Source of the DNA: a virus
Length of the DNA stretch: 59,644 nt
IMG/VR virus record: IMGVR_UViG_3300045988_078497
Coordinates: 1 to 59,644 of that record
Reading direction: 5' to 3' (one strand)
Below are positions 1-59,644 of the stretch, one piece after another; the first letter of the stretch is position 1; each line of letters starts with the position of its first letter. The position numbers and the translations under genes were made by a program. The notes beneath the pieces were generated by a model. The model saw only the letters and a list, made by a program, of their open reading frames with translations. It was not told the origin of the DNA and ran no database searches.

Positions 1-77
1 TGCTCCAGTCAATTTGTGGTTCGACATATTCTGATTCGCACCATTCTTTACATGCATCGTTGCACTTGATACCCACT
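1..77. repeat. Terminal direct repeat, copy 1 (identical to 59568-59644); circular-assembly overlap or terminal redundancy
   Basis: Base-by-base comparison of both window ends: tgctccagtcaatttgtgg...cacttgatacccact present at both. Confidence 0.95.
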
Positions 78-214
78 TTAAATCCAAAATAGCAGTCTGA
101 GCATAATATGTCTTTGCACGGAACCGGTTTCATATTATTTTCATCAATTGCAACTTTGTAACCGCTACACGCAATATCTAAAATCTGCTCTGCATATTTT
201 TCTCTATTTGTCAT
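1..214 (-). CDS. Hypothetical Cys-rich protein, 5' part of a gene crossing the circular junction (continues 59567->59362; 139 aa total)
   Basis: ATG at 214-212 preceded by GAGAGGTGA RBS; MTNREKYAEQILDIACSGYKV...; 214+206 nt = 420 nt in frame with ORF 59362..59643. Confidence 0.7.
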   Translation of the reverse strand, partial: MTNREKYAEQILDIACSGYKVAIDENNMKPVPCKDILCSDCYFGFKVGIKCNDACKEWCESEYVEPQIDWS

Positions 215-359
215 TTTTTTCACCTCTCTTTACTACATCAATAGCAATTTCAAATCCAACTATTCGGTGTTATATTTCTTCTACTGCATTCTTCAATAAT
301 TGCTTTTTCTAAAGCAGAATAATCTACAATGCAATTACATTGATTTATAAATTCCATAA

Positions 360-596
360 TTATTCCTCATTCCCGAAATCCAATTTCTGTCCGCATTTCC
401 AACAATATATACCTCTGTTTCGGTGCATTGTGCTAACCTGTGATATCGCTCCACACGGGCATTCCAAAAAGGCATCTCCAAATTCATCTGGTTCTTCCAA
501 CACCCTGGCTTTTATTGCCACATCTCTGGAATCCCCATCCACAAACCGCCGGATCTCTGCTACTTCCTGCTGTAACTGTTCCTTATTTTTTCTCAT
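360..596 (-). CDS. Hypothetical zinc-ribbon protein (78 aa)
   Basis: ORF track; CPCG...CWKCG cysteine pairs. Confidence 0.55.
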   Translation of the reverse strand: MRKNKEQLQQEVAEIRRFVDGDSRDVAIKARVLEEPDEFGDAFLECPCGAISQVSTMHRNRGIYCWKCGQKLDFGNEE

Positions 597-604
597 GTTT
601 CACC

Positions 605-1282
605 TCAATATTTAATATTAAATCCACCATGTTCATTCACCCAGTCAATAGCTTCTGCGTATGTCACGCCATTGTTTTTCAATATATATAGCAGATTATG
701 GAATTTAGGGTGCGTCTGCTTCAAAAGTTCAAATCTGCTTTCTTTCTCTAAGTGGCATCCGAATCCGCACAACACGCAACCTGTTCTTTGACAGCCTGTA
801 GTTTTCAGTAATGGTCTTTCATTATCAAATATTCCATAATCCGCAAACGACATTTGATTATCACATTGCCCCATAGCCGAATAATCGACAACTACATCTC
901 CATATACTGAACATATAGGAAGATTGTTCTCTTTGATATAAAGTAACACATCCTGTTCCGTCCAAAAGCTCATAGGGTTGCTATGTGGTCTTGTAACATT
1001 AAAAGCATTACATCCATCCTGTAACCATTTCTGCGTACGTTGAATACTCTCGCTTGCCATAACTGCTAAAATTGGCGTTCTACCAGTTTTCTTTTCGTAG
1101 TCGTGCGAGGGCTTCTTCTTCATTATGTAGCAACATTTATTACTTATTTCAAATGGTGCTTCGAGGAAAAATTTATACCTTTCTTGATTAAAAGAACTGT
1201 AACTACCATCTTTATTTATTCGCTCTCCGTTTAACTTTTTAAGACAATATTCTGAACCGCTAGGGATAACCCCCATCCGCAA
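605..1282 (-). CDS. PAPS reductase-family protein, C-terminal fragment of a split gene
   Basis: KCCYIMKKKP...GRTPILAVMASESIQRTQKW...PMSFWTEQDVLLYI pattern typical of the PAPS reductase/PP-loop ATPase domain core; TTG start only. Confidence 0.6.
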   Translation of the reverse strand: MRMGVIPSGSEYCLKKLNGERINKDGSYSSFNQERYKFFLEAPFEISNKCCYIMKKKPSHDYEKKTGRTPILAVMASESIQRTQKWLQDGCNAFNVTRPHSNPMSFWTEQDVLLYIKENNLPICSVYGDVVVDYSAMGQCDNQMSFADYGIFDNERPLLKTTGCQRTGCVLCGFGCHLEKESRFELLKQTHPKFHNLLYILKNNGVTYAEAIDWVNEHGGFNIKY

Positions 1283-1320
1283 ACTTTTGTACTGTTTGTT
1301 CTGTTTGTTTATTCTCCTGT

Positions 1321-1782
1321 CTATTCATAGCAGGTCTGCCATATAGCAAGCATACGGAACTGTCTGTCTGTCAAAATTTTGTTGATATTTTTCTGGCTGT
1401 CAAGATGCCTTAAATACTTCCTAGCACCATCAACACAATTTGAAACTTCTTTGCTGATCAATGGAAAACCGTATTTATCACAAACTTGAGCAAATGAAAT
1501 CTTTGGTTTCACGATATCAACATTTTTAAAAGTCATAACAAACTGTTTCAATTCTGGATATTGAGTGGGTACATCTACAAACATTGCTTTAACTTCTGGA
1601 TAATCTTTCCTTACCAGATCGAGAAGAACGGTGCTGTCCTTACCGCCGGAAAAACTTACATACACCCCATCTTCGCCAAATTCATTAATCCAGTTTCTAA
1701 TACGTTCTTTTGTCATTCTGATTTTTACACTCAGTGGCAATGCCTGCCACTGGTGCAATTCATCAATAGTGTGTTTACCCAT
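1321..1782 (-). CDS. PAPS reductase-family protein, N-terminal PP-loop fragment of a split gene
   Basis: SFSGGKDSTVLLDL PP-loop (SGGxDS) motif; ends in TAG 38 nt before the next fragment. Confidence 0.65.
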   Translation of the reverse strand: MGKHTIDELHQWQALPLSVKIRMTKERIRNWINEFGEDGVYVSFSGGKDSTVLLDLVRKDYPEVKAMFVDVPTQYPELKQFVMTFKNVDIVKPKISFAQVCDKYGFPLISKEVSNCVDGARKYLRHLDSQKNINKILTDRQFRMLAIWQTCYE

Positions 1783-1792
1783 ATCTTCACCT

Positions 1793-2236
1793 CTAATTGA
1801 ATGGTAACTCTTCCATGTTATCTGGAATCGTCATGAAGTCATTTGCAGAACTTACAGGTGCCGGAGATGGCTGTGGCTGCTGTACTGGCGAATAACCAGA
1901 ATTGTTAGTAGATTCTGCTCTACTTTCACAAAATTCATGCTGTTCTACAACCACATCGGTCGTATACACCTTGTTTCCGTCTCTGTTCGTGTAGCTGCCA
2001 GTCTGAATGTGCCCTGTAATTGCAATCTTCATACCTTTTCTCAGATATTTTTCGGCAAATTCGCCCTGTTTTCCAAATGCTTTGCATTTAATAAAATCAG
2101 CCGATGGTTCTCCATCTCTTTTAAACATTCGGTCTACTGCCAGGCTGTAACTGGCAATAGCCATCGGATTTTCACCCTGTGAATATCTCACTTCTGGATC
2201 GCGTGTGAGTCGTCCGATCATTATCACTTTATTCAT
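1793..2236 (-). CDS. ssb: Single-stranded DNA-binding protein
   Basis: MNKVIMIGRLTRDPEVRY OB-fold N-terminus, low-complexity linker, acidic tail ...DNMEELPFN. Confidence 0.85.
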   Translation of the reverse strand: MNKVIMIGRLTRDPEVRYSQGENPMAIASYSLAVDRMFKRDGEPSADFIKCKAFGKQGEFAEKYLRKGMKIAITGHIQTGSYTNRDGNKVYTTDVVVEQHEFCESRAESTNNSGYSPVQQPQPSPAPVSSANDFMTIPDNMEELPFN

Positions 2237-2469
2237 GTCATACCTCTTTTCCTTTTAGTTCTCACACAATAGCCATAATCGGCATGGTGAATATTATTCT
2301 TTTCATAAACGGCACGCATAACGCTTTCTATGGTGAAGCAGTCACGCATGTATGCTTCCTGTCTACGCCGTTTAGTTTCATCATTTTGCAGAGTGAATAT
2401 AAAATACTTAACGCATGTAGCATGGCATTCTTGTGTTCTATCTCTGCAATTTTTGCATTCGTTGTACAT
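2233..2469 (-). CDS. Hypothetical Cys-rich protein (start moved to ATG 2469 with AAAGGTGAT RBS)
   Basis: MYNECKNCRDRTQECHATC...; longer track ORF would overlap upstream gene. Confidence 0.5.
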   Translation of the reverse strand: MYNECKNCRDRTQECHATCVKYFIFTLQNDETKRRRQEAYMRDCFTIESVMRAVYEKNNIHHADYGYCVRTKRKRGMT

Positions 2470-2480
2470 ATTAATCACCT

Positions 2481-3227
2481 TTAAAATGGTGCAACATTTG
2501 GATTGCGTAGTTCCCATTCTTTGTATGGCTCTGCAACGTCCACATTTGACCGTATAGCAACTTTTTTCATTTGTTCGATAAAGTTATACTTATCTGCATT
2601 TTCTTCCGATAAATGGAACATGATTACGTTCTTGACATCGTCTGGTGAATGATTTGTTTCAACAAATTTACAAGCTGTATCAATGCTCATATGACCTCTG
2701 AGAACATGGCTTGCTTTTGCCGGATTGTTCATATCAACCATATTTTTGTCGTAGTCAACACCAAGTAAAATATGGTTTAAATCATCAAATCTCCATTTAA
2801 CAAATTCAGTGTCCGTCACATACAGAAGTTTTCCCATTTCTGGATGCGATATAACATATCCATAGCAAGGGCATTCACTTCCGTCTGCGTTTGTGTGCGT
2901 CCATTTTCCATCTTTCGTAGTAAGTTCAAATGCAATCACTCGAAATCTTGTATGGTCGAAATAGAGCCTGACAAGTGAATATTCGTCATTGGACAAGTAT
3001 GGTGTTGCTACTTTTATTCCGATTTTTCTTAAATCGTAAACAGATTTGCTATGATCTCCATGCCGATGAGTGACTATGCACCCAACCACATTTTTAATAT
3101 TCCAATCCAACCCTTTTTTGATTTCAGAAATCGGAACACCACAATCAAGGATAAGTGTTTCACCATTGCTTGCTGTGAGTAAATGGCAGTTTCCAGAACT
3201 TCCAGTTCCTATCGTTCTCAAAAACAT
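2481..3227 (-). CDS. Metallo-beta-lactamase-fold hydrolase/nuclease
   Basis: VTHRHGDHSKS (HxHxDH) motif near N-terminus; sits in recombination module. Confidence 0.75.
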   Translation of the reverse strand: MFLRTIGTGSSGNCHLLTASNGETLILDCGVPISEIKKGLDWNIKNVVGCIVTHRHGDHSKSVYDLRKIGIKVATPYLSNDEYSLVRLYFDHTRFRVIAFELTTKDGKWTHTNADGSECPCYGYVISHPEMGKLLYVTDTEFVKWRFDDLNHILLGVDYDKNMVDMNNPAKASHVLRGHMSIDTACKFVETNHSPDDVKNVIMFHLSEENADKYNFIEQMKKVAIRSNVDVAEPYKEWELRNPNVAPF

Positions 3228-3237
3228 CTACACCACC

Positions 3238-3441
3238 TCACTTTTCTTTGCATAATTCAATAAAATCTGCTTTGCTCTTTTCGTGCAGTTTCTTCATGAC
3301 AGATTTCTGAGCCAATTCGTGTGTATAAACAGGTCTGCCAAGAAGTTTTTGCATGTATTTATACACCGCATCTCTTTCATCACCACTTGTCATACAGTAG
3401 CCTGTGTAAGTCTCAACGATTACACGCTCTTCCAGTGTCAT
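3238..3441 (-). CDS. Hypothetical protein (67 aa)
   Basis: ORF track, tight packing with neighbours. Confidence 0.45.
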   Translation of the reverse strand: MTLEERVIVETYTGYCMTSGDERDAVYKYMQKLLGRPVYTHELAQKSVMKKLHEKSKADFIELCKEK

Positions 3442-3794
3442 TCAACCACATATATTTCATCATCCTGTGGAAATCGAAAAACTTCCATATTTATGTATTT
3501 TTTAAGAATGTTTTTGAACTCTTCTGGCTCTAACGATTCTTCCATATGCTTGCAAGTGCCACTTGCAAGAGCTTTTATAATTTCAATTCTCGCATATTGC
3601 TCTCTCAGCATTTCCATAGCCTTAATTGCTTTTTTTGTGGTTGAATATTCGGCAATTTTTTCTTCTTCCTTAAGACAAGAATTTCGGCAACAAATAAGTG
3701 TGCGTTTAGGTTCTACATATCCTACACAAAATACTGATAATGAACTGTTTTCATAAGGAATATCTATCGTTCCATCCTGTGAAATTACTCTCAT
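3438..3794 (-). CDS. Hypothetical protein (118 aa; start at ATG 3794 after AGGAGA RBS)
   Basis: MRVISQDGTIDIPYENS...; the longer track ORF overlaps the recT 3' end. Confidence 0.5.
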   Translation of the reverse strand: MRVISQDGTIDIPYENSSLSVFCVGYVEPKRTLICCRNSCLKEEEKIAEYSTTKKAIKAMEMLREQYARIEIIKALASGTCKHMEESLEPEEFKNILKKYINMEVFRFPQDDEIYVVE

Positions 3795-3804
3795 ACTCAA
3801 TCTC

Positions 3805-4581
3805 CTATTCTGCCTGCATGAATGGTGGCAATGTGCTGTCTGCCTTTTTTTCGGTTGCTTCTGCGGCTGTTGTGTCAACTACATCTGCTTTATATTCCGC
3901 AAATTCAACGCTGTTTGCATTTTCTGAGATGTCGTTCTGTACCTGTTCTTGTAATTCATCCATAGAAGAATACTCTTTAAAATCGTTGTCCTGCATTTCT
4001 TCTCTTGTGTACAATCCCATCGTCAGTTCCGGGCAATTAAGGCTTGAGAAGAATGATGCAGCTCTGTATCTAAGCATAAGTTGTGGCATTGTTTTCCACT
4101 TGCTACCGTTTTTGCCAAGCCAACCCTCCGCTTTTGCCATATCCATGTCAACGGTCATTCCCTCTACTTTTCTGCCGTTTTTCGTAGTCCAGGCAAGGCA
4201 AGAGTACGGCTTCCCAGAGTTGTCTTTCTTTTCCTCGAACTGCAATTCCATGTCGAATTTTCCAGAATTATTAATTGCTGCAATTAGAAATTTTGAACTC
4301 CATGACGGTCTACCTTGAATCACATAAAGATTCTGCATAACCATCAAAGGACTTACTTTAAGTCTCTGTGCCTGTTCAATGGCGATCAAACAGTTTGCAT
4401 CATTTTTCTGAAATGTGGATGGAACAATCGTTGAACTTGAAAGTGCTTTCGCCATCTGCATCGCCATGATAAAATTGTCTGATGTTCCGAATATGCCAAG
4501 GCTGTAATCGGTTACTTTGTTATTGTGTGCTGCTACTTCTTTTTTTTCTTCATTTACTTCTACTGCTGTGTTCTCTGCCAT
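3805..4581 (-). CDS. recT: RecT-family single-strand annealing recombinase
   Basis: IAIEQAQRLKVSPLMVMQNLYVIQGRPSWSSKFLIAAIN resembles the RecT core. Confidence 0.75.
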   Translation of the reverse strand: MAENTAVEVNEEKKEVAAHNNKVTDYSLGIFGTSDNFIMAMQMAKALSSSTIVPSTFQKNDANCLIAIEQAQRLKVSPLMVMQNLYVIQGRPSWSSKFLIAAINNSGKFDMELQFEEKKDNSGKPYSCLAWTTKNGRKVEGMTVDMDMAKAEGWLGKNGSKWKTMPQLMLRYRAASFFSSLNCPELTMGLYTREEMQDNDFKEYSSMDELQEQVQNDISENANSVEFAEYKADVVDTTAAEATEKKADSTLPPFMQAE

Positions 4582-5105
4582 TATTTCATACCTCCGATTG
4601 TGATGTTAATTAATAACTGAAATGCTTCATTTTCTGTAAATCCTGCATCAACAAAAGATTTATAAAGTCTGTATATTTCTTTTGCTGTATCATTAATGCT
4701 GTTATCTGCTTTTGGCTCTGAATTGGTTAATCTTTCAAATGCCAATCTGGCACCAATGTTGAAATCAAATTTATCTTCCGGATTACAACGTGCAATGGCT
4801 TTCTTTCCTGTCGATTTATCAAGTGCAATCACCTGTCTATCTTTTTTGTAAATAACGATGGTTTCTGGTGCTATCTTTTCAATATTAGCCTTGTCCACAT
4901 ATAAGCACTGTTTGCCAAAAAGATGCGTTCCATCAATATCCTTGTCGTACACAGTTCCATTACCGCCATCATGGAAGTCATCAAATTTTACTAAACAGTC
5001 AGTTTTATATTCGAATATGACGGTGCCAGGTTTACCCTTAATATCGTATGTTGTAAAAAAATCGTCTTTAACTTTCACTCTGTCTCCGATTTTAAATTTG
5101 CTCAT
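4581..5105 (-). CDS. Hypothetical protein (174 aa), start overlaps RT 3' end
   Basis: ATG 5105 preceded by AAGGAGG; MSKFKIGDRVKVKDD...; track version 4581..5237 has an implausible N-terminus inside the RT gene. Confidence 0.6.
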   Translation of the reverse strand: MSKFKIGDRVKVKDDFFTTYDIKGKPGTVIFEYKTDCLVKFDDFHDGGNGTVYDKDIDGTHLFGKQCLYVDKANIEKIAPETIVIYKKDRQVIALDKSTGKKAIARCNPEDKFDFNIGARLAFERLTNSEPKADNSINDTAKEIYRLYKSFVDAGFTENEAFQLLINITIGGMK

Positions 5106-6168
5106 GTTTGAGTACCTCCTTAACATATAAATCCATTGAATGACATAATTTAATGCAATTACCATGCATTGCATGATTTTTCCAAGCATTATATTTTTCA
5201 TAAAATTTTTTCTCTGACATTTTGTCAGAATTGACAAGTTTCGCCCAAACTCTAATCTTTTTTCGTATTCTTCTTTTGTTTACTCCATTCAATTTTCTTA
5301 TGTGTTTTCCGTCTTTTGTTATGTAATGATGAAAACCTGTAAATAACAGTCCGTTTTTAAATGGAATTATTTGTGTCTTACCGTTAAGCGATAAACAAAG
5401 GCTATTCACGAATTGTTTTATACATTCAAGACACCACTTTAAATATTCCTTATCGTGATGAATTAAATAGAAATCATCCATGTATCTTCCATAAAAATTT
5501 ATTCCAAGCTCTCCGGTCACAAAGTGATCTAATCCATTCAGAATCAGCAATGCGTATGCCTGTGCAGCTTGATTCCCTAGTGGAAGTCCAGGACCATTTG
5601 TGCTGTCAATCAGCAAATGGTTCAACCATTGCGTATAATCATCTGGGAAATAATAATCAACAATATCCTTTAAAATATCGTGATCTATTTGATAGAAAAA
5701 TTTTGTGATATCGCATTTTAAAATCCAACCATCAATTCCATGTTGATTATAAAAATCCAACATTTGCTCTTTTAAACAATCAATTCCAAAATGTGTACCT
5801 TTTCCTATCTGCCCGGCATAATTAGTTCGAATAAACTCACTTTCCAATCTCGGATGCAATACATTGTCGCATAAGCAATGCTGTACTACTTTATCTTTGA
5901 ACGAACAGGATTTAATCACTCTTTCTTTAGGCTCATATACCTTAAATTCATTGTACGGATTCATCCGGTAAGTCTGATTTTCAAGCTGCTCTTTCAAAAT
6001 GTGTAATCCCTCAAGGTTCATTATTTGAAATTTAGCACTGCTGCCATTAAATCCTTTGCCTGCTTTAGCTTTCTTATAAGCTCTATACAGGTTTTCAAAA
6101 TCACATATAACATCTTTATCCATTGTAAAAAATCCTTTGTATTTATCCTTTTCGGAATGGTCATGCAC
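5092..6168 (-). CDS. DGR reverse transcriptase
   Basis: FYGRYMDDFYLIH (YMDD), LPLGNQAAQAYA motif-4-like region, adjacent TR; alternative start at MDKDVICDFENLYRAY (6123). Confidence 0.9.
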   Translation of the reverse strand: MHDHSEKDKYKGFFTMDKDVICDFENLYRAYKKAKAGKGFNGSSAKFQIMNLEGLHILKEQLENQTYRMNPYNEFKVYEPKERVIKSCSFKDKVVQHCLCDNVLHPRLESEFIRTNYAGQIGKGTHFGIDCLKEQMLDFYNQHGIDGWILKCDITKFFYQIDHDILKDIVDYYFPDDYTQWLNHLLIDSTNGPGLPLGNQAAQAYALLILNGLDHFVTGELGINFYGRYMDDFYLIHHDKEYLKWCLECIKQFVNSLCLSLNGKTQIIPFKNGLLFTGFHHYITKDGKHIRKLNGVNKRRIRKKIRVWAKLVNSDKMSEKKFYEKYNAWKNHAMHGNCIKLCHSMDLYVKEVLKHEQI

Positions 6169-6221
6169 TTTTTTGTATCTTTTTCTGATTTCGGCTTATT
6201 GCCTACTCTTACTGTCTGTGT

Positions 6222-6296
6222 GATACAGAATGGGCGAACACCGTTGTTGTTGTTACAGTTGTTGTTGTTGATATTGCCGGACGGAGAAACAACGGT
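6222..6296 (-). repeat. DGR template repeat (TR), non-coding, 8 AAC + AAT/ATC/ACC codon-equivalents
   Basis: Coding-strand ACCGTTGTTTCTCCGTCCGGCAATATCAACAACAACAACTGTAACAACAACAACGGTGTTCGCCCATTCTGTATC; matches VR1/VR2 except at A positions and the 3' IMH* end. Confidence 0.9.
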
Positions 6297-6320
6297 TTAT
6301 ACAGTACATAACCAGTAAAA

Positions 6321-6692
6321 TTATCTGCTTTTATCTTTCGTTCTCCAAGCAATCGCCATATGCTTGATATCCGAAACCATTTTTGACCAATATTCCATAC
6401 TTCTTGTGTTGATAATATTCAGTTTCATTGATAACTCAATGTAAAACAGAAGTTCATCACAGTGAGTTATGGCTTTAGTCTGTAATTCTGACCGCTCTCT
6501 CTTGTAATACTTCAAATCGGTTCGATTTGCTTCATACAGATATTCATAGATTTCAAGTGCATTATTCTGCATTTTGTCTACCAGTGAAAATCTGTATTTC
6601 TTTGGATATCTATTGCAATTTGAAGTTACACGCAATGTATGTTCTGCCAGATCTTTTGCTTTCAAAATTACTTTTAAGTCTGATTCGGCCAT
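6321..6692 (-). CDS. avd: Accessory variability determinant (Avd), four-helix-bundle protein
   Basis: 123 aa basic helical protein (..RYPKKYRFSLVDKMQNNALEIYEYLYEAN..) located between VR and TR, the canonical DGR position. Confidence 0.8.
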   Translation of the reverse strand: MAESDLKVILKAKDLAEHTLRVTSNCNRYPKKYRFSLVDKMQNNALEIYEYLYEANRTDLKYYKRERSELQTKAITHCDELLFYIELSMKLNIINTRSMEYWSKMVSDIKHMAIAWRTKDKSR

Positions 6693-6696
6693 TTAC

Positions 6697-7293
6697 TTAT
6701 TCCTCTGATTCAAAGATTGAAGAGGAAAAGATACAAACCGGGCGAACACCGTTGAAGTCGTTACAGATGTAGCTGCCGATAAGGCCGGACGGAGAAACAA
6801 CGGCGACTGTCGATTTATAATTATTGCAAGGTGTGCTCCACGGTGTAATGAGCCACCACCATTCATCAGTATTCGGAATGAATTTTCTGTATTTTCGGTA
6901 TTCGTCAACCGTCAAAAGAGATACAAAATCATCTGTTTCCCCATATTCTTCCTGTCCATCAAGAGACAACAGGTCTCTTTTAAAAGCAACAATATTATCC
7001 TCACCAATCTCTTTGGAAACCTTTTTATAGAACTCTGTGTGGAGATAACTTCTCAAACTACTTTTTTTCCAGTCACTTGAGTTTTCATCAAACTTTTTAT
7101 TTCCCAATGAGCCACCAATACACATATATCCGGCATCCGTAATATCAAGGATTTTCCAGTTTACATCTGCAAGTTCAAATTCATCCCCGATTTTCAATCC
7201 TTTCGGAACATGTATCACACCTAGCTTTTCCTCAAGTGCTTTAACTCTGTCGAACAATTCTGAAATGTCATTTCCTGTAATTTTCTTTCCCAT
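6697..7293 (-). CDS. DGR variable target protein 1 (198 aa), C-terminal CLec-type VR (WWWL..PW....VVSPSG....GVRPV)
   Basis: VR1 at its 3' end; C-terminus DEWWWLITPWSTPCNNYKSTVAVVSPSGLIGSYICNDFNGVRPVCIF. Confidence 0.88.
   Translation of the reverse strand: MGKKITGNDISELFDRVKALEEKLGVIHVPKGLKIGDEFELADVNWKILDITDAGYMCIGGSLGNKKFDENSSDWKKSSLRSYLHTEFYKKVSKEIGEDNIVAFKRDLLSLDGQEEYGETDDFVSLLTVDEYRKYRKFIPNTDEWWWLITPWSTPCNNYKSTVAVVSPSGLIGSYICNDFNGVRPVCIFSSSIFESEE
6700..6727 (-). promoter_or_regulatory. Hairpin immediately 3' of VR1/IMH (7-bp outer stem ttcctct/agaggaa, inner tcaa/ttga)
   Basis: Read from sequence; position corresponds to the target-recognition hairpin described for the Bordetella phage DGR. 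Confidence 0.5.
6730..6804 (-). repeat. DGR variable repeat VR1
   Basis: 75 nt collinear with TR; 11 substitutions, all at TR adenines, plus 3 mismatches in the 3' IMH end (VR GGTTTGTATC vs TR ATTCTGTATC). Confidence 0.9.
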
Positions 7294-7295
7294 AA

Positions 7296-7904
7296 TTATT
7301 TATCCCCTTTCGATACAAAGATATTAGATTTCAAGATACAAACCGGGCGAACACCGCGGCCGAAGTCGTCGTAACAGTCGTAGTAGTAGATAAAGCCGGA
7401 CGGAGAAACAACGGACATGCTGTATTTCGCTCCTCTATCATCAGCAGACCACGGTGTGCATGTCCACCACCAATCATCAAGGCTTTTGTCGGCAAGCAAA
7501 TTGTTGTATTCTCTTGCTTCATCAAACGTAATAGGTCTTACTTTGCAACTGCAATTACAAAATTCGTGTTGCATATCAACGGATGTAAGTTCAACTTCGT
7601 GTTCCACAAGGTTTTGGGAACCGACTTCGGATTCAATAATCGGTTGAATTTCGTTTTCAATAACTTTTTTTAAATTCGACTTGTTGTAATCTCGTGTGTT
7701 TTCATCAAATACAACATCTTCTTTCATGAAGCCTTTTGAGATCACGGTTGTCGTATCGCAATCATGCTTCAGAACAAAAAAATCATGTTCTCCGATTTTA
7801 AACACATCACCCGGATTTAGTTCTGAAAGTCTGACCTTTTTTGCGTTTCCTGATTCTTCTAACTGTTTAACCAATTTTCTTGCAAGTTCTAATTCTTTAC
7901 TCAT
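7296..7904 (-). CDS. DGR variable target protein 2 (202 aa), paralog of target 1
   Basis: C-terminus DDWWWTCTPWSADDRGAKYSMSVVSPSGFIYYYDCYDDFGRGVRPVCIL carrying VR2. Confidence 0.85.
   Translation of the reverse strand: MSKELELARKLVKQLEESGNAKKVRLSELNPGDVFKIGEHDFFVLKHDCDTTTVISKGFMKEDVVFDENTRDYNKSNLKKVIENEIQPIIESEVGSQNLVEHEVELTSVDMQHEFCNCSCKVRPITFDEAREYNNLLADKSLDDWWWTCTPWSADDRGAKYSMSVVSPSGFIYYYDCYDDFGRGVRPVCILKSNIFVSKGDK
7335..7415 (-). repeat. DGR variable repeat VR2 (81 nt; 6-nt insertion relative to TR)
   Basis: Same flanks as VR1 (ccggacggagaaacaacgg / gggcgaacaccg, identical IMH); substitutions only at TR adenines, plus extra GGCCGC (Gly-Arg) before GGTGTTCGCCC. Confidence 0.85.
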
Positions 7905-8077
7905 TTTTTATTACCTCTCTTTTTTCGAAAATCTTTTTCGCAATATGAAAGTGTGCACATTCCTGGTGTTTTATAATTTAAATATCCTTTAGAATTATCG
8001 GCACTTTTCCATCTTTTGCATTTCATACATCTCGCGTCTGGTTGTTTTAAATTCCAGCCAATTCCAACACCTGCCAT
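7901..8077 (-). CDS. Small zinc-ribbon-like protein (58 aa), below the ORF-track cutoff
   Basis: MAGVGIGWNLKQPDARCMKCKRWKSADNSKGYLNYKTPGMCTLSYCEKDFRKKRGNKK; TAATG overlap with upstream stop and ATGA overlap with downstream start. Confidence 0.55.
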   Translation of the reverse strand: MAGVGIGWNLKQPDARCMKCKRWKSADNSKGYLNYKTPGMCTLSYCEKDFRKKRGNKK

Positions 8078-10002
8078 TATCCCTCCATTACGGACAATCT
8101 ACTGCTATCTGTTACTTCAAGCATGATTAACTGACATCCGGCAGATTTTGAAACACGTTCTTTATTGCAAACATCCAATGATTCAGAATCATCCAGAAAC
8201 ACAGGTACGGATAAATCATTGATTTTCTGAATCGAATTGCAAATATCAACCTTTCCGATGATCTGATTGCCTTTATTGCTCATGGTTGAAAGAATAGATT
8301 TTCCATCAACAGTAGGTATGCATACTGATTTGTAACCACCAGATTTATTCACTTCAAACAGCTGCCACTGAACGGTTTCAAAATGTTTGTTTATTTCGGC
8401 AGATAACTTCTGGTTTTTAGCCTTTTCCAGTTCACCAAGCAAATAAAGAATCTTTTCTGCATCTGATTTTTTTTGCTCCATATCAATTCTACGTTCACGT
8501 AGTTCTTCAAGACGCTGCTCGTCTGCGGATGTGTCGGACTTTGAAATCTGGCTTTCACATTCAGACAATTTTCTGCGTATCTCATTTTCTTCCAGCTTCA
8601 ATTGACCACGCATGTCATCAACTTTCATTGATTTCTGCAATTCTGCTTCTTTTGCATCAATCTCAGCAGACAGTTTTTTGTATTCATCTGTATCTGAAAT
8701 ATCTACAACTTTCGGAATGACATCTAACTGTTTGTTATATTCGTCCAGTTTTGAAAGCACTGAATTGAGCTTTTTCATATTCTCTTCTGCCACAGATTCA
8801 AGTTCTGCAAGAACCGGTTTCAATTTCTCAATCTCTTCTTTTAATGCAGTTCCTTTTGCTTCGATTTCACAAAGCCGTTTCTGCTTGCTTTCCGTAAACT
8901 CTGATACAAGACGTTTGATTTCTTCGTCTGGAAGATCTCTGTGACATGTCGGGCAAATGGTTGAATTATCATCGAATTTTTCATTGTTAACATCTACCCA
9001 CTTCCTTGCCAACAGTTCTCTGGCAGAATCTTTTTCACTGATCTCTGACTTAATCCGGTCAACAGCAACTCCATTTTTTCTGATTTCTTCATGGATAGAA
9101 TCTACAAATGCATTTGCATCATTGATTTTGTGCTGAACCTCACGGATTTTTTCTGTATTTTTGTCGTTTGCCTGTGCCTGTAAACCACTTAATTCGAACT
9201 TCAAATCCAAAACACCTTGTGCCTTGTCCTGTAAACCTTTTTCCAGTGCTTCTGCATCCGTCTGTTTCTTTATGTTGCCCTCCAACTGCTCAGACAGCGT
9301 GTTTTTCAGAAGTTCCAGTTCTGCCACGTCAACGTCAGATTTCAGCTGAATATCTCTCTGTTTTTCCTTGATCTGCCCGTCAATGACAGGCAGTTCCTTG
9401 TCGATTTTTGATTTTGTTGCCTTATTCATTGCTGTTAATTCATCAGCAGAATATTTTTCAAGAAAATCTGTAATCGCAGAAAGTTCAGCATTTTCTTTTG
9501 CTACGTCCAGATCATTGACATTTTCAACCAGTCCAAACAGATAACTTCTCATATCCGCTGTTTTCTGATTAAGAAATGCTCCCGGACTGCTGCACATTTT
9601 CAACAAATTCATATAGATCTCAAAATACTCATTAAATGCTTTGAGCGTCTTCGGAACTTCATTGATGAAATATGTGTTGTCATCTGAATATCCGACACCA
9701 TCTTTTTTGTATTTGCGTTTCTGGACCTTTCTGGCAGTCACTTCCTTACCATCAATATCCAATACGGCAGTAACCGAAACGTCCATGTCGTCTACTGACT
9801 TACCACCAACAACTCTTCGTACTGACGGATTATCCTTTAACTGGTAATTACATCCGAACATCAGCCATGTATAGGCTGTGGCAATAGTTGATTTACCGAT
9901 TCCGTTTCTACCGGCCACTACTGTTCTGTTGAAAAAATCAAACTCGGCATGTGGATATGCCATGAAGTTATCAACAATGAGTTTTCTCAATACAATTTTC
10001 AT
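8077..10002 (-). CDS. SbcC/Rad50/SMC-like AAA ATPase with coiled coil and CxxC hook
   Basis: Walker A GRNGIGKSTI, long heptad-rich middle, CPTCHRDLP zinc-hook-like motif, C-terminal VFLDDSESLD Walker B. Confidence 0.75.
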   Translation of the reverse strand: MKIVLRKLIVDNFMAYPHAEFDFFNRTVVAGRNGIGKSTIATAYTWLMFGCNYQLKDNPSVRRVVGGKSVDDMDVSVTAVLDIDGKEVTARKVQKRKYKKDGVGYSDDNTYFINEVPKTLKAFNEYFEIYMNLLKMCSSPGAFLNQKTADMRSYLFGLVENVNDLDVAKENAELSAITDFLEKYSADELTAMNKATKSKIDKELPVIDGQIKEKQRDIQLKSDVDVAELELLKNTLSEQLEGNIKKQTDAEALEKGLQDKAQGVLDLKFELSGLQAQANDKNTEKIREVQHKINDANAFVDSIHEEIRKNGVAVDRIKSEISEKDSARELLARKWVDVNNEKFDDNSTICPTCHRDLPDEEIKRLVSEFTESKQKRLCEIEAKGTALKEEIEKLKPVLAELESVAEENMKKLNSVLSKLDEYNKQLDVIPKVVDISDTDEYKKLSAEIDAKEAELQKSMKVDDMRGQLKLEENEIRRKLSECESQISKSDTSADEQRLEELRERRIDMEQKKSDAEKILYLLGELEKAKNQKLSAEINKHFETVQWQLFEVNKSGGYKSVCIPTVDGKSILSTMSNKGNQIIGKVDICNSIQKINDLSVPVFLDDSESLDVCNKERVSKSAGCQLIMLEVTDSSRLSVMEG

Positions 10003-10004
10003 TT

Positions 10005-10250
10005 TTATCCCCTTTCAACTAAAATATCTACACGAAGCATCGTGTCTAACACTTCTAACATGTGTTCTCTTGCTGTTTTTTCAAACAGGTCTAAGAAATC
10101 AACATTATCCATCTCATGCAAGCTAACGGCACTTCTCAATGCTGTCCGTGTTTCTGATGGCAGATCACCACGGCGAATGCTTGCTTCATATGAACCAAAA
10201 ATCTTTGATTTTTTGATTTCATCTCTAAGTTCTGTAAATGCTGTTCCCAT
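10005..10250 (-). CDS. Hypothetical protein (81 aa)
   Basis: ORF track; abuts ATPase gene. Confidence 0.45.
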   Translation of the reverse strand: MGTAFTELRDEIKKSKIFGSYEASIRRGDLPSETRTALRSAVSLHEMDNVDFLDLFEKTAREHMLEVLDTMLRVDILVERG

Positions 10251-10372
10251 TATTCGTCTGCACCTACAATCCCTGTGATTTTGCCATCTTCAATAACAAA
10301 CTCTTTTCCGAGCATGTTGTTAATAAACTGCAATTCAACAATCGGCATTTCGTTTGGGTCTGTAATAATCAT
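10250..10372 (-). CDS. Small hypothetical protein (40 aa)
   Basis: GGAGGAAAATACAG-ATG RBS/start; MIITDPNEMPIVELQFINNMLGKEFVIEDGKITGIVGADE; TAATG coupling to next gene. Confidence 0.4.
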   Translation of the reverse strand: MIITDPNEMPIVELQFINNMLGKEFVIEDGKITGIVGADE

Positions 10373-10542
10373 CTGTATTTTCCTCCTGCATATTTATCTA
10401 TCCGTCTGGATTTTCCGGTGGATTTATGTACTACAACCAGATAAAATTCTGTTTCTTTCTCAAGCATGTAGTTATCAGCTACAAGCCCCTGTGCTGAAAG
10501 AATTACTTTCTGTTCTCTGGTCAACCGTTTTGGCTGTTTCAT
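10369..10542 (-). CDS. Small phage protein (57 aa), DUF6906-like
   Basis: MKQPKRLTREQKVILSAQGLVADNYMLEKETEFYLVVVHKSTGKSRRIDKY; ATGA overlap with next ORF; pattern recalled from Firmicutes prophages. Confidence 0.5.
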   Translation of the reverse strand: MKQPKRLTREQKVILSAQGLVADNYMLEKETEFYLVVVHKSTGKSRRIDKYAGGKYR

Positions 10543-10595
10543 TTTCCTATCACTTCCTTTTGTGGTATAATCCTCTAAAAAGTGGAGGATTACTT

Positions 10596-10874
10596 ATGAA
10601 AAACAAATACTTTTCTATTAACGAACTTGACACACCTATTACTGAACTACCAAAAATCACACCGGAATACGAACCGGGTGAATCTCCAAGAGAATTATTA
10701 GAGAAGCAAATCGCAACTCTTGAGAAATCTCAAAAAGATATGGGGCAACTTTTGGAGCTTACTAAAAGTGAAACTAAGTCTGCAAAAAAATCTTCAAGAA
10801 CATCTTTTGTGTGCACAATCATTTCTATAAGTGTGTCTATTGCTGCTATAGTAGTACCCTTGCTATTGAAATAA
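10596..10874 (+). CDS. Small membrane-anchored protein (92 aa, C-terminal TM)
   Basis: GGAGG RBS then ATG 10596; MKNKYFSINELD...VCTIISISVSIAAIVVPLLLK. Confidence 0.5.
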   Translation: MKNKYFSINELDTPITELPKITPEYEPGESPRELLEKQIATLEKSQKDMGQLLELTKSETKSAKKSSRTSFVCTIISISVSIAAIVVPLLLK

Positions 10875-10977
10875 CAAAAGAAACAATGGATAAAACAAGA
10901 GCAGAGATGGACAACACTAATGTGAAATTCGAAAACCATTTCATGTTTTTTACCTCTTTCTTCCTTATTAAATGTAC

Positions 10978-11703
10978 CTACACAAGCCGTATCTGAGCGT
11001 TGGCATCCCTGATCTGTTCTTCCAACACTTTCGGAACCTCATAATCGTTGATGAGATTATGAGCATCATCAATCCATTTTCTCTTGATTGATTTATAAGA
11101 TGATACGCAACCGTACTCACGTTTTAACTGGCGGTATATATCTTTAAACACTGAACTTCTAATACTGCCATCTCTGTATGCTTCACTTGTCTTTCCACCA
11201 AGCACATTTACAACCTTGCGATTAACGTGATTTTTGATATCGTCAATCTCACATCCGTACAGTGGCATGTCATTTTTTAAACTGTCGATTTCTTCCTCAA
11301 CGTTTGTAACACGCTCATTCAGTTCCGTATTTCCAAGTGCCAGAAGTTTAATCTGCTCCGCTGTTGACATCGGTTTGCGATAACCACCTGTTTTGCGGAT
11401 GGTTGGGAGAACTTCTGATGTTACCCAGTGTTTGAATCTTTTTGCTGATTCAAGCTTGCTGCCGAAGATTAAAGCGTATAAGCCAGATTCGTTGATAATA
11501 TACATCTGTCTGTTCTGACCTGAGTCGGCAAAACACCGAGTCAGCTTATCTTCGTCTGCAACGTGTTTCTTTAGTGCATCTGATGTATCTTTATATCCAA
11601 GCGATACAGCCACATCTTTTCCAACGAAATATATTTCGTTATCAATAGTTACCGTTCGGATTTCACCGAACTCTTCTGAATTAAAAATCTGTAATTCGTT
11701 CAT
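10978..11703 (-). CDS. Anti-repressor, BRO-N domain family
   Basis: MNELQIFNSEEFGEIRTVTIDNEIYFVGKDVAVSLGYKDTSDALKKHV is a typical Bro-N N-terminus. Confidence 0.75.
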   Translation of the reverse strand: MNELQIFNSEEFGEIRTVTIDNEIYFVGKDVAVSLGYKDTSDALKKHVADEDKLTRCFADSGQNRQMYIINESGLYALIFGSKLESAKRFKHWVTSEVLPTIRKTGGYRKPMSTAEQIKLLALGNTELNERVTNVEEEIDSLKNDMPLYGCEIDDIKNHVNRKVVNVLGGKTSEAYRDGSIRSSVFKDIYRQLKREYGCVSSYKSIKRKWIDDAHNLINDYEVPKVLEEQIRDANAQIRLV

Positions 11704-11769
11704 TTGTTCTTCACCTACTTTCTGTGATATAATCTCCGTATCTTTACATAAGATAGGAGGTGATCTGTT

Positions 11770-11958
11770 ATGGATAACAAAGAATACGCATCTGCTTATG
11801 CCATTGCTAAAATTTGTGGTTATTCTGGCTCATTTGACGATTTCAAGAAACTGTACGACCAATACTATTCAGATATCATCAAATCTCTGCCAGAAGAAAA
11901 ACCAGAACCGGCAAGAGCAGAAGCTTGCAAACATCCATTTTCTTCTAGGAAATACTAG
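11770..11958 (+). CDS. Hypothetical protein (62 aa)
   Basis: ORF track; GGAGGTGA RBS upstream. Confidence 0.45.
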   Translation: MDNKEYASAYAIAKICGYSGSFDDFKKLYDQYYSDIIKSLPEEKPEPARAEACKHPFSSRKY

Positions 11959-12163
11959 GATTTAATTGCAATCAGCGCATTGGTGAGGGAGTTGAGAATC
12001 TTGAGTTCATTCTGGATTAGTTCGTATTTTGCTTCATTTTCTATGTCAAGTGCTACCGCAAGTGCGAACTGCTCAACTCTCTCTTGCAATGTCGTTTTTC
12101 TTTCGTCGCCCTCAATGTAATAAGGTCTCTTCAACTATCGTCACCGCCTTTAAAATTTGAAAT

Positions 12164-12316
12164 CTAATCTCCATGCTCTTTGCGTTCTTCATGCTTCTGA
12201 TCAGAAGCATCTGCCAGGCTTTCAACTTTCCCAAGAAAATATCCTTTGTCAAAATCCGACATGTTCGGAATTGCTTTTTTGATTTTCTCAACGATAGTTT
12301 TTTCTTTCTCACTCAT
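12164..12316 (-). CDS. Small hypothetical protein (50 aa)
   Basis: GAGGAAGTGAG RBS, ATG 12316; MSEKEKTIVEKIKKAIPNMSDFDKGYFLGKVESLADASDQKHEERKEHGD; preferred over alt-frame track ORF 12112..12312. Confidence 0.4.
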   Translation of the reverse strand: MSEKEKTIVEKIKKAIPNMSDFDKGYFLGKVESLADASDQKHEERKEHGD

Positions 12317-12381
12317 TTAACTCACTTCCTCTCTTTTATGGTATAATCTTCCTTATCAAAGTTATAAGGAGGTGATTTACC

Positions 12382-12567
12382 GTGATCTACAACGGATTCT
12401 GCGATAAGCAGAACAAAAATTATTCTGTTTCACTGGAAATGATTCCGGCTTCTTCATTAGAAGATGAAAAGCCAAAATTTATCCCCGGAAGATTGACTTG
12501 CAAATATGCAAGTTTTACAGGTTGCTGCCACGACCCAAATCAATGTTCCATTATAAAAAACAGATAA
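12382..12567 (+). CDS. Hypothetical protein (61 aa, GTG start)
   Basis: AAGGAGGTGA RBS 7 nt upstream. Confidence 0.45.
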   Translation: MIYNGFCDKQNKNYSVSLEMIPASSLEDEKPKFIPGRLTCKYASFTGCCHDPNQCSIIKNR

Positions 12568-12596
12568 TTTTTATTGGCTCTCTGAAACATGGGAGC

Positions 12597-12851
12597 CTAT
12601 CCGAAACTTGTCTCAAAGCCATCTTTGAACTTGATGCTTTCAATCTCACCGACTGTACTTTGATTTAACTTCAACATTTTTAAATCTGTTGATATGTCAA
12701 ATGCATTTAAGTCCAAAGTTAACACAGGTGCTTCTCCTGCTTTCTGTTTCAATTCGTAGTTTCTCACACCATCAATTTTGTGACCGTCAATGAGAATTTC
12801 AGTAAAAATTCCTTTTTCGTCATTGACCTGTCTAATATCGACTTTTGCCAT
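12597..12851 (-). CDS. Hypothetical protein (84 aa)
   Basis: ORF track; first gene after cro-like regulator. Confidence 0.5.
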   Translation of the reverse strand: MAKVDIRQVNDEKGIFTEILIDGHKIDGVRNYELKQKAGEAPVLTLDLNAFDISTDLKMLKLNQSTVGEIESIKFKDGFETSFG

Positions 12852-12881
12852 TTTTTATCACCACCTTTTCTAAAATTCAAT

Positions 12882-13094
12882 TTAATTGGATTTGTCTGGC
12901 ACAAAAATAAAATCCATCGGAATACCAGATAAAAGGCTCATTTCTCTAAGTTGTGACAAGCTAGGTTCTGTATTACCTTTTTCCCAATTAACTACGGTAG
13001 CATTTGAAACACCCAGTTTTTTAGCCCATTCTTTCTGATTCATTCTTGCATTAACTCTTACTGCTTCTAATGAAATCTTCGGCATTTTATTCAT
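12882..13094 (-). CDS. Cro-like XRE-family HTH regulator
   Basis: MNQKEWAKKLGVSNATVVNWEKGNTEPSLSQL HTH_3 pattern; divergent from cI-like gene. Confidence 0.8.
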   Translation of the reverse strand: MNKMPKISLEAVRVNARMNQKEWAKKLGVSNATVVNWEKGNTEPSLSQLREMSLLSGIPMDFIFVPDKSN

Positions 13095-13116
13095 CTCCTT
13101 TCTTGTTTATGCCATA

Positions 13117-13145
13117 ATTATAATTCAATCAGATTGGATTGTCAA
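13117..13145 (-). promoter_or_regulatory. Early (cro-side) sigma70-type promoter: TTGACA-17 nt-TATAAT
   Basis: Minus strand gtgTTGACAatccaatctgattgaatTATAATtatgg read directly. Confidence 0.7.
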
Positions 13146-13149
13146 CACC

Positions 13150-13184
13150 AAAATTCAAAAATATTGAATTTTATATTGAATTTT
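13150..13184. promoter_or_regulatory. Operator cluster: palindrome AAAATTCAA-N5-TTGAATTTT overlapping two tandem ATATTGAATTTT 12-mers
   Basis: 13150-13172 palindrome; direct repeats 13161-13172 and 13173-13184; lies between the two divergent -35 boxes. Confidence 0.65.
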
Positions 13185-13204
13185 TTATTTATATGGTTTA
13201 TAAT
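13176..13204 (+). promoter_or_regulatory. Repressor-side promoter: TTGAAT-17 nt-TATAAT
   Basis: TTGAAT 13176-13181, TATAAT 13199-13204, 26 nt upstream of cI-like ATG with AAAGGAGGGG RBS. Confidence 0.65.
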
Positions 13205-13230
13205 CAAACCATGAAAGGAGGGGACTTAAA

Positions 13231-13599
13231 ATGACAGATGAAGAGCAGAAAAAAATATTTTCCAGGAATTTAAACAAATACATAGCTCTTAATCAAAAGC
13301 AACAGATTGATGTTGCGAAAGATTTAGATATTAGCCCCACAACATTAAATATGTGGTGCAAAGGAAATTCAATGCCGGGTACTGGGAAAATAAGAAAACT
13401 CGCAGATTATTTTAGAATTGGAATGTCTGATCTGACTGATGAAAAGGAAAACACTGATACAGACATTGAATATTCTGATATAGTAATGAATATCGGTTTG
13501 TCTGACAAAAGATTCAAAAAAATAATTATTGAATATAGTAAACTTCCGGCAGATAAAAAAGAAGTTTTATGCGATTTTTTTGAAAAATTTATCATTTAA
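13231..13599 (+). CDS. CI-like XRE-family HTH repressor
   Basis: FSRNLNKYIALNQKQQIDVAKDLDISPTTLNMWCKGNSMP HTH; divergent to cro-like gene. Confidence 0.8.
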   Translation: MTDEEQKKIFSRNLNKYIALNQKQQIDVAKDLDISPTTLNMWCKGNSMPGTGKIRKLADYFRIGMSDLTDEKENTDTDIEYSDIVMNIGLSDKRFKKIIIEYSKLPADKKEVLCDFFEKFII

Positions 13600-13604
13600 A
13601 AAAG

Positions 13605-13629
13605 GCAGGGATTCATTTCCCTGCTTTTT
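13605..13629 (+). terminator. Rho-independent terminator after cI-like gene
   Basis: gcaggga-ttcatt-tccctgc stem-loop followed by TTTTT. Confidence 0.7.
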
Positions 13630-13741
13630 CTTCTTTATAACCTCTTCTGACAAATCCCCATATCATTTTTAATATTCTTATATTTTCAATGCTTTCAACC
13701 ATTTCAACGATTTGTCTTTTACATGATTCTTTTTCATCCAC
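13613..13741 (-). CDS. Small hypothetical protein (42 aa, GTG start)
   Basis: AAGGGGGA RBS then GTG; VDEKESCKRQIVEMVESIENIRILKMIWGFVRRGYKEEKAGK; the 101-aa track ORF would span a terminator. Confidence 0.35.
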   Translation of the reverse strand: MDEKESCKRQIVEMVESIENIRILKMIWGFVRRGYKEEKAGK

Positions 13742-13878
13742 AGCAATTCCCCCTTTGAATCTTACTCTGAAATAATTATAGAACGTATGTTCGTTGATTT
13801 CAAGTATTGATTTTTGATATTTGCTAGTATAATATAGGTTATGCGAACAAATGAGGAAATTTTGTCGACAAGTTGGCA

Positions 13879-13910
13879 AAAGAAAAAGGTCGGAGATTAA
13901 TCTCCGACCT
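13879..13910 (-). terminator. Rho-independent terminator after zinc-ribbon gene
   Basis: 24-nt perfect palindrome aggtcggagatt/aatctccgacct followed on the minus strand by TTTTTCT. Confidence 0.75.
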
Positions 13911-13914
13911 TTCA

Positions 13915-14838
13915 TCAATCAAAAATATTTCCACAATCATCACACATGATTTTCTTTTCTAATACCGTTTTACTTTCCTTAATAACTCTTTCTTTCTTTT
14001 TCGCAAATGTAAATGGCTTAAAAGGATTCAAATTAGCTTTATATGATGTTTTTGTTTCCCCAGGAATAAATTTTTCCGATGTGAAATAGTGACAATTCTG
14101 GCTTCTGCATACAGGACAATAAATCTCTCTTTTTTCTCCAAGGATATATCTGTAAATTCCGTGAAAAGGCTCCTTTTCTTTTATCTCTTTATTTTCTATC
14201 GGCTTATCTCTTTTCACAATATCGTTTTCGTTCAGTGAAATATAATTTCTATGGAAATCATCAATATATGCTTGAAGTTCTTTACTTGGTTTCGTGCTGT
14301 ATGATGGTGTAAAAGGCTTTCCACGTTTCAAAAATTTTTCCTGCATTGGTATATCTTTCACATCACTTAATGGTCTGTCAACTTCATCATTGTATTTTCT
14401 GTTTGCATACAATTTATGATTGCACATGATATGTCTAAATTTTTTAAATCCTGCTATTCCGTCCGGATCCATTTCTGTCGCTATTACACCGCTAAAAAAC
14501 GCCTTGTTCTTATCAATAAAAGAAAATATGCAGTTATTTTTTTCTTCATCAATATTGCAATGTAAAAGAACAAAATTGTCTATTTCATCCTCAAATTCCC
14601 GATCATAAAATTTTACAGACACTATTCCTCTGTTTAACTTTATGAAAAAACCGTTTGAAAAAAATATTTCAAACTGCTCGATTTCGAGTAGTTTTTCTTT
14701 TTCCACTATTGATTCTTGCAACTCTTCATTTTTGCTTTTTTCAAACAAATATTCCTTTATTGGGAATCCACATCCAACACATATTTCTGATCTGTCTGAT
14801 ACTTCTTTTCCACATTCCGGGCATTTAATAAGTGCCAT
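13915..14838 (-). CDS. Zinc-ribbon domain protein (307 aa), moron between lysis and immunity regions
   Basis: AAGGGGGGAAA RBS, MALIKCPECGKEVSDRSEICVGCGFPI N-terminal zinc ribbon; CPVCRS..C and CDDCG at C-terminus. Confidence 0.65.
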   Translation of the reverse strand: MALIKCPECGKEVSDRSEICVGCGFPIKEYLFEKSKNEELQESIVEKEKLLEIEQFEIFFSNGFFIKLNRGIVSVKFYDREFEDEIDNFVLLHCNIDEEKNNCIFSFIDKNKAFFSGVIATEMDPDGIAGFKKFRHIMCNHKLYANRKYNDEVDRPLSDVKDIPMQEKFLKRGKPFTPSYSTKPSKELQAYIDDFHRNYISLNENDIVKRDKPIENKEIKEKEPFHGIYRYILGEKREIYCPVCRSQNCHYFTSEKFIPGETKTSYKANLNPFKPFTFAKKKERVIKESKTVLEKKIMCDDCGNIFD

Positions 14839-14930
14839 AACATTTCCCCCCTTTTGCAATTATATTGATAGTATAATTCACAATGGAAAAAATGGCAATA
14901 AAAAAAGAGGGGCAAACCGCCCCTCACTCG

Positions 14931-15911
14931 TTAGTCAATTTGAACTTTTCCATTTACGACCTTGCAGGTCGCATCTCCGGTGTAATTAAAATCAACAGCC
15001 CCGTTGAGCACAAGCCAGATTCCCTGGTCGTTCTGAACCAATCCAGTATAGCTAAAATCAACAGCTCCATTCTTCAGATAGAACCATCCATTCTCGTTCT
15101 TCGCCAGACCGTTAAAATCAAAATTTACTTTTCCGTTTTCGATTCTCCACCAGCCGTTTTCATTCTGAGAAATTCCGGTGTAGCTAAAATCAACAGCTCC
15201 ATTGGTTACCTTCCACCAGCCATACTCATTCTGAACTACGGTATTTGCCCCGAAATCAACCGCCCCGTTCCGGACATACCACCAGCCATTCACGTTTTGC
15301 GCAAGCCCGGTGTAGTCTGCCGCTACATGGTTGTTTCTGTAATAGTACCAGTTTCCGTCAGCTGCTGCCTGATTGGAAAGACCGTCCGGAATACTTGGTT
15401 GCGTCAGTCTGCCGTGAAACTCCTGCTCCCAGAGTGTATCATCCACCCAGTAGGCCGGGCATGGCTTTCCGTTGACGTCGTAGTGTCGGATTACACGATC
15501 AACCGTGACGTTGTATTTGCTCATCAGATCTTTTACGAGATCCAGAGCATTATTTATCGTTGCCGCTGTTGCTTTTACGACTCCGTTTTTGACTGTATCA
15601 CACAGCTCCACGTTCAGCGTGTTTGCATTTTTCGCAATACCATACAAACGTCCACCACCGTTGTTATATTTACGTCCGCCAACAGACCAAGCAATACGAT
15701 CATCGGGAACCGAATGCACTACAGTCGTATCATCGACAAAATAGTGCGCTGATGCCTTCCTGTTTTCACCTTGAAAATATTTACCGTTATTTTCTGCTGT
15801 ATCTCCATCATTACTGGTAAAATGCACTGTGATATATCCGATACTGCACAATGCTCTATACGATCCGTAGTTTGTTTTAGAAGCCCACATTTCCTTTAAT
15901 ACATAAGACAT
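14931..15911 (-). CDS. Endolysin: N-acetylmuramoyl-L-alanine amidase (Amidase_2/PGRP-like) + C-terminal cell-wall-binding repeats
   Basis: N-terminal YITVHFTSNDGDTAENN...SAHYFVDD..; C-terminal tandem GWWYVRNGAVDF-type repeats. Confidence 0.8.
   Translation of the reverse strand: MSYVLKEMWASKTNYGSYRALCSIGYITVHFTSNDGDTAENNGKYFQGENRKASAHYFVDDTTVVHSVPDDRIAWSVGGRKYNNGGGRLYGIAKNANTLNVELCDTVKNGVVKATAATINNALDLVKDLMSKYNVTVDRVIRHYDVNGKPCPAYWVDDTLWEQEFHGRLTQPSIPDGLSNQAAADGNWYYYRNNHVAADYTGLAQNVNGWWYVRNGAVDFGANTVVQNEYGWWKVTNGAVDFSYTGISQNENGWWRIENGKVNFDFNGLAKNENGWFYLKNGAVDFSYTGLVQNDQGIWLVLNGAVDFNYTGDATCKVVNGKVQID
14934..15353 (-). repeat. About six tandem ~21-aa (63-nt) coding repeats, CW_binding_1-like (NGWWxxxNGAVDFxYTG)
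   Basis: Repeats visible in translation: NGWWYVRNGAVDF / YGWWKVTNGAVDF / NGWWRIENGKVNF / NGWFYLKNGAVDF / QGIWLVLNGAVDF. Confidence 0.75.
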
Positions 15912-16001
15912 AGAATCACTCTCCTATATAAATAACGGGCAGTGGTACTGCCGTCCACCTCCTAAGCAAACGGCTCATTCCCACATAGATTTGCCCGTGT
16001 A

Positions 16002-19000
16002 TCAACCATTAAAAAAGTCAATATAACCATATACTCGAAAACCAGTACCAGTACATTCAAACAATTCAGTAACACCAAGAGCCGTTACTGTTCTGAACGA
16101 AACCGAACCGTCCATTGTTATTTCCATAAAACCAGGCCACCAAGTTCCCTCTGCTGCATTAAGAAGCATTACCCACTGGTATACGGTGTTCCCTTGCGGT
16201 GGATATGGACAGCTTTCAACAGCACCGACAAATTCTCCGTTCAATTTTATAAATGTTCTCTTGCCATACTTATACCATCCGTTGCTATTTTCCAAATCAA
16301 ATTCACCTTTTGGAAGATTCCGCATATGGACCTCAGCAGTATATGGATCTACAACAAGAGCTGCGGTAAGAGAATTATCCACTGTATCAACATTTTTCCA
16401 TTCATAGTTATCTTTTTGACGTTCATTTGCAATCATTACCTTTGATGAAACAATGCTATCTGCGGTAATTTTTCCACCAATATTAGCATTTCCACCGTTT
16501 TGAACCGTCAATTCGTTACATGAAACTTCTCCAGCGTTATCAACGGAAAAGTATGTGTCATAACCAGAGCCAGAAATGAATTCTTTGATTTCTATGAGGT
16601 TTAAATTATCATCACTTTCTCCAATATAAAGTTCACCTCTTGTGCCGTTAAACGTATAAAGTTGATTACCAGAAATATGAAATCCTGCAACTTGGCTTTC
16701 TCCGGTAATTGACATATTTGTTGCAAATATTTTATGTGCAAACAACTCTTCTGTATCTATCTCCTGCGATGTTACAGATTTTGCATATATCTTTCCACCA
16801 TCAATATATGTCAAATCATTGTTTTTGCACCATTGCAAGATAGTTTCATCTGCGGTAGCTCCCATTTTTTGAAATTTACCTCCAAGATTACGGTATATCG
16901 GATGTTCCGCTTGCAGCATAATCGTATCGGAAGCATAAGCTATTCCAATGAGCATGTAATAATAACCGTCCATTGTTGTCGGAACGGTTTGTACAAGCGG
17001 TTTCTTTGAAACTGGTTTGAATCTGCTGCCATCCAGAACACCTTGTAAATATACCGCCATGTACGGCGATAATGTAACTTCCTGTGTGGCGTTTACATTA
17101 AAAGCTATCACGGTATAGTTATCTGTTCCTGTGGCATATTTTTCTATTGCAGAATTTGCGAACAGAACCGGATAGGATATATCAAAGTCGGTTCCGTCAT
17201 TTAACGGATGATATCCGCTTGAATTTCCAACAATCAGAGTTCCTGCTGATATAGCACTGCTTGCCTTTATCTCAGCTGCATACTTTGTTTTGTCGAAAGT
17301 ATCACCCGTATCATAGTTTGCATCGCACCACCAACCGGTGTATTTTCTGCCTGCAATGTCCACTCCATCTCTATATACCATTCTAATGATAGAACCAGCC
17401 GGATATTGCGTAGACAGCGGTGTTGTGCCGCCATAATATATGCTCACAAGCCCTGTCATTCCACCATTTGCCAAACTAAGGTTAAGAGATGCTTCACCAA
17501 TTCCGGAAAACGGTAGCCAGTATGTAATCTTTTGACCATCTTTCAGTGATGAAAATGGTGCATTTCCTCGCCACTGGCTTGTATTATGTGTTTGTGTTCC
17601 GGTGATGAACGGGTCGCTGTTCTCTGCTTTTTCTATTGCGTCTGCCGCATTTTCGTTGGCTGTATTGATTCCTTTTGCAAGTGTAGGCTCCGTATCTATG
17701 GTAGAATCGTCATCCAAAACGATGTGCGTTCTCGTCCAGATGTATTTTCCAGAAACCCAGTCAGGATATATAGAATCCCACTCGCCGCCAGATAAGGAAT
17801 ATGAAGAATCAGACAGGTAATACTGTTCCGTTACGCTCTTTGTACCTCTTCCGGTGTTACCGTAAATTCCGATAATTCTAGGTGCTGTAATGTTTACAGT
17901 GCTGTTTGAGTAAGATACAATATCATAATTCCACAGATATCTTTTTTTTGCCGTAGGATACTGGATTTTTAAGAGAAACCCAGATGTATGATTTGTTATT
18001 CCAGACGTTTTATCTGTAACCAGATAATAAGATGTAATTTCGTTAATGGGAACACCTTGATATCCGATAGTTTTCTTTGCCGTGTTTACAATCAATCCAT
18101 CTGTATATACAGCATTTTCATATACCCAAAGATACTTTTTATCTTCTGTTGGCATCGGCTTTGTGGTTGTGAACTCCGAATCTTCCGGTGGAACCGACAT
18201 AGAATCAGATACAGCAAAATATTTCGTTATTGTTTTTATGCCATTTTCACTCGAACCGTATATGCAAACAGGATCGCTTTCAGATGTAGTACCGTTCCCG
18301 TAAGATAACCTTGTTTTTTGCCACATATACTTTCCGACTTCCCATGTTGGAGGATTAGTCTGCCAACCATCAGTAGGAGCTACTGTGTTTGAATCAGAAA
18401 GCGCATAGAAAATGTCAGAACCAATCACGCTTGATCCTTTTACATCGACTATAGTATTATTTACTTTCTCAACATTTCCTTCAATATCTTCTATAGCTTT
18501 TTCCACAGAATTTCCTTTTATCTTTACGGCTGCGCCAGAAACCGTGACATCTTTCGTATCAACATCAACAGAAAAAATAATATTTCCGTCATCATCTTCT
18601 ACCGTGAGACTTCCGGTATTAATCCACGATGCATTGACACCGATTGCGTTTAAAATTCTGGCAATTACATCTCCGTTTACCATGATTCCGGAAGTCCAAA
18701 CAAAATTGCCGTCACTGTCTTTGCTCGTAGATGCTGCAATCGCTTCTGCGGTCATTTTCCAAGCCATGCTTGATTCTTTTAACGTTGGCTTATCATGGAT
18801 ATAAAAAATCTTTCCGCCGGCAGGATCAGTTTCTTCAGTAGAATAGAAGCCGACCACATCCTCGACACGCTTGTTTAATGCTTCAATTGCGGATTTACGA
18901 TCATTTTTTTCTTTTTCCACCAAATCTTTTGCTTTCGCATAATTTCTTGTGCCGTTTGAATACTTCTGCGAATTATTTCTTATAGGTGCTTCCGCACTTG

Positions 19001-20045
19001 ATCTAGTGGTCTGTGAACCATTAAGGGTATATGTTGTGCCAGAAACAATCATTTTGTAATGCCGGTTTTTTTCATCAGTAAAAACAACAATGTCTCCTGC
19101 TTCAATCGTAGGGTCCCCAATGTGTGTAATTTGACCGCTTCTGAATTTGAAACCAATAAATTCATCAGAAAGTCTTTCCACCACTTCTGCACCTATTCCG
19201 CTTACTATCAGATCGTTTTCCTCAATGGACACAACATAATCATCCGTTCCGGCAAAATATTCTTTCGGATCTGAATTGCTGTCTGAATTTTCTACAACCT
19301 TAAACCCGGTAATTTTAATGTCGTTTGTTGATAATTCTTTTGAGAATGAGTTGTTGATAGAATGGTATTTTCCTTGATTATCTTCTGGATTATCAAGCGT
19401 AGCCCTGTCAAACCATTTAATTTCCAGTTCGCCGTAGTTGTTGAATCTTGCAAAGCATCCACATAACTGGCATATCCACATAAGGGCTGTTCTACATGTA
19501 AGTCCATCTGACATAGGTTTTACATTTACCATAACTTCGCTGTGTGGAAAAGTAATTGTAGACAGCTTTACTCCGCAGTAGCTGCAAATTTCCGAAGCAA
19601 TGCTTTCTAATTTAGCCGGATATAACAGTTTTGAATCATATGCAACATCTAAAAGATACATGTTGTCGTAACAAGTCAAAGTGATAAGTGATCCGTTATA
19701 TTTTGTATCGGATACGGTAAACATGCCTTTACGCATTTTTTCCACGGTTCCATCATCTAACGCAAGGCCTACGATGGCATCCAGTTTTGCACCGTAAAAA
19801 TCATAATCTGAATATTCTTCATAAATATTATTCAAAATAACGGTGCATTGATTGATGATTGCACCGCCAATTTGGAAAGTGGAATCTTCCGAAACTGCGT
19901 CTTCAATTGTGAATCCACCAGACCACAAACAAGAGTTCGCAATCGGAATTTCTGTTCCGTCCGTAAGAGTAAGCGTTGAATAAACTCCAAAATTTCTGTT
20001 TCCATTTTTTATATTTTTTTTGTATTTATCAGATACAGTAATCAT
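16002..20045 (-). CDS. Tail-associated lysin/host-specificity protein (Tal-like, prophage tail endopeptidase N-terminus, 1347 aa)
   Basis: Position after Dit; size; N-terminal region typical of siphophage Tal; internal ~60-aa YxW repeats. Confidence 0.7.
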   Translation of the reverse strand: MITVSDKYKKNIKNGNRNFGVYSTLTLTDGTEIPIANSCLWSGGFTIEDAVSEDSTFQIGGAIINQCTVILNNIYEEYSDYDFYGAKLDAIVGLALDDGTVEKMRKGMFTVSDTKYNGSLITLTCYDNMYLLDVAYDSKLLYPAKLESIASEICSYCGVKLSTITFPHSEVMVNVKPMSDGLTCRTALMWICQLCGCFARFNNYGELEIKWFDRATLDNPEDNQGKYHSINNSFSKELSTNDIKITGFKVVENSDSNSDPKEYFAGTDDYVVSIEENDLIVSGIGAEVVERLSDEFIGFKFRSGQITHIGDPTIEAGDIVVFTDEKNRHYKMIVSGTTYTLNGSQTTRSSAEAPIRNNSQKYSNGTRNYAKAKDLVEKEKNDRKSAIEALNKRVEDVVGFYSTEETDPAGGKIFYIHDKPTLKESSMAWKMTAEAIAASTSKDSDGNFVWTSGIMVNGDVIARILNAIGVNASWINTGSLTVEDDDGNIIFSVDVDTKDVTVSGAAVKIKGNSVEKAIEDIEGNVEKVNNTIVDVKGSSVIGSDIFYALSDSNTVAPTDGWQTNPPTWEVGKYMWQKTRLSYGNGTTSESDPVCIYGSSENGIKTITKYFAVSDSMSVPPEDSEFTTTKPMPTEDKKYLWVYENAVYTDGLIVNTAKKTIGYQGVPINEITSYYLVTDKTSGITNHTSGFLLKIQYPTAKKRYLWNYDIVSYSNSTVNITAPRIIGIYGNTGRGTKSVTEQYYLSDSSYSLSGGEWDSIYPDWVSGKYIWTRTHIVLDDDSTIDTEPTLAKGINTANENAADAIEKAENSDPFITGTQTHNTSQWRGNAPFSSLKDGQKITYWLPFSGIGEASLNLSLANGGMTGLVSIYYGGTTPLSTQYPAGSIIRMVYRDGVDIAGRKYTGWWCDANYDTGDTFDKTKYAAEIKASSAISAGTLIVGNSSGYHPLNDGTDFDISYPVLFANSAIEKYATGTDNYTVIAFNVNATQEVTLSPYMAVYLQGVLDGSRFKPVSKKPLVQTVPTTMDGYYYMLIGIAYASDTIMLQAEHPIYRNLGGKFQKMGATADETILQWCKNNDLTYIDGGKIYAKSVTSQEIDTEELFAHKIFATNMSITGESQVAGFHISGNQLYTFNGTRGELYIGESDDNLNLIEIKEFISGSGYDTYFSVDNAGEVSCNELTVQNGGNANIGGKITADSIVSSKVMIANERQKDNYEWKNVDTVDNSLTAALVVDPYTAEVHMRNLPKGEFDLENSNGWYKYGKRTFIKLNGEFVGAVESCPYPPQGNTVYQWVMLLNAAEGTWWPGFMEITMDGSVSFRTVTALGVTELFECTGTGFRVYGYIDFFNG

Positions 20046-20047
20046 AC

Positions 20048-20851
20048 TTACCTCTCAATTATATCAAAACTCACCGACTCCATGAGTTTCTTTCCGACCC
20101 ACCACAATTTAGTAGGTGTTTTTTTGTCGCCGGTGTAATATTCTCGTACTTCATAATCACCAGAAAGCATGTCTGGGTAATATACAAAAATGTATTGCGG
20201 ATTAAACTTCTGCATTAAGAACGTTGTGTCTTTCCATCCTCTAGCCGACCATTGCACCGATAATGTACGCTTCTGACCGACACGGTTTTTCTGCATCCTT
20301 GTATCTTCTGTACGTCCGCTTTCAGATGCCGAAACGTCTTGTAATCCATATTCCAAAGATGCGGGGCACGGAATGATAAAATCATCAACCATTAGTATTA
20401 CTTCATGTCCGCTAATTCCATACGTTTCGTATATATGCGGAGAAACAACGTAGTTATCACCGTTTTCTTTTTTGAACACTTGATATCTCCAAAGATATTG
20501 CCTATATGCATTTATCGTTGGAATTTCTTTAGTCCAACCAGAAGTGTTTGTGGTAATGCCACTGGAATAGCCAGAAGAAAGGTAATACGTCGTTAAATTT
20601 CCCAAAACGCCATTTTCTTTTACATTCCATATAATTGTAGGTCGTGTCTTTTCTGATGTACCATCAGCGTATACAATGCGTTTGTAATTCCACAAATAGC
20701 AGTTTGCATAACTTGTAGGTACAAAACTACTCGACCATCCACCTGTATCATAATCAACGATTTCCGAACCGGTTGCCAGATAAAATTCTGTGATAGAAAG
20801 TATCGTATCTACTGTCGGTTTTTGATTAATGCTTGTATAATATCTTGACAT
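20048..20851 (-). CDS. Distal tail protein (Dit-like) with two N-terminal YLW repeat modules
   Basis: Position between TMP and Tal; C-terminal half SVQWSARGWKDTTFLMQKFNPQYIFVYYPD... Confidence 0.6.
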   Translation of the reverse strand: MSRYYTSINQKPTVDTILSITEFYLATGSEIVDYDTGGWSSSFVPTSYANCYLWNYKRIVYADGTSEKTRPTIIWNVKENGVLGNLTTYYLSSGYSSGITTNTSGWTKEIPTINAYRQYLWRYQVFKKENGDNYVVSPHIYETYGISGHEVILMVDDFIIPCPASLEYGLQDVSASESGRTEDTRMQKNRVGQKRTLSVQWSARGWKDTTFLMQKFNPQYIFVYYPDMLSGDYEVREYYTGDKKTPTKLWWVGKKLMESVSFDIIER

Positions 20852-20886
20852 TTCAACCTCTAAAAAAGAGAGCGCATTGCGCTCTC

Positions 20887-23800
20887 TTAATATGACGGTA
20901 CAGGCTTCATCCTGTACTCAATTTTCTGTTGTCCTCTTGATACAGCTCTTGCAAGGGCTTCATCTGTCGTTTTGAACTCCGCAACACACTGAACATTAAC
21001 GTCTTGCCGGTTATTCATAAGTGCCATAGCAACACCACGCTCAACAGCATCTTGCATTTGCTCTTCGGAAATACCCATTCCGCTAGAGTTCTTCATAATA
21101 CTGTCAGCAATCATGCTCATGGTCTTTCTATTTTCCAACGGCAATACTGCTTCATCTCCTGCTTCACCGACACCAATCATAGACGCTTTAGTGAAATATC
21201 CACCAGTTTTATACCAGTTGATATTGAATTTTGGTATAGAGAATTTTGCATCTCCTATGCCAATATCGGTTTTTGTCCACTCAATGTGCGGTAGCTTGAT
21301 TTTTACAGATGTCAGACCGTTTACAAATCCTTGGATTGCTTCCTTGCCGATCGCGGATAAGTTACCCATTCCAGATCTGATTTTTCCAGGAATACCACTA
21401 ATCAAATCATAAAACGTATGGATACCATTGTTGAATCCATTCTTTAATCCGGAAACGATGTCGGCACCTTTAGGTGATACTACATTTAGAATGTTTCCGA
21501 TTTTGTCAAATGTCTGCTTTCCGATTTTTGAAACCGTGTTCAAGAATCCATTTTCTTTCACAGATTCCCAACCGGCTCTTAATCCGCTGATTGCATCTGA
21601 ACCTTTTGATTTAATCCACTGTGTAGCATTTCCAGCTTTGTCCTTTACATAAGAGCCAATTTTCTGCGCCGCCTGACCTACTTTGCTTTCTTTTACGGAA
21701 TCCCAACCAGTACGCAGTCCCTCAAGCGCGTTTTTTCCTTTGTCAGACAGCCACGTTTTGGCATTGCCAAGTTTGTCCTTGATATTCTGCGGAAGATTCG
21801 AAAACCAAGAAAGTACAATTTGAGCATTTGTGGTTAATCCATTAAGGAAACCACTCATAGTAAATCCACCGATTTCGGCAAAAACCGTAGATGGCGAATG
21901 TATTCCAAGAAATGTTTTTACAGCATCGACAAACTTACCAAAAGGACCTTTTGCTTCGTTTTCTAAATCTGCGTCTTTGCTGTGTATTCCGTTGATATAT
22001 CCATCGATAGTATCTTTTCCGGCATCTCCGGCAACGGCAGCCGTATTTTCACCGATTTTTTGAAAAACATCTTCATAGTTACTTGCAACGTCAGTATAAA
22101 CCTGAACTCTACCTGTGGTTGATGCTGTTGAAGTAGTTTTGAACAAAGCATCTATGATATTTTCCGCTGCACTGCTGGCATAGCCCTCTCCATCAATTCC
22201 AAGCTGTGTAAAGTTGTCATTAATGGCTTTGTTTAAAGGGTCTATTGTATTTTTCTTGTAATCCGAAACAACAGTTCTCATATAAGTTCCTTTACTCCAC
22301 TTATAATGAGCTTTTTCCATCGGGTCAAGATCTTCCCAGTCATCACCGGCTTTTTTCATAATACTGCCAATGTTGTTGATATAATCAGTTTGAAGTTTAT
22401 CCGCAACTTCCTTTGCTTTTGATGTGGTTTGCTCTTTTACATAATCCATCGCACCCGGAAGTCCGTCCATTATGGCTTGATATGTGTGAGTATCACCGGC
22501 TTCTTTTGCAGAATTGGCTAAGTCGATTAACGCCTGTTCTGTTTTGTCTTGCGCATCTTGTACGCTTCCGACAAGTGAGCTGAGATCGTCATTAATTGCA
22601 TCCACGTTCAGACCATCTTCATTGATGTATGCTGACCAGTCCAGATTATGCGTATTTACATAACTCTCAAAGTTATCCATTGCCTTTGTTGCATCATCAG
22701 AAACGCCCATTAGGTTAAACAGCTCTGACTGTAACTCTACAATCTGCGGATTCGTCGGGTCTGTACTGGAAAGTTCTTTCAACTTTGTAATCAAATCTTG
22801 GATTTTATTTAATGTTTCAGAAGAATATCCTGTCACATCTTCTTTCAACTTTTTAACATTGGTTCCGGCAGATTCATATGCTTTAGAAGCAACACTGCCA
22901 TCCGAAAACGTAGCATATACAAGTGTTTGATATGCTTCAAAACTTGTTTGAGCTGCTTGATAAAGGCTATCAAACTGCTTACTGAGTTTTTGCACTCCAT
23001 CTTCTGTTGACAACACACCGATATGCATTGCTGACTGGATTTTTTCGATTTCAAGCACAACGCTTTGTACGCTTTTCTTGCTTTCTTCAAAATCTCTTAT
23101 CTTGTCAGATACGTTGTCAAAACTGTCTCCGACTGCATTTATCGCATCTTTTGCTGTGCTAAACAGCTTTTCAACCGGAACACCGCCTGGAGTTAAGAAA
23201 GATGCGTTTATGTATTCTCCAACACGTTTTCCAAGCAGTTCGTCAAATGCTTTATTTACACCAACGATTGCAGATACTAACGCAGTCATTCCAACTATTG
23301 CCGCAGTCCACGGATTTGACAATCCAATAAGTTTTAATGATGCAACTGCCACAGCTGCGCCACCTGCGATTTTTGCAAGTGCACCAACAACGTTGTCGGC
23401 ACCTCTTGCAAGATCGTAAAAACCGCTGGAACTCAGAGCAAACTGAGCAAATACAGAAGTTACACCAATAGCTCCCTTTTGGAGATTTGTCATGTTATTT
23501 CTAAGTGTTTTTACTCCCTCAGAAACTGCATTGAAAAAGTTTCCGTTATCAAGAGTAGCCCTAAAGTTTTTAAAGGACTTTGATACAACATCGACTCCAT
23601 TTCCCAGTTTTGGATATGATGCGCTCAACTTTGAAGTATACTTTTCGTTACCGCTAAGCGAACCAATAACCATTGTGGATGTCGTAAAGACTTTTTTGAA
23701 TGATTTTGACAATTCAACTATGCCTTTTACGATTTTTATTGATGCTATTGCTTTCAAAAGTTTTGGCATCAGAATAAAGGAAGCAAGTGTTGTCTCTATC

Positions 23801-26046
23801 GGTGCCTGGCTAAAAGAGGCCGCAAACACCTTTACCCCTGCGTTAATTGCTTTCCATAAGGCTTTTCCGACTTTATATCCAATATCAATAAAATCAATAT
23901 CAGCAAGGAATTTTCCTATTTTCGTGCCAATCATAGTCCAGTTTGTCCTATCAAGCATGGTTATAACCGTGTTAAGGACACCTTTACACCACACATTTAT
24001 AGTACGCGCCAAACTATTGAAATCAAATGTACTGAAAAATTTATTTACGCTCTCTGCGATAGACGTCCCAAGGTTTTTCCAATCGAAACGTATTCCAAAG
24101 GACAGTGCGCCGTAAATAACAGTGTTAAGTGCACTTGCAATGGTTGTTCCTACATCTCCGAACAGTCTTGGAGAAATAAGTCCATTAAGGAAATCTGCAA
24201 GCCCTCTTCCGAAATTCCTCGCTTTCTCATAGATTTTGTTCCAATCTATGTTCTCTAATACATTGGAAAGCGTATCTCCTATGTATTTTCCAAGCCCGTA
24301 TAACGTGTCTATTCCGCTTTCAAACATCGTAGAAACACGTTTCCATGCGCCTTGATTTCCACCAGATCCACCAGAACCACTGCCGCCACTTCCAGAACCT
24401 TTTCCACCGGAACCGCCACTGCCGCCACTTCCAGAACCAGAACTATCGCTGTTATCAGACAGCTTATTTAACTGGTCAAATGGTAAGGTAGACAGCGTCT
24501 TTTTCAGCTGTTTTGCCGACTTATTTGCTTTGTCTGTATTTTTTGATGCATCACCTGTACTATCTGCCAAATCACCAGCACTGTCAGAAGCATTGCCAAG
24601 GTCTACTGCTATTCCGGCAGAACCAGATTCATACTCCCAACCAAAGATTTTTCCAAGAGCAGCTGATACTTTCTCTGCAAACTGCGTAACAGCCAAAAGA
24701 GCCGCATTTAACGCTTTAACCATTGGTTTCAATGCATTGATAATCGGCTGACCGATAACTGCACCAAGACGTTTGAAATTCTCTTGTAACATTCGTACTT
24801 GGTTCGCCCATGTATCGGCTGTTCTGGCGAAGTCCCCCTGTGCGGCTGTTGTGTTAGCCATAACGTACTGATATCTCAGCATCGTTTTTTCTGCCTGTGA
24901 CATAGATTTTATGTCTGCATCCATGCCGTTCTTCATCGCCCACTCTTTAAGTGTTGCTTGTGTCAAATCAAGACCATACTGTCTAAGTGGTACAACCATT
25001 CCAGTAAATATAGAACGTAAGTCCTCTGCTACTTCTGCTTGGTCTTTATTGTAAAAAGATGCCATATCGCCGGCTAATTTCGTAAGGTTCAAAGATACAT
25101 CAGCAAGACTATCAGATGCACCAACATAACCGTCTGTTGTTTTCTGCAAAAAGTCATTTGCTTTTGCTATCTGACTTGTGCCGATACCCATTGCAGAACC
25201 CATTGCCTGGAACTGTGAAGCATATGTCTTGAACGATAATTCAGACATTCCAAGTGTTTCGATACTCTTTTTTGCGTATTCCTCAACCTTGCCTGTCATT
25301 GCACCGAATGTTGTGTCTACGACGTTCTGTACCTCTGTCAGATCAGATGCAAGGTTTACAGCATCTTTTAACTTCCCGGCAGCACGAATAAGCATCCAAT
25401 ACGAAGCGTATAGCTTTCCGATAGCCGCAGCTAAACTAAACGTACTCAGCTTGGAACCTTTTGCCGAACCGGAATAGCTGATTAAGCTACTCTTCAATGA
25501 GTTAGCTGCTTTTCCGGCAGACGAACCGGTTCGTGACAGCTTTGCCAATGCATTAGTCATGTCTATAAGATTCTGGCTAACTATCGGTGCTTTAGACAAC
25601 TCTGTCATTAATTGCTTCATTGCCGTTGCAAGTTTCGGTATGTTTTGAATTGCTTGCGTAGACGACTTATAGCCAAGCTGTGCAATTCCTTTTGCCAAAT
25701 CTGCCAAATTTCTTGACGCTGCACTCATTCCGGATAATCCGTTTAAAGACTTGCCGATCTGGCCAAGAGAAGATGCGGCACGGTTAAGACTTGCCGTATC
25801 AATGGAAGCCATTTTTTCAATACCTTTAGCCGCTCTTGTAAAATCGGAAGTTCCGACAGATTTCATATTTGTCATAGCCGAAGCCAACCGGTTTACACCG
25901 TTAGCCATGCCAGTTATTGAGCCAGTATTTACAGCACCAAGTGATGCAGATAACCGTCCTAACTTATTGCACAAATTATCAATGGCATTGCTCGCTGTCT
26001 TTGCTTGCGCCCCTATTTTAATTTCAAGATTATCAATATTCGCCAA
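20887..26046 (-). CDS. Tape measure protein (1719 aa)
   Basis: Length, helical/Ala-rich composition, TM-like stretches, G/S-rich insert, position after the chaperone pair. Confidence 0.9.
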   Translation of the reverse strand: MANIDNLEIKIGAQAKTASNAIDNLCNKLGRLSASLGAVNTGSITGMANGVNRLASAMTNMKSVGTSDFTRAAKGIEKMASIDTASLNRAASSLGQIGKSLNGLSGMSAASRNLADLAKGIAQLGYKSSTQAIQNIPKLATAMKQLMTELSKAPIVSQNLIDMTNALAKLSRTGSSAGKAANSLKSSLISYSGSAKGSKLSTFSLAAAIGKLYASYWMLIRAAGKLKDAVNLASDLTEVQNVVDTTFGAMTGKVEEYAKKSIETLGMSELSFKTYASQFQAMGSAMGIGTSQIAKANDFLQKTTDGYVGASDSLADVSLNLTKLAGDMASFYNKDQAEVAEDLRSIFTGMVVPLRQYGLDLTQATLKEWAMKNGMDADIKSMSQAEKTMLRYQYVMANTTAAQGDFARTADTWANQVRMLQENFKRLGAVIGQPIINALKPMVKALNAALLAVTQFAEKVSAALGKIFGWEYESGSAGIAVDLGNASDSAGDLADSTGDASKNTDKANKSAKQLKKTLSTLPFDQLNKLSDNSDSSGSGSGGSGGSGGKGSGSGGSGSGGSGGNQGAWKRVSTMFESGIDTLYGLGKYIGDTLSNVLENIDWNKIYEKARNFGRGLADFLNGLISPRLFGDVGTTIASALNTVIYGALSFGIRFDWKNLGTSIAESVNKFFSTFDFNSLARTINVWCKGVLNTVITMLDRTNWTMIGTKIGKFLADIDFIDIGYKVGKALWKAINAGVKVFAASFSQAPIETTLASFILMPKLLKAIASIKIVKGIVELSKSFKKVFTTSTMVIGSLSGNEKYTSKLSASYPKLGNGVDVVSKSFKNFRATLDNGNFFNAVSEGVKTLRNNMTNLQKGAIGVTSVFAQFALSSSGFYDLARGADNVVGALAKIAGGAAVAVASLKLIGLSNPWTAAIVGMTALVSAIVGVNKAFDELLGKRVGEYINASFLTPGGVPVEKLFSTAKDAINAVGDSFDNVSDKIRDFEESKKSVQSVVLEIEKIQSAMHIGVLSTEDGVQKLSKQFDSLYQAAQTSFEAYQTLVYATFSDGSVASKAYESAGTNVKKLKEDVTGYSSETLNKIQDLITKLKELSSTDPTNPQIVELQSELFNLMGVSDDATKAMDNFESYVNTHNLDWSAYINEDGLNVDAINDDLSSLVGSVQDAQDKTEQALIDLANSAKEAGDTHTYQAIMDGLPGAMDYVKEQTTSKAKEVADKLQTDYINNIGSIMKKAGDDWEDLDPMEKAHYKWSKGTYMRTVVSDYKKNTIDPLNKAINDNFTQLGIDGEGYASSAAENIIDALFKTTSTASTTGRVQVYTDVASNYEDVFQKIGENTAAVAGDAGKDTIDGYINGIHSKDADLENEAKGPFGKFVDAVKTFLGIHSPSTVFAEIGGFTMSGFLNGLTTNAQIVLSWFSNLPQNIKDKLGNAKTWLSDKGKNALEGLRTGWDSVKESKVGQAAQKIGSYVKDKAGNATQWIKSKGSDAISGLRAGWESVKENGFLNTVSKIGKQTFDKIGNILNVVSPKGADIVSGLKNGFNNGIHTFYDLISGIPGKIRSGMGNLSAIGKEAIQGFVNGLTSVKIKLPHIEWTKTDIGIGDAKFSIPKFNINWYKTGGYFTKASMIGVGEAGDEAVLPLENRKTMSMIADSIMKNSSGMGISEEQMQDAVERGVAMALMNNRQDVNVQCVAEFKTTDEALARAVSRGQQKIEYRMKPVPSY

Positions 26047-26098
26047 TCATTTCACCAACTTTCGTATAAAAAAAGACGGCAACCATAATAGTTACCGT

Positions 26099-26925
26099 CT
26101 ATATATTTTTCCGATGTGCTATGTCAAAATTAGCTTTCATTGTCTGCATTTTCAAAACAAATGCTTCTCTTTGCTTTTTAAGTTCCTCTTCTGACATTTC
26201 ACCATCATCATCTTTTTTGCTAAGCAAAGGATGTTCCAAGTATTCAGTTTTTGCTTCTCGACCATTAACGCAATGATCTATGGCAAATGAAAAAGCGGAT
26301 ATTCCGTAAGTGCCAAACCATAACCACATATCGCTATCTTGTCGTTCTCTTTGAAGATTAAATCCGTCAAAACATCTTTTCAGCATGATAGGTGTCATAT
26401 GTTTAAACTGTTCAACACTAATTCCAATCGAAAATGCTCTAGGAAATATGTCATCCCATATTATTTCGTGGAATCCTTTTTCTTGTGATCCTGCGGAACT
26501 TTTTTCGGTTTCTCCTGTGTCTCCGGATACATCTCCGCAATCATGTCGTTCAGCCCGGACAGGTCGAAAAAACCATCTTCTTTCATCCACTCCTGGATAT
26601 CTTTGAATAATTTTGCGTAAGAAATTTTGTTCTCGCGCATATATGCGCGCATGATTTCAACAGTCTCTTTCTCTGTTTTCGGATTATGCTCAAGCAGACC
26701 TGCGAAAAATGCAATTCTACATGTTTCCGGCATGTCAGCGATCTGTTTCGCAGCACCATCAAGCATATTTTTCACGGTTACTTCTTCATCAAGGTCTTTC
26801 ATATCTTCTGCAACATAAGACATGGTCATAATCTTGAACATTCTGTTCACAAGATTTTTGCACTCTGCTGCCGCAAAAGTAAACTCTAATTTATATTCGT
26901 TACCATTAACTGTAATTGTTTTCAT
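26099..26925 (-). CDS. Tail assembly chaperone G-T fusion product via programmed -1 frameshift
   Basis: ORF 26099..26590 is open in the -1 frame across the 3' end of ORF 26461..26925; slippery T_TTT_TTC in the overlap. Confidence 0.65.
26461..26925 (-). CDS. Tail assembly chaperone (gpG-like)
   Basis: Between major tail and TMP; MKTITVNGNEYKLEFTFAAAECKN; start at ATG 26925 after GGAAAGGAAA. Confidence 0.7.
   Translation of the reverse strand: MKTITVNGNEYKLEFTFAAAECKNLVNRMFKIMTMSYVAEDMKDLDEEVTVKNMLDGAAKQIADMPETCRIAFFAGLLEHNPKTEKETVEIMRAYMRENKISYAKLFKDIQEWMKEDGFFDLSGLNDMIAEMYPETQEKPKKVPQDHKKKDSTK
26566..26572 (-). promoter_or_regulatory. Candidate -1 ribosomal frameshift heptamer T TTT TTC
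   Basis: G frame reads GGT TTT TTC GAC; both tRNAs can re-pair after -1 slip; a second weaker site CCG AAA AAA G lies at about 26499-26508. Confidence 0.55.
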
Positions 26926-27067
26926 ATTTATTTCCTTTCCCACCTATTTTTTATAGGGAAAGGGGCAGTCCGAAAACCGCCCCTTAACTTTTATCACATA
27001 GTCAAATCGTAATCGGCTGTAGGTTCGGCATAGCCATTCAAATCAGCCGTTTCCATTGAATGGCTAG

Positions 27068-27544
27068 TTATTCCCCCGGTGTCGGTTCTACAACTGTATC
27101 GCTTCCAATCATTTCCTCAACAATAAGATTTATTGTCATAGTCAGCAAACTGTTCTGTTCTTTTGATGAAATCGGAAGTTTTGACGGTGGCTGTGCTACG
27201 ACATATTCAGCCTTTTCGAATCCCGGTGTAATGGTCTGGAACCACATTCTTTTACCACCGGTTAATGCCTGATAGTCAGAAATTACCTTTTCCCACTGTG
27301 CAATTGTTTCATTTGTTTTATTTACTTCTACTGCCATTGTGTCAGAAACAGTGTCACGTCCAGCAATGTTTCTGGTCTGCTTATCCTCTAAAGCAGACGC
27401 ATCAATAGATTCCGGTTCTACCGTAACTTCTCCAATGTTATTGATACGCGTCAATAAAGTAAAAGCAGTCGGTTTTGTTCCGGCTGTTGTTTCAACACCA
27501 TATGCAAATCTAATGCCAAGTGCGCTTACTCCTGCTGTTGCCAT
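27068..27544 (-). CDS. Major tail protein
   Basis: MATAGVSALGIRFAYGVETTAGTKPTAFTLLTRINNIGEVTVEPESIDASALED typical of siphophage major tail proteins; position. Confidence 0.8.
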   Translation of the reverse strand: MATAGVSALGIRFAYGVETTAGTKPTAFTLLTRINNIGEVTVEPESIDASALEDKQTRNIAGRDTVSDTMAVEVNKTNETIAQWEKVISDYQALTGGKRMWFQTITPGFEKAEYVVAQPPSKLPISSKEQNSLLTMTINLIVEEMIGSDTVVEPTPGE

Positions 27545-27590
27545 GCTTGCTTACCTCCTAAAGTGTAAAAAAATAAGAGCCATAGGCTCT

Positions 27591-28007
27591 CTAAATCAAT
27601 CTGTCATTAGCACCGATTATTCTTTGGAATCGTGCTGTTTTTCTGTAGGTTTCACCGTTATATTCAAAGTCTGGCATTGACTGAACTGTGAAAGCCATCT
27701 GTTTAAAGATACTCGCCACAGTACACATTACCCGGTTCACATCCGCTCTGCTTGTGTTTGTTGTAACATCGACCTGCACGGTCTCAAGTACCGCATTGAT
27801 ACTTTTACCCTCAAGGTCTGCGCCACGCTCAGAGCCGGACAATTCTTGAATATATACGGTCGGAAAAACTGCTTTTCCATTGGTTTTTCCTTTGTCAGTG
27901 ACAAATATGTCTGGATATTTACTTTTTAATTCTGTCAACGTTTTTGATTTTACGATAGAAAATATCGTTGTGCCTAAATCAAACGCCCATTGATTGTCTG
28001 TAACCAT
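27591..28007 (-). CDS. Tail terminator/tail completion-like protein
   Basis: Synteny immediately upstream of major tail gene; 138 aa. Confidence 0.5.
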   Translation of the reverse strand: MVTDNQWAFDLGTTIFSIVKSKTLTELKSKYPDIFVTDKGKTNGKAVFPTVYIQELSGSERGADLEGKSINAVLETVQVDVTTNTSRADVNRVMCTVASIFKQMAFTVQSMPDFEYNGETYRKTARFQRIIGANDRLI

Positions 28008-28534
28008 TATCCGAACACCTCTTTTGCTACTTCAACAACAATTCTTTGTAATTCAAGTGATGTATTGTACATAAAAGGTCTGCTAGGCATACCCTCTGTA
28101 AAATACCACTTCCCATCATCTCCAGGATAAAACCAACCATATCGCCCATCTGCAAGCTGTCTGATTGTTTTACCACTTGCATACTGCCAAGATACTCCGT
28201 CCGGTAACTTCCCCGGATATGGAGATGTGGCACCAATAATTCCAGTTCCGAACTCAACAAACAATGCATGGTCTGTACCCGCAACAACCGCCCAGACAGA
28301 ACCACCATCAATCTGTCCTTTGTATTCAGAATGAATACTATTGAACAATTCTGTTGTGAACACTGCGTCAAGGTCATACACCTGTGCTCTTGCAATTTCT
28401 ACGCCACGTTCAGCCAGTTTATGTGCCAGTAGGTTACATTTATACTCTAAGCTGTTTTGATAGTCTCTAAGCTGTTTTATTGCGTTCTGTATGGATTTTT
28501 CCGATAATGTCATTGAAATCACTTTTTTTGCCAT
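28007..28534 (-). CDS. HK97 gp10-family head-tail joining protein
   Basis: Synteny and N-terminal pattern MAKKVISMTLSEKSIQNAIKQLRDYQNSLEYKCNLLAHKLAERGVEIARAQV. Confidence 0.6.
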   Translation of the reverse strand: MAKKVISMTLSEKSIQNAIKQLRDYQNSLEYKCNLLAHKLAERGVEIARAQVYDLDAVFTTELFNSIHSEYKGQIDGGSVWAVVAGTDHALFVEFGTGIIGATSPYPGKLPDGVSWQYASGKTIRQLADGRYGWFYPGDDGKWYFTEGMPSRPFMYNTSLELQRIVVEVAKEVFG

Positions 28535-28541
28535 AAGAAAC

Positions 28542-29003
28542 CTACTTTACATTTTTTTGTAAAAGGAACAAATCTACGGTTAATCCCTCGTCTGCAACTC
28601 CCTTTACAATGTAGTCTGCCGTGTTTACATCCACTAATCCGTCTGCATCTCTGCCGACATTTGATTTTTTCCAGATGTAGTCCCCGGACTTAATTGGCAA
28701 ATATCCTTTGTTTGTAACAATCTGGCAGTATGATGAACTATCATCAATACCGAACTCTTTTACAAGCACCTCACTCAATTTGTTACTGATATTTGCAGAA
28801 AAAGTAACTGGCTCAGAAAAGCCAGTTTTTTCTTCGATGTTCTGAGGAATCTTATTTCCATTATCATCAAGATAATAGATTTTGTTTCCATCAGAATCCG
28901 TATAGGATGTGTATATGATGTTTCCATCATCGTCACGGTCGTATACAGTGAAGCGCTGTCCTTGCAACGAATACTGCATACGCTGTTTATTAATATCAAG
29001 CAT
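28542..29003 (-). CDS. Head closure/head-tail adaptor-like protein
   Basis: Synteny only. Confidence 0.4.
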   Translation of the reverse strand: MLDINKQRMQYSLQGQRFTVYDRDDDGNIIYTSYTDSDGNKIYYLDDNGNKIPQNIEEKTGFSEPVTFSANISNKLSEVLVKEFGIDDSSSYCQIVTNKGYLPIKSGDYIWKKSNVGRDADGLVDVNTADYIVKGVADEGLTVDLFLLQKNVK

Positions 29004-29277
29004 TTGTATCAGAACCCTTTTTAGCCTGTTTGTAAATCTGATTTACACCTGTGCTTGCTAGACCGGACATAATACCTACTGCGATCGCATTAAGTACGTC
29101 ATGTGCCGGATAATCTGGAATGATATACATGCCAACTACACCGAGAATACCGCCAGCAACGCCAACGATAACTGGGATGTAATTATCCTTTACTTTCGGG
29201 AACAATTTTGCTCCAACACCAATTAAATAAGTAATAACAACAATCGCAACGACTGTTGAAACCTGTGAAATGTCCAT
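28996..29277 (-). CDS. Holin (phi LC3/Hol44-like, 93 aa, 2-3 TM)
   Basis: VVAIVVITYLIGVGAKLFPKVKDNYIPVIVGVAGGILGVVGM...GIMSGLASTGVNQIYKQAKK resembles the LC3-family holin pattern. Confidence 0.65.
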   Translation of the reverse strand: MDISQVSTVVAIVVITYLIGVGAKLFPKVKDNYIPVIVGVAGGILGVVGMYIIPDYPAHDVLNAIAVGIMSGLASTGVNQIYKQAKKGSDTNA

Positions 29278-29278
29278 T

Positions 29279-29647
29279 TTATTTTCCCGCTTTCTTTAAA
29301 TGTAACTCTTCGATTTCCTGTTTCATTTTTGTCACCATTCCATTTCCACCGAGTGAATGATATACATCGTACATATCATTGAAATTATCATACGCATATG
29401 ACGGTATTTCGCCTAACTCCATATACTTGTCATGATATTCAATGAGTTGTACTCTAAGCAAAAGCATTGTTCCCCTGCTATTCTTTTCACGCAATTCTTT
29501 TTCGGCTTCAATTCTGGCATCACGTTCTTCTTTGTCGATTTTTTTCTGGTTTTTCTGTTCTTTCAACAGCCAGACAATATACCCAAGAAGAGCCGTTAAA
29601 ATAACAGGTAGAGCTATCATATATGTTTGATAAAAAAACTCTCTCAT
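29279..29647 (-). CDS. Membrane-anchored coiled-coil protein (122 aa)
   Basis: N-terminal TM MIALPVILTALLGYIVWLL then charged helix; directly upstream of holin. Confidence 0.5.
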   Translation of the reverse strand: MREFFYQTYMIALPVILTALLGYIVWLLKEQKNQKKIDKEERDARIEAEKELREKNSRGTMLLLRVQLIEYHDKYMELGEIPSYAYDNFNDMYDVYHSLGGNGMVTKMKQEIEELHLKKAGK

Positions 29648-29729
29648 GTTATCTCCTGTAAAAACTTTGCATACCGCCCACCGCCACTAATGCTGTATGC
29701 CCCTGCTACCGTTGGTAACGCTCAATCTT

Positions 29730-30083
29730 CTATATTGCTTTTACATACGGGAAAATTCCCGCAAATAAATCGTCGCGACTTATCCAGTTTCTGCTTACTC
29801 CGTTCTCTGTATATGACTGCATATAAGCTTCGCCCGCCTGTGAACAATCGTAAACAACAATGTTGATAATGTTGTTTTCGTATTTCTTCAAATCTGCATA
29901 TATCTGTTCTTCCGTGTAGCTTGCCGGATAATTACGGCGTTGTGTAATCTCTGTGTTTACCTGCTCAATAAGCTGCTCAATCAGAGGATTCTTTTCCGGC
30001 TGGTCAAATTCAACCTCGTCAGATTCATTCATATGGTATTGACCAAGCCGTATTTTGATTTTCTGCAAAGTTGAATATGCCAT
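29730..30083 (-). CDS. Head-tail connector (gp6-like) protein
   Basis: Synteny after capsid; 117 aa. Confidence 0.5.
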   Translation of the reverse strand: MAYSTLQKIKIRLGQYHMNESDEVEFDQPEKNPLIEQLIEQVNTEITQRRNYPASYTEEQIYADLKKYENNIINIVVYDCSQAGEAYMQSYTENGVSRNWISRDDLFAGIFPYVKAI

Positions 30084-30094
30084 GCTGCAACCTC

Positions 30095-30325
30095 CTACAG
30101 ACCAAACAGATTAATCAGATACTCTTTCATTTCTGCCCCGGTCATAATGTCCGCATTTTCAACGCCAGTGCTCATAACAATCTGACGCAAATCAGAAACG
30201 CTCATTCGGTTGATGTCTGTCTTGGTATATCTGGAATCAGAAGATGCCGGAGTATTAATCTCCGGCACTTCGTCACCTGCTTTATACCATTTCCCATTAT
30301 GAATCACTATATATGGATATTTCAT
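30095..30325 (-). CDS. Hypothetical protein (76 aa)
   Basis: ORF track. Confidence 0.45.
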   Translation of the reverse strand: MKYPYIVIHNGKWYKAGDEVPEINTPASSDSRYTKTDINRMSVSDLRQIVMSTGVENADIMTGAEMKEYLINLFGL

Positions 30326-30336
30326 AGTTGCACCCC

Positions 30337-31410
30337 CTACTCTTCGCTATGAACCTCATATACGAATGTGCTATCCATATTTTCATACGATGGAAGTACA
30401 ACCTCGGATGCAAATGTTGACATCTTCATAGGTGGTCCATACTCTGTCTTTGTAGCAACTGTAATACCTGTGCCGTATACTGTTACATCTACGTCGACTA
30501 CCTGTCTTGCAGTTCTTTCTTCTGGTGTAGTGCCAAACCAAGTATTACCAAGATTGCCATCTGGAAGAAGTGTAACCTTGTCATCTGGGTAAAAGTACTG
30601 TTCCTTGCCATCATCATCAATGTACATCTTGTCGTACAACACGATAGTGAGCTTTGTTCTCTTCTGCACTACCGAAACAACAGTATCATCATCAACCTCA
30701 ATGGTTGCTGTAAGGTTCTGTGCAAGGATTGAGTTTCTTACCTGTGCATTGTCAAGCAGATACTGAAATGTGTTGCTGTTCATCAGCACGTATCTAGCAA
30801 TCTTGCCCTGCTTCTGTAACTTCTTTCTTGCATTGTTAAGGTCTGTAAGTGGCTTTGAATTGGTTGTATCGCTCCACATACTTGTTCCAGAGAGTTTTGC
30901 GTAATGGTCTTTTGCGTATGAACCATCCTTGTCGTAATCATAAGCGTACTGAACGCCATCGCTTACAATGGCAATTACTGGATGGCCTGCACTTGTTGCA
31001 AGAAGTGACATTCTCATACGCTCTGGCACAACTTCTGCACCGCTTACAAGATTATTTGTATCGTCATACACACTTGATAAAGCGCTTGCAAGGTATGGAT
31101 CATCAGCAGACTGAATACGCTCAATTTCAAGCATTTCCTCTTCGCCTACTGTCATTCCTTCACGGAAAAATGCCATCTGTGTTTTTTCTTTGCTTAATCC
31201 CTCTCTAGCTCTAAGAGTTGGAATTGTGTCAAAGTTGGATGGCGCAAGTGATACCGGAAGTCCTTTATGTGTCTTAATCCAGCTTAAATCAAGTCCTTGT
31301 TTCTTTCTTTCCGGAAACCACTGTAAACCAAGATAAGGTATCTGGTTACTGGCGTTTTCTGTTGCCGATAATGCAATGGACTTACTGTCTAATACTTCAT
31401 TGATTAACAT
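30337..31410 (-). CDS. Major capsid protein (lambda gpE-like family)
   Basis: N-terminus ...IPYLGLQWFPERKKQGLDLSWIKTHKGLPVSLAPSNFDT typical of capsid protein E family; follows decoration and scaffold genes. Confidence 0.8.
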   Translation of the reverse strand: MLINEVLDSKSIALSATENASNQIPYLGLQWFPERKKQGLDLSWIKTHKGLPVSLAPSNFDTIPTLRAREGLSKEKTQMAFFREGMTVGEEEMLEIERIQSADDPYLASALSSVYDDTNNLVSGAEVVPERMRMSLLATSAGHPVIAIVSDGVQYAYDYDKDGSYAKDHYAKLSGTSMWSDTTNSKPLTDLNNARKKLQKQGKIARYVLMNSNTFQYLLDNAQVRNSILAQNLTATIEVDDDTVVSVVQKRTKLTIVLYDKMYIDDDGKEQYFYPDDKVTLLPDGNLGNTWFGTTPEERTARQVVDVDVTVYGTGITVATKTEYGPPMKMSTFASEVVLPSYENMDSTFVYEVHSEE

Positions 31411-31431
31411 CTGTTTACCTCCTGTTATTTA

Positions 31432-31785
31432 TTATTCAAATGCAATCATTGGAAGAGCCGTCTTAACTGCTGCGTCATATGTAACGCCAGAATGTGCTTC
31501 TGCTACCTTTGTGTTAAGGTATGCTTTCTTAAGCAGTACCCCCTGTGGTCTGTCCTCTGTTACATCAAATCTTAAAATGCCTACTACTGTGGCTGTGTTG
31601 TTAGACTTGCCGTCTGCCCCGATTGGAGTACCTGCTTTGACAATTTTCTTGCCCTGTGCGTTTTTAGTTGTTACGCCATCAAAATCAAGTGTTAATGGGA
31701 TTGCTTCGTTAGGCTCTCTCTTTAAAATTTGAACATCTCCTGCGTATGAAGTTTTTTCATACTGCATATTCATTTCCTTTGCCAT
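31432..31785 (-). CDS. Head decoration protein (DUF2190-like)
   Basis: 117 aa between scaffold and capsid; GTPIGADGKSNNTATVVGILRFDV pattern. Confidence 0.6.
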   Translation of the reverse strand: MAKEMNMQYEKTSYAGDVQILKREPNEAIPLTLDFDGVTTKNAQGKKIVKAGTPIGADGKSNNTATVVGILRFDVTEDRPQGVLLKKAYLNTKVAEAHSGVTYDAAVKTALPMIAFE

Positions 31786-31798
31786 TTTTTACCTCCTA

Positions 31799-32371
31799 TT
31801 ATTGCTGAATGTAATGTGATAAAATATTATTGTTCTTAGGCGCATTAGATATAAGACTTTCCGCTATCTTTTCAGCATTTGTCTTATCGTCTTCATCGCC
31901 TTTATTACTGCCGCCGCCCGGATTTGTACCACCGTCAGCAATTTCTTTTTCTTTCGCCTGTGCGGAAGCTGTTTCTTTATCAGTGATAATTTTTCCAAGA
32001 GCTTCGTAATCCAGAGTGCCATCGTCTTTGACAACTGTTTTTGCCTGTTCTGCATCAATCTTGAAATTGGACATAGCCTGTTCACGCTGATCTCGGATAG
32101 CATTTGATTTCTGCATGTCAGCAATGGTTTTGTTTGCTTCCTCTAATGCTTTGTTAGCCTTTTCAATCTCGGTGAGATTTCCTGCTTCCAGTTCATCAAT
32201 TTTAGTCTGCAACTCGTCAGCCTTATCAGCTTTCGCTTTGAGTTCTGCCACTTTATCCTTTTCCTTTTTGGTTTCGCCACTCACTTGGTTCAGATAATTT
32301 GTAATCTGCTCGTCTGTAGGCTCTGTAACTCCGATGGAAATAAGATTCTGTTTAGCCTGTTCTCTTGTCAT
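31799..32371 (-). CDS. Scaffolding protein
   Basis: Highly charged coiled-coil, ...KDKVAELKAKADKADELQTKIDELE..., upstream of capsid. Confidence 0.75.
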   Translation of the reverse strand: MTREQAKQNLISIGVTEPTDEQITNYLNQVSGETKKEKDKVAELKAKADKADELQTKIDELEAGNLTEIEKANKALEEANKTIADMQKSNAIRDQREQAMSNFKIDAEQAKTVVKDDGTLDYEALGKIITDKETASAQAKEKEIADGGTNPGGGSNKGDEDDKTNAEKIAESLISNAPKNNNILSHYIQQ

Positions 32372-32464
32372 AATTACCTCCGTTACTCACGCTTTTGTTA
32401 TCGCAGGTCGCTCCTGCTGAGTTCTCCCATTTATCGCATGGGTGCATTTTTTGTAATTTTTTGT

Positions 32465-32497
32465 ATTAAAAAAGCAACCACTATGAAGTAGTTGCTT
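32465..32497 (-). terminator. Rho-independent terminator at end of the 758-aa gene
   Basis: aagcaac/gttgctt 7-bp stem, followed on the minus strand by TTTTTTAA. Confidence 0.6.
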
Positions 32498-34757
32498 CCT
32501 TAATTAATGTATTGATTTTATTTGTCACCCACGTTTTTGTATCACACGCATATTCAACATTCATCTGAGCATTTGCATCATTGCTTATGATGGAAGTTGG
32601 TTTGAATGTTGTGAGTGATTTGTATGCCTGTATTTGTGCTTCTGTTAGGTCTGTTTCAATTGGAGCATCTAAGTATGTCATTACTACTAATGGATGCTGT
32701 GCAAGATGGGCTTCCCAATTTGACAAATTATTTTCAAAATAATTCGCATCAAAAATAATAATCGCATTATTACCATTTCCAATTCGAAATTTATCGTCTG
32801 CATATTGATTAGAAAAACCTTTACGCGAACTCATGTCACTTGGTAGTTTAAGACAATAAAAGTATTCATAACTAGAACATATCTCCCACTTCTCATCCTC
32901 ACTCCCATCAAACTCTGTCTGCCAAACCCTTTGCACATATTTTCCTCTGCTAAAGTCAATCTCGTCACAGATATACTGCTGACCATTCTCATCGGTATAA
33001 TTACCACCTGTATTTACTGGGATGCCTAATAATCCACCCTGTATTTGTATTATTGCTTTTGATTCTTTATATGGTTCATAATCTGATTCTTTTACTTGAC
33101 CTTCAAAAATTCCAAATTTAGTGTATGTAGCTTCGCCTGTATACCAAGAGCCATAAACACCTATCGCATCTTTAGTAGTTACGACTATTCTTTTACCATT
33201 ATTAAATTCTCCGAATCCTCCTGTAGTTCCATCACTATAATGTACCGAAAGATTTACTGCTTGAATTTTAGACGAATTAACACCTTCTACAATTATGGTA
33301 TACCTTTTGGAACTATCTGCGAATTTATATATCAAATTATTGCCTATCTTTGATGCATCAATTTTCACATTGTCACCAACCAACATACCGCCTAATTCAA
33401 CAATCTTATCGGCAAACGCTTTCCCACCGAACAAATTCTTTCCGGTAATCTCAACACCAATACTTCCGCTTCCACCAACGCTCACTATCTCCTGTGGATA
33501 TTCTGGACTTGGTGAGGGTTTACCTCCTGTGTAGGGTTCAAATGGTAATGCTTCTGAACCTATGTTGAGCATTGGTTTGAACGTGACATTATTTAATACG
33601 CTACCGACATTTATTCTAATATACGGTTTAAAAATATGTTCACTGTCATAAGTGACGGTTCTTTTTTCTGAATAGTTGTAGCCAGCTGTTAGATTATCAT
33701 CAGAAAAATGTGATTGATTATTACTTACAGTTCCGTCACTTATGGTATATGTTCCTGCTGGAACAGTAAAATCACTGCCTAATCTGTACCATGCTACACT
33801 TGACGCAGTTCCGTTCACTGTACATGTGCCATCACCATTCTTTGTAAATGTAACACCATTCACCTGCGTAACATCTTTATCTGTAATAGGTAGCAAATTC
33901 TTCCCTGTTGTTGTTTTCTGTTCACTCTTTCCATACAGCCTTAATCCTTGCAGCTGCATTTCTGCGCTGTCTGTTACTGTAGTAGGGCTTCCAGATTGTA
34001 TTGTGGTACTTTCTGTTATTACTGGTGCTTTTCCTTCTATTTGCTCATTTAATTGCTTTACAGATGCATCTAATTCTGTATAGGTATCTGGAATAGACGC
34101 TAATACTTCTGTTCCTTTGTTTTGTACATTGCTTACCTGTGTTGTTCCTGCATTGTTTACATTTGAAACTTGATTGTTTCCAACAGTCTGAATCTGAGTT
34201 GTAACTTCTGCCAGTTTTGCAGACGCAGTGCTGTTCAATTCAGAAATCAACTGTGTATACAGGTCGGATGCACTCTGTTCTTCCGATGCAGACATATCCG
34301 AAGATAATCCAATCAAACATTTTCCAATCGCAATCGTTGTATTCCAAACGTTCTGCTTCACACCGCTAGAATCGGTTTTGATCGCACACACAACAAACTG
34401 AACGTCACCTTTATATGCAGTAACTTTTGCGGATAATTCCCATGAAAAAGTGATATATCCATCCGATGTGGTTTTAACATCCGTGACATGATATCGGTCT
34501 TTTCCCTCTTCCTTATTGCTTGCATTTTGGAATACCACATACAACTCAAGTGCAGATAAATCAATATTGTTTCCGACAATCTTAGGGCAGTGGAAATATT
34601 TTCGCTCTGCCTTTTGGTCAGTTTCAACACCGAGAATAATTTCAGAATCCGGAATGCTGATTTCTCGCGTTTCTGGGTTTATTTCCAGTACGTCATTTAC
34701 TGGTTGTGCCGCCATATGTGATTCTGCTTCGTTTAGTAATTCTTCTATACTTGGCAT
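32481..34757 (-). CDS. Large fibre-like/BppU-N-like beta-rich protein (758 aa) in the head module
   Basis: N-terminus resembles BppU_N-type domains; two GKNL(L/F)-initiated jelly-roll-like segments; no enzymatic motifs seen. Confidence 0.5.
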   Translation of the reverse strand: MPSIEELLNEAESHMAAQPVNDVLEINPETREISIPDSEIILGVETDQKAERKYFHCPKIVGNNIDLSALELYVVFQNASNKEEGKDRYHVTDVKTTSDGYITFSWELSAKVTAYKGDVQFVVCAIKTDSSGVKQNVWNTTIAIGKCLIGLSSDMSASEEQSASDLYTQLISELNSTASAKLAEVTTQIQTVGNNQVSNVNNAGTTQVSNVQNKGTEVLASIPDTYTELDASVKQLNEQIEGKAPVITESTTIQSGSPTTVTDSAEMQLQGLRLYGKSEQKTTTGKNLLPITDKDVTQVNGVTFTKNGDGTCTVNGTASSVAWYRLGSDFTVPAGTYTISDGTVSNNQSHFSDDNLTAGYNYSEKRTVTYDSEHIFKPYIRINVGSVLNNVTFKPMLNIGSEALPFEPYTGGKPSPSPEYPQEIVSVGGSGSIGVEITGKNLFGGKAFADKIVELGGMLVGDNVKIDASKIGNNLIYKFADSSKRYTIIVEGVNSSKIQAVNLSVHYSDGTTGGFGEFNNGKRIVVTTKDAIGVYGSWYTGEATYTKFGIFEGQVKESDYEPYKESKAIIQIQGGLLGIPVNTGGNYTDENGQQYICDEIDFSRGKYVQRVWQTEFDGSEDEKWEICSSYEYFYCLKLPSDMSSRKGFSNQYADDKFRIGNGNNAIIIFDANYFENNLSNWEAHLAQHPLVVMTYLDAPIETDLTEAQIQAYKSLTTFKPTSIISNDANAQMNVEYACDTKTWVTNKINTLIKEATTS

Positions 34758-34768
34758 GTGTATTTACC

Positions 34769-35077
34769 TCATGTCTGGTCAACGAATAGCTTATTTGTCG
34801 ATACGAGCTGACCGTTTCTCTTTCCGTAAATCTGTATGCTGAAGAACTTTCCATTGGTCACAGAACTTGGAATCGCAACCTTGCCATTCACAACCCTGTT
34901 CGTTTCAACTCCGTTCGAATCTCTCATGCAGACAACTTTTGCCATGCCCGCCCAACTCGCATCAAACGAAAAAACAAGATTCAGCCAGTTATCTGTTCCG
35001 CTTGCAATTCCTGTGAAATCGCATCCATTTTCTTTTTCTATCGTCTGACCAGAAACTTTAAATCTCAAATCTCTCAT
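34769..35077 (-). CDS. Small beta-rich protein (102 aa) paired with the 758-aa protein
   Basis: ORF track; MRDLRFKVSGQTIEKENGCDFTGIASGTDNWLNLVFSFD. Confidence 0.5.
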   Translation of the reverse strand: MRDLRFKVSGQTIEKENGCDFTGIASGTDNWLNLVFSFDASWAGMAKVVCMRDSNGVETNRVVNGKVAIPSSVTNGKFFSIQIYGKRNGQLVSTNKLFVDQT

Positions 35078-35103
35078 TTATAGCCACCTAAAAATAGCCA
35101 CCG

Positions 35104-36534
35104 CTATTCCGCGATGGCGTTTTTATTATTCATCTGTTGCATCAACTCTTGTGCTTTCTTTTCTTGTGCAGCAACATCATCAATCGTCTGCCACAGGTTA
35201 TCCAGATACGGTTTTGAAAGTAAAAATGTTTTTTCTGCATCACCCCAGAGGCCTACTGTCTTGATTGCCACAAGCGGATGCACGCCACACTGTAACAACT
35301 GTAAAAGCGTCTGAGACTTCGTATACATGTTATCCTGTGGACTATGGTTAATCTGCACTGTAAAATCTCTAAGAGACAGGTTTAAGTCCTTTTCATATAT
35401 GCGGATTATATTCAGAACAACTTTTGCTAGTCGCTTCTCTGCCGTAACAATCAGTGGGTCTTTCAGTTTTGCCCTGGTCTTGGAAAAATCCCAACCGTTT
35501 CGCAACTCTACAGCACCTTGTGTATCTCCACCAGTGTTTCCTTGTTTTGACGGGATAGCAAGTATTGATAACGCATTGTCCCACAAATCATCCTTTGCAA
35601 CCTGTGACTGAGACTGATTCAATTCCTGTGTCATAATATCCACATCAGATTTATTATCCTTATTCATGGATTTTACAACCAACGCACAGTTCAGTTTCAT
35701 TTTTTCAAATTGTTCTTCGTCAACTTCGCAGTTTACAAACTTAAACCAGCTTTGGATAAATTGCTCAATTCCATCCATACGGTTCGACTGCATGTTGTTG
35801 ATTGAATCCAAAATATCAACCACAAGTTCAATATCCGATATTCGTTCGTGATTGTTCGGATATTCAACAATCGGAATACCACCAAAGCCATGCATTTTCC
35901 AATCAGATACGGCTCCGTTGATTATTTTGCACTCATGTGTACTGGAGTAGCACAACTTGTAATATTTTCCGTCAGCATCTTTCAACTCCTGTACTGCCAG
36001 TAACGGTTCTTCTGTACTCCTGTTGTAAATCACAAACGTATTCATCGGTGACGGTGCAACAATTCTAAACGGCACTTCTTCGCCCGGTGTTTTCTGCACC
36101 GCCTTGAATGATGTACCTGTTGCCGACTGCCATTCACCGGATTTTATGTCTTTTTCCTGTTTATTTGCATCTTCCATATAGTCATTCAAGGTGTCTACAG
36201 CCTCATTTACGGCTTCTTCATCTTTACGGCTAATGTACTGCACAGGTTCGCCATAGGATTGTCCTGTTTTGAACTGAACAATCTCATACGCATGGTTTTC
36301 AACGATTTTATTTGTAATGTCATCACGAACTTTTTTCACACGGTATCGTATCGGCTGATCGCCTTTATAGTAATCCCAAAGATATTTAATAATATGCTTA
36401 TTCCAGTTAAAAGTTCCGATACAATTACCAACAACCTTTACGACATTGTCCTGTGTAATGGTTTCAACATCCGTATATGCAATTTTTCGTCCGTATTTTC
36501 CTTTTACAATGTCTTGAAGATGCAGTGTGTTCAT
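35104..36534 (-). CDS. Portal protein (SPP1 gp6-like)
   Basis: 476 aa, position downstream of TerL, typical portal N-terminal pattern ...IIKYLWDYYKGDQPI. Confidence 0.85.
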   Translation of the reverse strand: MNTLHLQDIVKGKYGRKIAYTDVETITQDNVVKVVGNCIGTFNWNKHIIKYLWDYYKGDQPIRYRVKKVRDDITNKIVENHAYEIVQFKTGQSYGEPVQYISRKDEEAVNEAVDTLNDYMEDANKQEKDIKSGEWQSATGTSFKAVQKTPGEEVPFRIVAPSPMNTFVIYNRSTEEPLLAVQELKDADGKYYKLCYSSTHECKIINGAVSDWKMHGFGGIPIVEYPNNHERISDIELVVDILDSINNMQSNRMDGIEQFIQSWFKFVNCEVDEEQFEKMKLNCALVVKSMNKDNKSDVDIMTQELNQSQSQVAKDDLWDNALSILAIPSKQGNTGGDTQGAVELRNGWDFSKTRAKLKDPLIVTAEKRLAKVVLNIIRIYEKDLNLSLRDFTVQINHSPQDNMYTKSQTLLQLLQCGVHPLVAIKTVGLWGDAEKTFLLSKPYLDNLWQTIDDVAAQEKKAQELMQQMNNKNAIAE

Positions 36535-36544
36535 GTGTTACCTC

Positions 36545-36736
36545 TTAATATCTCATACCGCTGCTACATGTTCTGCCAGGCAACGGTTTTATCTCTGATT
36601 GCCATGTGACCGGATTGTAAATAATCTGTTTTCTACAGTTATCGCATCTGGAAATCACTTTCTGTTTGGATTTTCCATAATACTTGCCAACAACCGAACC
36701 ACATTTAGGGCATTTAATTATTCTTGGTTCTCTCAT
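36545..36736 (-). CDS. Zinc-ribbon protein, Mu Com-like (63 aa)
   Basis: MREPRIIKCPKCGSVVGKYYGKSKQKVISRCDNCRKQIIYNP: CxxC-N17-CxxC as in Com-type translational regulators. Confidence 0.5.
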   Translation of the reverse strand: MREPRIIKCPKCGSVVGKYYGKSKQKVISRCDNCRKQIIYNPVTWQSEIKPLPGRTCSSGMRY

Positions 36737-36864
36737 AATGTTTCTTTCTAACAAAAAAGCACCACCGGTTAAGGTGATGCTTCTTCGTATGGGGGGATTT
36801 TGTGAAAAAGAACTCATTGTCAATTTCTTCGATTGTAATTATATCAAATTATATATGTGACATT

Positions 36865-37302
36865 CTATGACATGTTTTCTTGTAAGTATAAATAACCGTA
36901 TTTTTTTTCGAACGCTTGTAATGCTTTTCCATGTAATCGCAATGTCTGTCTAAATGAATACTCCATATCAGATGCAATTTTCTCAAAAGTCTTTTTCTCG
37001 ATATATCTGGAAAACAAAATGTCATAAAGCACTTCATCCTCGATGCTGTCAATCTGTTTGATGATAATTTCTTTCTTGTCAACAAAATTATCTATCATTT
37101 CATCTATTTTCTTTTCCATTTCTTCAATTTTTGCGAATTTTGCACCATTTTTATCTAAATCCGGCGATGTTTGAACTTTTTCTCCGCTTTTTACAGCAGA
37201 TATACTACATGCCATGATTTTATATTGGTGTAACTCGACCAATTTATTGTCGATCATCCGATTCAATCTGCTTATCTGCCCTAAATATTCCTTTGTCGTC
37301 AT
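36865..37302 (-). CDS. Sigma-70 region-4-like transcriptional regulator (DUF1492/ArpU-RinA-like)
   Basis: C-terminus LYDILFSRYIEKKTFEKIASDMEYSFRQTLRLHGKALQAFE. Confidence 0.6.
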   Translation of the reverse strand: MTTKEYLGQISRLNRMIDNKLVELHQYKIMACSISAVKSGEKVQTSPDLDKNGAKFAKIEEMEKKIDEMIDNFVDKKEIIIKQIDSIEDEVLYDILFSRYIEKKTFEKIASDMEYSFRQTLRLHGKALQAFEKKYGYLYLQENMS

Positions 37303-37304
37303 TT

Positions 37305-39044
37305 TTAATACCCCCTACGCATAAATGGATTTATTGCTGCTTCGGCTTTTGCTACTTTATTTGCTCCTGTGATTCGAACGGCAAAGTTCGAGAAAGTATC
37401 TGGCACATCGTCGAGTTGCTTTTTGCCAGATACGGAATACTGTTTCAATAATGACATCATCACTCCATATGGTTCTTTTGGTGTATATAGTGACTTATCT
37501 TTGAAAATAACGTGCTGCATTATCCAGTTTGAGCATTGGAATATTCTGGCTTCCTTGTTTGTCTCTGTCGGAACGTCAGTAATATTGCATATCCAACCTT
37601 TTTTCTCAACACGCTTATTAACTTCCATAGCAACACGATCACCGCCTGAATTTCGCTCAAATTCGCATTCTTGTACTTTGTTATTCACAAGCATGTTTGC
37701 GGCATTTTCATACTGCATTTCGTAATCTGCCGTATTATCACACACACAATCAACGCAATAGTAATCCTCATCGTACTTCTGAAGAATCGGCATAACAAAA
37801 TAATCCGTTCCTTTTCCTTTTGTGTCGCATTGTCCTGTAATAATCTCCGGTTCTCCATGTGGCAAATTAAGATAGCGTCTGATTTTATCGTCTGGGAACA
37901 GCAATCCCTCACGTTCGATCGGTTGCTGCTTATACAAACATTTGTACGATATTTCATCCATCAAAAGCTGCTGATCTTCGAAAAATTCAACCGTAAATCC
38001 AGAAAATTCATAATCAAAGTTGCTTTTTCCTGTTTCTGGGTCTATATCCGGCACAGCAATCACTTTAACCCTTGGATTTCCCTCATACATCGTCTGTATT
38101 CGCCCGATAACGTCTTTTACGCTCCATCTGGTCGCAATATGGATTTCTTTACAGTTATGTCCGTCAGTATCTTGAATTTTTCTCTGTCTGGCATCTACGG
38201 CATATTTATCCCACAGCTTATCAAGTATTGTTGGGTTCATTGCTTCTTCAATACCGCCAATCATATCATCAACCAGAAGAAACTTTGAAGCACGAACTTT
38301 ACCGGCATTCTTGCTTCCGACAGATGTACATTGTACACTTGGAAACGGCTTGTATTTTCCAACATTAAACTGCTCTACCTTGGCATTTGTGCTTGTGACA
38401 CGCAATTCTGGGAAAATTTCATTCCATGTATATTCATCAGCATTTGTTACAATGTCATACATTCCATCGTAATACATTCTTGTAATGTCACCGCTATGAG
38501 AATAGAACAGGTTGAAATCTTTCGGATACCAACCGATAACAGCCGCATTAAAAAACTTTTCGATCGTAGTTTTCCCGGCTCCAGGCACTAAGCTGATGCA
38601 CAAAATGTCGTATTTGTCATATATCATGTCCTGTAAAGCGTCCACAAGACCGATTTTTAAGAATTGCTTACGTCTTGGCATGTAAAAACGTTCTTTTGGT
38701 TCACGTTTTCTCTCAAGATATCTAAAAAAGCTGTCAACTTTCTTATTTCTCGCTTCCAGAAGCAAAACAGAATAAAATTTATCAATGATTTCAAAATCTG
38801 TCTTATTCTCAAAAGCATATTTTTCCAATTCCCAGATGTCACCGTCTGACATATCAACACAAAACTGCTCTATGATCTGTTTACAACGTTCCGTTATCTG
38901 TAATCCGTATTCAATATCCTTTTCATTTTCAATAGCTACATATGCAGCTTCAATATACGCATTTATAGCATCTTCATCTATGCCATACTTCTTTATATAC
39001 TTTTCGTACTCATTTACGGTGGATATAAGGCTTGAACTAGCCAA
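37305..39044 (-). CDS. terL: Terminase large subunit
   Basis: 579 aa; Walker A-like SLVPGAGKTT; upstream of portal. Confidence 0.85.
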   Translation of the reverse strand: MASSSLISTVNEYEKYIKKYGIDEDAINAYIEAAYVAIENEKDIEYGLQITERCKQIIEQFCVDMSDGDIWELEKYAFENKTDFEIIDKFYSVLLLEARNKKVDSFFRYLERKREPKERFYMPRRKQFLKIGLVDALQDMIYDKYDILCISLVPGAGKTTIEKFFNAAVIGWYPKDFNLFYSHSGDITRMYYDGMYDIVTNADEYTWNEIFPELRVTSTNAKVEQFNVGKYKPFPSVQCTSVGSKNAGKVRASKFLLVDDMIGGIEEAMNPTILDKLWDKYAVDARQRKIQDTDGHNCKEIHIATRWSVKDVIGRIQTMYEGNPRVKVIAVPDIDPETGKSNFDYEFSGFTVEFFEDQQLLMDEISYKCLYKQQPIEREGLLFPDDKIRRYLNLPHGEPEIITGQCDTKGKGTDYFVMPILQKYDEDYYCVDCVCDNTADYEMQYENAANMLVNNKVQECEFERNSGGDRVAMEVNKRVEKKGWICNITDVPTETNKEARIFQCSNWIMQHVIFKDKSLYTPKEPYGVMMSLLKQYSVSGKKQLDDVPDTFSNFAVRITGANKVAKAEAAINPFMRRGY

Positions 39045-39148
39045 TAGAATACACCTCCACTTAAAAAGCAGAAGTATATAAATGACTTCTGCCTATAACT
39101 TTTCTAGGTTAGCGTCATAAACCACTTATATGACGGTATTTTTCAAAT

Positions 39149-39535
39149 TTATCCCTGGAAGCATGCATTTACACATTCTGGATGCGCTTTTCTGTATACT
39201 GATGCATAATCATCAATCACATAATCTGCTCTTACTGAATATCTCTTAATATCATACTTTTCAGCCACTCCGTTTTCAATCAAACAACCTTTCCAGTCGT
39301 AGCATTCTTGTATACCAATAAACACATCGGCTTCTGCAAGCATATCAATAGATTTTGCAAGGAACCAAACACCTCTATTACAGTTTTCCGTTGGTTCTTC
39401 ATCAATGTAGCTATCAATCAGTTCCAGCTCTTCTCCCTCGTAAATTTCTGCAATTTTCTTCATCTTCTGAATGCTTGCTTTGATTTCTTCCTCTGTTCTG
39501 CCTTTCATCGGCACACTTACAAATAATTTTTTCAT
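39149..39535 (-). CDS. Nucleoside 2-deoxyribosyltransferase-like/DUF4406-like protein
   Basis: LFVSVPMKGRTEEE...AEADVFIGIQECYDWKGCLIENGVAEKYDIK pattern. Confidence 0.45.
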   Translation of the reverse strand: MKKLFVSVPMKGRTEEEIKASIQKMKKIAEIYEGEELELIDSYIDEEPTENCNRGVWFLAKSIDMLAEADVFIGIQECYDWKGCLIENGVAEKYDIKRYSVRADYVIDDYASVYRKAHPECVNACFQG

Positions 39536-39551
39536 TTCTTTCTGTCTCCTT

Positions 39552-39899
39552 TTAAACCAGCCCTAGCATATATAAAATATCAAGCCCAGATATTCTCTCC
39601 GCACCTTGTCTTGTGTGCATAAGAATATCTTTAAGTTTTCCATTTTCTGCATCGCTGTATTTATTTCTATCATATGCTTCTGAAAAACAATAATATGTGC
39701 AATATCCATAGCCAACACCAGTCATGGTTCCATAAATACTTTTCCCGACAATATCGTAATATTTTGGTACTTTTAAAATATCGTGTTTTTCATCTAGGGC
39801 GCATTCCTTTTGTTCTGCTTCTAGCTTTGATTGAAAATATTTCAGAAAACTTCGTATATCCTGTTCCGATTTGGAAATATATAAAATAGTTTCTTTCAT
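39552..39899 (-). CDS. Hypothetical protein (115 aa)
   Basis: ORF track. Confidence 0.5.
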   Translation of the reverse strand: MKETILYISKSEQDIRSFLKYFQSKLEAEQKECALDEKHDILKVPKYYDIVGKSIYGTMTGVGYGYCTYYCFSEAYDRNKYSDAENGKLKDILMHTRQGAERISGLDILYMLGLV

Positions 39900-39901
39900 T
39901 T

Positions 39902-40081
39902 CTACACCTCTGACAAATCAACAACAATTAGTGTCGCACCATAACATTTCCATAAATCTTGTCTTTCTTCTTCGGCTGTTTTTCTATTAACATAAAGTGA
40001 ATGCGGTTTGTTGCTTCTGACATTAACAAGTGCGTATTTGTATGTTGGATAATATTTTTCCTTTGCTTCTGCAAGATTCAC
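39902..40081 (-). CDS. Small hypothetical protein (59 aa, GTG start)
   Basis: Fills the gap between neighbours; VNLAEAKEKYYPTYKYALVNVRSNKPHSLYVNRKTAEEERQDLWKCYGATLIVVDLSEV. Confidence 0.35.
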   Translation of the reverse strand: MNLAEAKEKYYPTYKYALVNVRSNKPHSLYVNRKTAEEERQDLWKCYGATLIVVDLSEV

Positions 40082-40083
40082 TG

Positions 40084-40269
40084 CTACACCAACTTTCTAC
40101 CGCACATAGGGCAATAATTGATTTTCATTGTGCCTGGGCAAAAACTATCCCCGGTGTCAATGCGCAACCAATGACCCTCATCATCTTCAAAAATGAAGTC
40201 GTTTCCAGTGCTTAATGCATTTATATATCCTGATTTAGCATCAATTATTTTCTTGCAAAAATCACACAT
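40084..40269 (-). CDS. Zinc-ribbon protein (61 aa)
   Basis: MCDFCKK...CPMCGRKLV. Confidence 0.5.
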   Translation of the reverse strand: MCDFCKKIIDAKSGYINALSTGNDFIFEDDEGHWLRIDTGDSFCPGTMKINYCPMCGRKLV

Positions 40270-40271
40270 GT

Positions 40272-40457
40272 CTACTCCTTGAATAGCCCATCTGGCAGTT
40301 CTTCGCCTTTTACAACCATGTTGAAATACTTATTGGCTGTCGGTAAGCTGATTCCTATTTCTTTAGCTGCCTTAGACATGCTCTTTGTACCTGTCAGAAC
40401 ATCATCCAGGCCTTTGTAGAATTTTTCTTTGTCAATTCTCTTTACTCCCTGTGCCAT
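40272..40457 (-). CDS. Small HTH-like protein (61 aa)
   Basis: SMSKAAKEIGISLPTANKYF helix-turn-helix-like. Confidence 0.5.
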   Translation of the reverse strand: MAQGVKRIDKEKFYKGLDDVLTGTKSMSKAAKEIGISLPTANKYFNMVVKGEELPDGLFKE

Positions 40458-40633
40458 ATTTTGTTTCTCCTCTTCTGGTCAATAATAATTTGCATACACG
40501 CAACCAATATTCCGGCAACAAACGCAACAGCAGAAATATATATGCTCAATTCTCCTGTTTTGCATGCACAAAATGCAGTATTGACAGTCCATACTGCTAT
40601 TAAAAGATACTTTACAATTATAAATTTCTTCAT
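40442..40633 (-). CDS. Small membrane protein (63 aa, 2 TM)
   Basis: ORF track; hydrophobic segments. Confidence 0.45.
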   Translation of the reverse strand: MKKFIIVKYLLIAVWTVNTAFCACKTGELSIYISAVAFVAGILVACMQIIIDQKRRNKIWHRE

Positions 40634-41033
40634 AATCTCCTCATTTCTGGATATGATTCACACAATCAAAGGTCTATTCATTCCAAATGCATTACAGCTT
40701 TTTGTGTGTCATTTCCTAGCTGATCGCCGTGCACATAGCCAACCAACCTTGTTTTTGTGCGTTTCTTTTAGATGATGCATCCACCTTTGCTGACTCTTTT
40801 ATGCCAACGTCAAACATACACGAAGCACTGAGACCATATATTGATTCGGTGTGGATTTGAACCACACATAGCAATCACTTTTGCAACAGGTAACACCCAT
40901 ACATGTTCCTTTGCCGTCTTTTTAATTCAGCAACTTGTTCCTAACCAAAGTGTGGATTGCCTTATGCTTAAGCGTTTACCCATTCCGCCACGAATCAACA
41001 CCCACGACATAACCGGTATTTTAGCGTAGGCAA

Positions 41034-41123
41034 TGGAAAAGGTTGGAATTGAACCAACAATGTTTACCACATGGGAACGGTTTTACAGACCGCCATAGCA
41101 CAACCAATAGCTACCTCTTTTCC
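41034..41123 (-). tRNA. tRNA-Tyr (anticodon GUA), type II with long variable arm
   Basis: Manual cloverleaf: acceptor GGAAAAG/CTTTTCC, AC stem GCGGT/ACCGT, loop CTGTAAA, variable stem ATGT/ACAT, T arm GTTGG-TTCAATT-CCAAC; no encoded CCA. Confidence 0.85.
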
Positions 41124-41520
41124 GTGTGCATTTCTGCAAGAGCAGCATTTTTTTAATTCAAGTGGGATTCTGCCACCAACACTCTATCCGGTCGCTATCC
41201 GGAATATTTGAATGTAAGGACTTGCACCTTATTAGAACCCATCTTCCAAGAATCGAACTTGTATTTCTTGTATATCGAAATGTCACCATACATCTGGAAT
41301 CGAACCAGACTAAGCACTTTGCCATTCAACACCTACGGTTGCCACCAACGTCTGACATTCATCTACCAGCATTACCACTTGCAAGGCTTTGAACATTGGT
41401 CAATCTGAATGGGTGGTGTAGCGTCTCCAACCCATATCGGAATTTCTTTTGTCGCTACATTTGATACAATTCCATTCGGACTTCGTATTTTTACCGCTTA
41501 CGGCTTCTACCGTAAGTTAG

Positions 41521-41610
41521 CGCAGATAATAGGACTTGAACCTATACACCGTTTTATCGGCTACTGGCTGTTTAGCAAACAGTTTCCTTTCCAGTTAGGA
41601 TTATATCTGC
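41521..41610 (-). tRNA. tRNA-Ser (anticodon GCU), type II
   Basis: Acceptor GCAGATA/TATCTGC, 3-bp D stem, loop TTGCTAA, long variable arm, T arm ATAGG-TTCAAGT-CCTAT, G discriminator. Confidence 0.85.
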
Positions 41611-41614
41611 AAAA

Positions 41615-41688
41615 TCGGAATGGTAGGATTCGAACCTACGACCAACTGTGTATAAGACAGGTGCGCTAACCAACTGCGCTACATTCCG
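41615..41688 (-). tRNA. tRNA-Ile (anticodon UAU as read; identity tentative)
   Basis: Acceptor CGGAATG/CATTCCG, D arm GCGC-AGTTGGTTA-GCGC, loop CTTATAC, T arm GTAGG-TTCGAAT-CCTAC. Confidence 0.75.
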
Positions 41689-41761
41689 ATACCGGGCAAA
41701 TTTATTTTCGCCCGGTACAACACATATCAACAGAAAGGATTGAACTCTATGAAAAGTCCAA

Positions 41762-41832
41762 TGGCTGCAACAGGACTTGAACCTGTTCCTCCAAATGTGC
41801 GCGCTGTGTGCTTTCCGTTACACCATGCAGCC
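41762..41832 (-). pseudogene. Degenerate tRNA-like element (good acceptor and T arm, no canonical anticodon stem; loop would read GCA)
   Basis: Acceptor GGCTGCA/TGCAGCC, T arm ACAGG-TTCAAGT-CCTGT, but the region CACAGCGCGCACATTTGG gives at most 3 pairs. Confidence 0.5.
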
Positions 41833-42011
41833 TTGTTTGCATACATTTCAGTGCGGTATGCAAGCGCACGATAAGAGGTGTAAAAATAGGGATGCCACTC
41901 ATGCCATCTGTCCGATGGCTAATCCCCACACAACATTTGACCGCTATGTAGGGCATATTTTCTATAACAAGGAGAAATGAATGTATGGGATTTTTGGATA
42001 TACATCCCAAA

Positions 42012-42082
42012 CTAGGGTAATCGGAATCGAACCGATGACCGCGGAGTCAAAATCCGTTGCGCTACCACTGCGCCATACCCCA
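42012..42082 (-). tRNA. tRNA-Gln (anticodon UUG)
   Basis: Acceptor TGGGGTA/TACCCTA with U1-A72 and G73 as in bacterial tRNA-Gln, D arm GCGC-AGTGGTA-GCGC, loop TTTTGAC, T arm ATCGG-TTCGATT-CCGAT. Confidence 0.85.
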
Positions 42083-42277
42083 CTAGCAAAACAATATGTA
42101 TGCTGCATTAAATGCAGAAATCACTGTCAAAGTTACCAACAAGAAAAATCCATTGTTTTTTTCGTTAGAATCACTTGCTGCTCCGGCACCAATTAGCATC
42201 AGCAGACAAATTACTATGTTTGCGATAATCAAAAAGCATCTAATCATAATCTCTGCCCTCCCAGTCTGGACATTCAT
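42083..42277 (-). CDS. Small membrane protein (64 aa or shorter)
   Basis: ORF track; hydrophobic; stop abuts tRNA-Gln 5' end. Confidence 0.4.
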   Translation of the reverse strand: MNVQTGRAEIMIRCFLIIANIVICLLMLIGAGAASDSNEKNNGFFLLVTLTVISAFNAAYILFC

Positions 42278-42395
42278 GGAGATAATCTATAAAGTCAGAG
42301 CAGTAATCACTATTATCGTTTACACAAATCCAATCATCTTCTTGATCTGTTCTTGCAAACCTGCAATTACCACAATATTTTTCACCATCTGCCAT
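42240..42395 (-). CDS. Small Cys-rich protein (51 aa)
   Basis: GGAGGAC RBS; MADGEKYCGNCRFARTDQEDDWICVNDNSDYCSDFIDYLHECPDWEGRDYD. Confidence 0.4.
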   Translation of the reverse strand: MADGEKYCGNCRFARTDQEDDWICVNDNSDYCSDFIDYLHECPDWEGRDYD

Positions 42396-42720
42396 TTTTA
42401 AAGTCCTCCATCTCTTTTACGCTCATGCCTACAATTCCCGCGGAACCGTCAGAATCTGTATGTTTGAAAAACTCACCGTTCTGCGGCCACATGTAGCGGA
42501 ACATCGCATAATTTGACAAATCCAGAAGATACTCTGTGTTCTTTGTCTCTTTGAACTTCTCAAGACATTTTTCAATGCATCCCAGAGCGTCTACGTTTCC
42601 GGTAGAGAAGTTTTTGCTCGCCTTACCGTATTTGTAATAGGACTGGCAAACAAGTGCTTTTCTTTTGTCATCAAACGTTTTTGAATAATCCGTCTTTAGT
42701 ATTTCATCAGTCACCGACAT
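42382..42720 (-). CDS. Hypothetical protein (112 aa)
   Basis: ORF track. Confidence 0.5.
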   Translation of the reverse strand: MSVTDEILKTDYSKTFDDKRKALVCQSYYKYGKASKNFSTGNVDALGCIEKCLEKFKETKNTEYLLDLSNYAMFRYMWPQNGEFFKHTDSDGSAGIVGMSVKEMEDFKNGRW

Positions 42721-42880
42721 TTTCTCTATCCTCCCGGTGTTTTATCTGGCACGATACCATTTGACGGATATTTGACCGTTCTACATTGATTCCATGCCCT
42801 TGTCTGCATAATTCACAGGTGAGTATCAATCCGCACTGTGAACATTCATCAGTTATTCTTCTTCCGGCTAATGTTACCAT
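42707..42880 (-). CDS. Small Cys-rich protein (57 aa)
   Basis: TGATG coupling to MazG stop; MVTLAGRRITDECSQCGLILTCELCRQGHGINVERSNIRQ... Confidence 0.35.
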   Translation of the reverse strand: MVTLAGRRITDECSQCGLILTCELCRQGHGINVERSNIRQMVSCQIKHREDRENVGD

Positions 42881-43221
42881 CAGATATCTCCCTTTTTGCG
42901 ATGCTGTGATTTCTCAGAATCAAATCCATCCGGGCAACGCTCCCACAGCTTTTTATTGTTCGTAATTGCAATTTCCTCAAGTGTGGTTCCTAAAGATTCA
43001 GCTATCAGTGCCAGATAGTACAGAACATCGCCACACTCTTTGATGTAATGCTCACGGTTAAATGGATGCCCCTGGAACAGCTGCTTTTTCATCAGATCTA
43101 CCATTTCGCCAGATTCACCTGCTGCACCTAAGATGCCGTTCAGTAACATGTTTTCGTTATTCGCCTTGCAGATATCACTAGCTGTTCTCATTACTCCTGT
43201 CTGAAATCCGTTAAATGTCAT
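42880..43221 (-). CDS. MazG-like nucleotide pyrophosphohydrolase
   Basis: LGAAGESGEMVDLMKKQLFQGHPFNREHYIKECGDVLYYLALIAESLGTTLEEI (EExxE/D four-helix MazG pattern). Confidence 0.75.
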   Translation of the reverse strand: MTFNGFQTGVMRTASDICKANNENMLLNGILGAAGESGEMVDLMKKQLFQGHPFNREHYIKECGDVLYYLALIAESLGTTLEEIAITNNKKLWERCPDGFDSEKSQHRKKGDI

Positions 43222-43231
43222 TTTTTACACC

Positions 43232-43351
43232 TCATTTCCTGATGCATATACCAACGGTTCTTGCAATCGCATCAATAATGACTATTACAAGAAACCATGT
43301 CGGTAAATTTAATGTCGCAAATAAGTAAATCATCAAAATGTCTAATAACAT
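43232..43351 (-). CDS. Small hydrophobic protein (39 aa)
   Basis: AGGAGATATAAC-ATG; MLLDILMIYLFATLNLPTWFLVIVIIDAIARTVGICIRK. Confidence 0.35.
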   Translation of the reverse strand: MLLDILMIYLFATLNLPTWFLVIVIIDAIARTVGICIRK

Positions 43352-43610
43352 GTTATATCTCCTATCTGAAAAAGGTCTTTTTGTTTTTGTCGGAATTTAC
43401 GGGACTTAGTAGGGCGGTTTTTCTCAGCTTCTCCAACCCCCTCCCCGGTCCTTTGCTCTTGATCTTGGCAACCAGACTATAATTGTGTGATATTCAAAAA
43501 CAATTCATACAATTATTTTTTATTCCGTTCAACTATTCGCAAAAGCTCAGTTATGCGAAGAGTTGAAAACGCTTGATAACTTGCAACCCCTTGTATTTAC
43601 TGGGTTTCTA

Positions 43611-43634
43611 AATTGTGTATGATTTCACACAATT
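43611..43634. repeat. Palindrome AATTGTGT-N8-ACACAATT just downstream of TerS
   Basis: Read directly; related copies at 43667-43691 (AATTGTG-N10-CACAATT, inside TerS 3' end) and half-sites at 43481-43514. Confidence 0.7.
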
Positions 43635-43647
43635 CAAAATGCTGTCG

Positions 43648-44313
43648 TTATTGGTTATCCTCTTCTAATTGTGTTTGATTGTCGCACAATTCAACCGGTT
43701 TATTTCGCCCTAACTTCGGCAGCTGATCCGCTGTTAACGCTGTTCGCTGTCTGTTGCTGTCGCTTGTGTATGGGCTTGCCCAACCATGTCGCCTGTTTAA
43801 TACTGCGATCACCCCAACGGGGTTCTGTTTGCCGGTCACCAGCTTATCGCTAAGACTTTCCTCGTTAAATGTCATTAACTTTTTGTAAATCTTGAAACCA
43901 CCGTCGCTTAGTTTAGCTCTGTTATTTCCCCATTCGGTAATGGTTAGATTATTAATACCTGTTAATGTACTAAAACCCAATATACTAACCTCTTTATCAT
44001 ACTGCATACATAGTTTATATATATATATATCTACTATATCTAACAATAGATCATAGTTATATGCATTATTATTAGTTATAAATAAGCCGTTATTATAATC
44101 TGGCTTGCTTTTTAACTGGTTAGTACCTTTGAACACATGGCTGTATATGTAATATAGACATGCGTTCCAGATAGATTGACTTTCTTTCTTTAGGTCATCA
44201 ATGTCATTTTCTTCACAAAAAAGATGCAAATACATGTCGAAATCATTTTCGTATACCTCCAGAACGTCCGTTACTTCCTGCGCCTGGTCTCTGGTTTCTC
44301 CTGCTCTTTTCAT
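43648..44313 (-). CDS. terS: Terminase small subunit
   Basis: ...VSILGFSTLTGINNLTITEWGNN...SLSDKLVTGKQNPVGVIAVLNRRHGW pattern recalled from Firmicutes-phage TerS proteins. Confidence 0.65.
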   Translation of the reverse strand: MKRAGETRDQAQEVTDVLEVYENDFDMYLHLFCEENDIDDLKKESQSIWNACLYYIYSHVFKGTNQLKSKPDYNNGLFITNNNAYNYDLLLDIVDIYIYKLCMQYDKEVSILGFSTLTGINNLTITEWGNNRAKLSDGGFKIYKKLMTFNEESLSDKLVTGKQNPVGVIAVLNRRHGWASPYTSDSNRQRTALTADQLPKLGRNKPVELCDNQTQLEEDNQ

Positions 44314-44663
44314 GTTTTACACCTCTTTTCATTTTCTGGATAAATAAAAAACGCCCGCAGATCTGTAAAAGACCTGTGAGCGAATAGTTACTTTTTTGCC
44401 GTCCCTGCTCTTTTCGTTTCCCCGCCAATGCTTTCTCCATAATCGGCAGCTTGGAGCACTAAAACGGGGGCCACTTGAATTTCCTGAAATCAAGATAGCA
44501 TTTATTTTTTAAACTGTCAATAACTTTTTACTATCACTACTCTGAGTATTATTGTATACAATATCCGCGCCTATTATAAATATATATAATATAAATACTC
44601 CATTGATTATAATAAAAATAATAAAAAACAGGGTTAATAGATAAAATATACTGTGTAGGAATA

Positions 44664-44740
44664 GGGGTTAAAAGATGGGTATTAGATAAGATAGGGGTGT
44701 GGGGGAAGAAAAGGAAAAGGGAAGATATCGGGGAAAGGGG
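44664..44740 (+). repeat. Cluster of seven G-runs (GGG-GGGGG) in 77 nt, includes ATAGGGGT x2
   Basis: ataGGGGttaaaagatGGGtattagataagataGGGGtgtGGGGGaagaaaaggaaaaGGGaagatatcGGGGaaaGGGG. Confidence 0.8.
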
Positions 44741-44898
44741 TATAAAAATTTGCATTGGATACAATTTGTATACATGTTGGATGCATTCACGATTTGTTCT
44801 ATAAAACGCGCATTTTCGTTCTCAAAACATTTATTTTCAACCACTATTTTTTCCACTTTTAACGCATTTTTTTATACACTCACCCGGTCGTGTCTATT

Positions 44899-44920
44899 AG
44901 TGTGTCCGCCAGTGTGTCCG
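44899..44920. repeat. Two adjacent AGTGTGTCCG(c/t)(c/t) 12-mers, one mismatch from the iterons inside the replisome-organizer gene
   Basis: tAGTGTGTCCGCCAGTGTGTCCGTTgatg versus 56975-57010 AGTGTATCCGTT / ACTGTGTCCGTT. Confidence 0.7.
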
Positions 44921-45063
44921 TTGATGTGGTCGACCGTGTACCACATAAAAATATAATATCTTCGCAAAGTCGCATAAATAAAGGCTTTGCACGTGTTCGG
45001 AAGGTGTACCGGTTTCAGTTCGCTTTTCGTTCGCAATCTGTTTCACGCGGTCTGATCTGGACA

Positions 45064-45090
45064 GAAAAAAGACGGTCAGAAATGACCGCC
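45064..45090 (-). terminator. Bidirectional rho-independent terminator after the 45548-45097 gene pair
   Basis: cggtca-gaaa-tgaccg stem-loop; T-tracts on both strands. Confidence 0.7.
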
Positions 45091-45096
45091 TTAATT

Positions 45097-45279
45097 TTAT
45101 TTTTTACAAACTGTACAGACGCTTGGCATGTCTGCCGTTATGTCTTTGCCCTCAAGATCATGCGACCCAGGAAAAGCATACATACAACCGGAACAGCCGT
45201 ATTTCACAGCACCGGTGCAACATTCCTTGTAGCTCACCTCAGAAGTGAGCTTATATTTTTTCATTCCCTCTTTTGTCAT
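45097..45279 (-). CDS. Small Cys-rich protein (60 aa)
   Basis: ORF track; KECCTGAVKYGCSGCMY...CTVCKK. Confidence 0.5.
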   Translation of the reverse strand: MTKEGMKKYKLTSEVSYKECCTGAVKYGCSGCMYAFPGSHDLEGKDITADMPSVCTVCKK

Positions 45280-45296
45280 CTTTTTTCCCTCCTGTT

Positions 45297-45548
45297 TTAT
45301 TTCTTTGCTATGTACAGATAATCGTAATCGCCTAAAGTATAGGCTTTAAAATCTGCAACGTATTTTTGTTCTTTATCGCCTCTCTGGATCTCATCTGCAA
45401 ATACTTTCGCCGCTTCCAGGTCCGAGAAAAGGCCAAAAGTCAAATCGTAATTTTTCCAGTCTTCATATTCTTCAAACACTATGAAACCGCCGGTTTCCTC
45501 GGCTTGTTCAAAATCTATTTTGTATTTTTTAACGTCTTTCCATTTCAT
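45297..45548 (-). CDS. Hypothetical protein (83 aa)
   Basis: ORF track. Confidence 0.5.
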   Translation of the reverse strand: MKWKDVKKYKIDFEQAEETGGFIVFEEYEDWKNYDLTFGLFSDLEAAKVFADEIQRGDKEQKYVADFKAYTLGDYDYLYIAKK

Positions 45549-45589
45549 GTCTTTTCTCCTTTTCTGTTGCTGGTTTATTTGTTGAAATT

Positions 45590-45636
45590 ATAATAACATA
45601 TGTGCGTTATAAAGTCAATGAATATATGTGCGTTAT
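45590..45636. repeat. 47-bp direct repeat, copy 1 (contains two TATGTGCGTTAT cores)
   Basis: ataataacatatgtgcgttataaagtcaatgaatatatgtgcgttat identical to 45850-45896. Confidence 0.9.
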
Positions 45637-45818
45637 TTTAAAATTTTTTCGAGTTCATCCAATTTTGCAATCACTGTATCACGTATGAATGCGGAATTAG
45701 ATTTTTCCAACCCCAACGCCTCGATGCGTTCTTTCGTTCCTTTTGGGAATACAATATTCAATCTATAGTTGTTTTTCTCATATCTTCTTATAGCTTCTTT
45801 CTGCGCTTCTGTTGCCAT
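45633..45818 (-). CDS. Ribbon-helix-helix (Arc/CopG-type) regulator
   Basis: MATEAQKEAIRRYEKNNYRLNIVFPKGTKERIEALGLEKSNSAFIRDTVIAKLDE: beta-strand then two helices typical of RHH. Confidence 0.65.
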   Translation of the reverse strand: MATEAQKEAIRRYEKNNYRLNIVFPKGTKERIEALGLEKSNSAFIRDTVIAKLDELEKILK

Positions 45819-45849
45819 TTTTCGCCCTCCTTTTTCATTTATATATGAA

Positions 45850-45979
45850 ATAATAACATATGTGCGTTATAAAGTCAATGAATATATGTGCGTTATACGA
45901 TTTACACAAGAAAATCACGTTTATATGTGCGTTATTTTGTGTATTATTCCGTCTGTACTTTTGCGTATATGTGCGTTAT
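45850..45979. promoter_or_regulatory. 47-bp repeat copy 2 plus two further TATGTGCGTTAT cores: putative operator array in the divergent promoter region
   Basis: Cores at 45859, 45885, 45924, 45968 (plus 45599 and 45625 in copy 1). Confidence 0.7.
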
Positions 45980-46029
45980 ACTATAACCAAGTTAAGAAAC
46001 AAAAAAACAGATCGCAGGAGGAAAAGAAA

Positions 46030-46524
46030 ATGACAGAAACAAAAATTTATTTAAACACATGGGGCGCATATAACAACGGTTGCATCGGTTATGGTTGGAT
46101 GACCGCAGACGAAGCAGAAGAATTTATCGAAGAGGACCCGGAACGCGACGGCGGCGAGTGGTTCATCGCTGACATCGATAACTATTTGGGGGTTGAATTT
46201 CGCAACCTCAATTATAGCAACGTCGATGACGTTATAGAAACAATAAAGGAACTTGAGGGCATGGAAGAATACGAACGCAACGAGGTAGTAGCATTAATGG
46301 AGTATTTGAGCACAGAGGACGTTCAAGAAGCCATTGAAAAGCATGATAGCCATATTTTTTATGAGGACATTGAAAGTTATCATGACAGTTGCGACGAGCT
46401 TATAGAGCAGGAATTACAAAGCTCTGCTTCTATCGTGATGAGATACTTCGATTATGACGCATATCATCGTGATTGCGATTTTGACGTTTACGAAGCATCA
46501 AACGGCATTGTGATAGCCTCATAA
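46030..46524 (+). CDS. ardA: ArdA-like antirestriction protein (164 aa, very acidic)
   Basis: MTETKIYLNTWGAYNNGCIGYGWMTADEAEEFIEEDPERDGGEWFIAD resembles the ArdA N-terminal pattern; GCAGGAGGAAAAG RBS. Confidence 0.6.
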   Translation: MTETKIYLNTWGAYNNGCIGYGWMTADEAEEFIEEDPERDGGEWFIADIDNYLGVEFRNLNYSNVDDVIETIKELEGMEEYERNEVVALMEYLSTEDVQEAIEKHDSHIFYEDIESYHDSCDELIEQELQSSASIVMRYFDYDAYHRDCDFDVYEASNGIVIAS

Positions 46525-46605
46525 ATAGCCGAAACGCCCGCCAGGGCGTCCACCGCGGGACGGTCTCCCGGTACTGACGATGGCAGACCAGAAAGGGAAA
46601 TAGAC

Positions 46606-46794
46606 ATGAAAAAATCAAAACTTTGTATCATTTTACTTTGTGCAGCATCTTTTTTTGCTGGCGTGCTGGTCTCTCAGTCGTCACAGGTCCAAAAAATGGA
46701 AAATGCGTTTTCAACGGTGGCCAGCTACAAAGAGGATGAAAACGGAATTGACTTGTATACATATGACGGCAATGTATACAGATTGAACAAATAA
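46606..46794 (+). CDS. Small secreted/lipoprotein-like protein (62 aa)
   Basis: MKKSKLCIILLCAASFFAG signal-like N-terminus. Confidence 0.5.
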   Translation: MKKSKLCIILLCAASFFAGVLVSQSSQVQKMENAFSTVASYKEDENGIDLYTYDGNVYRLNK

Positions 46795-46874
46795 TGTGCA
46801 TATCATAAAAAAAGGCAACGCCGGGCGAAGTTCCGGCGCATTGCTATATTTTGAAAAATTGGAGGATATGAAAA

Positions 46875-47135
46875 ATGAGATCTTATATTTTGCACTTAAA
46901 AGGCGAAAACAAGCTTGTGACGGAAGCTGAAGCAATCCAGGAAGCAGAAAGACAGGAGAAAGCCGGAACGGTTCCGCGCTATGCATGGCGGGATTATAAA
47001 ACAGGCGAACCGATCACGCCGCCCGGCTGGCTTGTATGGTCAACGTATGCGGACGGTTGCGGGGTCGTTTATCGCAGATCAGACGGGAAAATGGTACTTG
47101 TCACAGGTTGGCAATGTGAATTTGTTTGCAATTAG
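46875..47135 (+). CDS. Hypothetical protein (86 aa)
   Basis: ORF track; GGAGGATATGAAAAATG context. Confidence 0.5.
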   Translation: MRSYILHLKGENKLVTEAEAIQEAERQEKAGTVPRYAWRDYKTGEPITPPGWLVWSTYADGCGVVYRRSDGKMVLVTGWQCEFVCN

Positions 47136-47157
47136 ACGGATTTATTCCGGCTTTTTG
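47135..47157 (+). terminator. Weak rho-independent terminator ending the plus-strand island
   Basis: gacgga-tttat-tccggc then TTTTT. Confidence 0.5.
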
Positions 47158-47973
47158 TCGTGCCGTCAATGGTTATTTTGCCCGGTTCGATTCCGGCGGG
47201 CGGTCTTTCTGGCATCCCGTGGCTATATGCTGCACGGTGAATTTTTGGCGCGTTTATGCGTTCCGCAGCTGTCAGCGGTAAAAAATGGCGGTTCGTGTGC
47301 GTTTCTGCATCCGGCACACGGTTAGAAAAAAAGATCAGATGTAGCGCAGCGGCGACCGCGTCAGAATCGCACTGGCTCAAGACAAGCAATGCCGGTTATA
47401 ATTGTGCTTGCGTTTTGGTGCTGGCGTGCCACCAAATAAAAACAGATCACGCCCGGAACGCTGACCGCATCCAGCAATAAAAAGAAAAAAATAACCGTTA
47501 CATTTTACAAATTAAAAAAATAACGGTTTATTTGTAGAACCTTGAAAAATAAATAAAAGGGGCTTTATTAAGTGCGCCCGGAAGCATGGGGGAGCGATGC
47601 GCACGAAAAAATATATGTATACAATATACTTTTTTGCATTTTATTGACTGCGCCATTTTTATTAGTGTATGCTATGGGCGACTAGATACGTATTGCAACG
47701 GTGGCAGCGCGCGACATGCGCGCCAGGTCGCTAAATTATCAGAATTGTTTCAAGTTGTCAGAAAATAACGAATCCGTTTTAAAATCCGGTCAAAATCTGG
47801 TCGAAATTTTGAAATTTGCCGATCTGGTTTTTCAATCTGAAAATCGGTACCCCGGGGGGTATCAAAATCAACCAGGACATTCCGCGGCACTTGTGATTTT
47901 GAAAAAAATTTCCGCGAAAATCTCGCAAAAATCCAACCGAAAAATTGAAATTTGCAATTTTGAAATCCTTGCT

Positions 47974-47997
47974 CAAAATTAAGACCCAGGGGGGCTT
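47974..47997 (-). terminator. Possible terminator after the small HTH gene
   Basis: aagaccc-agg-ggggctt imperfect stem, AATTTTG on the minus strand. Confidence 0.35.
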
Positions 47998-48151
47998 AAA
48001 ATTTTGCTAGACCATTTTTGACAGATTCCATCGTAAACAAAATTGCTTTGCTTGTGTATGTGCTTACACTCAGTTCTTCCAGTAGCCGCTCCCTTGTCAT
48101 TCCCGGATTTGTCTTGTGTATATATTCCAATAGTTCATCAATTTTATTCAT
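47996..48151 (-). CDS. Small HTH-like protein (51 aa)
   Basis: TAATG coupling to ImmA-like stop; MNKIDELLEYIHKTNPGMTRERLLEELSVSTYTSKAILFTMESVKNGLAKF. Confidence 0.45.
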   Translation of the reverse strand: MNKIDELLEYIHKTNPGMTRERLLEELSVSTYTSKAILFTMESVKNGLAKF

Positions 48152-48471
48152 TATGCAACTCCTATCTGCATATTTGCCATTAATTCATCAAGAAGATATA
48201 TCAAGTCCGTACCGTACAGACTTATCCAGTCCGCAAGGTACTCTTCCTGTTCAATAGGCATGGATATGTTATGTGAAAAGCAGAAACAATGGCATAGTTC
48301 GTGAGCCAATATTTTGCGTAAATAGCCATTTTTAGGAATATTTGATAAATACACCGTCTTGTCGTTCCAATCGCTCACAGCAAGGCTATGAGAACCGTCA
48401 GAACGCATTAAATGTTCACTGTTCCCATTCACAAATAATATTCTCCAAAGTATACCGTTAATCTCAAACAT
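48151..48471 (-). CDS. ImmA/IrrE-like small zinc metallopeptidase (HExxH)
   Basis: YLRKILAHELCHCF HEXXH motif; GGAGGT RBS before ATG 48471. Confidence 0.6.
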   Translation of the reverse strand: MFEINGILWRILFVNGNSEHLMRSDGSHSLAVSDWNDKTVYLSNIPKNGYLRKILAHELCHCFCFSHNISMPIEQEEYLADWISLYGTDLIYLLDELMANMQIGVA

Positions 48472-48530
48472 AAGTACCTCCAAAAAAAGAAACCACCAAC
48501 CGAATACTGGTTAATGGTTTCTAATTATTG

Positions 48531-49199
48531 TTACTGGTATAATTTTTCTACTGTTCTAAGATATGTGTCTGCCAGTTCTGCCAATTCTGGGAAATAGCTA
48601 ACAATATCAAGCGCATACACTGGCTTTTTGCCAAGTTCCGCTTCGTAAATTTCATTTGTGGCTTCTAAATCGTATTCTTCGCCAAGTCGCAAAAGAATAT
48701 TGTGGTTTAGCGTCTCCACCGGCACATCCTCCTGTTTGCATATCCATTTGATTCTACGTCTATTTCTCATGTACCAGTTTGGATTTTTCGGAACCGGTGT
48801 ATTGCTTGTGTGATACTTTTGCCTTACTGCCGGAACGGATGCGGTTGTTCTAACGTTGAAATACGCATTTACAAGCTGTCTCTGCACTTGCCATGATAAA
48901 TCATCCGTAAAAGACTTTACTATCATCAGATAACCGCTTTCTGTGATCAAGTAAGTTATAAGACTTGGATTTCCCTTTATTTTTTCTTTAGGGGAATATC
49001 GTTCCCCCAATTCTTTTCTTGTTATTTCAAAATAATCCTCACCTAATACAAAATGCTTTTTATGCTTTTGGAAAGATTTCTTTGCAGTATCTGTTTTCTT
49101 ACCATGCACCTTGTCTATATCTTTCAGTGTAACAACTCTTTGCCCGTTGTACTCACGAATTTGCATTTCTGCATCTTCAATCGTAATCATATCATTCAT
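48531..49199 (-). CDS. ORF6N/KilA-N-like anti-repressor
   Basis: IREYNGQRVVTLKDIDKVHGKKTDTAKKSFQKHKKHFVLGEDYFEI typical ORF6N pattern; start at ATG 49199 after GGGGGGA. Confidence 0.6.
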   Translation of the reverse strand: MNDMITIEDAEMQIREYNGQRVVTLKDIDKVHGKKTDTAKKSFQKHKKHFVLGEDYFEITRKELGERYSPKEKIKGNPSLITYLITESGYLMIVKSFTDDLSWQVQRQLVNAYFNVRTTASVPAVRQKYHTSNTPVPKNPNWYMRNRRRIKWICKQEDVPVETLNHNILLRLGEEYDLEATNEIYEAELGKKPVYALDIVSYFPELAELADTYLRTVEKLYQ

Positions 49200-49215
49200 T
49201 GTATTATCCCCCCAA

Positions 49216-49461
49216 TCAAACAGCAGGTGTATACGTTCCATTCATTATGCCAATAGCCAACTTCATTCCTGTAACAGCATAAAAATAGTTGCTTTCTGCT
49301 GCACAGTCATTAAATATTTCTTCTAACTCAGAATAAACTTTATCACTAACAATGTCTTTGAGTTTATTCATAAATGGCTTGAAAACTTCCAAGTACTTAT
49401 CTCCCTGCTCAGCATTACCCATAATCTGATTAGTACATACAATTTCTAAAAAATTATCCAT
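49216..49461 (-). CDS. Hypothetical protein (81 aa)
   Basis: ORF track. Confidence 0.5.
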   Translation of the reverse strand: MDNFLEIVCTNQIMGNAEQGDKYLEVFKPFMNKLKDIVSDKVYSELEEIFNDCAAESNYFYAVTGMKLAIGIMNGTYTPAV

Positions 49462-49576
49462 AATATTTTACCTCACTTTAGAATTTTTCTTGAAATGAGA
49501 TAATCTCTATGATAAAATATTTCACAGAGATTTATCTCACTTTTAGAGTAGTCACTTACCGGCAAGTAGAGTTTGA

Positions 49577-49750
49577 CTACTCTTTTTCTTTTTCCAAAAG
49601 AAGATTTATTCCTCTCCTTATAGCTTCGCCTTTGGTAATGTTGTATTTTTCACAATAAAATTTCAACTTAATTTCCGTTTTTTCATCAAGGCGAATACTA
49701 AACCTGCTTAGTTTTGGATTGTCAACTTTTGGGCGACCTATTGGTGACAT
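49577..49750 (-). CDS. Ribbon-helix-helix (CopG-like) protein (57 aa)
   Basis: MSPIGRPKVDNPKLSRFSIRLDEKTEIKLKFYCEKYNITKGEAIRRGINLLLEKEKE; below the track cutoff. Confidence 0.55.
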   Translation of the reverse strand: MSPIGRPKVDNPKLSRFSIRLDEKTEIKLKFYCEKYNITKGEAIRRGINLLLEKEKE

Positions 49751-49887
49751 TTGATCACTTCCTTTCTTGTCACACCTTTATTATAGTTTGTGTCACACCA
49801 AAAGTCAAGAGTTATTTTCAAATAAAAACCATTAACCAATATTCAGTTTTCAAAGTTCAGAAATAGGGGCATTTCTGCCCCTACCAT

Positions 49888-50541
49888 TTACATCTTAGAC
49901 ACCAGTGTAGACATCTTTGCTTTAATCATAGACCGTTCTTCCGGTGTCATATCGCCAAGCATGTCTGTTACGTCCTCGCTCAAGTCTTTCATGTATTTTT
50001 CCAGATCACGCATCTTTGCTTCTTTGTCATGTTGTGTATTTGCCCGGTGAAGCTCTTTGCTCTCCATGTATGTCTTACGGCTCATGCCACTTCTGCCCTC
50101 TCTGGAATCACGCATAGCACTGTCAGAAATGCGTGATGGTTCAGAATAGTACATTCTACCTATTCTGTCTCTATCCATGTCCCGTCCGTCAGTCCAATCA
50201 TGGTACATTTCCGGAGTCATGTGCCAGTATGGCCTTTCCTCATATCCTCTGCGCGTTCCTCTTCCTTTAGGTGCGAAACGTCCGTTTGCATATCGGTAAT
50301 TGTCGTAAAATCTCCTACCACCATCGCCGTATCTATCGAACATTTCCATGATCTCATCTGTTTCAGATTCATCCATTGCTTTGGTTAGTGTTCTGTAATA
50401 CATGGCTTCCGCAAGGTCTTTGAGCATGTCTGTTACCTGCCCCATCTCTACCGGATCAACATTCTCTATCCCTTTGTTGAACTCACTTTCAGCACACTCT
50501 GCAATTTTCTCAATCATGCAATGCATTCTTTTAATATCCAT
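49888..50541 (-). CDS. Cargo protein, R/D/E/Y/M-rich (217 aa), unknown function
   Basis: ...RYGDGGRRFYDNYRYANGRFAPKGRGTRRGYEERPYWHMTPEMYHDW...GRMYYSEPS...; no family recognised. Confidence 0.55.
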   Translation of the reverse strand: MDIKRMHCMIEKIAECAESEFNKGIENVDPVEMGQVTDMLKDLAEAMYYRTLTKAMDESETDEIMEMFDRYGDGGRRFYDNYRYANGRFAPKGRGTRRGYEERPYWHMTPEMYHDWTDGRDMDRDRIGRMYYSEPSRISDSAMRDSREGRSGMSRKTYMESKELHRANTQHDKEAKMRDLEKYMKDLSEDVTDMLGDMTPEERSMIKAKMSTLVSKM

Positions 50542-50545
50542 AACT

Positions 50546-50968
50546 CTACGCCTCCCTTGTTACAACTAAGTTAGCGTTAGCTACGTCAATAGCAACACCA
50601 CTGGTGTTCTCAACGGCGATGTTTACGCAACAGCCTTTCGGAACATCTACATAGATTCCAGTCGAAACATTATTGAACTGCGACACTGCTGCCGGTGTAG
50701 AAATCATCTGTGAAGAAAGAACCGGTTCACCACTAATTGCGATTGCCAGAGAAATTTCTCCGGCCGTACCGCCAGTAGGAACGGCAATATTTGCAGAAAA
50801 ATCTACAAAATATCTCGCCCGGCACTGATTTGTGATCCCTCTAAGCGTAACAATTCCAGAACCCTCTCTGTGTTGAATACAGTTAGAGCCTCTAACTGCT
50901 GTGTTTGTAAAAACAACATTTCCGTTAGCAGCCACTTCCTGTGACGCAACAGCTAAATATTCTGCCAT
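50546..50968 (-). CDS. Cargo protein, beta-rich, BclA-C/C1q-TNF-like jelly-roll suspected (140 aa)
   Basis: ...RYFVDFSANIAVPTGGTAGEISLAIAISGEPVLSSQM...VNIAVENTSGVAIDVANANLVVTRE alternation resembles exosporium BclA C-terminal domains. Confidence 0.5.
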   Translation of the reverse strand: MAEYLAVASQEVAANGNVVFTNTAVRGSNCIQHREGSGIVTLRGITNQCRARYFVDFSANIAVPTGGTAGEISLAIAISGEPVLSSQMISTPAAVSQFNNVSTGIYVDVPKGCCVNIAVENTSGVAIDVANANLVVTREA

Positions 50969-51092
50969 ATAATTTACCTCCTAAATCGAATTTAGGGGCA
51001 AACAACAGTCTGCCCCTTATCACTGTAATACTGCTAAAGCAGACATAACCTTGGATAAAACTTGGTTAAGTTACTCTTATTCTGTTGTGCTT

Positions 51093-51878
51093 TTAGCATC
51101 CGCAACCAGTATTGCATCCGCAAGCATATCCATACGGAGATGGAACGGTGTATGCCGGAATCGGAGCTGGGTTAACAGCATTGATAATCTGTTGTGTCTG
51201 AGCTGCCATCTGAGTTGTAAGCAGTGCGCTCTGGCGATCCTGTGAAGCTGCTCTGCGAAGATCATTATTTTCTGCCTGTAAGGAAGAAATTTTTTCGTTG
51301 CAGAGATAATCGAGGATTGCTCTAGTCCCTGCGTTCTGGCTCTCAATAATATCTCTTGTATTTGTGTTCATGGTGTTCTGCAACGCACATGTGTTTGTTG
51401 CCATGTTGTAATTTACACCTTGAATAGCTTCTCTCGTCTCACAGCAGCAATTAGCTAACTGTGACTGTAACGCATTTGTGTTCTGCATATTAGCAACAGT
51501 ATCAGCATTAATAGCCTGCTGAATGCCGTAACCGGTCTGCATAATATTTGTGTTAATACCATTAAAGCCGGTAAGCATACTGTTGTTCATTGCATAAAAA
51601 CCGTCGCAAAGTCCGTTAGAAATGCCATCTAACTTGCTGATAACTGCGGAATTATCAAATCCTCTCTGTATATCAGCCTGTGTAGCTGCTGTAGAAACAT
51701 AACCACCGCCATTATTACAGCCAAATCCACCTAATCCGTTGTTTCCCCATCCAAAAAGCAACGCGAACACGACTATAATCCATAACCATCCCCCGTCGCC
51801 CCATGCGCCACCGTCAGAATAACCGCCGGTAGCCGGCATAACAGGCATGGTAAAAGGCGTATTGTTTGAGTTAAACAT
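51093..51878 (-). CDS. Cargo membrane protein, Gly-rich N-terminus, N/Q/T-rich core, Cys-rich C-terminus (261 aa)
   Basis: GGAGGTAAAACT-ATG; GGYSDGGAWGDGGWLWIIVVFALLFGWGNNGLGGFGCNNGGGY ... LANCCCETREA ... YGYACGCNTGCGC. Confidence 0.55.
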   Translation of the reverse strand: MFNSNNTPFTMPVMPATGGYSDGGAWGDGGWLWIIVVFALLFGWGNNGLGGFGCNNGGGYVSTAATQADIQRGFDNSAVISKLDGISNGLCDGFYAMNNSMLTGFNGINTNIMQTGYGIQQAINADTVANMQNTNALQSQLANCCCETREAIQGVNYNMATNTCALQNTMNTNTRDIIESQNAGTRAILDYLCNEKISSLQAENNDLRRAASQDRQSALLTTQMAAQTQQIINAVNPAPIPAYTVPSPYGYACGCNTGCGC

Positions 51879-51948
51879 AGTTTTACCTCCGAAAATTTTA
51901 TTCATAAAGATGTCACCCAGGAATTGTATACAAACATCTATTATGCCA

Positions 51949-52182
51949 TTAATTATTAAACTTGCTTTTGATCTGATTTATTACATCTTCTGCATTCAGA
52001 CCTTTTTCCTTACACAAATTTCGTGCCATTTGCTCAATTCCTTGCATATCGCCTTTTTGAGCCATTTCTATTGTATTCTTCATTAAGGGATTTCTCATAA
52101 TCTGATTATTTCCCATCATCTGTTGTAAAAATTGCTGTGGGTTCCCGTTTTTCATCATCTGGAAAATATTTAATGGATTCAT
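51949..52182 (-). CDS. Cargo small M/Q/N-rich protein (77 aa)
   Basis: MNPLNIFQMMKNGNPQQFLQQMMGNNQIMRNPLMKNTIEMAQKGDMQGIEQMARN. Confidence 0.5.
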   Translation of the reverse strand: MNPLNIFQMMKNGNPQQFLQQMMGNNQIMRNPLMKNTIEMAQKGDMQGIEQMARNLCKEKGLNAEDVINQIKSKFNN

Positions 52183-52236
52183 TCTGCACCATCCTTTTGA
52201 ATTAACATACCAACTACATATCAACTAATACACAAA

Positions 52237-52746
52237 CTAAGTTGTGCTATTCTTTGATTTAGTTGTTCTATTAGTTGGTGTATCGCAAATTTTTTGCTCC
52301 AACTTGCAAATCTCACTTACAAGTTCATTTAGTTTTTCATCAAATCCGCTTCTGACATCTTCTAGTGCTTCTAAAACTGTTTTTTCTTTATCGTTTGATA
52401 AGTTGTTAGCATGTTCATTTAAAGCTGGCTTAAACACGACAGTACGGATTGTACCGTCAGCATTCCATTGTTTTGCATAAATTTCCGACATGTCCTGTTT
52501 TGGAAATATTGCAACACTTCCGTCCATCGGAACATCGTTTGCATTAATCACATCAACCGATGGAACAATTTTTCCATTTATGAAAGTCGATTGTGACTGC
52601 TGCACCGGTTGCATTTGCTGTTGAAACTGCTGCTGTGGTTCGAATCTCTGCTGTTGGTATTGGTTTCCACCATAATTCCCATATTGGAAATATGGCTGTA
52701 TCTGCGGATTGTATATGCTATTCGGATACTGGTTGTTCATCTGCAT
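52237..52746 (-). CDS. Cargo protein with Q/N/Y-rich prion-like N-terminus (169 aa)
   Basis: MQMNNQYPNSIYNPQIQPYFQYGNYGGNQYQQQRFEPQQQFQQQMQPVQQSQS then a globular domain and a C-terminal helix. Confidence 0.55.
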   Translation of the reverse strand: MQMNNQYPNSIYNPQIQPYFQYGNYGGNQYQQQRFEPQQQFQQQMQPVQQSQSTFINGKIVPSVDVINANDVPMDGSVAIFPKQDMSEIYAKQWNADGTIRTVVFKPALNEHANNLSNDKEKTVLEALEDVRSGFDEKLNELVSEICKLEQKICDTPTNRTTKSKNSTT

Positions 52747-52943
52747 TCTGCTTTTCCCCCTCTAAAACTTCCTCGATCGCATGTATCACAGAGGATTGTG
52801 TCTGCAAATCAAGCCTTTGCATCTCTTTTCTGTTAAAAATTTTCTCTAAAATTTCATCTGAAAACACATTGTCACCCTCTTTCTAAATAAATTTTTGCAT
52901 AAAAAGTAAGCAGATACCATATCAGTATCGGCTCAAAAAAGTA

Positions 52944-53144
52944 TCACATCACTTTTCTTATTTTCTCATTCATAGTTTTTGCTATACGTTTCACTGTAGC
53001 AATACTCACGTTCATTTCCTCAGCGCACATCTCGTAGCTGCACTCTTTGTTTCGAAGCATAAACAATGTGTGCTGCTGATCTGTAAAGTTAGCTTTATCT
53101 AAAATGTAATTAATTTCATCTTTGGTAAAATCCGGCACTTTTAT
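52944..53144 (-). CDS. Small sigma-70 region-4-like HTH regulator (66 aa)
   Basis: GGAGGT RBS; MIKVPDFTKDEINYILDKANFTDQQHTLFMLRNKECSYEMCAEEMNVSIATVKRIAKTMNEKI. Confidence 0.55.
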   Translation of the reverse strand: MKVPDFTKDEINYILDKANFTDQQHTLFMLRNKECSYEMCAEEMNVSIATVKRIAKTMNEKIRKVM

Positions 53145-53295
53145 CATGGCAATACCTCCAGAATATTTTTTTGAGAAATTGGCAAAAAGCACCCCTTATA
53201 TTATATGCTCAGACATAAAAAAAGATGCCTAACGGCACCAACTTTTTTCAACTGTATTAAGGCTATTTTCTTATGCTATTTTTTACACCAATTTT

Positions 53296-53344
53296 GTACC
53301 AATTTTTGTACCAATTTTTAAAAACGTACCAATTTTGTACCAAT
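53296..53344. promoter_or_regulatory. attP arm: four GTACCAAT repeats (putative integrase arm-type sites)
   Basis: Copies at 53296, 53308, 53326, 53337; a variant ACACCAAT lies just upstream. Confidence 0.7.
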
Positions 53345-53558
53345 CAAAAGTTGAATTTAAACATTTTTGTAGGTTTTTGTGAAGCTGTTAAATTTGCTTT
53401 ATTTCCAGTATTTATGCTGTTTGTAGACTTATGTAGACTTTTAAACAGAAAGTCGTTTTTGCGTTATTTCATAAGGAAATGATCTGTATTATTGCTTCTC
53501 TTATGTGCTTCAAACCATTGATTTTACTGGGTTTCGTGCTATTTAGTTATATAGTTTT

Positions 53559-53577
53559 GTACCAATTCCGTACCAAT
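53559..53577. promoter_or_regulatory. attP arm: two more GTACCAAT repeats abutting the integrase stop
   Basis: Copies at 53559 and 53570. Confidence 0.65.
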
Positions 53578-54704
53578 TACACCACTTTTAGGTAATTTTC
53601 CAGCTTCAAAATTTCCTTTTCGTTTGCTTCTTCTGTTGTATGAACATAAAGGTTCATTGTTATTGTTATGCTAGAATGTCCGAGGATGGTCTGTAATGTT
53701 TTTGGTCTTATTCCTGCTTCAATACACCTAGTAGCATAAGTGTGTCTCAGAGAATGCATCGAAAAAACATCCACATTATATTTTTTACAATAAGATTTCA
53801 ATAACGTATTAAGTGAACTTCTAGTATTCAAAACACCATGCGTATTCAAAAAAATATTATTTTTATATTTTAAACTAATTACTTTTAATTTTGCATTTTT
53901 TTCTTTTTGTGCATTAAGCAGTTTCTTTGCTTCTTCTGTCAGTGGAACAGTGCGTATACTTGTTTTCGATTTTGGCGTTCCGACTTTTGTTTTTTTGTCT
54001 GTGTCTTGAAATAATGTTTTGTTTACGCATATTTTATTCTTTTCAAAATCAACATCATCCCACGTCAGCGCAAGAATTTCACTGACTCTCATACCGGTTT
54101 GTAACGCAAATGCAAAAAAATTATAATTTGCAGTATTTTTCGATCTCTCAAGAAAATCTTTCTGCTCCTGCACCGTCAAAAACCTTATTTTCACTTCCTC
54201 TTTCACCGGAATTTTTACATTCCTTGTTACCGGATTGAATGATATAAAGGAGTTTTCAACGGCGGATTCAAAAAAACCATGCATAACTTCACGAACTCCT
54301 TGTATAGTGTTCTTTTTCATCCCGTTTTCCATCATTACTTCAAACACTTCGCTACAATGAATCGGTTTGACATCTTTAATCAACATATCCCCCATTACCG
54401 GCTTTATGTGTCTTAACCATCTTGTTAAATTTGCACTCTGCGTGTTTGGCTTCCAGAACGGTTTTTTTAATTTTTCGTACCAGTAATTAAACCACGATTC
54501 AACAGTGGGATTATCTCCACGCAGAACATTACCATGCTCTTTTTCAAACTGCATGTCTGCCACCCACTTCCTACAATCCTGTAGTTTTTTAAAATTTTTA
54601 GAAATCCTTTTTCCATTGCGATCAGTTACTCTACCCATGTAAAATCCATCGGTTCTTTGAGAAATACCTATTCCAAGTTCTTTTCCTTTTAGGCTTTTTC
54701 CCAT
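53577..54704 (-). CDS. int: Tyrosine integrase
   Basis: C-terminal catalytic region ...MRVSEILALTWDDVDF...HSLRHTYATRCIEAGI...LGHSSITITMNLYVH (R..HxxR..Y); start at ATG 54704 or GTG 54713. Confidence 0.9.
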   Translation of the reverse strand: MGKSLKGKELGIGISQRTDGFYMGRVTDRNGKRISKNFKKLQDCRKWVADMQFEKEHGNVLRGDNPTVESWFNYWYEKLKKPFWKPNTQSANLTRWLRHIKPVMGDMLIKDVKPIHCSEVFEVMMENGMKKNTIQGVREVMHGFFESAVENSFISFNPVTRNVKIPVKEEVKIRFLTVQEQKDFLERSKNTANYNFFAFALQTGMRVSEILALTWDDVDFEKNKICVNKTLFQDTDKKTKVGTPKSKTSIRTVPLTEEAKKLLNAQKEKNAKLKVISLKYKNNIFLNTHGVLNTRSSLNTLLKSYCKKYNVDVFSMHSLRHTYATRCIEAGIRPKTLQTILGHSSITITMNLYVHTTEEANEKEILKLENYLKVV

Positions 54705-54778
54705 TATTCGCACCCCTTTCTTTAAAAGAAAAAGCCTTAATACAGTAATTTCATATTACTACATAAGGCTTTAAAAGT

Positions 54779-54994
54779 CTACATTTCCACATTTTCCGAA
54801 ATGAATTTTTCAAACTCTTTTCTCTTTATCAATCTCTTATTTCCACACCAGATAACGTACTTACATCTTGGGTCATTTGTCATTTCTCTTAACCGGTTGA
54901 CGCCAACATTGCTATAAGCTGCTGCTTCCTCAAGAGTTAATGTCACTTTTTCACATATTGGCACTACCTTTTTTCTATTCTCCATCTTCTTCAC
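54779..54994 (-). CDS. xis: Excisionase-family DNA-binding protein
   Basis: KVTLTLEEAAAYSNVGVNRLREMTNDP..IWCGNKRLIKRKEFEKFI typical of Tn916-type Xis/HTH_17; immediately upstream of int. Confidence 0.75.
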   Translation of the reverse strand: MKKMENRKKVVPICEKVTLTLEEAAAYSNVGVNRLREMTNDPRCKYVIWCGNKRLIKRKEFEKFISENVEM

Positions 54995-55595
54995 CTCTCA
55001 TGTCGAATTTTACTTCTTTTTTCAAAATTGCAGTCACATCTTCCTGTGTAATATATCCGGTTGCCAGATAATCATTAATCAGTGTAATACATTCGTTTAC
55101 AAAATTCCGAATCTGCTTCTTGCTAAACTTCTCAATCTCTTGCAATTCTGTACACACCATACAAATTGCCAGTGAACAGGCTAACGTAGCAGCTTGTGTA
55201 TAGTCCATCATATCTCTTGGATTTTTCGGATGTTCAATGCCTGCGATCTGATATCTTGTGTTTCTCGGAATACGCCTACACTCCGCATAGATATCAATGT
55301 CCATTTTTTTCTTGCAGTAAATAATCATCTGGTCAACCTTTATGCCAATCTGATCATTTTTGATAACTGCTGACTGCACTTTTTCACACACACGATTCAG
55401 TCTCTTCAATCCAAATCCAAACTTATCATGCAAAACCCACAATGATATTTCCTTTATGTTCGTATATGCCCGGCTGGACATTTTAGACATCCAGTTAATG
55501 CGGCTCTGATAAGCACCGATAGCATCGATTTCTGACTGCATCCACCCATAATTAGGTTTATTTTTTCTTTTCGCTCTTGTTAATTTGCTGCTCAT
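54975..55595 (-). CDS. Hypothetical protein (206 aa)
   Basis: ORF track. Confidence 0.5.
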   Translation of the reverse strand: MSSKLTRAKRKNKPNYGWMQSEIDAIGAYQSRINWMSKMSSRAYTNIKEISLWVLHDKFGFGLKRLNRVCEKVQSAVIKNDQIGIKVDQMIIYCKKKMDIDIYAECRRIPRNTRYQIAGIEHPKNPRDMMDYTQAATLACSLAICMVCTELQEIEKFSKKQIRNFVNECITLINDYLATGYITQEDVTAILKKEVKFDMRGEEDGE

Positions 55596-55879
55596 ACGTT
55601 CACCTTACCGCCATATCTTTTGTTCATTTCAACCCACTCTTCATATGCTTCTTTCCCAAATCTCTGAACGAATCTGGTTGCCATGCTCAGTTTTAATGGT
55701 TTTTCGACCTCGCCAATCTTTTCCAAGCGGATTTCAATGTTCTCCGGTCTGTGCTCATTTGCCATATTCTTTGCTTTCAACGGAGAAATTCCAAATGTAT
55801 CATTAAGCTCCGCAGAAGTTGCGGTTTCTAAAAATGTTTTTCCATTCACAAAAACTTTGTATTGATTCATCAATTCCAC
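55592..55879 (-). CDS. Hypothetical protein (95 aa)
   Basis: ORF track. Confidence 0.5.
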   Translation of the reverse strand: MELMNQYKVFVNGKTFLETATSAELNDTFGISPLKAKNMANEHRPENIEIRLEKIGEVEKPLKLSMATRFVQRFGKEAYEEWVEMNKRYGGKVNV

Positions 55880-56541
55880 CCCTTATCTAATCGTGTACGC
55901 CAGTCATTCGGCATAGGCACTGTAGTATCGTTATTTTGACCGTATTTCGTTTTTTTATCTTCAAGCAAGGATTTTACTGAACATTTATTTTTATTCGCTA
56001 TTTGAGCCGAATACGAGTTCTGAGACGTATTCTCAATCATTGTTTTTATGTCAGATGGCATTTTTGATATTTCTGCCGCTCTCTGTGCTTCTACCCGGTA
56101 CGCTCTCAAGAAATTGGATTGTATAACTGTTTCAACACTCTCAAGGTTCGTCTGTGACCAGTTTCTAAGGTTGTCTGGTGTTCCGACAGCTTTTTGCACC
56201 AATGGTGGAAGTTTTGAGAACTCTTCCACCGCTCCGTAATACCCATTCCGAATTGCCTTGCTGACTAATCCCCATGCTTCTGTTTCATTTAGCTGTGCCG
56301 GTTCCTCAATTGTTTTGACTTTTGCAATCAGCTGACCAATGCTTGGTGCAAACCCTGTCGAATCTGACAGAATATATGATTTTAATGCTCCTGCAATCTG
56401 ATTGTATGTGTATTCATCAAGCATCATGTTCCAGATATCAACAGTCTCACTCAAATCACTTGGCTTAAAATTCGGGAAGCTGCCACAAATGATACGGATA
56501 ATTTTTACTGTTTCTTCTCTCGTCACTATACACCACTCCAA
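55870..56541 (-). CDS. Helicase loader, G39P-like (loader/inhibitor of G40P family); start ambiguous (TTG 56541 or GTG 56526)
   Basis: ETVKIIRIICGSFPNFKPSDLSETVDIWNMMLDEYTYNQIAGALKSYILSDSTGFAPSIGQLI matches the G39P N-domain pattern. Confidence 0.6.
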   Translation of the reverse strand: MEWCIVTREETVKIIRIICGSFPNFKPSDLSETVDIWNMMLDEYTYNQIAGALKSYILSDSTGFAPSIGQLIAKVKTIEEPAQLNETEAWGLVSKAIRNGYYGAVEEFSKLPPLVQKAVGTPDNLRNWSQTNLESVETVIQSNFLRAYRVEAQRAAEISKMPSDIKTMIENTSQNSYSAQIANKNKCSVKSLLEDKKTKYGQNNDTTVPMPNDWRTRLDKGWN

Positions 56542-57353
56542 TCTATTGGTTTGTTGTAATCCGTTTTCTTTTGTCTGCCATTGTAATCATTTTTCAAATC
56601 ATACACATCAGTCCAACAGTGATCGGTTGACTGGTTCAGAATCTTTACCGCCAAGTCATTGTCCCCGCCAGACAAAGTTTGAATCTTGTTCATCATCCTG
56701 GTTAATGCCTGCTTGGTTGCCAACGGCTTTTTGATTTTGATTCGCATTGATAAAAATTCTCTGAATGCAGTTTCCAGAAGTTCATCATCCGGGTAATACG
56801 GATCGCCTTTCTTTCTAGGTTCGTAAGAACCTCTTTCTTTGTTATTCTTTTCATTCTCTACATTCTTTACATTCTTATCATTCTTTAATTCTTTACATTC
56901 TTGTTTGTGTTCCGTCACTGTATCCGTTGGTGTTTCGTCACTGTATCCGTCACTGTATCCGCTGGTGTGTTCGCCAGTGTATCCGTTAGTGTATCCATTA
57001 CTGTGTCCGTTAGTGTTTTCATAAAACTGGTAAACCACATAATTTACAATGGTTAGGAGTGTTCTACTTTTGTTGCTTTCTTTTTTCAACATCCCATCTT
57101 GTTCAAGTAACTTCAAGAACCTGTAAACCCTGTTTGTGCTCCAATTCCAATTGTCAGATAATTTTCTTACAGATGTCAAAATTTGACCTTTTCCAACGGT
57201 AATTAGTTCGCCATCAAACAATATTTTTTTATCGGAATGATTAGCTGAAAGAAGTAAATCAACCCATGCTGATCTCATATCAAACGGTTCATTTCTTCTC
57301 CATATCCAGCACTCTTGCAACTGTCTGTGCAATTTTATCCACCCTTTTTCCAC
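56526..57353 (-). CDS. Replisome organizer/DnaD-like replication initiation protein
   Basis: MEKGWIKLHRQLQECWIWRRNEPFDMRSAWVDLLLSANH winged-helix N-domain; repeat-encoded GYTNGYTGEHTSGYSDGYSD linker; DnaD-like C-terminus. Confidence 0.75.
   Translation of the reverse strand: MEKGWIKLHRQLQECWIWRRNEPFDMRSAWVDLLLSANHSDKKILFDGELITVGKGQILTSVRKLSDNWNWSTNRVYRFLKLLEQDGMLKKESNKSRTLLTIVNYVVYQFYENTNGHSNGYTNGYTGEHTSGYSDGYSDETPTDTVTEHKQECKELKNDKNVKNVENEKNNKERGSYEPRKKGDPYYPDDELLETAFREFLSMRIKIKKPLATKQALTRMMNKIQTLSGGDNDLAVKILNQSTDHCWTDVYDLKNDYNGRQKKTDYNKPIDWSGV
56914..57010. repeat. Iteron array (six ~12-nt CA(C/G)TGT(A/G)TCC(G/A)T units) inside the replisome-organizer gene: candidate origin
   Basis: gtcactgtatccgt x3 (56914, 56937, 56949), then agtgtatccgtt, agtgtatccatt, actgtgtccgtt. 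Confidence 0.7.
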
Positions 57354-57389
57354 GCTATCACCCCTTTTCTATCTTTTGCTCAAAATCAA

Positions 57390-57578
57390 TCACCATTCTA
57401 CTTTGGTTTCTTCATATTCTTCTTGTAACCAATCAATGAACCCTTTGTGCCCATTTCTGCAATATTCAGATGCCATGCATTCTTCGCACCGATATTCCGA
57501 TGTGTACGATGATACAGCACACAAAAACTCTGCCAGTTCCGCATCACTCATGGAACGAATTTTATCTACATTTTTCAT
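57390..57578 (-). CDS. Hypothetical protein (62 aa)
   Basis: ORF track. Confidence 0.45.
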   Translation of the reverse strand: MKNVDKIRSMSDAELAEFLCAVSSYTSEYRCEECMASEYCRNGHKGFIDWLQEEYEETKVEW

Positions 57579-57582
57579 GCTG

Positions 57583-57786
57583 CTACCTCACTAATTTTTC
57601 AATCGGTACTGCAAATCCACTGAATCTTTTTTCTTCCAGATAGATACCAGTATCAAAAAAGATAAGTTCATTATCTTGCTTATCATACCCAAGGCTGACG
57701 CCATTTACGACAAGGCAATCACGCAACAGGTCCAGAACGACACCGATTGCTTCAATTGTTCCTTGCTCCATAACTTTTTCACTCAT
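57583..57786 (-). CDS. Hypothetical protein (67 aa)
   Basis: ORF track. Confidence 0.45.
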   Translation of the reverse strand: MSEKVMEQGTIEAIGVVLDLLRDCLVVNGVSLGYDKQDNELIFFDTGIYLEEKRFSGFAVPIEKLVR

Positions 57787-57795
57787 ATATATCTC

Positions 57796-58023
57796 CTATC
57801 TACGAACCATCTCACCGTTTTTAATCATTTTATCAAGTGCTGCAACCGAATACGATTCAACATAGCTTGTATGTCCTACATATCCACCAGTAAAATGCAA
57901 TCTCATCCGTACAAATCTTCCGTGATCTGGCACAGATTCTACTACTGCATTCACCCAGTTTTTCTCTCTGATTTCGGTTGCACTGTTTCTATAAATTTTA
58001 TATTTCTGTCCTACTTCGAACAT
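57796..58023 (-). CDS. Hypothetical protein (75 aa; start at ATG 58023 after AGGAGAAAAAG)
   Basis: MFEVGQKYKIYRNSATEIREKNWVNAVV... Confidence 0.45.
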   Translation of the reverse strand: MFEVGQKYKIYRNSATEIREKNWVNAVVESVPDHGRFVRMRLHFTGGYVGHTSYVESYSVAALDKMIKNGEMVRR

Positions 58024-58160
58024 CACTTTTTCTCCTGTTTCCAATATTTTTCATCCAAAATGTATTGTCTTATAAACCTGTCAGCATACTGAGGATGCAT
58101 AAGGCTGCGTTCTGTTTTTCGACTTGTTTTGTCTGTTGATTTGACTGTCGCAAAAATCAC
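58023..58160 (-). CDS. Small hypothetical protein (45 aa, GTG start)
   Basis: GTGA and TGATG overlaps with both neighbours; GAGG 8 nt upstream. Confidence 0.3.
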   Translation of the reverse strand: MIFATVKSTDKTSRKTERSLMHPQYADRFIRQYILDEKYWKQEKK

Positions 58161-58336
58161 TCCTTTACCTCAAGCACCACGCATCCATCATTGTCTTTCG
58201 AAGTGCGAATTAACTCTGCATTTAAAATACTTTCTGGCAGTTCTTCTGCTGAACCAAATTTTGCTTCTATGCTAACAAATGCTACTTTAAATGGCTTGTT
58301 TGGTTTGAGCCAATTTAAAAACTTTTTCACTGTCAT
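58157..58336 (-). CDS. Small hypothetical protein (59 aa)
   Basis: ATGA overlap with upstream stop; MTVKKFLNWLKPNKPFKVAFVSIEAKFGSAEELPESILNAELIRTSKDNDGCVVLEVKE. Confidence 0.45.
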   Translation of the reverse strand: MTVKKFLNWLKPNKPFKVAFVSIEAKFGSAEELPESILNAELIRTSKDNDGCVVLEVKE

Positions 58337-58635
58337 TCTGAATCACCAGCTTTCAAACAATCGCTTACAAGCTTATCTGCTTTGATAAGCTCATAAATAA
58401 TGTCAAGGTAAGTCCTGTTGTCTCTGTATCTGCAATTTGCTTTTTTATGTATTCTTGGGTCATTATTATCCCAATCATTAACGCCAAAATACACATCACT
58501 CACGAAAAGCATTTTCACGCCTCTTGCAACGCAAAGGTAATAGCAACCATTCTTACCATATTTGCCCTTACATTTCTTAAATTCGAATTTTTCAAACTCT
58601 TTGGCTTTAACTTTCGGAATTAGCATTGTTTTCAC
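58333..58635 (-). CDS. Hypothetical protein (100 aa)
   Basis: ORF track. Confidence 0.5.
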   Translation of the reverse strand: MKTMLIPKVKAKEFEKFEFKKCKGKYGKNGCYYLCVARGVKMLFVSDVYFGVNDWDNNDPRIHKKANCRYRDNRTYLDIIYELIKADKLVSDCLKAGDSE

Positions 58636-59206
58636 CCACTTTCAATAAATCCATAAATTTCTCATACTGCTTCTGCGACACCTTATTGTTAGCCTTATCC
58701 TCTCTCAGTTCGATTTTAAGGTGTTTTTCAGCGATATACGATAATTCCCTAGCTAACACTTTTTTGCCTTGCTGTATGCCCTCTGAGTACGTTCTCGGTT
58801 GTTTATACTGACCTGTTACTTGCTTACCTTTGCCTTGGCTGCCTGCCGTTACGTTATACATCTGAAATCCGGCATCAGCCCACTGTCTGATTATAGATAC
58901 TTCCAAATCATCCAGATCCGATTTTGAGCATGTTTTGTATGTCAACTTCCAACCATACGGATTTTTGTCACTGTAAAATCCATGCTTTTTAAGGCTCAAT
59001 GCTATATGATCGTACTCAGCAAGATGTGAAGCACACCTCTCTAAAAGGTTCACGGCCTGCCCTACATAACTCCTACGAATACCTGCTTCATCTGATCGGT
59101 AAAACGCATATATGCCACTTTCACATGGTATTGTGGGGCAAATAGACTTAATCCTCTTTTCTCTTTCTGCTTTCATAGCAAAAACTTTTTTGTAATTAAT
59201 GCTCAT
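58607..59206 (-). CDS. GIY-YIG domain nuclease
   Basis: ESGIYAFYRSDEAGIRRSYVGQAVNLLERCASHL (GIY..YVG..R..H). Confidence 0.65.
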   Translation of the reverse strand: MSINYKKVFAMKAEREKRIKSICPTIPCESGIYAFYRSDEAGIRRSYVGQAVNLLERCASHLAEYDHIALSLKKHGFYSDKNPYGWKLTYKTCSKSDLDDLEVSIIRQWADAGFQMYNVTAGSQGKGKQVTGQYKQPRTYSEGIQQGKKVLARELSYIAEKHLKIELREDKANNKVSQKQYEKFMDLLKVGENNANSES

Positions 59207-59375
59207 TATTCAACTTTCCTTTAAGTTCCTCTAATTCATTGCTTAAATCATCAATCTTTTTAACTGCTTCGCCAAGCAAATATGCATTTTCATTCACAAC
59301 CCTTACAATTTCGTTAAGACCTGGATGAATAGATGCCCCTTTAATCACATGGATTGCATGCCTATTCCATTTCAT
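59196..59375 (-). CDS. Hypothetical coiled-coil protein (59 aa; start at ATG 59375)
   Basis: MKWNRHAIHVIKGASIHPGLNEIVRVVNENAYLLGEAVKKIDDLSNELEELKGKLNNEH. Confidence 0.4.
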   Translation of the reverse strand: MKWNRHAIHVIKGASIHPGLNEIVRVVNENAYLLGEAVKKIDDLSNELEELKGKLNNEH

Positions 59376-59644
59376 TTTTATCACCGTCCTCTGCCAGTTT
59401 TGCATATTTCCAATTCCAATCAACTTTATCAAGACTTAATAAACTCCATGATGTTTTTCCATCATCCCATGCATAAACAACGCCGTCTTTAAACTTTGCA
59501 AAATGTCTATGAATCCATTCATCATCTTGACTATCTCTAACCAGAATCGGCGTATCAACTGGAACTTTGCTCCAGTCAATTTGTGGTTCGACATATTCTG
59601 ATTCGCACCATTCTTTACATGCATCGTTGCACTTGATACCCACT
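59362..59644 (-). CDS. 3' part of the junction-spanning gene (see 1..214)
   Basis: In-frame continuation through the 77-bp overlap; stop at 59362. Confidence 0.7.
   Translation of the reverse strand, partial: VGIKCNDACKEWCESEYVEPQIDWSKVPVDTPILVRDSQDDEWIHRHFAKFKDGVVYAWDDGKTSWSLLSLDKVDWNWKYAKLAEDGDKNEME
59568..59644. repeat. Terminal direct repeat, copy 2 (identical to 1-77)
   Basis: See copy 1. Confidence 0.95.

Follow-up and report, generated by a model that had tools for sequence, protein, structure and literature searches.

Why does a phage carry a DGR among its early recombination genes, and what do the two small proteins diversified by it do? The window analyzed here (IMG/VR record IMGVR_UViG_3300045988_078497, the whole stretch of 59,644 nucleotides) is the complete 59.6 kb genome of a temperate siphovirus, a gut phage whose host group is the Lachnospiraceae. 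Its DGR cassette lies in the early recombination operon, with the gene for an SbcC-like ATPase on one side and that for RecT on the other, and not among the tail genes. We lean modestly toward an explanation in which an active, canonical DGR resides in the early operon and its two targets are free hypervariable binders.

The anatomy of the element is that of an ordinary, complete DGR. An earlier reading made from the letters alone (the sequence-only reading) had identified it as such, and its genes, its TR/VR repeats, and its open reading frames at 7904–7296, 7293–6697, 6692–6321, and 6168–5092 of the minus strand were all confirmed in that order. Profile matches also bear out the SbcC-like ATPase, RecT, MBL, and SSB genes reported to flank the cassette.

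13145–13117, minus strand: perfect sigma-70 consensus promoter at the Cro-like gene (12/12 positions match)
12882–13145, minus strand: Cro-like HTH gene (HTH PHROG matches)
10002–8077, minus strand: SbcC/Rad50-like ATPase, the upstream neighbor (Pfam AAA_23 plus Rad50 zinc hook, phrog_77)
8077–7901, minus strand: 58-aa Cys-rich ORF, between the ATPase and target2
7904–7296, minus strand: target2, 202 aa; N-terminal amphipathic helix plus DUF6273 domain, VR2 C-terminal
7293–6697, minus strand: target1, 198 aa; N-terminal helix plus DUF6273 domain, VR1 C-terminal
6692–6321, minus strand: avd, accessory variability determinant, 123 aa (phrog_3206 'Avd protein of DGR', E 6e-23)
∼6298–6222, minus strand: TR
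6123–5092, minus strand: RT with YMDD, 343 aa from ATG 6123 (Pfam RVT_1, E 2e-13; phrog_1423, E 2e-97)
5105–4581, minus strand: 174-aa ORF directly downstream of the RT
4581–3805, minus strand: RecT (Pfam RecT)
3227–2481, minus strand: MBL-fold nuclease-like protein (Pfam Lactamase_B)
2236–1793, minus strand: SSB (Pfam SSB)

Weaker matches of avd to NCBIfam DivGenRetAVD (E 9e-13) and Pfam bAvd (E 9e-5) both fall under the cut-off. The RT had been drawn as 6168–5092 with YMDD. The frame is indeed open from 6168 and the motif is present, but the start is better placed downstream. Because ATG 6123 aligns in 62 relatives, whereas GTG 6168 falls within the 3′ arm of P1, a covarying RNA helix, and lacks a ribosome-binding site, the conserved ATG is most likely the start of the RT. 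The GTG was rejected on the latter two grounds.

A 74-nt repeat is found at three places in the window (6222–6295, 6730–6803, and 7341–7414). Its 20-nt 5′ anchor and 21-nt 3′ anchor each occur in three copies, for which the chance expectation is ∼0.01–0.02.

6222–6298, minus strand: TR, 74–77 nt; core of 74 nt (6295–6222), possibly plus three upstream adenines
6730–6803, minus strand: VR1, 74 nt; aligns to the TR without gaps
7335–7414, minus strand: VR2, 80 nt; 6 nt (two codons) beyond the TR, in frame
6700–6727, minus strand: imperfect inverted repeat (TTCCTCTTCAA...TTGAATCAGAGGAA) directly 3′ of VR1, a candidate target-recognition hairpin

A 75-nt TR repeated at the 3′ ends of both target genes had been described previously; the three copies stand, but the core is 74 nt and VR2 is 80 nt. 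The TR has 21 adenines; among its codons are nine AAY and one ATC. Adenines account for 11 of the 13 mismatches between TR and VR1, and for 12 of the 14 between TR and VR2, which has in addition the 6-nt in-frame length difference. The claim that substitutions are limited to TR adenines does not hold, since both VRs have the same two non-adenine differences (T>G and C>T in VR1) at the 3′ end, within the last 10 nt. These differences mark the IMH/IMH* boundary. At the site of the four AAC codons of the TR, VR2 has six codons, and the extra GGC and CGC are the products expected from AAC mutagenesis. Because its length differs from that of the current TR, VR2 has not been rewritten since the length change. 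The DNA fold of the VR1 3′ flank is weak (z = −1.9), and folding the VR2 flank (z = +0.7) revealed no counterpart of the hairpin. The sequence-only reading had seen no VR copy in the Dit/Tal/fibre-like genes, and the window as a whole holds no further VR: the anchor search returned only the three TR/VR copies, and the target-family profile detected no additional DUF6273 domain in the six frames.

The RNA layout around the TR agrees with elements of the BPP-1 DGR seen by cryo-EM.

6303–6314, minus strand: 5′ arm of the long-range RNA helix P1, pairs with 6158–6169
6193–6203, minus strand: GGC-AAUAA-GCC spacer hairpin, nearly invariant
6174–6179, minus strand: spacer segment GAUACA, pairs with the TR 3′ end UGUAUC (6227–6222); predicted template:primer duplex
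6158–6169, minus strand: 3′ arm of P1, contains GTG 6168
6136–6156, minus strand: short stem-loop UCC-GAAAA-GGA, then an A-rich tail

Across 62 sequences, 97.5% of the cells in P1 are paired and 10 of its 12 pairs change on both sides. In BPP-1, this helix corresponds to the avd:Sp 'cPRT Stop' duplex (bioRxiv 10.1101/2023.10.23.563531). The short stem-loop (two-sided changes in two of its three pairs) and its A tail have the layout of the BPP-1 cPRT Stop stem-loop plus adenosines. In the spacer hairpin, 98.9% of cells are paired. The GAUACA:UGUAUC duplex shows two-sided changes at columns 167/236 (28 of the 62 sequences) and 168/228 (24 of the 62). Overall, the model has 97.8% of cells paired and 17 of 24 pairs changing on both sides; none of 500 shuffles reached the observed value, and slid controls were 31–46% paired. 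If the GAUACA duplex is likened to BPP-1 TR:Sp and Sp A56, then the priming adenosine would be ∼6174 and the first templated base C6228. The VRs of two relatives (L002 and L007) carry the 'ATT' of the TR, but never its position-68 C (6228 in the window, directly 5′ of TGTATC). The transfer boundary thus adjoins the predicted priming duplex.

In the mechanism that we propose, the RNA segment that separates avd from the RT gene would fold so that the 12-bp helix brackets TR and spacer, and GAUACA, paired with the TR 3′ end, would prime reverse transcription by an RT–Avd complex. Adenines would be miscopied during this step. In either of the paralogous target genes, the cDNA would then replace the stretch that starts at the 5′ homology CCGTTGTTTCTCCGTCCGGC and runs up to the GC-rich IMH. 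Recoding of the nine AAY codons and the ATC codon could give ∼1.5e11 possible proteins per target.

This arrangement resembles the BPP-1 DGR (mtd-avd-TR-brt) in its order target-avd-TR-RT, adenine-specific transfer from TR to a C-terminal VR, GC-rich IMH distinct from the IMH* of the TR, upstream:downstream RNA duplex followed by a stem-loop and adenosines, and priming duplex between TR 3′ end and spacer. However, BPP-1 diversifies one 381-aa trimeric Mtd with a β-prism and a β-sandwich, whereas the window has two tandem targets, which gave no match to Mtd by sequence or Foldseek. The TR is also shorter than the 134 nt of BPP-1, the spacer is much shorter, and the BPP-1 cassette lies at the end of the tail genes.

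Comparison with relatives suggests that the DGR of the window is currently active. The TR is identical in four of them (L002, L003, L006, and L007), whose VRs differ. Seven VRs associated with an identical TR differ pairwise at 13.9 of 21 adenine sites versus 0.76 of 53 other sites. The 144 TR–VR pairs from 75 loci contain 1678 adenine and 238 non-adenine mismatches, counts that the aligner, being lenient to adenine mismatches, may tilt slightly toward adenines at alignment ends; 200 of the 238 fall within the last 14 nt. The cassette could instead be a decaying or inactive remnant, its adenine pattern recording past activity only. Canonical DGR RTs carry the motif (I/L)GxxxSQ, whereas that of the window reads LGNQAAQ. 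The lengths of VR2 and TR are no longer equal, VR2 has no downstream hairpin, and phage Lelie displays no read-level activity (PMC11792537). Nevertheless, every ORF is intact, YMDD included, and among genomes with 92–96% identical RTs the TR is invariant while the VRs are scrambled at adenines. Moreover, compensatory changes maintain the RNA helices, and in-frame length differences, which occur in 17 of the 144 pairs, are in principle no bar to homing. We consider a dead element very improbable.

When would an active cassette be expressed? On its upstream side, gene gaps are −4 to +4 nt. The SbcC/Rad50-like ATPase and the 58-aa ORF are translationally coupled to target2 (gaps of −1 and −4 nt), whose start overlaps the stop of the 58-aa ORF by 4 nt. 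Downstream, the RT stop overlaps the 174-aa ORF by 14 nt, and the gaps are −14 and −1 nt. The promoter at the Cro-like gene, likely the early promoter, lies 5.2 kb from target2, and no strong minus-strand terminators were found between it and the cassette. Transcription probably proceeds from this promoter early in infection. With the whole cassette translationally coupled into this operon, the RT, Avd, TR RNA, and both targets would be made during phage DNA replication.

Adjacency to RecT and SSB might also be functional for the retroelement itself. In this view, the mutagenized cDNA would be captured by the phage SSAP and SSB, which would anneal it to the VR at replication forks; this would be a natural equivalent of retron or 'DGRec' recombineering and fits either target role. 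How the cDNA becomes integrated is described as unknown, and an engineered BPP-1 DGR without IMH needed CspRecT in E. coli (bioRxiv 10.1101/2025.03.24.644984). A lagging-strand bias is reported for a reconstituted DGR (PMC12875486). An SSAP lies within 5 kb on the same strand in 61 of 80 window-family loci, distant prophages carry non-homologous SSAPs (Sak with YqaJ, or Rad52-like) 0.6–2 kb after the RT, and in six loci SSB abuts the RT stop. In contrast, a detectable SSAP within 5 kb is present in only 13 of 80 genome loci and SSB in 26 of 80, in other loci the cassette follows methylase or ParB genes and lies ∼2 kb ahead of the terminase, and BPP-1 homing needs no such neighbor. Early operons of temperate Firmicutes phages normally carry such recombination genes, so the proximity may be incidental. 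A role for these neighbors in homing seems unlikely to us. DGRec (DGR RT–Avd plus CspRecT recombineering) likewise sets a DGR reverse-transcription module beside a RecT-family annealing protein, but it is synthetic and IMH-independent, whereas the adjacency in the window, which may be functional, is natural and not universal in the lineage.

The targets themselves were characterized by profile and structure comparisons. Target1 matches Pfam DUF6273 (E 7e-11; 42.7 bits, over the cut-off) and phrog_9958 (E 1.4e-45). Its AlphaFold2 model has a pLDDT of 86.8, and its structural matches in BFVD are DUF6273 phage proteins. Target2 matches DUF6273 at E 2.7e-4 (21.3 bits, under the 23.5 cut-off), phrog_9958 at E 9e-31, and the target-family profile at E 8e-87. 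Both are small lectin-like proteins that the DGR hypermutates. By simple hydropathy neither has a TM-like or signal-like segment (maximum 19-residue Kyte-Doolittle mean <1.0), as had been noted before. No β-prism, β-sandwich, or Ig anchoring domain was found in the targets with Pfam or the AlphaFold2 model. The second target of distant relatives consists of the domain alone and lacks the N-terminal extension.

This DGR has 576 relatives in IMG/VR and 394 in Clostridia genomes. In most of them the two targets are small, arranged in tandem, and encoded in a non-structural region. Those in IMG/VR keep the order SbcC-target2-target1-avd-RT-RecT..MBL..SSB. A tandem pair of small targets is present in 54 of 80 genome loci, which represent related prophages; the pair is located after Int/cI/cro, beside SSB or SSAP, or ∼2 kb before TerL. 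A small-target cassette was found in the tail module at 0 of the 160 loci examined. Large-target relatives adjoin tape-measure or lysin genes, and in a sister group with a 616-aa target the cassette directly follows the tape-measure gene. An early or non-structural location is general for this DGR lineage, holding in most relatives examined. The early-operon context was described correctly in the sequence-only reading, but it is not a unique arrangement. Likewise, the paralogous tandem pair exists, but to call it unusual is an overstatement given its recurrence in the related prophages. Two targets occur in ∼13% of DGRs, a figure cited in PMC10743442.

Both small DUF6273 proteins could alternatively be virion adhesins or receptor-binding accessories, like Mtd or a minimal tentaclin, that dock on the tail tip or capsid via the N-terminal helix or the domain body. 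Adaptation of host range or mucus adherence, as in BPP-1, would then be the purpose of the DGR, and the early operon would be only a landing site for the cassette. Receptor binding, by Mtd, is the sole experimentally proven role of a phage DGR target according to work cited in PMC10743442. DUF6273 is also present in tentaclin/Hoc-like proteins, whose presumed role is virion decoration or receptor binding, and the small nd4/nd12 and Toutatis targets were read by their authors as Mtd-like receptor binders (PMC10743442; bioRxiv 10.1101/2024.10.15.618418). In nd4, an Ig-domain tentaclin gene is reported to share the DGR cassette with the small target2 (PMC10743442). The best structural matches of the window proteins are uncultured-phage DUF6273 proteins, one named 'Receptor Binding Protein', and both targets have a match to phrog_10993 'Hoc-like head decoration' in their VR-proximal portion. 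Both also have a heptad-like, coiled-coil-like N-terminal helix, which could be a docking or oligomerization element. Against this stand the missing anchoring domains, the bare-domain second target of many relatives, and the segregation of small-target cassettes from the tail module that large-target relatives do not share. In Toutatisvirus, the small target (gp24 of Toutatis) belongs to the core genes of the early region, and 17.5 kb separate it from the TR. Gene position is a poor guide to target role. Early proteins can persist for later assembly, and genes for decoration proteins often lie outside structural modules. A virion role is a serious possibility, but we would wager against it.

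That the targets are early non-virion binders is plausible, the basis being gene position and the missing anchoring domain; we regard free hypervariable binders as somewhat likelier than receptor-binding proteins of the tail module. In that case, they would be made early, and the most plausible ligand would be a variable host factor inside the infected cell.

The arrangement itself is not unique, and both small DUF6273 and 'non-structural' phage DGR targets have been published. The sequence-only reading considered the lack of a signal peptide unusual, but small single-domain DUF6273 targets with none were already described for nd4/nd12 and Toutatis/Lelie (PMC10743442; PMC11792537; bioRxiv 10.1101/2024.10.15.618418). 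The small or second targets of nd4/nd12 and the Faecalibacterium phages Toutatis, Lelie, and CP11 are ∼30% identical to those of the window. They too have a single DUF6273 between short helices, a C-terminal VR, no signal peptide, and a gene away from the tail genes; nd4 target2 lies among non-structural genes, several kilobases upstream of SSB and DnaC genes. In these phages, however, a large Ig-domain tentaclin/Hoc-like target accompanies the small one, which in Toutatis is remote from the TR, whereas both window targets are small and adjoin avd-TR-RT, with no large target.

A target without virion-gene neighbors is not novel either. Benler et al. 2021 (PMC8008677) described a two-target phage DGR in Quimbyvirus, and the target outside the structural module was explicitly proposed to be non-structural and to act in phage–host conflict. 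That phage differs in its Bacteroides host, in an RT encoded in three frames, and in having one target beside tail fiber genes. Its second target lies on the opposite strand in a defence/anti-defence island, whereas both window targets are part of the recombination operon.

The window is a complete, circularly permuted or closed genome of ~59.57 kb (~59,567 bp), since its ends (1-77 and 59568-59644) are identical over 77 nt. Scans with PHROG and Pfam profiles located the following genes, which include a divergent lysogeny switch:

39044-37305, minus strand, terminase
no coordinates, minus strand, portal
31410-30337, minus strand, major head protein
26046-20887, minus strand, tape measure
20045-16002, minus strand, 1347-aa tail protein
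15911-14931, minus strand, endolysin
54713-53577, minus strand, integrase
no coordinates, minus strand, DnaD-like loaders
13231, plus strand, cI-like gene, and 13094, minus strand, cro-like gene, the divergent pair of the lysogeny switch

The phage is a temperate siphovirus. Among prophages, the closest lie in Lachnospiraceae metagenome-assembled genomes (the best in Agathobacter sp., with an RT identity of 78%), and a DNA-level search of isolated phage genomes returned no relative except one 5.6-kb fragment.

The diversity-generating retroelement (DGR) reported by the sequence-only reading is present, with its open reading frames (ORFs) at the positions first assigned: target 2 (7904-7296), target 1 (7293-6697), avd, and the reverse transcriptase (RT) gene, all on the minus strand. 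The claimed three-fold repeat was recovered as a 74-nt element found three times in the window, once as the template repeat (TR) and once in each target gene as a variable repeat (VR1, 6730-6803; VR2, 7335-7414). Its 20-nt 5′ anchor and 21-nt 3′ anchor each occur in three copies, compared with ~0.01-0.02 expected. Each target has a match to Pfam DUF6273 and another to phrog_9958. The RT matches RVT_1 (E = 2e-13) and phrog_1423 (E = 2e-97) and carries YMDD. At the palm motif of DGR RTs, which has the consensus (I/L/V)GxxxSQ, the window RT reads LGNQAAQ, with A replacing S. Avd (123 aa, adjoining TR) is identified by phrog_3206 (E = 6e-23); its match to NCBIfam DivGenRetAVD (E = 9e-13, 48 bits) falls below the cut-off of 80. 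The flanking genes are, as described, those for an SbcC/Rad50-like ATPase, RecT, an MBL-fold protein and SSB.

The substitutions had been said to fall only on TR adenines. This is true of 11 of the 13 mismatches in VR1 and 12 of the 14 in VR2, but each VR also has two at other bases. The non-adenine mismatches between TR and VR1 are T>G and C>T near the 3′ end and are common to both VRs. They are the expected difference between IMH, at the 3′ end of a VR, and IMH*, its TR counterpart, and not a flaw: the sequence is GGTGTTCGCCCGGTTTGTATC in the VR but GGTGTTCGCCCATTCTGTATC in the TR. In DGRs this difference confers directionality. VR2 also differs in length, having six codons opposite the four AAC codons of TR. 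The extra codons, GGC and CGC, would be expected products of AAC mutagenesis. Either the TR from which VR2 was copied was longer, therefore, or VR2 changed in length later. In-frame length differences occur in 17 of the 144 TR-VR pairs of the family (L002-L081, numbered relative loci, plus the window); the differences amount to 3, 6 or 9 nt and fall in the AAC-repeat tract, a pattern suggesting that slippage during reverse transcription or replication may be a second, length-changing source of VR diversity. A hairpin or cruciform 3′ of the VR enhances target recognition in DGRs. When such structures were sought, the 3′ flank of VR1 gave a weak candidate fold (z = -1.9), and the VR2 flank gave none (z = +0.7).

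With the RT as query, 576 relatives were recovered from IMG/VR and 394 from species-representative genomes, and the same cassette is found in the 160 loci fetched and examined. Across 144 TR-VR pairs in 75 loci, there are 1678 mismatches at TR adenines versus 238 elsewhere, of which 200 lie in the last 14 nt; the scoring was lenient for adenines, but nearly every alignment runs without a gap between its identical anchors. For the seven VRs whose cognate TR is identical to that of the window, 13.9 of 21 adenine sites differ per pair, versus 0.76 of 53 other sites. The genomes with an identical TR but scrambled VRs have RTs that are 92-96% identical, and a fixed TR accompanied by scrambled VRs at this level of identity is, in sequence terms, the signature of a working DGR. 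Judged from these comparisons, the classification of the cassette as a canonical, active DGR appears secure.

IMG/VR contigs of close relatives break exactly at VRs, where four end (L167, L168, L170 and L171) and three start (L002, L005 and L007). Assembly breaks at TR/VR repeats, VR micro-heterogeneity or a combination of the two could give this pattern. We do not take the contig ends as proof of within-sample VR heterogeneity because three near-identical repeats alone can break assemblies.

The region between the avd stop and the RT start was aligned for 62 diverse relatives and evaluated with RNAalifold and explicit pair counting. Covariation among these sequences supports a structured RNA with an upstream:downstream duplex and a TR:spacer priming duplex. 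The former is a 12-bp long-range helix in which 6314-6303 pairs with 6169-6158, enclosing TR and spacer, and ten of its pairs change on both sides. The latter joins the TR 3′ end UGUAUC (6227-6222) with the spacer GAUACA (6179-6174) and is replaced by GUGG/CCAC in the Oscillospiraceae clade. A GGC/GCC hairpin and a short stem-loop followed by adenosines complete the set. Overall, 97.8% of alignment cells are paired versus 31-46% with slid partners, and none of 500 shuffles reaches the observed value. The layout is the same as that in the cryo-EM structure of the DGR RNA of Bordetella phage BPP-1, where avd pairs with Sp in the ‘cPRT Stop’ duplex, a stem-loop with A-minor adenosines lies beside it, and TR pairs with Sp as template:primer duplex; the authors of that study predicted this layout for Bacillota DGRs as well (bioRxiv 10.1101/2023.10.23.563531). 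No Rfam family covers this RNA, either in the window region alone or above threshold in seven relatives. An initial RT-2 match downstream of TR (17.7 bits) was discarded because it vanished when the region was searched alone and had no counterpart above threshold in those relatives.

The RNA also bears on the start of the RT gene, which had been placed at 6168-5092. The gene appears better placed at 6123-5092, since GTG 6168 lies within the helix and lacks a ribosome-binding site, whereas ATG 6123 is aligned in all relatives. C6228 is a TR-specific base that is absent from every VR of close relatives, and the adjacent TR ‘ATT’ is sometimes found in VRs (L002, L007). From the position of the priming duplex, we infer that C6228 is the first templated base, with priming at about A6174. 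The predicted priming site therefore agrees with the observed transfer boundary.

The cassette is tightly packed among its neighbors. Gaps from the SbcC-like gene through avd are -1, -4, +2 and +4 nt. On the other side, the end of the RT gene shares 14 nt with the following ORF, which in turn shares 1 nt with RecT. A perfect sigma-70 consensus (12/12) lies at 13145-13117, upstream of cro, and no convincing minus-strand terminator was found between this promoter and the cassette. These features make the cassette an integral component of the early operon, and it is presumably transcribed early. Two ORFs are translationally coupled to it on the minus strand, one of 174 aa after RT (5105-4581) and a Cys-rich one of 58 aa before target 2 (8077-7901). 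Both were detected only in the closest relatives and so probably are not part of the DGR. A match of the MBL protein to Apyc1 (anti-Pycsar), which could have marked a counter-defence neighborhood, was rejected at 18.6 bits against a cut-off of 50. The tail genes hold no VR copy, as the sequence-only reading had noted: a target-family profile run against six frames of the window detects only target 1, target 2 and translated TR.

This arrangement is widespread. All IMG/VR relatives with enough flanking sequence keep the order SbcC-target2-target1-avd-RT-(RecT)-MBL-SSB or a permuted form of it with SSB or RecT ahead of the cassette. A search for relatives lacking the DGR, with the SbcC-like protein as query, gave only eight close relatives, six of which are the IMG/VR contigs that carry the DGR loci L002-L007. 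One IMG/VR relative has three tandem targets (L006), the relative locus with an extra target differs in having it between the SbcC-like and MBL genes (L073), and the close relatives L050 and L051 have a single target. This variation from one to three among close relatives shows ongoing target duplication and loss. A set of 80 prophage loci, each from a different Clostridia species, extends to RTs of only ~50% identity; two small tandem targets are present in 54 and one in 15. In 26 of these loci, Int/cI/cro precede the cassette at a distance of 0.05-7.4 kb, and SSB comes after the cassette in 23, abutting the RT stop in six. Sak plus YqaJ, or a Rad52-like annealing protein, follows in some loci instead of RecT; elsewhere the cassette lies after methylase or ParB genes, ~2 kb before terminase. 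In a sister group with a 616-aa target, the cassette immediately follows the tape-measure gene. Wherever the small-target architecture was observed, it lay in a non-structural region.

AlphaFold2 gave a pLDDT of 36 with a shallow alignment of close homologues and 86.8 with a diverse alignment. In the latter, confident model, residues 7-24 form a helix at the N-terminus and are followed by a compact α/β domain; the VR is a lower-confidence surface segment near the C-terminus. TR encodes ~1.5e11 variants per target when the ATC codon inside IMH is excluded. Neither target has a hydrophobic segment, and in distant relatives the second target is without any N-terminal extension. Neither a Foldseek comparison with the PDB nor a profile search of its sequences returned a C-type-lectin or Mtd match, and on this basis we do not assign to the targets the C-type-lectin fold on which DGR variable proteins display the VR. 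The targets also differ from tentaclins, the large Ig-domain DUF6273 proteins, in being 198 and 202 aa long with a single DUF6273, a C-terminal VR and no Ig/Fn3 domain. Mtd-like proteins attach to the tail fibre through an N-terminal β-prism and β-sandwich and are encoded in the tail module, whereas the window targets have neither of these domains and lie in the early operon. Two rare single ORFs, P0121 (389 aa) and P0122 (395 aa), contain two DUF6273 domains; P0121 appears to join a target2-like half to a target1-like half. These fusions, which are on short contigs and may be artefacts, give a weak hint that the two targets could work together.

The proven use of DGRs in phages is tail-fibre tropism switching, and the possibility that the targets are virion adhesins remains strong. 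Small single-domain DUF6273 targets have been described in nd4/nd12 (PMC10743442) and in Lelie/CP11/Toutatis, where that of Toutatis is a core gene 17.5 kb from TR (PMC11792537; bioRxiv 10.1101/2024.10.15.618418), and all were read as receptor binders. We nevertheless lean slightly toward free, early-made binders rather than receptor-binding proteins of the tail module, for three reasons: the targets stay in non-structural regions even though the contexts are several and distinct, they have no anchoring domain, and relatives with large targets differ in lying in tail modules. For Quimbyvirus, Benler et al. (PMC8008677) proposed a non-structural DGR target, and a 2026 preprint reports a DUF6273 tentaclin that is expressed and secreted by lysogens (10.64898/2026.05.08.723808). 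A more specific proposal, which we consider improbable, is that the two DUF6273 proteins are intracellular early binders, akin to phage antibodies, whose DGR-renewed repertoire, perhaps as a hetero-pair, neutralises or senses variable host defence proteins. If so, the cassette would be a programmable counter-defence module and not a host-range device, with the corollary that the neighboring RecT and SSB may supply the long-sought cDNA integration step.

A role for a neighboring RecT, Sak or Rad52-type protein and SSB in integrating cDNA might apply whichever function the targets have. The integration step is unsolved, and DGRec, an engineered RT-Avd combined with CspRecT, needs RecT. However, such adjacency is not universal in the lineage: within 5 kb, an annealing protein of these types is present in 13 and SSB in 26 of the 80 genome loci, and other contexts exist. 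The natural juxtaposition is still a testable lead on how cDNA enters the target.

To our knowledge, DGRs are the only natural targeted protein hypermutation machines in prokaryotes. Here, a large, abundant lineage of gut Clostridia phages carries the whole cassette, with only small anchor-less lectin-like targets, in early or non-structural blocks. Our literature searches found no account of a whole cassette with only small targets inside an early recombination/replication block. Should these proteins work within infected cells, counter-defence or host takeover would be added to the biology of DGRs. The short 74-nt TR and compact, covariation-defined DGR RNA make this a minimal Gram-positive phage system that could be reconstituted.

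Several other features of the genome were observed. Between the genes for portal and major head protein lies an ORF of 758 aa (34757-32481, minus) that has no Pfam or PHROG match, and 45769-46524 (plus) has a weak match to an ArdA-like anti-restriction PHROG (E = 1.7e-7). There is a second anti-repressor gene at 48531-49241 (minus), besides the one at 11703-10978. A PAPS-reductase-like gene is divided between two minus-strand ORFs (1782-1321 and 1282-605) separated by 38 nt, the first covering Pfam profile positions 3-50 and the second 80-172; this could reflect a frameshift, a pseudogene, a sequencing error or a true split gene. The tyrosine integrase gene lies downstream of the DnaD-like replication genes and not beside the repressor, ~18 kb from the cI/cro switch around the circle. 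In a related Oscillospiraceae prophage (L098), a tRNA gene at 43-124, beside the integrase end, is a likely integration site.

Follow-up and report, generated by a model that had tools for sequence, protein, structure and literature searches.

Structures resembling tRNA serve as processing signals within longer transcripts in several systems, such as the mascRNA of MALAT1 and the tRNA-miRNA units of gammaherpesviruses, and the 3′ ends of plant viruses (e.g. TMV) place a tRNA-like structure next to an upstream pseudoknot domain. The phage SP82 stabilizer in B. subtilis and the flaviviral xrRNAs are 5′ stabilizers or exonuclease-resistant RNAs. Furthermore, sar of P22 and c4 of P1 exert convergent or antisense control over antirepressor operons, and ColE1 RNA II (with its rG6/dC6 contact) and the ori transcript of phage c2 exemplify transcription-primed origins. 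In M. smegmatis, the tRNA-like module of YrlA has an acceptor stem of 7 bp; RNase P cuts it and CCA is added to it (PMC4201824). In prophages, type II hammerheads flank single genes or short blocks, including ardA (Perreault et al., 2011; PMC3088659), and it has been proposed that they cut long transcripts into gene-length RNAs (PMC3088659).

Here we have analysed a gene-free stretch in a gut-phage genome (the window: all 59,644 nucleotides of IMG/VR record IMGVR_UViG_3300045988_078497). As in hammerhead-punctuated prophage operons, an ArdA-like gene is followed by a hammerhead; unlike the ribozymes of such operons, the element described below is not a hammerhead and has no Rfam ribozyme match, and any punctuation would proceed through recruited host tRNA-processing enzymes and not by self-cleavage. 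In the literature, we found nothing specific on a tRNA-like element associated with phage hammerheads. We lean, by a little, towards reading the locus as a plus-strand non-coding RNA unit at 47137-47535, made of a tRNA-like element and a pseudoknotted RNA, with a separate zone in the right half.

Results

Setting, composition and conservation

The operon is an early, anti-restriction one, with an ArdA-like gene, a type II hammerhead ribozyme and small ORFs, and the RNA unit stands at its end. The hammerhead (Hammerhead_II, 46527-46592) lies outside the gene-free region, approximately 600 nt upstream of the tRNA-like element; it also occurs in relatives and is the only Rfam match. It was likewise the only part matched in a BLAST search against INPHARED phages. 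The Rfam search that the first-pass annotation had proposed yielded no family for the region, at gathering or at permissive thresholds, and nor did ARAGORN; the models of Rfam 15 (hammerhead, twister, pistol, hatchet, HDV-like, ROOL, GOLLD etc.) had no match within 47120-47560 at E<=10, and on positions 4380-4830 of the relative L021 Rfam returned nothing but a weak tRNA match.

The first-pass annotation had described an ORF-free region trapped between convergent terminators, with a GC-rich part reaching to about 47740. The region is ORF-free, but it is a mosaic of four things and not one feature, and on its right side we found no convincing minus-strand terminator that would close it. The GC-richness is real at 47136-47470 (52.8% vs 38.5% for the genome, a level reached by only 0.04% of 335-nt windows); however, it ends near 47470, and 47471-47700 has a GC content of 33.5%. 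Among close relatives the region is kept at 87.5-93.4% identity (L032 matching only in part), and in a second clade at about 65%, where the flanking protein is 62-70% identical.

None of the ORFs listed for the region is convincing, as they are short, mutually overlapping, without a Pfam match and without codon periodicity. The variable sites among close relatives number 19/21/23 in 47136-47480 and 23/27/30 in a 93-aa ORF of the AT-rich half, and indels of 1-2 nt separate these relatives in the region; frameshifting indels rule out the 93-aa ORF. A frameshift-corrected ORF spanning the region, which the annotation had considered, is contradicted by the indels, the lack of periodicity and the lack of Pfam matches. 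We give almost no credence to the related view that the GC-rich half is a decayed or frameshift-hidden protein gene: it is GC-rich by the standards of this genome, it is overlapped by ORFs of 74-114 aa and a true gene remnant adjoins it at 47550-47640, but this view is already contradicted by the absence of a Pfam match, by substitutions without codon periodicity, by indels of 1, 2, 7, 9 and 31 nt between clades and by compensatory base-pair changes, which are not expected in coding sequence.

A tRNA-like minihelix

The GC-rich half opens with the following features.

47137-47157, plus strand: terminator-like hairpin CGGA-TTTAT-TCCG with a T-run, directly after the stop codon of an 86-aa gene
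47161-47205, plus strand: anticodon-arm-less tRNA-like minihelix (alignments, covariation)
47161-47167, plus strand: acceptor 5′ strand of the minihelix, (T)GCCGTC
47168-47180, plus strand: GG-containing linker, AATGGTTATTTTG
47181-47185, plus strand: T stem, CCCGG
47186-47192, plus strand: T loop, TTCGATT
47193-47197, plus strand: T stem, CCGGC, followed by G at 47198
47199-47204, plus strand: acceptor 3′ strand, GGCGGT, followed by C and a U-rich trailer

The leading hairpin has a weak stem in the window (-5.5 kcal/mol, z = -1.25); its counterparts in relatives have stronger, covarying stems (GCCGGA/TCCGGC, GCTGGGGA/TCCCCGGC and GGGTGGA/TCCACCC). A consensus terminator scan lists neither this hairpin, with its weak stem here, nor the AT-rich stem at 47491-47535. 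Mosaic breakpoints in L126 and L131 fall at 47123-47132, and the hairpin marks the 5′ edge of a mobile unit.

The T-arm-like CCGGTTCGATTCCGG seen earlier at 47182-47196 is indeed present, and the T arm (GGTTCGATTCC) is invariant in most copies of the minihelix. In most copies an acceptor stem of 6-8 bp and a T stem of 4-6 bp add up to 12-13 bp, and, with some 12 bp of acceptor and T stem and a T loop of the UUCRANU type, the element has the make-up of a tRNA ‘top-half’ minihelix. The copy in the window is imperfect (a T stem of 4 bp plus a mismatch or bulge), is not the MFE structure of its own sequence (z = +0.40) and does not encode CCA. Pairing is nevertheless maintained across relatives: in alignment A3, which like A2 and A4 was registered by hand to the proposed helices, 94.8% of cells are paired vs 70.8% in shuffles, and the covariation score is 0.586 vs 0.184, a value that none of 500 shuffles reaches. 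At least six acceptor-stem sequences occur among relatives, and six that differ are all paired (GCCGTC/GGCGGT, GCTGCTG/CGGTGGC, AACAACC/GGTTGTT, GGCAAGC/GCTTGCT, AACCGC/GCGGTT and AGCTAAT/ATTAGCT); the T stem covaries too. In close relatives the minihelix, with a single variable site, is the least variable 40 nt of the region. It is intercistronic in L039 and flanks the 86-aa gene on both sides in L007.

This is not a full tRNA. The element has no anticodon arm, it drew no ARAGORN call at 47161-47205 and no match to the Rfam tRNA model RF00005 even at E<=10, and the L021 homologue, which does best on that model among relatives, reaches 21 bits, short of the gathering score (29). The ‘D-arm-like’ GTAGCGCAGCGG (47341-47352) of the first-pass annotation is separated from the T arm by 150 nt, belongs to a poorly conserved linker and falls outside the tRNA-like element. 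Similarly, the suggestion of a host-derived tRNA-locus remnant does not fit, as a complementary 5′ acceptor strand belonging to the T arm lies 13 nt upstream of it and the element recurs with differing, covarying acceptor stems, sometimes twice per operon, between cistrons.

Like mascRNA, the tRNA-miRNA units and YrlA, the element combines a T arm, canonical in its T loop, with an acceptor stem stacked on it, and would lie inside a longer transcript. However, it differs from them in the absence of an anticodon arm, in a D arm reduced to a 9-28-nt linker with at most a 3-4-bp hairpin, and in its place between phage cistrons, sometimes in two copies; its cleavage is putative. Unlike YrlA, it has no adjacent Ro60/Rsr gene: of the neighbouring ORFs (62, 86 and 51 aa), none has a Pfam match at the gathering threshold or a TROVE-domain match. 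A bacterial Y RNA of the YrlA kind was rejected on the missing TROVE domain in these three neighbours and the absence of an Rfam Y-RNA match.

Some copies in clade 4 have the T loop TGCAAGT instead of TTCGATT, and clade 3 lacks the minihelix altogether. Thus, tRNA mimicry is not obligatory for the RNA that follows.

A predicted pseudoknotted plus-strand RNA

The GC-rich RNA at 47216-47453 (plus strand) comprises the hairpins P1, P2 and P4 and three H-type pseudoknots (A, B and C).

47216-47320, plus strand: 5′ domain of the structured RNA (alignments, pair counts)
47216-47221/47233-47238, plus strand: P1
47248-47251/47258-47261, plus strand: P2
47263-47266/47275-47278, plus strand: pseudoknot A stem, CCGC/GCGG
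47268-47274/47286-47292, plus strand: pseudoknot A loop GCTGTCA pairing with TGGCGGT, the linker between being TAAAAAA
47294-47300/47314-47320, plus strand: P4
47321-47371, plus strand: poorly conserved linker with GTAGCGCAGCGG (47341-47352) and a small GCGG-CGA-CCGC hairpin
47372-47453, plus strand: conserved core of two consecutive H-type pseudoknots (pattern matches, covariation)
47372-47376/47391-47395, plus strand: pseudoknot B stem 1, CTGGC/GCCGG
47383-47388/47405-47410, plus strand: pseudoknot B stem 2, CAAGCA/TGCTTG
47415-47420/47430-47435, plus strand: pseudoknot C stem 1, TTGGTG/CACCAA
47423-47428/47448-47453, plus strand: pseudoknot C stem 2, GGCGTG/CACGCC

Two of these stems had been noted before, and both carry compensatory changes in relatives: GTGTGC/GCACAC, which is P4 (47294-47320) and has five of six pairs changed on both sides, and TTGGTG/CACCAA (47415-47435). 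Variation in pseudoknot A is confined to wobble-to-Watson-Crick changes. A narrow sequence pattern for it, searched in IMG/VR, metagenomes and GTDB genomes, was found in only three clades after several chance matches had been discarded; relatives of the L021 type have, as read by eye from the sequence, an analogous pseudoknot of other sequence. The linker at 47321-47371 gave no alignment between clades and no consistent pairing.

A degenerate 24-position pattern for the core matches 100 IMG/VR stretches, which fall into six clades or so and thus represent a modest number of independent events. In pseudoknots B and C the hairpin loop pairs downstream and both stems covary, as an H-type pseudoknot should. 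The purely MAFFT-built alignment A5 has 98.1% of cells paired and eight pairs changed on both sides vs 2.3 in shuffles (0/500 shuffles), and A6 has 97.5% paired. In the curated alignment A4, 95% of cells are paired and 18 of the 23 pairs are changed on both sides; N-padding of the hand alignments for MAFFT only partly worked and shifted clade 3 in A2 and A4, so that the counts from these two are conservative. Strands from the same sequence pair over 17.4 of 18 bp, as against 10.1 when strands are swapped between clades. Furthermore, G-U pairs far outnumber A-C mismatches (106 to 14, 33 to 9 and 31 to 3), which places the constraint on a single strand, the plus strand. The single strands of the core (TCAAGA, TTATAATTG and ATAAAAACAGAT) are conserved, and from these invariant loops and covarying stems we infer that the last two pseudoknots are the functional core.

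Could these helices be chance hairpins in GC-rich DNA? For 47155-47470, the MFE fold does not beat shuffled sequences (plus strand, z = +1.54; minus strand, z = +0.44), and the promoter match described below is not above chance. However, pairing falls from 95-98% in register to 26-42% when one strand is slid, a model built without clades c2 and c3 (R1) finds both, and by our own rough estimate the 24-position pattern would have less than one chance match against the 100 found in IMG/VR. Chance is contradicted because of the covariation, and we regard it as the least credible account of all. RNAalifold on raw MAFFT alignments recovered the structure only in part, because of the pseudoknots and misregistered loops.

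Two well-known RNAs combine similar parts. As in tmRNA, the T arm and acceptor stem of the locus lack an accompanying anticodon arm, the D loop has a GG-containing analogue, and H-type pseudoknots occur several times within one RNA. However, in tmRNA the body separates the D analogue from the T arm, whereas the tRNA-like part of the phage element is contiguous and its body follows, an order that no circular permutation of tmRNA can produce; the element also lacks a G3-U70 pair, CCA and a conserved tag reading frame. A reading of the window against L013 gave no conserved short ORF after pseudoknot A, and tmRNA was rejected on this point, on its topology and on the absence of any ARAGORN or Rfam tmRNA match. 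Like TMV-type 3′ ends, the viral RNA has a tRNA mimic beside three consecutive pseudoknots; unlike them, the order is reversed (tRNA-like part first), the virus is a DNA phage, the element is internal to the transcript and it has no sign of aminoacylation identity elements. The likeness to the SP82 stabilizer and xrRNAs, namely that a compact structure at a putative processed 5′ end could protect the RNA downstream, is a purely functional analogy.

That last analogy leads to a possibility we consider improbable, that the double pseudoknot works as a new ribozyme that cleaves itself, or as an xrRNA-like fold that blocks exonucleases, within a ribozyme-rich processing system. These operons carry type II hammerheads, and other ribozyme classes have been discovered beside hammerheads. 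Invariant junction nucleotides and covarying helices would suit such a fold, as would its place directly after a putative RNase P/Z cut, which would expose a 5′-monophosphate end to 5′-exonuclease. However, no Rfam ribozyme resembles it and no cleavage site can be deduced, which leaves the idea to analogy.

A terminator-like hairpin, a gene remnant and a putative promoter

Between the core and the AT-rich half lie four further features.

47491-47535, plus strand: terminator-like hairpin ATAACCGTTA ... TAACGGTTTAT with a U-rich tail
47550-47640, plus strand: small-gene remnant, with the RBS-like AAAAGGGGC, the start region AAGCATG and the 3′ end TGTATACAATATAC around a 132-nt deletion
47644-47673, plus strand: sigma-70-like promoter TTGACT-18-TATGCT, reading rightwards into the AT-rich half
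47707-47723, plus strand: GC hairpin GCGCGC-GACAT-GCGCGC, about 30-40 nt 3′ of the putative transcription start

The stem AACCGTTA/TAACGGTT (47491-47531), reported earlier, is present and shows a compensatory change in relatives: in the L144/L030/L138 group the stem reads AGCCGTTG/CAACGGTT, where G-C replaces A-U and a G-U pair forms on the plus strand. The hairpin, with its AT-rich stem and 20-nt loop (-9.4 kcal/mol, z = -1.93), is the probable 3′ end of the RNA. Beyond it, six relatives (L144, L030, L138, L149, L113 and L141) have an intact ORF for a 59-aa CxxC protein, with the RBS AACAGGAGG and no Pfam family. The window and ten others share the 132-nt deletion, and their start codons vary. 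The GTGCGC/GCGCAC ‘stem’ (47572-47604) of the first-pass annotation is a by-product of this deletion and is not conserved.

This arrangement bears on whether the pseudoknotted domain is instead a cis-acting leader, riboswitch-like or protein-binding, that controls the next ORF through the 47491-47535 terminator. Ligand-binding RNAs typically have covarying stems around invariant loops; relatives whose 59-aa gene is intact have, in order, the domain, the terminator-like hairpin, an RBS and the 59-aa ORF; and in clade 4 an ORF starts about 60 nt after the end of the domain. However, the downstream ORF of one clade is not related to that of another (59-aa CxxC, 90 aa and 160 aa), which offers no functional clue; clade 4 has no terminator between domain and ORF; and eleven genomes keep the domain despite deletion of the ORF, so that a leader in the window would be an orphan. 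Nor did we find a conserved antiterminator pairing, the sole candidate (47168-47179 with 47488-47499) being absent in clade 2. We regard a cis-acting leader as unlikely. A T-box or antiterminator was rejected because clade 2 does not keep the 12-nt complementarity of the minihelix linker to the terminator arm.

The promoter-like pair TTGACT-18-TATGCT is present, but its match alone (9/12 consensus positions) is not above chance (4 sites vs 4.8 expected). It is kept, as TTGACT-18-TATGCT or TATACT, in all 17 close relatives while its flanks vary, and L039 has TTGACA and then TG-n-TATAAT at the equivalent place. The proposal that the structured RNA has its own promoter does not hold for this site, which is downstream of the RNA and points away from it into the AT-rich half. 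We found no recognizable promoter for the structured RNA, which follows the 86-aa gene behind a weak terminator-like hairpin; its transcription would thus depend on read-through. The inner hairpin GCGCGC-GACAT-GCGCGC is conserved in relatives, the sole variant, GCGCGT, retaining a plus-strand G-U pair, but the enclosing GCGAC/GTCGC pairing is not conserved. The local fold at 47676-47735 has -23.1 kcal/mol (z = -1.11).

An AT-rich repeat zone

47770-48005, no strand assigned: AT-rich repeat element, with AAAATC(Y)GGTC-type 11-mers at 47781, 47792, 47840, 47864, 47917 and 47928
47854 and 47989: G6 motifs, GGGGGGTATCAAAAT and GGGGGGCTTAAAATTTT respectively

The six AAAATC and three TTTTGAAA units and the near-palindrome GGTACCCCGGGGGGTATC listed earlier are all present, and AAAATC is enriched (six copies vs 0.24 expected). 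Their supposed helical phasing is weak, with AAAATC spacings of 11, 48, 24, 53 and 11 nt. The curvature check did find A-tract periodicity, ranking among the highest 11% of genome windows for AAA/TTT and the highest 4% for AAAA, but it is weak. Bent DNA or a protein-binding site is possible for the AT-rich half only. In distant relatives, the convergent operon likewise has the G6-TAT-CAAA motif and the repeats at its 3′ end.

In this half a putative promoter leads into non-coding repeats that face an operon 3′ end near an antirepressor gene, as with P22 sar and P1 c4, and the would-be transcript has G6 runs, as in ColE1 RNA II. Unlike in P22 sar, P1 c4, ColE1 and c2, transcript, target pairing and origin activity are hypothetical here, and a canonical iteron origin is located elsewhere in the genome.

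We consider it highly improbable that the region works as a DNA site, be it for replication origin, for partition or for secondary attachment based on a host tRNA fragment; for the left half this is already contradicted. The T-arm sequence resembles attP cores of tRNA-gene-integrating phages, and the right half contains, 3′ of a putative promoter, direct repeats of an iteron-like kind together with A-tracts and G6 runs, a layout that recalls R-loop or transcription-activated origins. However, the integrated relative L127 joins host DNA at ~53486, beside the integrase, with the region intact inside the prophage (an exact-match lookup of the integrase gave no match). The primary origin is likewise elsewhere, at a 12-bp iteron array inside the DnaD/O-like initiator gene (56899-57017), from which the repeats of the AT-rich half differ in sequence. 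The T arm's own 5′ acceptor strand and several copies, the wobble asymmetry that indicates single-strand constraint and the weak A-tract phasing also speak against a DNA site.

Discussion

A tRNA look-alike and a knot-rich RNA with compensating mutations in about 100 phage contigs very probably make this an uncatalogued, functional non-coding RNA. The candidate of a structured non-coding RNA in the first-pass annotation has therefore been borne out to the extent that the GC-rich half is a conserved, covarying plus-strand RNA.

How might such a unit work? The tRNA look-alike keeps only a ‘top half’, in which the acceptor stem would stack on the T arm over ~12 bp, with a short GG-containing linker. 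If transcribed, it could be cut by host RNase P on its 5′ side and by RNase Z on its U-rich 3′ side, and would so punctuate the transcript in parallel with the hammerhead upstream. Cutting would release a downstream RNA of ~330 nt with hairpins, three H-type pseudoknots, A-rich linkers and a terminator-like end. We favour a role for this presumably stable product as a compact, nuclease-resistant RNA that would act in trans, binding protein or serving as a decoy in early infection, or alternatively as a protective 5′ leader for the following ORF. The right half has the deleted small gene and a conserved putative promoter that reads into the AT-rich array of 11-nt repeats with two G6 motifs, where it would meet the 3′ end of the convergent genes for the 110-aa ImmA-like and 51-aa winged-helix-like proteins; most simply, and this is a guess, the right half would be a regulatory, protein-binding or antisense-transcription zone.

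A broader proposal, tentative and in our judgement rather doubtful, is that the locus belongs to a so far uncatalogued RNA class that temperate phages of gut Lachnospiraceae carry widely. Here the tRNA mimic would recruit RNase P and RNase Z to cut the early anti-defence transcript, interchangeably with hammerheads, and free a double-pseudoknot RNA with a new activity (self-cleavage, a block to 5′-exonuclease, or sequestration of a host or defence protein).

This work raises several points of wider interest. The core, with covarying stems and invariant loops in 100 IMG/VR stretches, has no Rfam family, and covarying stems around invariant loops are the signature that earlier led to new riboswitches and ribozymes. 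For annotators, a recurrent ‘empty’ gap of 0.4-0.9 kb in gut-phage genomes gains an explanation. Finally, hammerheads flanking the genes of prophage operons have been on record since 2011 but still lack a clear purpose, and this locus adds a second, putative and host-enzyme-dependent ‘punctuation mark’. If true, a second kind of punctuation would support the view that early anti-restriction transcripts are deliberately cut into defined pieces.

Results

Genomic setting of the ORF-free region

The window contig is circularly closed by a 77-nt terminal repeat (about 59,567 bp) and represents a temperate, siphovirus-like phage, with PHROG matches to a DnaD/O-like initiator, a helicase loader, RecT, terminase, portal and a reverse transcriptase of the kind known from diversity-generating retroelements. 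A Lachnospiraceae MAG harbours a closely related prophage (L120). A short plus-strand module borders the ORF-free region (47160-47975) on the left, and minus-strand genes have their 3' ends on its right.

Features of the window
5092-6168 (-): reverse transcriptase gene (PHROG, 1e-97)
6222-6295: template-like repeat, A-rich on the minus strand
6730-6803 and 7341-7414: two variable copies of the repeat, inside ORFs 6697-7293 and 7296-7904
46030-46524 (+): ArdA-like anti-restriction gene, opening the plus-strand module upstream of the region
46527-46592 (+): type II hammerhead ribozyme (Rfam, 54.6 bits), immediately downstream of the ArdA-like gene
to 47135 (+): 62-aa ORF, then an 86-aa ORF ending at 47135, the rest of the module
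47161-47205 (+): tRNA-like minihelix, GCCGUC - 13 nt with UGG - CCCGG UUCGAUU CCGG(C) - G - GGCGGU
minus strand, convergent on the region: 51-aa ORF, 110-aa ImmA-like gene, antirepressor
~53150-53577: attP region, beside the integrase (L127, 9261)
53577-54713: tyrosine integrase (PHROG match)

Many related loci have hammerhead homologues on that same strand, and an operon may hold two of them. A strong intrinsic terminator at 48488-48522 (-; 14-bp stem plus T7) separates the antirepressor from the 110-aa ImmA-like gene, so the 110-aa and 51-aa genes may be transcribed together as a separate small unit. A 61-aa ribbon-helix-helix-like gene (45633-45818, -) is flanked by a perfect 47-nt direct repeat (45590-45636, 45850-45896); the two copies are probably operator/promoter copies at a divergent switch driving the ArdA module. 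A probable diversity-generating retroelement occupies 5092-7904 (-), and its variable copies differ from the template-like repeat mainly at the A positions of the latter.

The first-pass annotation had called the region ORF-free, and this was upheld: the ORFs of 47136-47995 are without exception short, overlap with others and lack Pfam matches. Among 17 distinct close relatives, codon periodicity is absent from variable sites and 1-2-nt indels are frequent. The GC-rich left part is real at 47136-47470 (52.8% versus 38.5% for the genome, and the GC-richest stretch of that size) but shorter than proposed, 47471-47700 being AT-rich (33.5%). The sequence motifs that had been listed were all recovered in place, or very nearly so. 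Rfam 15, even at E<=10, matched no family in the region, and ARAGORN made no call there.

A tRNA-like minihelix

The 3' flank of the T-arm-like sequence is complementary to a strand 13 nt upstream, and together they form a minihelix of acceptor stem and T arm in which the anticodon arm is absent. Relatives share this architecture with wholly different acceptor stems (GCUGCUG/CGGUGGC, AACAACC/GGUUGUU, GGCAAGC/GCUUGCU, AACCGC/GCGGUU, AGCUAAU/AUUAGCU); their T stems covary, and the linkers (9-28 nt) always contain GG and occasionally a 3-4-bp hairpin. Across 27 distinct copies, 94.8% of alignment cells are paired, versus 70.8% in shuffles and 43-57% in slid-register controls, and the covariation score is 0.586 versus 0.184 (0/500 shuffles as high). 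Acceptor and T stem together make 12-13 bp in most copies, the length of a tRNA top half. Copies are intercistronic in the related locus L039 and flank the 86-aa gene in another (L007); a U-rich trailer that lacks CCA follows them. In the clade (sequence group) to which the window belongs, no other 40 nt of the region vary as little as the minihelix. The window copy is itself imperfect, with a T-stem mismatch or bulge, and the proposed fold is not the MFE structure; Rfam's tRNA model never called the copies at the gathering score (best copy 21 bits versus 29). A host tRNA remnant or integration core, as previously suggested, would lack its own covarying 5' acceptor strand, which the minihelix possesses.

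Some clade-4 copies (L153, L160) carry a TGCAAGT loop instead of TTCGATT and keep both stems; therefore the canonical T-loop sequence is not universally required. At ~41245-41345 (-), the tRNA cluster contains two more T-loop hairpins, GTCTGG-TTCGATT-CCAGAT and CAAG-TTCGATT-CTTG, neither called as tRNA by ARAGORN or Rfam. For the former, an ACCGTA/TATGGT acceptor pairing is possible across a 23-nt linker, so it could represent a decayed tRNA or one more tRNA-like element.

A predicted pseudoknotted RNA

By BLAST, 47138-47460 is about 65% identical to a second clade (the L013 group), and the flanking protein is only 62-70% identical. A three-clade comparison yielded a model of the RNA at 47216-47453: hairpins P1 and P2, pseudoknot A (CCGC[GCUGUCA]GCGG-UAAAAAA-UGGCGGU), hairpin P4, a variable linker and two consecutive H-type pseudoknots, PK-B and PK-C (47372-47453). 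The register of several RNA alignments was set by eye or through a local best-pair search, and the clades are few; in the hand-registered alignment, 93.6% of cells are paired and 18/50 pairs show two-sided changes, against at most 4 in slid controls. An nhmmer match in L021 revealed a fourth clade, absent from the model design, in which PK-B and PK-C are present with novel sequences, and a degenerate pattern of the conserved single strands matched 100 IMG/VR stretches, adding two further clades.

PK-B and PK-C retain all their four stems in 6/6 clades; the first stem (S1) of PK-C, for example, reads UUGGUG/CACCAA, CUGGAC/GUCCAG, GUGUC/GACAC, UAGGUG/CACCUA, AAGGAG/CUCCUU and UGGGAG/CUCCCG. Strands of the same sequence form 17.4 of 18 bp, whereas exchanging strands between clades without a change of register leaves 10.1. 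A pure MAFFT alignment of this core is 98.1% paired, with two-sided changes in 8 pairs versus 2.3 in shuffles (0/500); the curated alignment is 95.0% paired, with such changes in 18/23 pairs and a score of 0.581 versus 0.171. Furthermore, a covariance model from which clades 2 and 3 were withheld detects both (35-43 and 22-25 bits) and gives an alignment that is 97.5% paired, with two-sided changes in 11/12 pairs; it found no match among the more distant relatives scanned. G-U pairs exceed A-C mismatches (106 versus 14, 33 versus 9, 31 versus 3), and therefore the RNA strand is the plus strand. The core loops UCAAGA, AUAAUYG and AUAAAAACAGAU are near-invariant. MFE z-scores of the whole RNA were not significant. 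On its 3' side the RNA is followed by a hairpin (47491-47531; z = -1.93; one compensatory change in relatives) and U-rich tail, where it probably ends. The earlier suggestion of a structured non-coding RNA is thus borne out by covarying, conserved plus-strand stems.

In clade 3 and L109 (L108 ~3800-3900 (-), L109, L137, L145) an extra 5' domain precedes the RNA, consisting of a long hairpin and an H-type pseudoknot (GCGGU..GCAAGG..ACCGC..CCUUGC), for which Rfam gave no match.

The decayed gene and the AT-rich half

In six relatives, 47550-47640 corresponds to an intact 59-aa CxxC ORF with a good RBS, so plus-strand expression continues past the RNA. A 132-nt internal deletion of this ORF is common to the window and ten others, whose former start codon is variable, and it gave rise to the proposed GTGCGC/GCGCAC stem as a by-product. 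The RNA was also wrongly credited with its own promoter: the promoter-like TTGACT-18-TATGCT overlaps the ORF's stop codon in relatives and would read through the GC hairpin at 47707-47723 into the AT-rich repeat array. This element (TATGCT or TATACT) is invariant in relatives with varying flanks, and its positional counterpart in L039 is TTGACA followed by TG-n-TATAAT. The GC hairpin is conserved, its sole variant retaining a plus-strand G-U pair.

The array comprises AAAAUC(Y)GGUC-like 11-mers and two G6 motifs (47854, 47989), which recur at the convergent-operon 3' end even in relatives otherwise dissimilar here. The AAAATC repeats are genuine (six versus 0.24 expected), but their helical spacing is only weak (11, 48, 24, 53 and 11 nt), as is that of the A-tracts. 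Candidate roles are a protein-binding array and antisense or convergent transcription against the ImmA-like and 51-aa (and antirepressor) genes. A secondary R-loop-type origin is disfavoured by the location of an iteron origin elsewhere in the window: about nine 12-bp iterons (TCCGTCACTGTA-like) lie at 56899-57017 inside the DnaD/O-like initiator gene, accompanied by TTTACATTCTT repeats (array region 56849-57017), and this array is likely to be the replication origin. The ORF-free region is therefore not the initiator-dependent origin, and no evidence for a primary origin was found in it.

Nor is the region an attachment site. It is intact inside the 99%-identical prophage L127, which meets host polC, infC-rpmI-rplT and Mn-catalase genes at window ~53486, beside the integrase; the host integration site adjoins the Mn-catalase gene, downstream of infC-rpmI-rplT. 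Repeats of the TTTTGTACCAATT type at 53274-53567 resemble arm-type sites.

Discussion

Genes flanked by type II hammerheads in prophage operons include ardA, and the ribozymes were suggested to cut long transcripts into gene-length RNAs (Perreault et al., PMC3088659). In a bacterial Y RNA, a tRNA-like module whose acceptor stem is 7 bp long was shown to be cut by RNase P and to acquire CCA (Chen et al., PMC4201824). Because of these precedents, we propose that the minihelix may act as a host-enzyme-dependent punctuation mark in hammerhead-bearing operons and, in the window, would release the following ~330-nt RNA. As to that RNA, the downstream ORFs differ, which argues against a gene-specific riboswitch. 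It seems to be explained most economically as a stable RNA acting in trans or as a protective leader; the interesting outlier would be a fold with new catalytic or nuclease-blocking activity. Within Rfam 15 and the searchable literature, no description of the minihelix plus double-pseudoknot RNA was found. The locus is real and unusual, and both elements belong among known kinds, tRNA mimics and phage ncRNAs.

Follow-up and report, generated by a model that had tools for sequence, protein, structure and literature searches.

Gene content and boundaries of the cassette

The window analysed here is the whole of virus record IMGVR_UViG_3300045988_078497 (59,644 nucleotides). On its minus strand, directly after the attP region, it carries a gene for a 67-aa sigma-region-4-like helix-turn-helix (HTH) protein, a 49-aa ORF (g0) and five further genes that we call gA to gE, with hairpins on both sides of the set. 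Every ORF named in the original prediction, which had been made from the sequence alone, was present in its place on that strand, with the adjustment that the HTH protein has 67 aa and not 66. Gene callers returned the same lengths on related contigs (67, 169, 77, 261, 140 and 217 aa). The compositions of gA to gE lie far outside the background of the window proteome (K 8.3%, Q 3.7%, M 2.7%, C 1.4%), as had been claimed of the five proteins.

The attP region (53285..53578, minus strand) is marked by arm-type AATTGGTRY repeats, four at 53285-53334 and two at 53559-53578, and six of the eight matches to this motif in the window fall within it. The crossover point lies near 53486, where the homology of the window to an integrated Eubacterium ramulus prophage (L173) begins. 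Host genes lie immediately outside that prophage, which interrupts a Mn-catalase family gene (PF05067), and the HTH gene and the cassette form the first unit inside it. The repeat cluster and the prophage boundary together uphold the placement of the cassette directly after attP, and the prophage comparison bears out the view that it is att-adjacent cargo in this prophage.

A terminator-like hairpin with a T-run (53224..53239, minus strand), a pattern match only, from a consensus scan and the sequence, is predicted to separate the integrase/attP region from the cassette. The HTH gene (52944..53147, minus strand), the presumed regulator, has an ATG start behind GGAGG; its product gives weak profile matches to sigma-70 region 4 (Sigma70_r4_2, E 2.4e-4; phrog_1190, E 1.2e-6; TIGR02937, E 3.7e-5), and 72 viral loci and about 30 of 80 genome loci have a homolog at the upstream edge of the cassette, directly next to it. 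The acidic ORF g0 (52718..52867, minus strand), which the first reading of the sequence had missed, has a GTG start and overlaps the start of gA. It is conserved in relatives, being annotated as a CDS in Dulem virus 39 and gene-called in two related contigs (L169 and L170); 19 related loci have homologs, and a profile search found no family match.

At the other end, a GC-rich hairpin (AGGGGCA-GAAA-TGCCCCT; 49865..49882, minus strand), was read from the sequence immediately behind the stop codon of gE. The cassette transcript probably ends here; the hairpin is missing from the consensus scan list because its T-run is short. Next comes a strong sigma-70-like promoter (TTGACT-17-TATAAT; 49780..49808, minus strand) that matches the consensus at 11 of 12 positions, serves the next unit, an RHH repressor-like gene, and marks the downstream boundary of the cassette. 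In the relatives L169 and L173 the RHH/p81/ORF6N block is absent and a gene for a 106-aa HExxH protein directly follows gE.

Proteins encoded by the cassette

The protein gA (52237..52746, minus strand; 169 aa; phrog_21718, E 4.4e-11) has a Q/N/Y/P-rich N-terminus, with 19 Q, 6 N and 6 Y in residues 1-52; this prion-like segment is absent from the Bacteroidota versions. In an alignment of 32 sequences, ~55 residues form a conserved beta-rich domain, which is joined by a short coiled coil and an S/T/K tail. gA is homologous to the class-2 protein gA2 (hhalign probability 99.3%), and its comparison with PDB profiles returned coiled-coil noise only. The helical protein gB (51949..52182, minus strand; 77 aa) was assigned by its Met/Gln/Asn-rich composition (N 17%, M 13%, Q 13%) and its position, which is always immediately upstream of gC. 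In two loci (P0142 and P0159) gC carries the gB analogue, gB2, as an in-frame N-terminal fusion, and we infer that gB assists the N-terminal region of gC. At the end of the set, gE (49888..50541, minus strand; 217 aa; M, R and E 11% each, D 10%) has helical N- and C-terminal segments around a disordered R/D/E/Y/G/M-rich centre with an RDSxGRY-type motif, as judged from an alignment, and is homologous to the class-2 gE2 family (phrog_28802; hhalign probability 99.7%, E 4.9e-27).

In this module gC (51093..51878, minus strand; 261 aa) is the anchor protein; it matches phrog_16490 (E 2.5e-56) and belongs to a family of 2,269 representatives at 50% identity. A short acidic N-terminal tail is followed by one hydrophobic helix flanked by Gly and Trp, for which the family mean of the best 15-residue Kyte-Doolittle window is about 2.0, and then by a helical region of ~200 aa that is rich in N, Q, A, T and G and carries a CCC motif. 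The protein has 11 cysteines in total, and its tail combines a PxPIPAY motif with a Cys-rich end, YGYACGCNTGCGC; among 112 representatives, CCC was found in 106 and the Cys-rich tail in 77. Its C-terminal domain contains 1.6% K, 2.8% E, 11.7% N, 8.7% Q and 4.6% C. No Pfam or PDB match was obtained for gC, and its AlphaFold model is helical and weak (pLDDT 48). The charges that flank the transmembrane (TM) helix leave its topology unsettled. One hybrid protein (P0410) joins a gA domain to the gC C-terminal domain, and crAss-like homologs are annotated 'spike protein/glycoprotein'.

The all-beta protein gD (50546..50968, minus strand; 140 aa; phrog_20016, E 3.3e-57) gave an AlphaFold model with pLDDT 78.6 and pTM 0.75. 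A Foldseek search of the PDB returned F-BclA (9h38, E 1.5e-6), BclA itself (1wck, 3twi) aligned with TM 0.71-0.74, and BxpB, ExsFA, EDA, 4-1BBL and C1q were further matches; in the BFVD library, phage 'BclA' and C1q proteins were found. The Foldseek matches include, besides phage C1q-domain proteins, the binding domain of the cyanophage A-1(L) short tail fibre and a fibritin. The proposed likeness of this protein to the BclA-C/C1q/TNF jelly-roll fold is confirmed by the model and the Foldseek comparison (TM about 0.7), and by analogy gD is presumed to form a trimeric 'head'. In other phages, a Cys-rich beta protein unrelated to gD, which we call gD2, occupies the gD slot.

As the original prediction had stated, family and profile searches linked no member of the cassette to a named family of virion, lysis or replication proteins, and the combination corresponds to no named system. 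Collagen-like, ExsY/CotY and Ena families were not detected among the cassette proteins, nor were enzyme domains in any member, and PADLOC returned weak coiled-coil-type matches only.

Conservation and genomic positions

The five genes form one strongly co-conserved unit: about 160 fetched loci show the arrangement gA-gB-gC-(gD or gD2)-gE. The genes run HTH, gA, gB, gC, gD, gE in each of the 17 class-1 viral loci and in about 60 class-2 loci, and gA-gB-gC-(gD or gD2)-gE predominates among 80 diverse genome loci with gC identities of 31-99%. When phages were picked by capsid similarity alone, 59 of 61 retained the whole cassette. Every fetched example comes from a gut sample, and thousands of gut viruses, Bacteroides and archaeal viruses among them, keep the cassette together. 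Examples are related sets in crAss-like phages and in a Bacteroides uniformis phage and, in Methanomassiliicoccales (archaeal) viruses, gC alone, adjoined by membrane and surface proteins.

The position of the cassette varies. It lies at the prophage end beside attL in E. ramulus, after a tyrosine integrase or a swapped-in serine recombinase, and, in a large phage lineage (L023), between the minor-capsid (MuF-like) and scaffold genes. In crAss-like phages it follows holin and endolysin genes (Suoliviridae cr4_1 and cr1_1) or an FtsL/LysB-like TM protein (cr52_1). It comes directly after the lysis genes in bajarodcaudo virus 5 and in Butyrivibrio virus Ceridwen, whose host, Butyrivibrio fibrisolvens, is not known to form spores, and a few kb downstream of them in C. 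perfringens XP41-N3. Neighbouring genes encode small TM/coiled-coil proteins, a small papain-like protein and AgrB-like membrane proteins, and in some loci homing endonucleases lie in or beside the cassette. We consider the best reading to be that of a portable, self-contained phage accessory operon.

Interpretation of the cassette

The original prediction had read these genes as a possible self-assembling, spore-coat- or exosporium-like system carried for lysogenic conversion. A non-enzymatic self-assembling structural system is still the best general description, but the link to spore coat or exosporium is not supported: the cassette is also found in phages of Butyrivibrio and Bacteroides and in crAss-like phages, with gC alone in archaeal viruses, and because it is kept in Bacteroides and archaeal viruses a spore-coat system is very unlikely. 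Nor is there support for a specifically lysogenic-conversion cargo, since the same cassette lies between head genes, after lysis genes and in Ceridwen, for which no integrase is annotated and which has been seen only in its lytic cycle (PMC7372960).

The full form of that model, in which the genes are expressed in sporulation and add coat- or exosporium-like material to the spores of the lysogen, draws on the fold that gD has in common with BclA, BxpB and ExsFA, on proteins that, like those of the coat, are rich in Cys and have no signal peptide, and on the att-adjacent position in a prophage. The regulator is a small HTH-only protein that may resemble GerE, and the Mn-catalase family that the prophage interrupts (PF05067) includes CotJC. 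We nevertheless regard this model as highly improbable, given carriers whose hosts are non-sporulating (B. fibrisolvens, Bacteroides, the hosts of crAss-like phages, archaea), a carrier phage known from the lytic cycle only, cassettes within late gene blocks and the lack of collagen-like repeats, ExsY/CotY and Ena families. In superposition, the modelled gD gives TM 0.67-0.76 and Foldseek probability 1.0 with the BclA C-terminal domain, BxpB/ExsFA and F-BclA, which belong to the exosporium and endospore appendages of Bacillus, and like BxpB/ExsFA gD is a stand-alone domain of ~140 aa without a signal peptide. However, sequence identity is 11-15%, there is no Pfam BclA_C, C1q or TNF match, gD has no collagen-like stalk, exosporium leader, or ExsY/CotY or Ena partner, and it is phage-encoded, with many carriers infecting non-sporulating hosts.

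The explanation that we favour, tentatively and at somewhat less than an even chance, is a self-contained, non-enzymatic module in the host-cell membrane, with gC as a membrane-anchored coiled-coil stalk, gD or gD2 as an exchangeable beta-sandwich head and three low-complexity proteins as helpers. The HTH protein would turn on the operon, insulated by the hairpins on both sides; gC would enter the cytoplasmic membrane through its single Gly/Trp-flanked helix and oligomerise through a long N/Q-rich coiled coil, locked by CCC and the Cys-rich C-terminal tail. The Met/Gln-rich, helical gB may handle or shield the hydrophobic N-terminal region of gC, the gD jelly roll would trimerise into a head that gD2 replaces in other phages, and gA and gE may be adaptor or scaffold proteins of low complexity. 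The site of action of such an assembly would be the membrane or envelope of an infected or lysogenic cell, whatever the host wall type and unconnected with spores. Its most likely role, and here we are guessing, is to remodel the envelope so as to block other phages or assist release. Both the coiled-coil trimerisation of gC and its contact with gD are conjectural because the gC model is poor. The module is supported by the conserved gene order, by the mobility of the cassette between genome positions and host phyla, by its retention in the phages picked by capsid similarity, by the lack of detected enzyme domains, and by the composition of the gC C-terminal domain, the gD fold and the gB2-gC fusions. 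The window cassette, hairpin-flanked and then followed by an independent promoter, speaks for autonomy, and neighbours of cell-envelope flavour (TM, papain-like, AgrB-like and archaeal surface proteins) also count in favour. Against that arrangement, gD, gA and gE have no export signal, and a large gC domain facing outward, as the N-terminal gB2 fusions suggest, would not share a compartment with them; the gA-gC hybrid P0410 points to the opposite topology. The low-charge, N/Q/T-rich gC and gD also resemble virion fibre proteins, two lineages have the cassette within blocks of structural genes, and the type of gC tail is uncoupled from the gD or gD2 partner, with similar tails beside different partners in L001 and L086.

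A rival that we think fairly unlikely is an accessory fibre or spike of the virion; gC would be a trimeric coiled-coil fibre on the head, neck or tail, gD or gD2 its exchangeable receptor- or glycan-binding tip, and gA, gB and gE assembly or attachment factors, and the fibre would stick to hosts or mucus. The fibre-like composition of gC and gD, the tail-fibre, C1q and fibritin matches of gD, a beta-protein slot that swaps as receptor-binding proteins do and the exclusively gut origin of the examples all speak for it, as do cassettes within structural blocks (the L023 lineage and crAss-like phages), their fixation in a capsid-defined lineage, homing endonucleases of the kind often found near conserved structural genes and a Bacteroides gA-like coiled coil that matches phrog_473 'virion structural protein' (E 1.4e-8). 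Yet gC has a hydrophobic helix that is genuine by its hydropathy, an uncommon feature in fibres, virions do not typically contain prion-like or R/D/E/Y-rich disordered proteins, and a module that moves among siphophages, crAss-like podophages and archaeal viruses would require a universal docking site; the window cassette, moreover, is insulated, has its own regulator and stands at the end of the prophage, with the tail genes 35 kb away. It is doubtful, and rather unlikely in our estimation, that the cassette is instead a lysis or egress accessory, with gC acting at the cytoplasmic membrane as a large holin, an antiholin or a spanin-like tether and the others tuning or completing envelope disruption. 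Its placement directly after lysis genes in unrelated phages (cr4_1, cr1_1, cr52_1, Ceridwen and bajarodcaudo virus 5) or shortly downstream (XP41-N3), the endolysin, amidase and holin families among upstream neighbours and the frequent small TM/coiled-coil and papain-like neighbours fit such a role, and gC, with its N-terminal TM helix, helices and conserved cysteines, has the layout of an i-spanin or of T4 holin T, in which a single N-terminal TM helix precedes a large coiled-coil or periplasmic domain with disulfides. But gC has no lipoprotein partner and no detected sequence similarity to spanins or T4-type holins/antiholins, a lipobox is absent from all cassette proteins, most hosts are monoderm, without an outer membrane, and do not need spanins, and the endolysin of the window phage, a normal one encoded at 14931-15911, is remote from the cassette. 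Immediate neighbours are heterogeneous, with lysis families a minority, and in temperate siphophages accessory genes usually collect behind the lysis genes.

We judge improbable a weapon or host-directed factor freed at lysis, in which gB keeps the hydrophobic segment of a membrane-attacking gC soluble and gD or gD2 directs it to other bacteria, in the manner of a bacteriocin, or, by mimicking C1q/TNF, to molecules of the animal host. It accords with the place of Met/Gln-rich gB beside, or fused before, that segment, the variable targeting slot, the animal-gut origin of all fetched examples and the TNF/C1q fold of gD, but that fold is known for gD alone and not for gD2 or the Bacteroidota beta proteins, an immunity gene is not evident and the scheme is without precedent. 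It also leans on a swarm of profile matches between the Gly/Trp-rich segment plus helix of gC and residues 5-88 of influenza HA2, which are sub-threshold (E 0.05-0.5), not significant, and may reflect composition only. gC does recall class I viral fusion subunits in its Gly/Trp-rich hydrophobic segment near the N-terminus and its long helices with a cysteine cluster between; it lacks a C-terminal membrane anchor, however, tailed phages have no envelope and the gC model is too poor for fold comparison.

For the membrane stalk-and-head module that we favour, the TNF-superfamily ligands, type II membrane proteins with a stalk and a trimeric head, would offer a similar architecture if gC and gD associate, as we infer; these are, however, separate polypeptides, gD lacks an export signal and the sequences are unrelated. 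The superinfection-exclusion proteins Sie2009, Ltp and HK97 gp15 are single small proteins, whereas the cassette has five to seven genes, occurs also in late regions of lytic phages and gives no convincing defence-model match. It resembles them in having a membrane-anchored component and its own transcription unit, and in the window it occupies the same genomic niche, between integrase and repressor.

Conservation of the cassette as a unit

The minus-strand genes at window 49888-53147 form a cassette that recurs with its gene order kept in many other viruses, and we conclude firmly that this module is real and autonomous, moves horizontally and is stably maintained. The 80 IMG/VR loci retrieved with gC, the membrane protein of the set, fall into two groups, the relatives of the window phage and a second, very abundant lineage. 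Among the relatives, the cassette always lies 3' of the integrase, whether this is of the tyrosine type or a swapped-in large serine recombinase. In the second lineage the HTH gene and gA, gB, gC, gD and gE are kept between the MuF-like minor capsid gene on one side and the genes for scaffold and major capsid on the other; the gA and gE proteins there are divergent yet true homologs of those in the window (hhalign probability 99.3% for gA and 99.7% for gE). When capsid similarity, and not gC, was used to sample this lineage, a complete cassette was present in 59 of 61 loci; capsid identity was at least 96% in all relatives retrieved, and the retention shows maintenance of the cassette and is not evidence on its dispensability.

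The order gA-gB-gC-(gD or gD2)-gE, in which gD2 is a Cys-rich protein of the gD slot, also dominates 80 species-representative genome loci with gC identities of 31-99%, about a third of which carry the HTH gene upstream. The co-occurrence of the five genes that had been proposed was thus borne out in both sets of loci. One apparent chromosomal copy beside host genes (locus L172) was set aside as a likely misassembly or remnant because only gC and gE fragments were present. The gC family comprises 2,269 representatives at 50% identity, and the yield of the gD search and of the gC search each exceeded 7,500 clusters at 90% identity, some of them with more than 1,000 sequences.

None of gA-gE is recognized by Pfam, NCBIfam or PADLOC, and an enzyme domain was found in none of them. 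Entries exist in PHROGs for gA (phrog_21718), gC (phrog_16490, E 2.5e-56) and gD (phrog_20016, E 3.3e-57), all listed as "unknown function". Searches of all members, including the alternative components of other phages, against Pfam, NCBIfam, PHROGs and PADLOC added nothing beyond unknown-function PHROGs, coiled-coil noise and, for the alternative gE3 type, DUF7841.

Position of the cassette in the window phage

The window comprises the complete genome of a temperate siphophage (approximately 59.6 kb), with nearly all genes on the minus strand. DnaD-like replication genes lie at 55.9-57.4 kb, the terminase, portal and tail genes at 16-39 kb, and the endolysin at 14931-15911. Read along the minus strand, the cassette region begins with the tyrosine integrase (53577-54713), followed by the AATTGGTRY arm repeats (53285-53578, where six of the window's eight matches fall), a terminator-like hairpin (53239-53224), and then the genes for the HTH protein (67 aa), g0 (49 aa), gA (169 aa), gB (77 aa), gC (261 aa), gD (140 aa) and gE (217 aa). 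A GC-rich hairpin (49882-49865) lies 3' of gE, and beyond it a near-consensus promoter serves the next gene. The compositional extremes described in the original prediction held in all cases against the background of the window's own proteome; the 49-aa ORF g0 had been overlooked.

The same phage is integrated in a Eubacterium ramulus genome (locus L173), downstream of infC-rpmI-rplT and in or right beside a Mn-catalase family gene (PF05067; L173 7029-7415). A truncated ORF of 128 aa was left beside the prophage end by this insertion. Homology to the E. ramulus prophage begins at window 53486, which places the attP crossover there; in the lysogen the HTH gene and cassette therefore form the first prophage unit, with the integrase at the far end. 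For the window phage, the description of the cassette as att-adjacent cargo was accordingly right, as the prophage junction adjoins the HTH gene. The cassette has the arrangement of a lysogenic-conversion moron, being att-adjacent with its own putative promoter and terminator; hairpins flank it, and these are pattern-level matches only.

Properties of the encoded proteins

A jelly roll of the BclA-C/C1q/TNF type had been guessed for gD, and structural modeling confirms it. The AlphaFold model (58-sequence alignment; pLDDT 78.6, pTM 0.75) is a predicted compact beta-sandwich jelly roll that superposes on solved BclA-C/C1q/TNF members. In a Foldseek search against the PDB it matched 9h38, 1wck, 3twi, 8d02, 1rj7 and C1q with TM 0.6-0.76 and E down to 1.5e-6, the top matches being the F-BclA tip domain, the BclA C-terminal domain, BxpB and ExsFA, followed by a cyanophage tail-fibre binding domain, TNF ligands and C1q. 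Against a viral structure library it matched gut-phage proteins, a "BclA protein" and C1q-domain proteins. In sequence, gD had no Pfam BclA_C, C1q or TNF match at E up to 1, and sequence and profile searches of the PDB with gA, gC, gD, gD2 and a papain-like neighbor described below returned nothing significant. The alternative occupant of the slot, gD2, is approximately 130 aa long with about ten cysteines, and hhalign detected no relationship between gD and gD2.

The AlphaFold model of gC is unusable (40-sequence alignment, pLDDT 48), with one TM helix and three long helices predicted. Among 112 full-length representatives, a CCC motif is present in 106, a Cys-rich tail in 77 and a PxP[IVL]P[AS][YF] motif in 47. 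Beyond the TM helix, the domain is extremely poor in Lys (1.6%) and Glu (2.8%), contains 4.6% Cys, and is rich in Asn, Ala, Gly and Gln; the charges around the helix do not fix the topology. A broad gC profile built from 95 members gave only sub-threshold matches in the PDB, including a swarm to influenza HA2 residues 5-88 (E 0.05-0.5). We treat these as a lead and not as evidence of homology; the same swarm is probably the origin of the "spike protein/glycoprotein" labels carried by crAss-like gC homologs.

gA begins with a variable N-terminus rich in Q/N/Y/P, followed by a conserved beta domain of approximately 55 aa and a short coiled coil, and ends in a tail that is basic and hydroxyl-rich. 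In one database protein (P0410) the gA beta domain is joined to the C-terminal domain of gC, the TM helix being absent, a hybrid that may be a deletion artefact. gE has conserved helical ends and an R/D/G/Y/S-rich center with an RDSxGRY-like motif, and hhalign showed no relationship to DUF7841 proteins. gB is rich in Met, Gln and Asn. Its second-lineage analogue, gB2, is fused in frame to the gC N-terminus in two independent protein clusters (P0142 and P0159), suggesting that gB would act on the hydrophobic N-terminal part of gC. It may resemble Met-rich domains that bind hydrophobic helices. Comparisons of gB by hhalign with gB2 and with the N-terminal extensions of Bacteroidota and archaeal gC proteins were not significant, and all that gB shares with these sequences is a short KG[ILM]DP-like motif. 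A gB-gC fusion in Bacteroides phages was considered as well and was dropped because of the non-significant hhalign result for these extensions. The HTH protein scores below the curated cut-offs of the region-4 models (Sigma70_r4_2, 21.1 bits against 25.7; TIGR02937, 23.4 against 42.9), and it matches phrog_1190, "sigma factor", at E 1.2e-6.

Distribution among phages and hosts

Several carriers are cultured or named viruses. In Butyrivibrio virus Ceridwen, whose gD is 49.7% identical to that of the window, and in Bajarodcaudo virus 5, the cassette lies 3' of endolysin and holin-like genes. For Ceridwen only the lytic cycle has been observed and no integrase is annotated (PMC7372960). In Clostridium perfringens phage XP41-N3 the cassette is preceded by an antirepressor gene and is separated by a few kb from the lysis genes upstream of it, and gC is found in five other cultured C. 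perfringens phages. A related gene set directly follows the holin and endolysin genes in crAss-like Suoliviridae and is also present in Bacteroides uniformis phage C3_41T2LP; it comprises a DUF7841 protein whose tail is R/D/E/Y-rich, gC, a weakly gD2-like beta protein of 130-180 aa, and a gA-like protein. Several of the crAss-like homologs have in-frame stops under translation table 11 (L083, which is cr52_1, 1751-5640; L167, 4782-5759), a pattern consistent with stop-codon recoding. Viruses assigned to Methanomassiliicoccales carry gC alone, and their GenBank records cite phrog_16490.

The window's host is a member of the Lachnospiraceae. The genome loci come from gut metagenome-assembled genomes labelled as Lachnospiraceae, Oscillospiraceae, Collinsella, Bacteroidales, Akkermansia, Phascolarctobacterium, Gastranaerophilales and others, the individual host labels being soft, as binning of phage contigs is imperfect; the gut-only origin of the samples and the breadth across phyla are clear. 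A plasmid search found the gC family to be essentially absent from plasmids.

Comparison with known systems and interpretation

We conclude firmly that the cassette proteins are structural in type, and that the cassette is not tied to sporulation, lysogeny, one virion architecture or one cell-wall type. The confinement to temperate phages and the lysogeny region that marks a lysogenic-conversion moron does not hold, as the cassette occurs in Ceridwen, observed in the lytic cycle only, in crAss-like phages and in a head-gene module. The proposed link to spores fares no better, because the cassette or gC is found in phages of Butyrivibrio fibrisolvens, B. uniformis, crAss-like hosts and Methanomassiliicoccales. 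Restriction to spore-forming hosts, a feature of the Bacillus exosporium and Ena systems, is thus not seen here, and Pfam searches found no collagen-like stalk, ExsY/CotY or DUF3992 Ena protein among gA-gE, gD2 and their neighbors; GXX repeats are absent from the cassette sequences. Despite the exosporium-like fold predicted for gD, we regard a spore-coat role as very improbable.

We envisage instead that gC would be a membrane-anchored stalk and gD or gD2 an exchangeable head, served by soluble helpers and made in the infected or lysogenic cell. A membrane anchor is favored because the cytoplasmic membrane is the only cellular structure shared by all the hosts that a conserved single-pass membrane protein could address. 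The purpose would most likely be envelope remodeling for exclusion or release. In a bolder reading, the cassette would be a portable viral membrane machine of a kind not recognized before, with a fusion-protein-like, cysteine-knotted stalk, a chaperoned hydrophobic segment and a C1q/TNF-like or Cys-rich exchangeable head, shared horizontally by tailed viruses of animal-gut Gram-positives, Gram-negatives and archaea, and acting on the cytoplasmic membrane, which these hosts have in common, to block entry, allow egress or attack neighboring cells. We advance this bolder reading tentatively, as possible and rather unlikely in absolute terms.

The stalk-and-head arrangement has serious weaknesses. 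It faces a compartment problem, in that gD, gA and gE have no export signal, and the gC-gD contact that it supposes is conjectural. Because of these two points, the fibre-like composition of gC and gD, and the embedding of the cassette in structural gene blocks in two lineages, an accessory fibre of the virion is a serious rival, though an unlikely one. Ranked after it, and quite improbable, is an accessory for lysis or egress. The predicted gC layout, an N-terminal TM helix, a coiled coil and Cys, may be that of an i-spanin, and there is no sequence similarity; no cassette protein has the lipobox of the outer-membrane lipoprotein that partners a two-component spanin in Gram-negative hosts, and the window's host is one of the Lachnospiraceae. 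A class I viral fusion protein is matched by gC below threshold only, and gC has no C-terminal TM helix. The PADLOC matches were all weak, with ZorA-tail models at E 2.5e-4 and 1.9e-3 and a diadenylate-cyclase model at E 9.2e-3, and we read them as coiled-coil noise. No named system accommodates the cassette, the families considered being exosporium/Ena, spanin, class I fusion, TNF-ligand, Sie and those of PADLOC defence. We found no paper on the cassette genes in the literature on DUF7841, gut-prophage BclA/C1q proteins, B. uniformis phages, C. perfringens phage proteomics and Methanomassiliicoccales viruses.

The module is very common: phages assigned to many gut phyla have it, as do archaeal viruses, and it has no name or Pfam family except DUF7841 for one alternative component; it is catalogued only as unknown-function PHROGs. 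The system is thus widespread, unusual in composition and spread over two domains of life, with a mechanism that we infer. Its function, once worked out, would annotate a large slice of the gut-virome "dark matter", and could reveal a step of phage biology that does not depend on the host, for example exclusion, egress or the adhesion of particles in the gut. Direct testing is possible because cultured carriers exist: Ceridwen, the six C. perfringens phages, Bacteroides phage C3_41T2LP and the E. ramulus lysogen.

Neighboring genes

A small papain-like protein is encoded near the cassette at 43 of the 80 genome loci and across the second lineage (57 of the earlier viral and phage loci), in many phages immediately before or after the cassette; it is absent from the window. 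The family is approximately 125 aa long and has no Pfam match. Its invariant Cys20, His100 and Asp111 (alignment A9; L023 6241-6624, a second-lineage locus) are consistent with a papain-like triad. Other frequent neighbors that the window lacks are small TM/coiled-coil proteins, a helical 105-aa protein and, occasionally, AgrB-like membrane proteins. One protein cluster lies just upstream of the cassette at three loci (L132 4415-4984, L136 4442-5011, L139 4902-5162), and the members at L132 and L136 are multi-pass membrane proteins of the AgrB-like type (PF04647, best E 6.8e-6).

Homing endonucleases interrupt or flank the cassette in several phages and are likewise absent from the window. In relatives, inserted HNH and I-HmuI-like genes separate gB from gC or gD from gE, and in crAss-like and Bacteroides phages such genes flank the cassette; examples are L045 7091-7819 (minus strand), L032 9597-10409, L083 5778-6356 and L084 2880-3500.

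A small metalloprotease-like (HExxH) gene follows the cassette in most loci of the window-phage relatives. In the close relatives L169 and L173 a 106-aa HExxH protein, a homolog of window 48151-48483, comes directly after gE; relative to them, the window has an insertion on the minus strand at 48531-49750 that comprises an RHH repressor-like gene, an 81-aa ORF and an ORF6N antirepressor (48531-49241). A further anti-repressor gene (10978-11703, minus strand; phrog_463, E 1.1e-81) is unrelated to and far from the ORF6N gene. In the distal part of the genome is a reverse transcriptase gene (5092-6168, minus strand; phrog_1423, E 1.9e-97) that may belong to a diversity-generating retroelement or be a defence-type enzyme. 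Genes for tRNA-Tyr, tRNA-Ser, tRNA-Ile and tRNA-Gln(ttg) occupy window 41034-42082 on the minus strand, and in the unrelated second lineage a tRNA-Gln(ttg) gene directly follows the cassette (L023 10412-10495); the phage tRNAs may be linked to the Gln/Tyr-rich cassette proteins.
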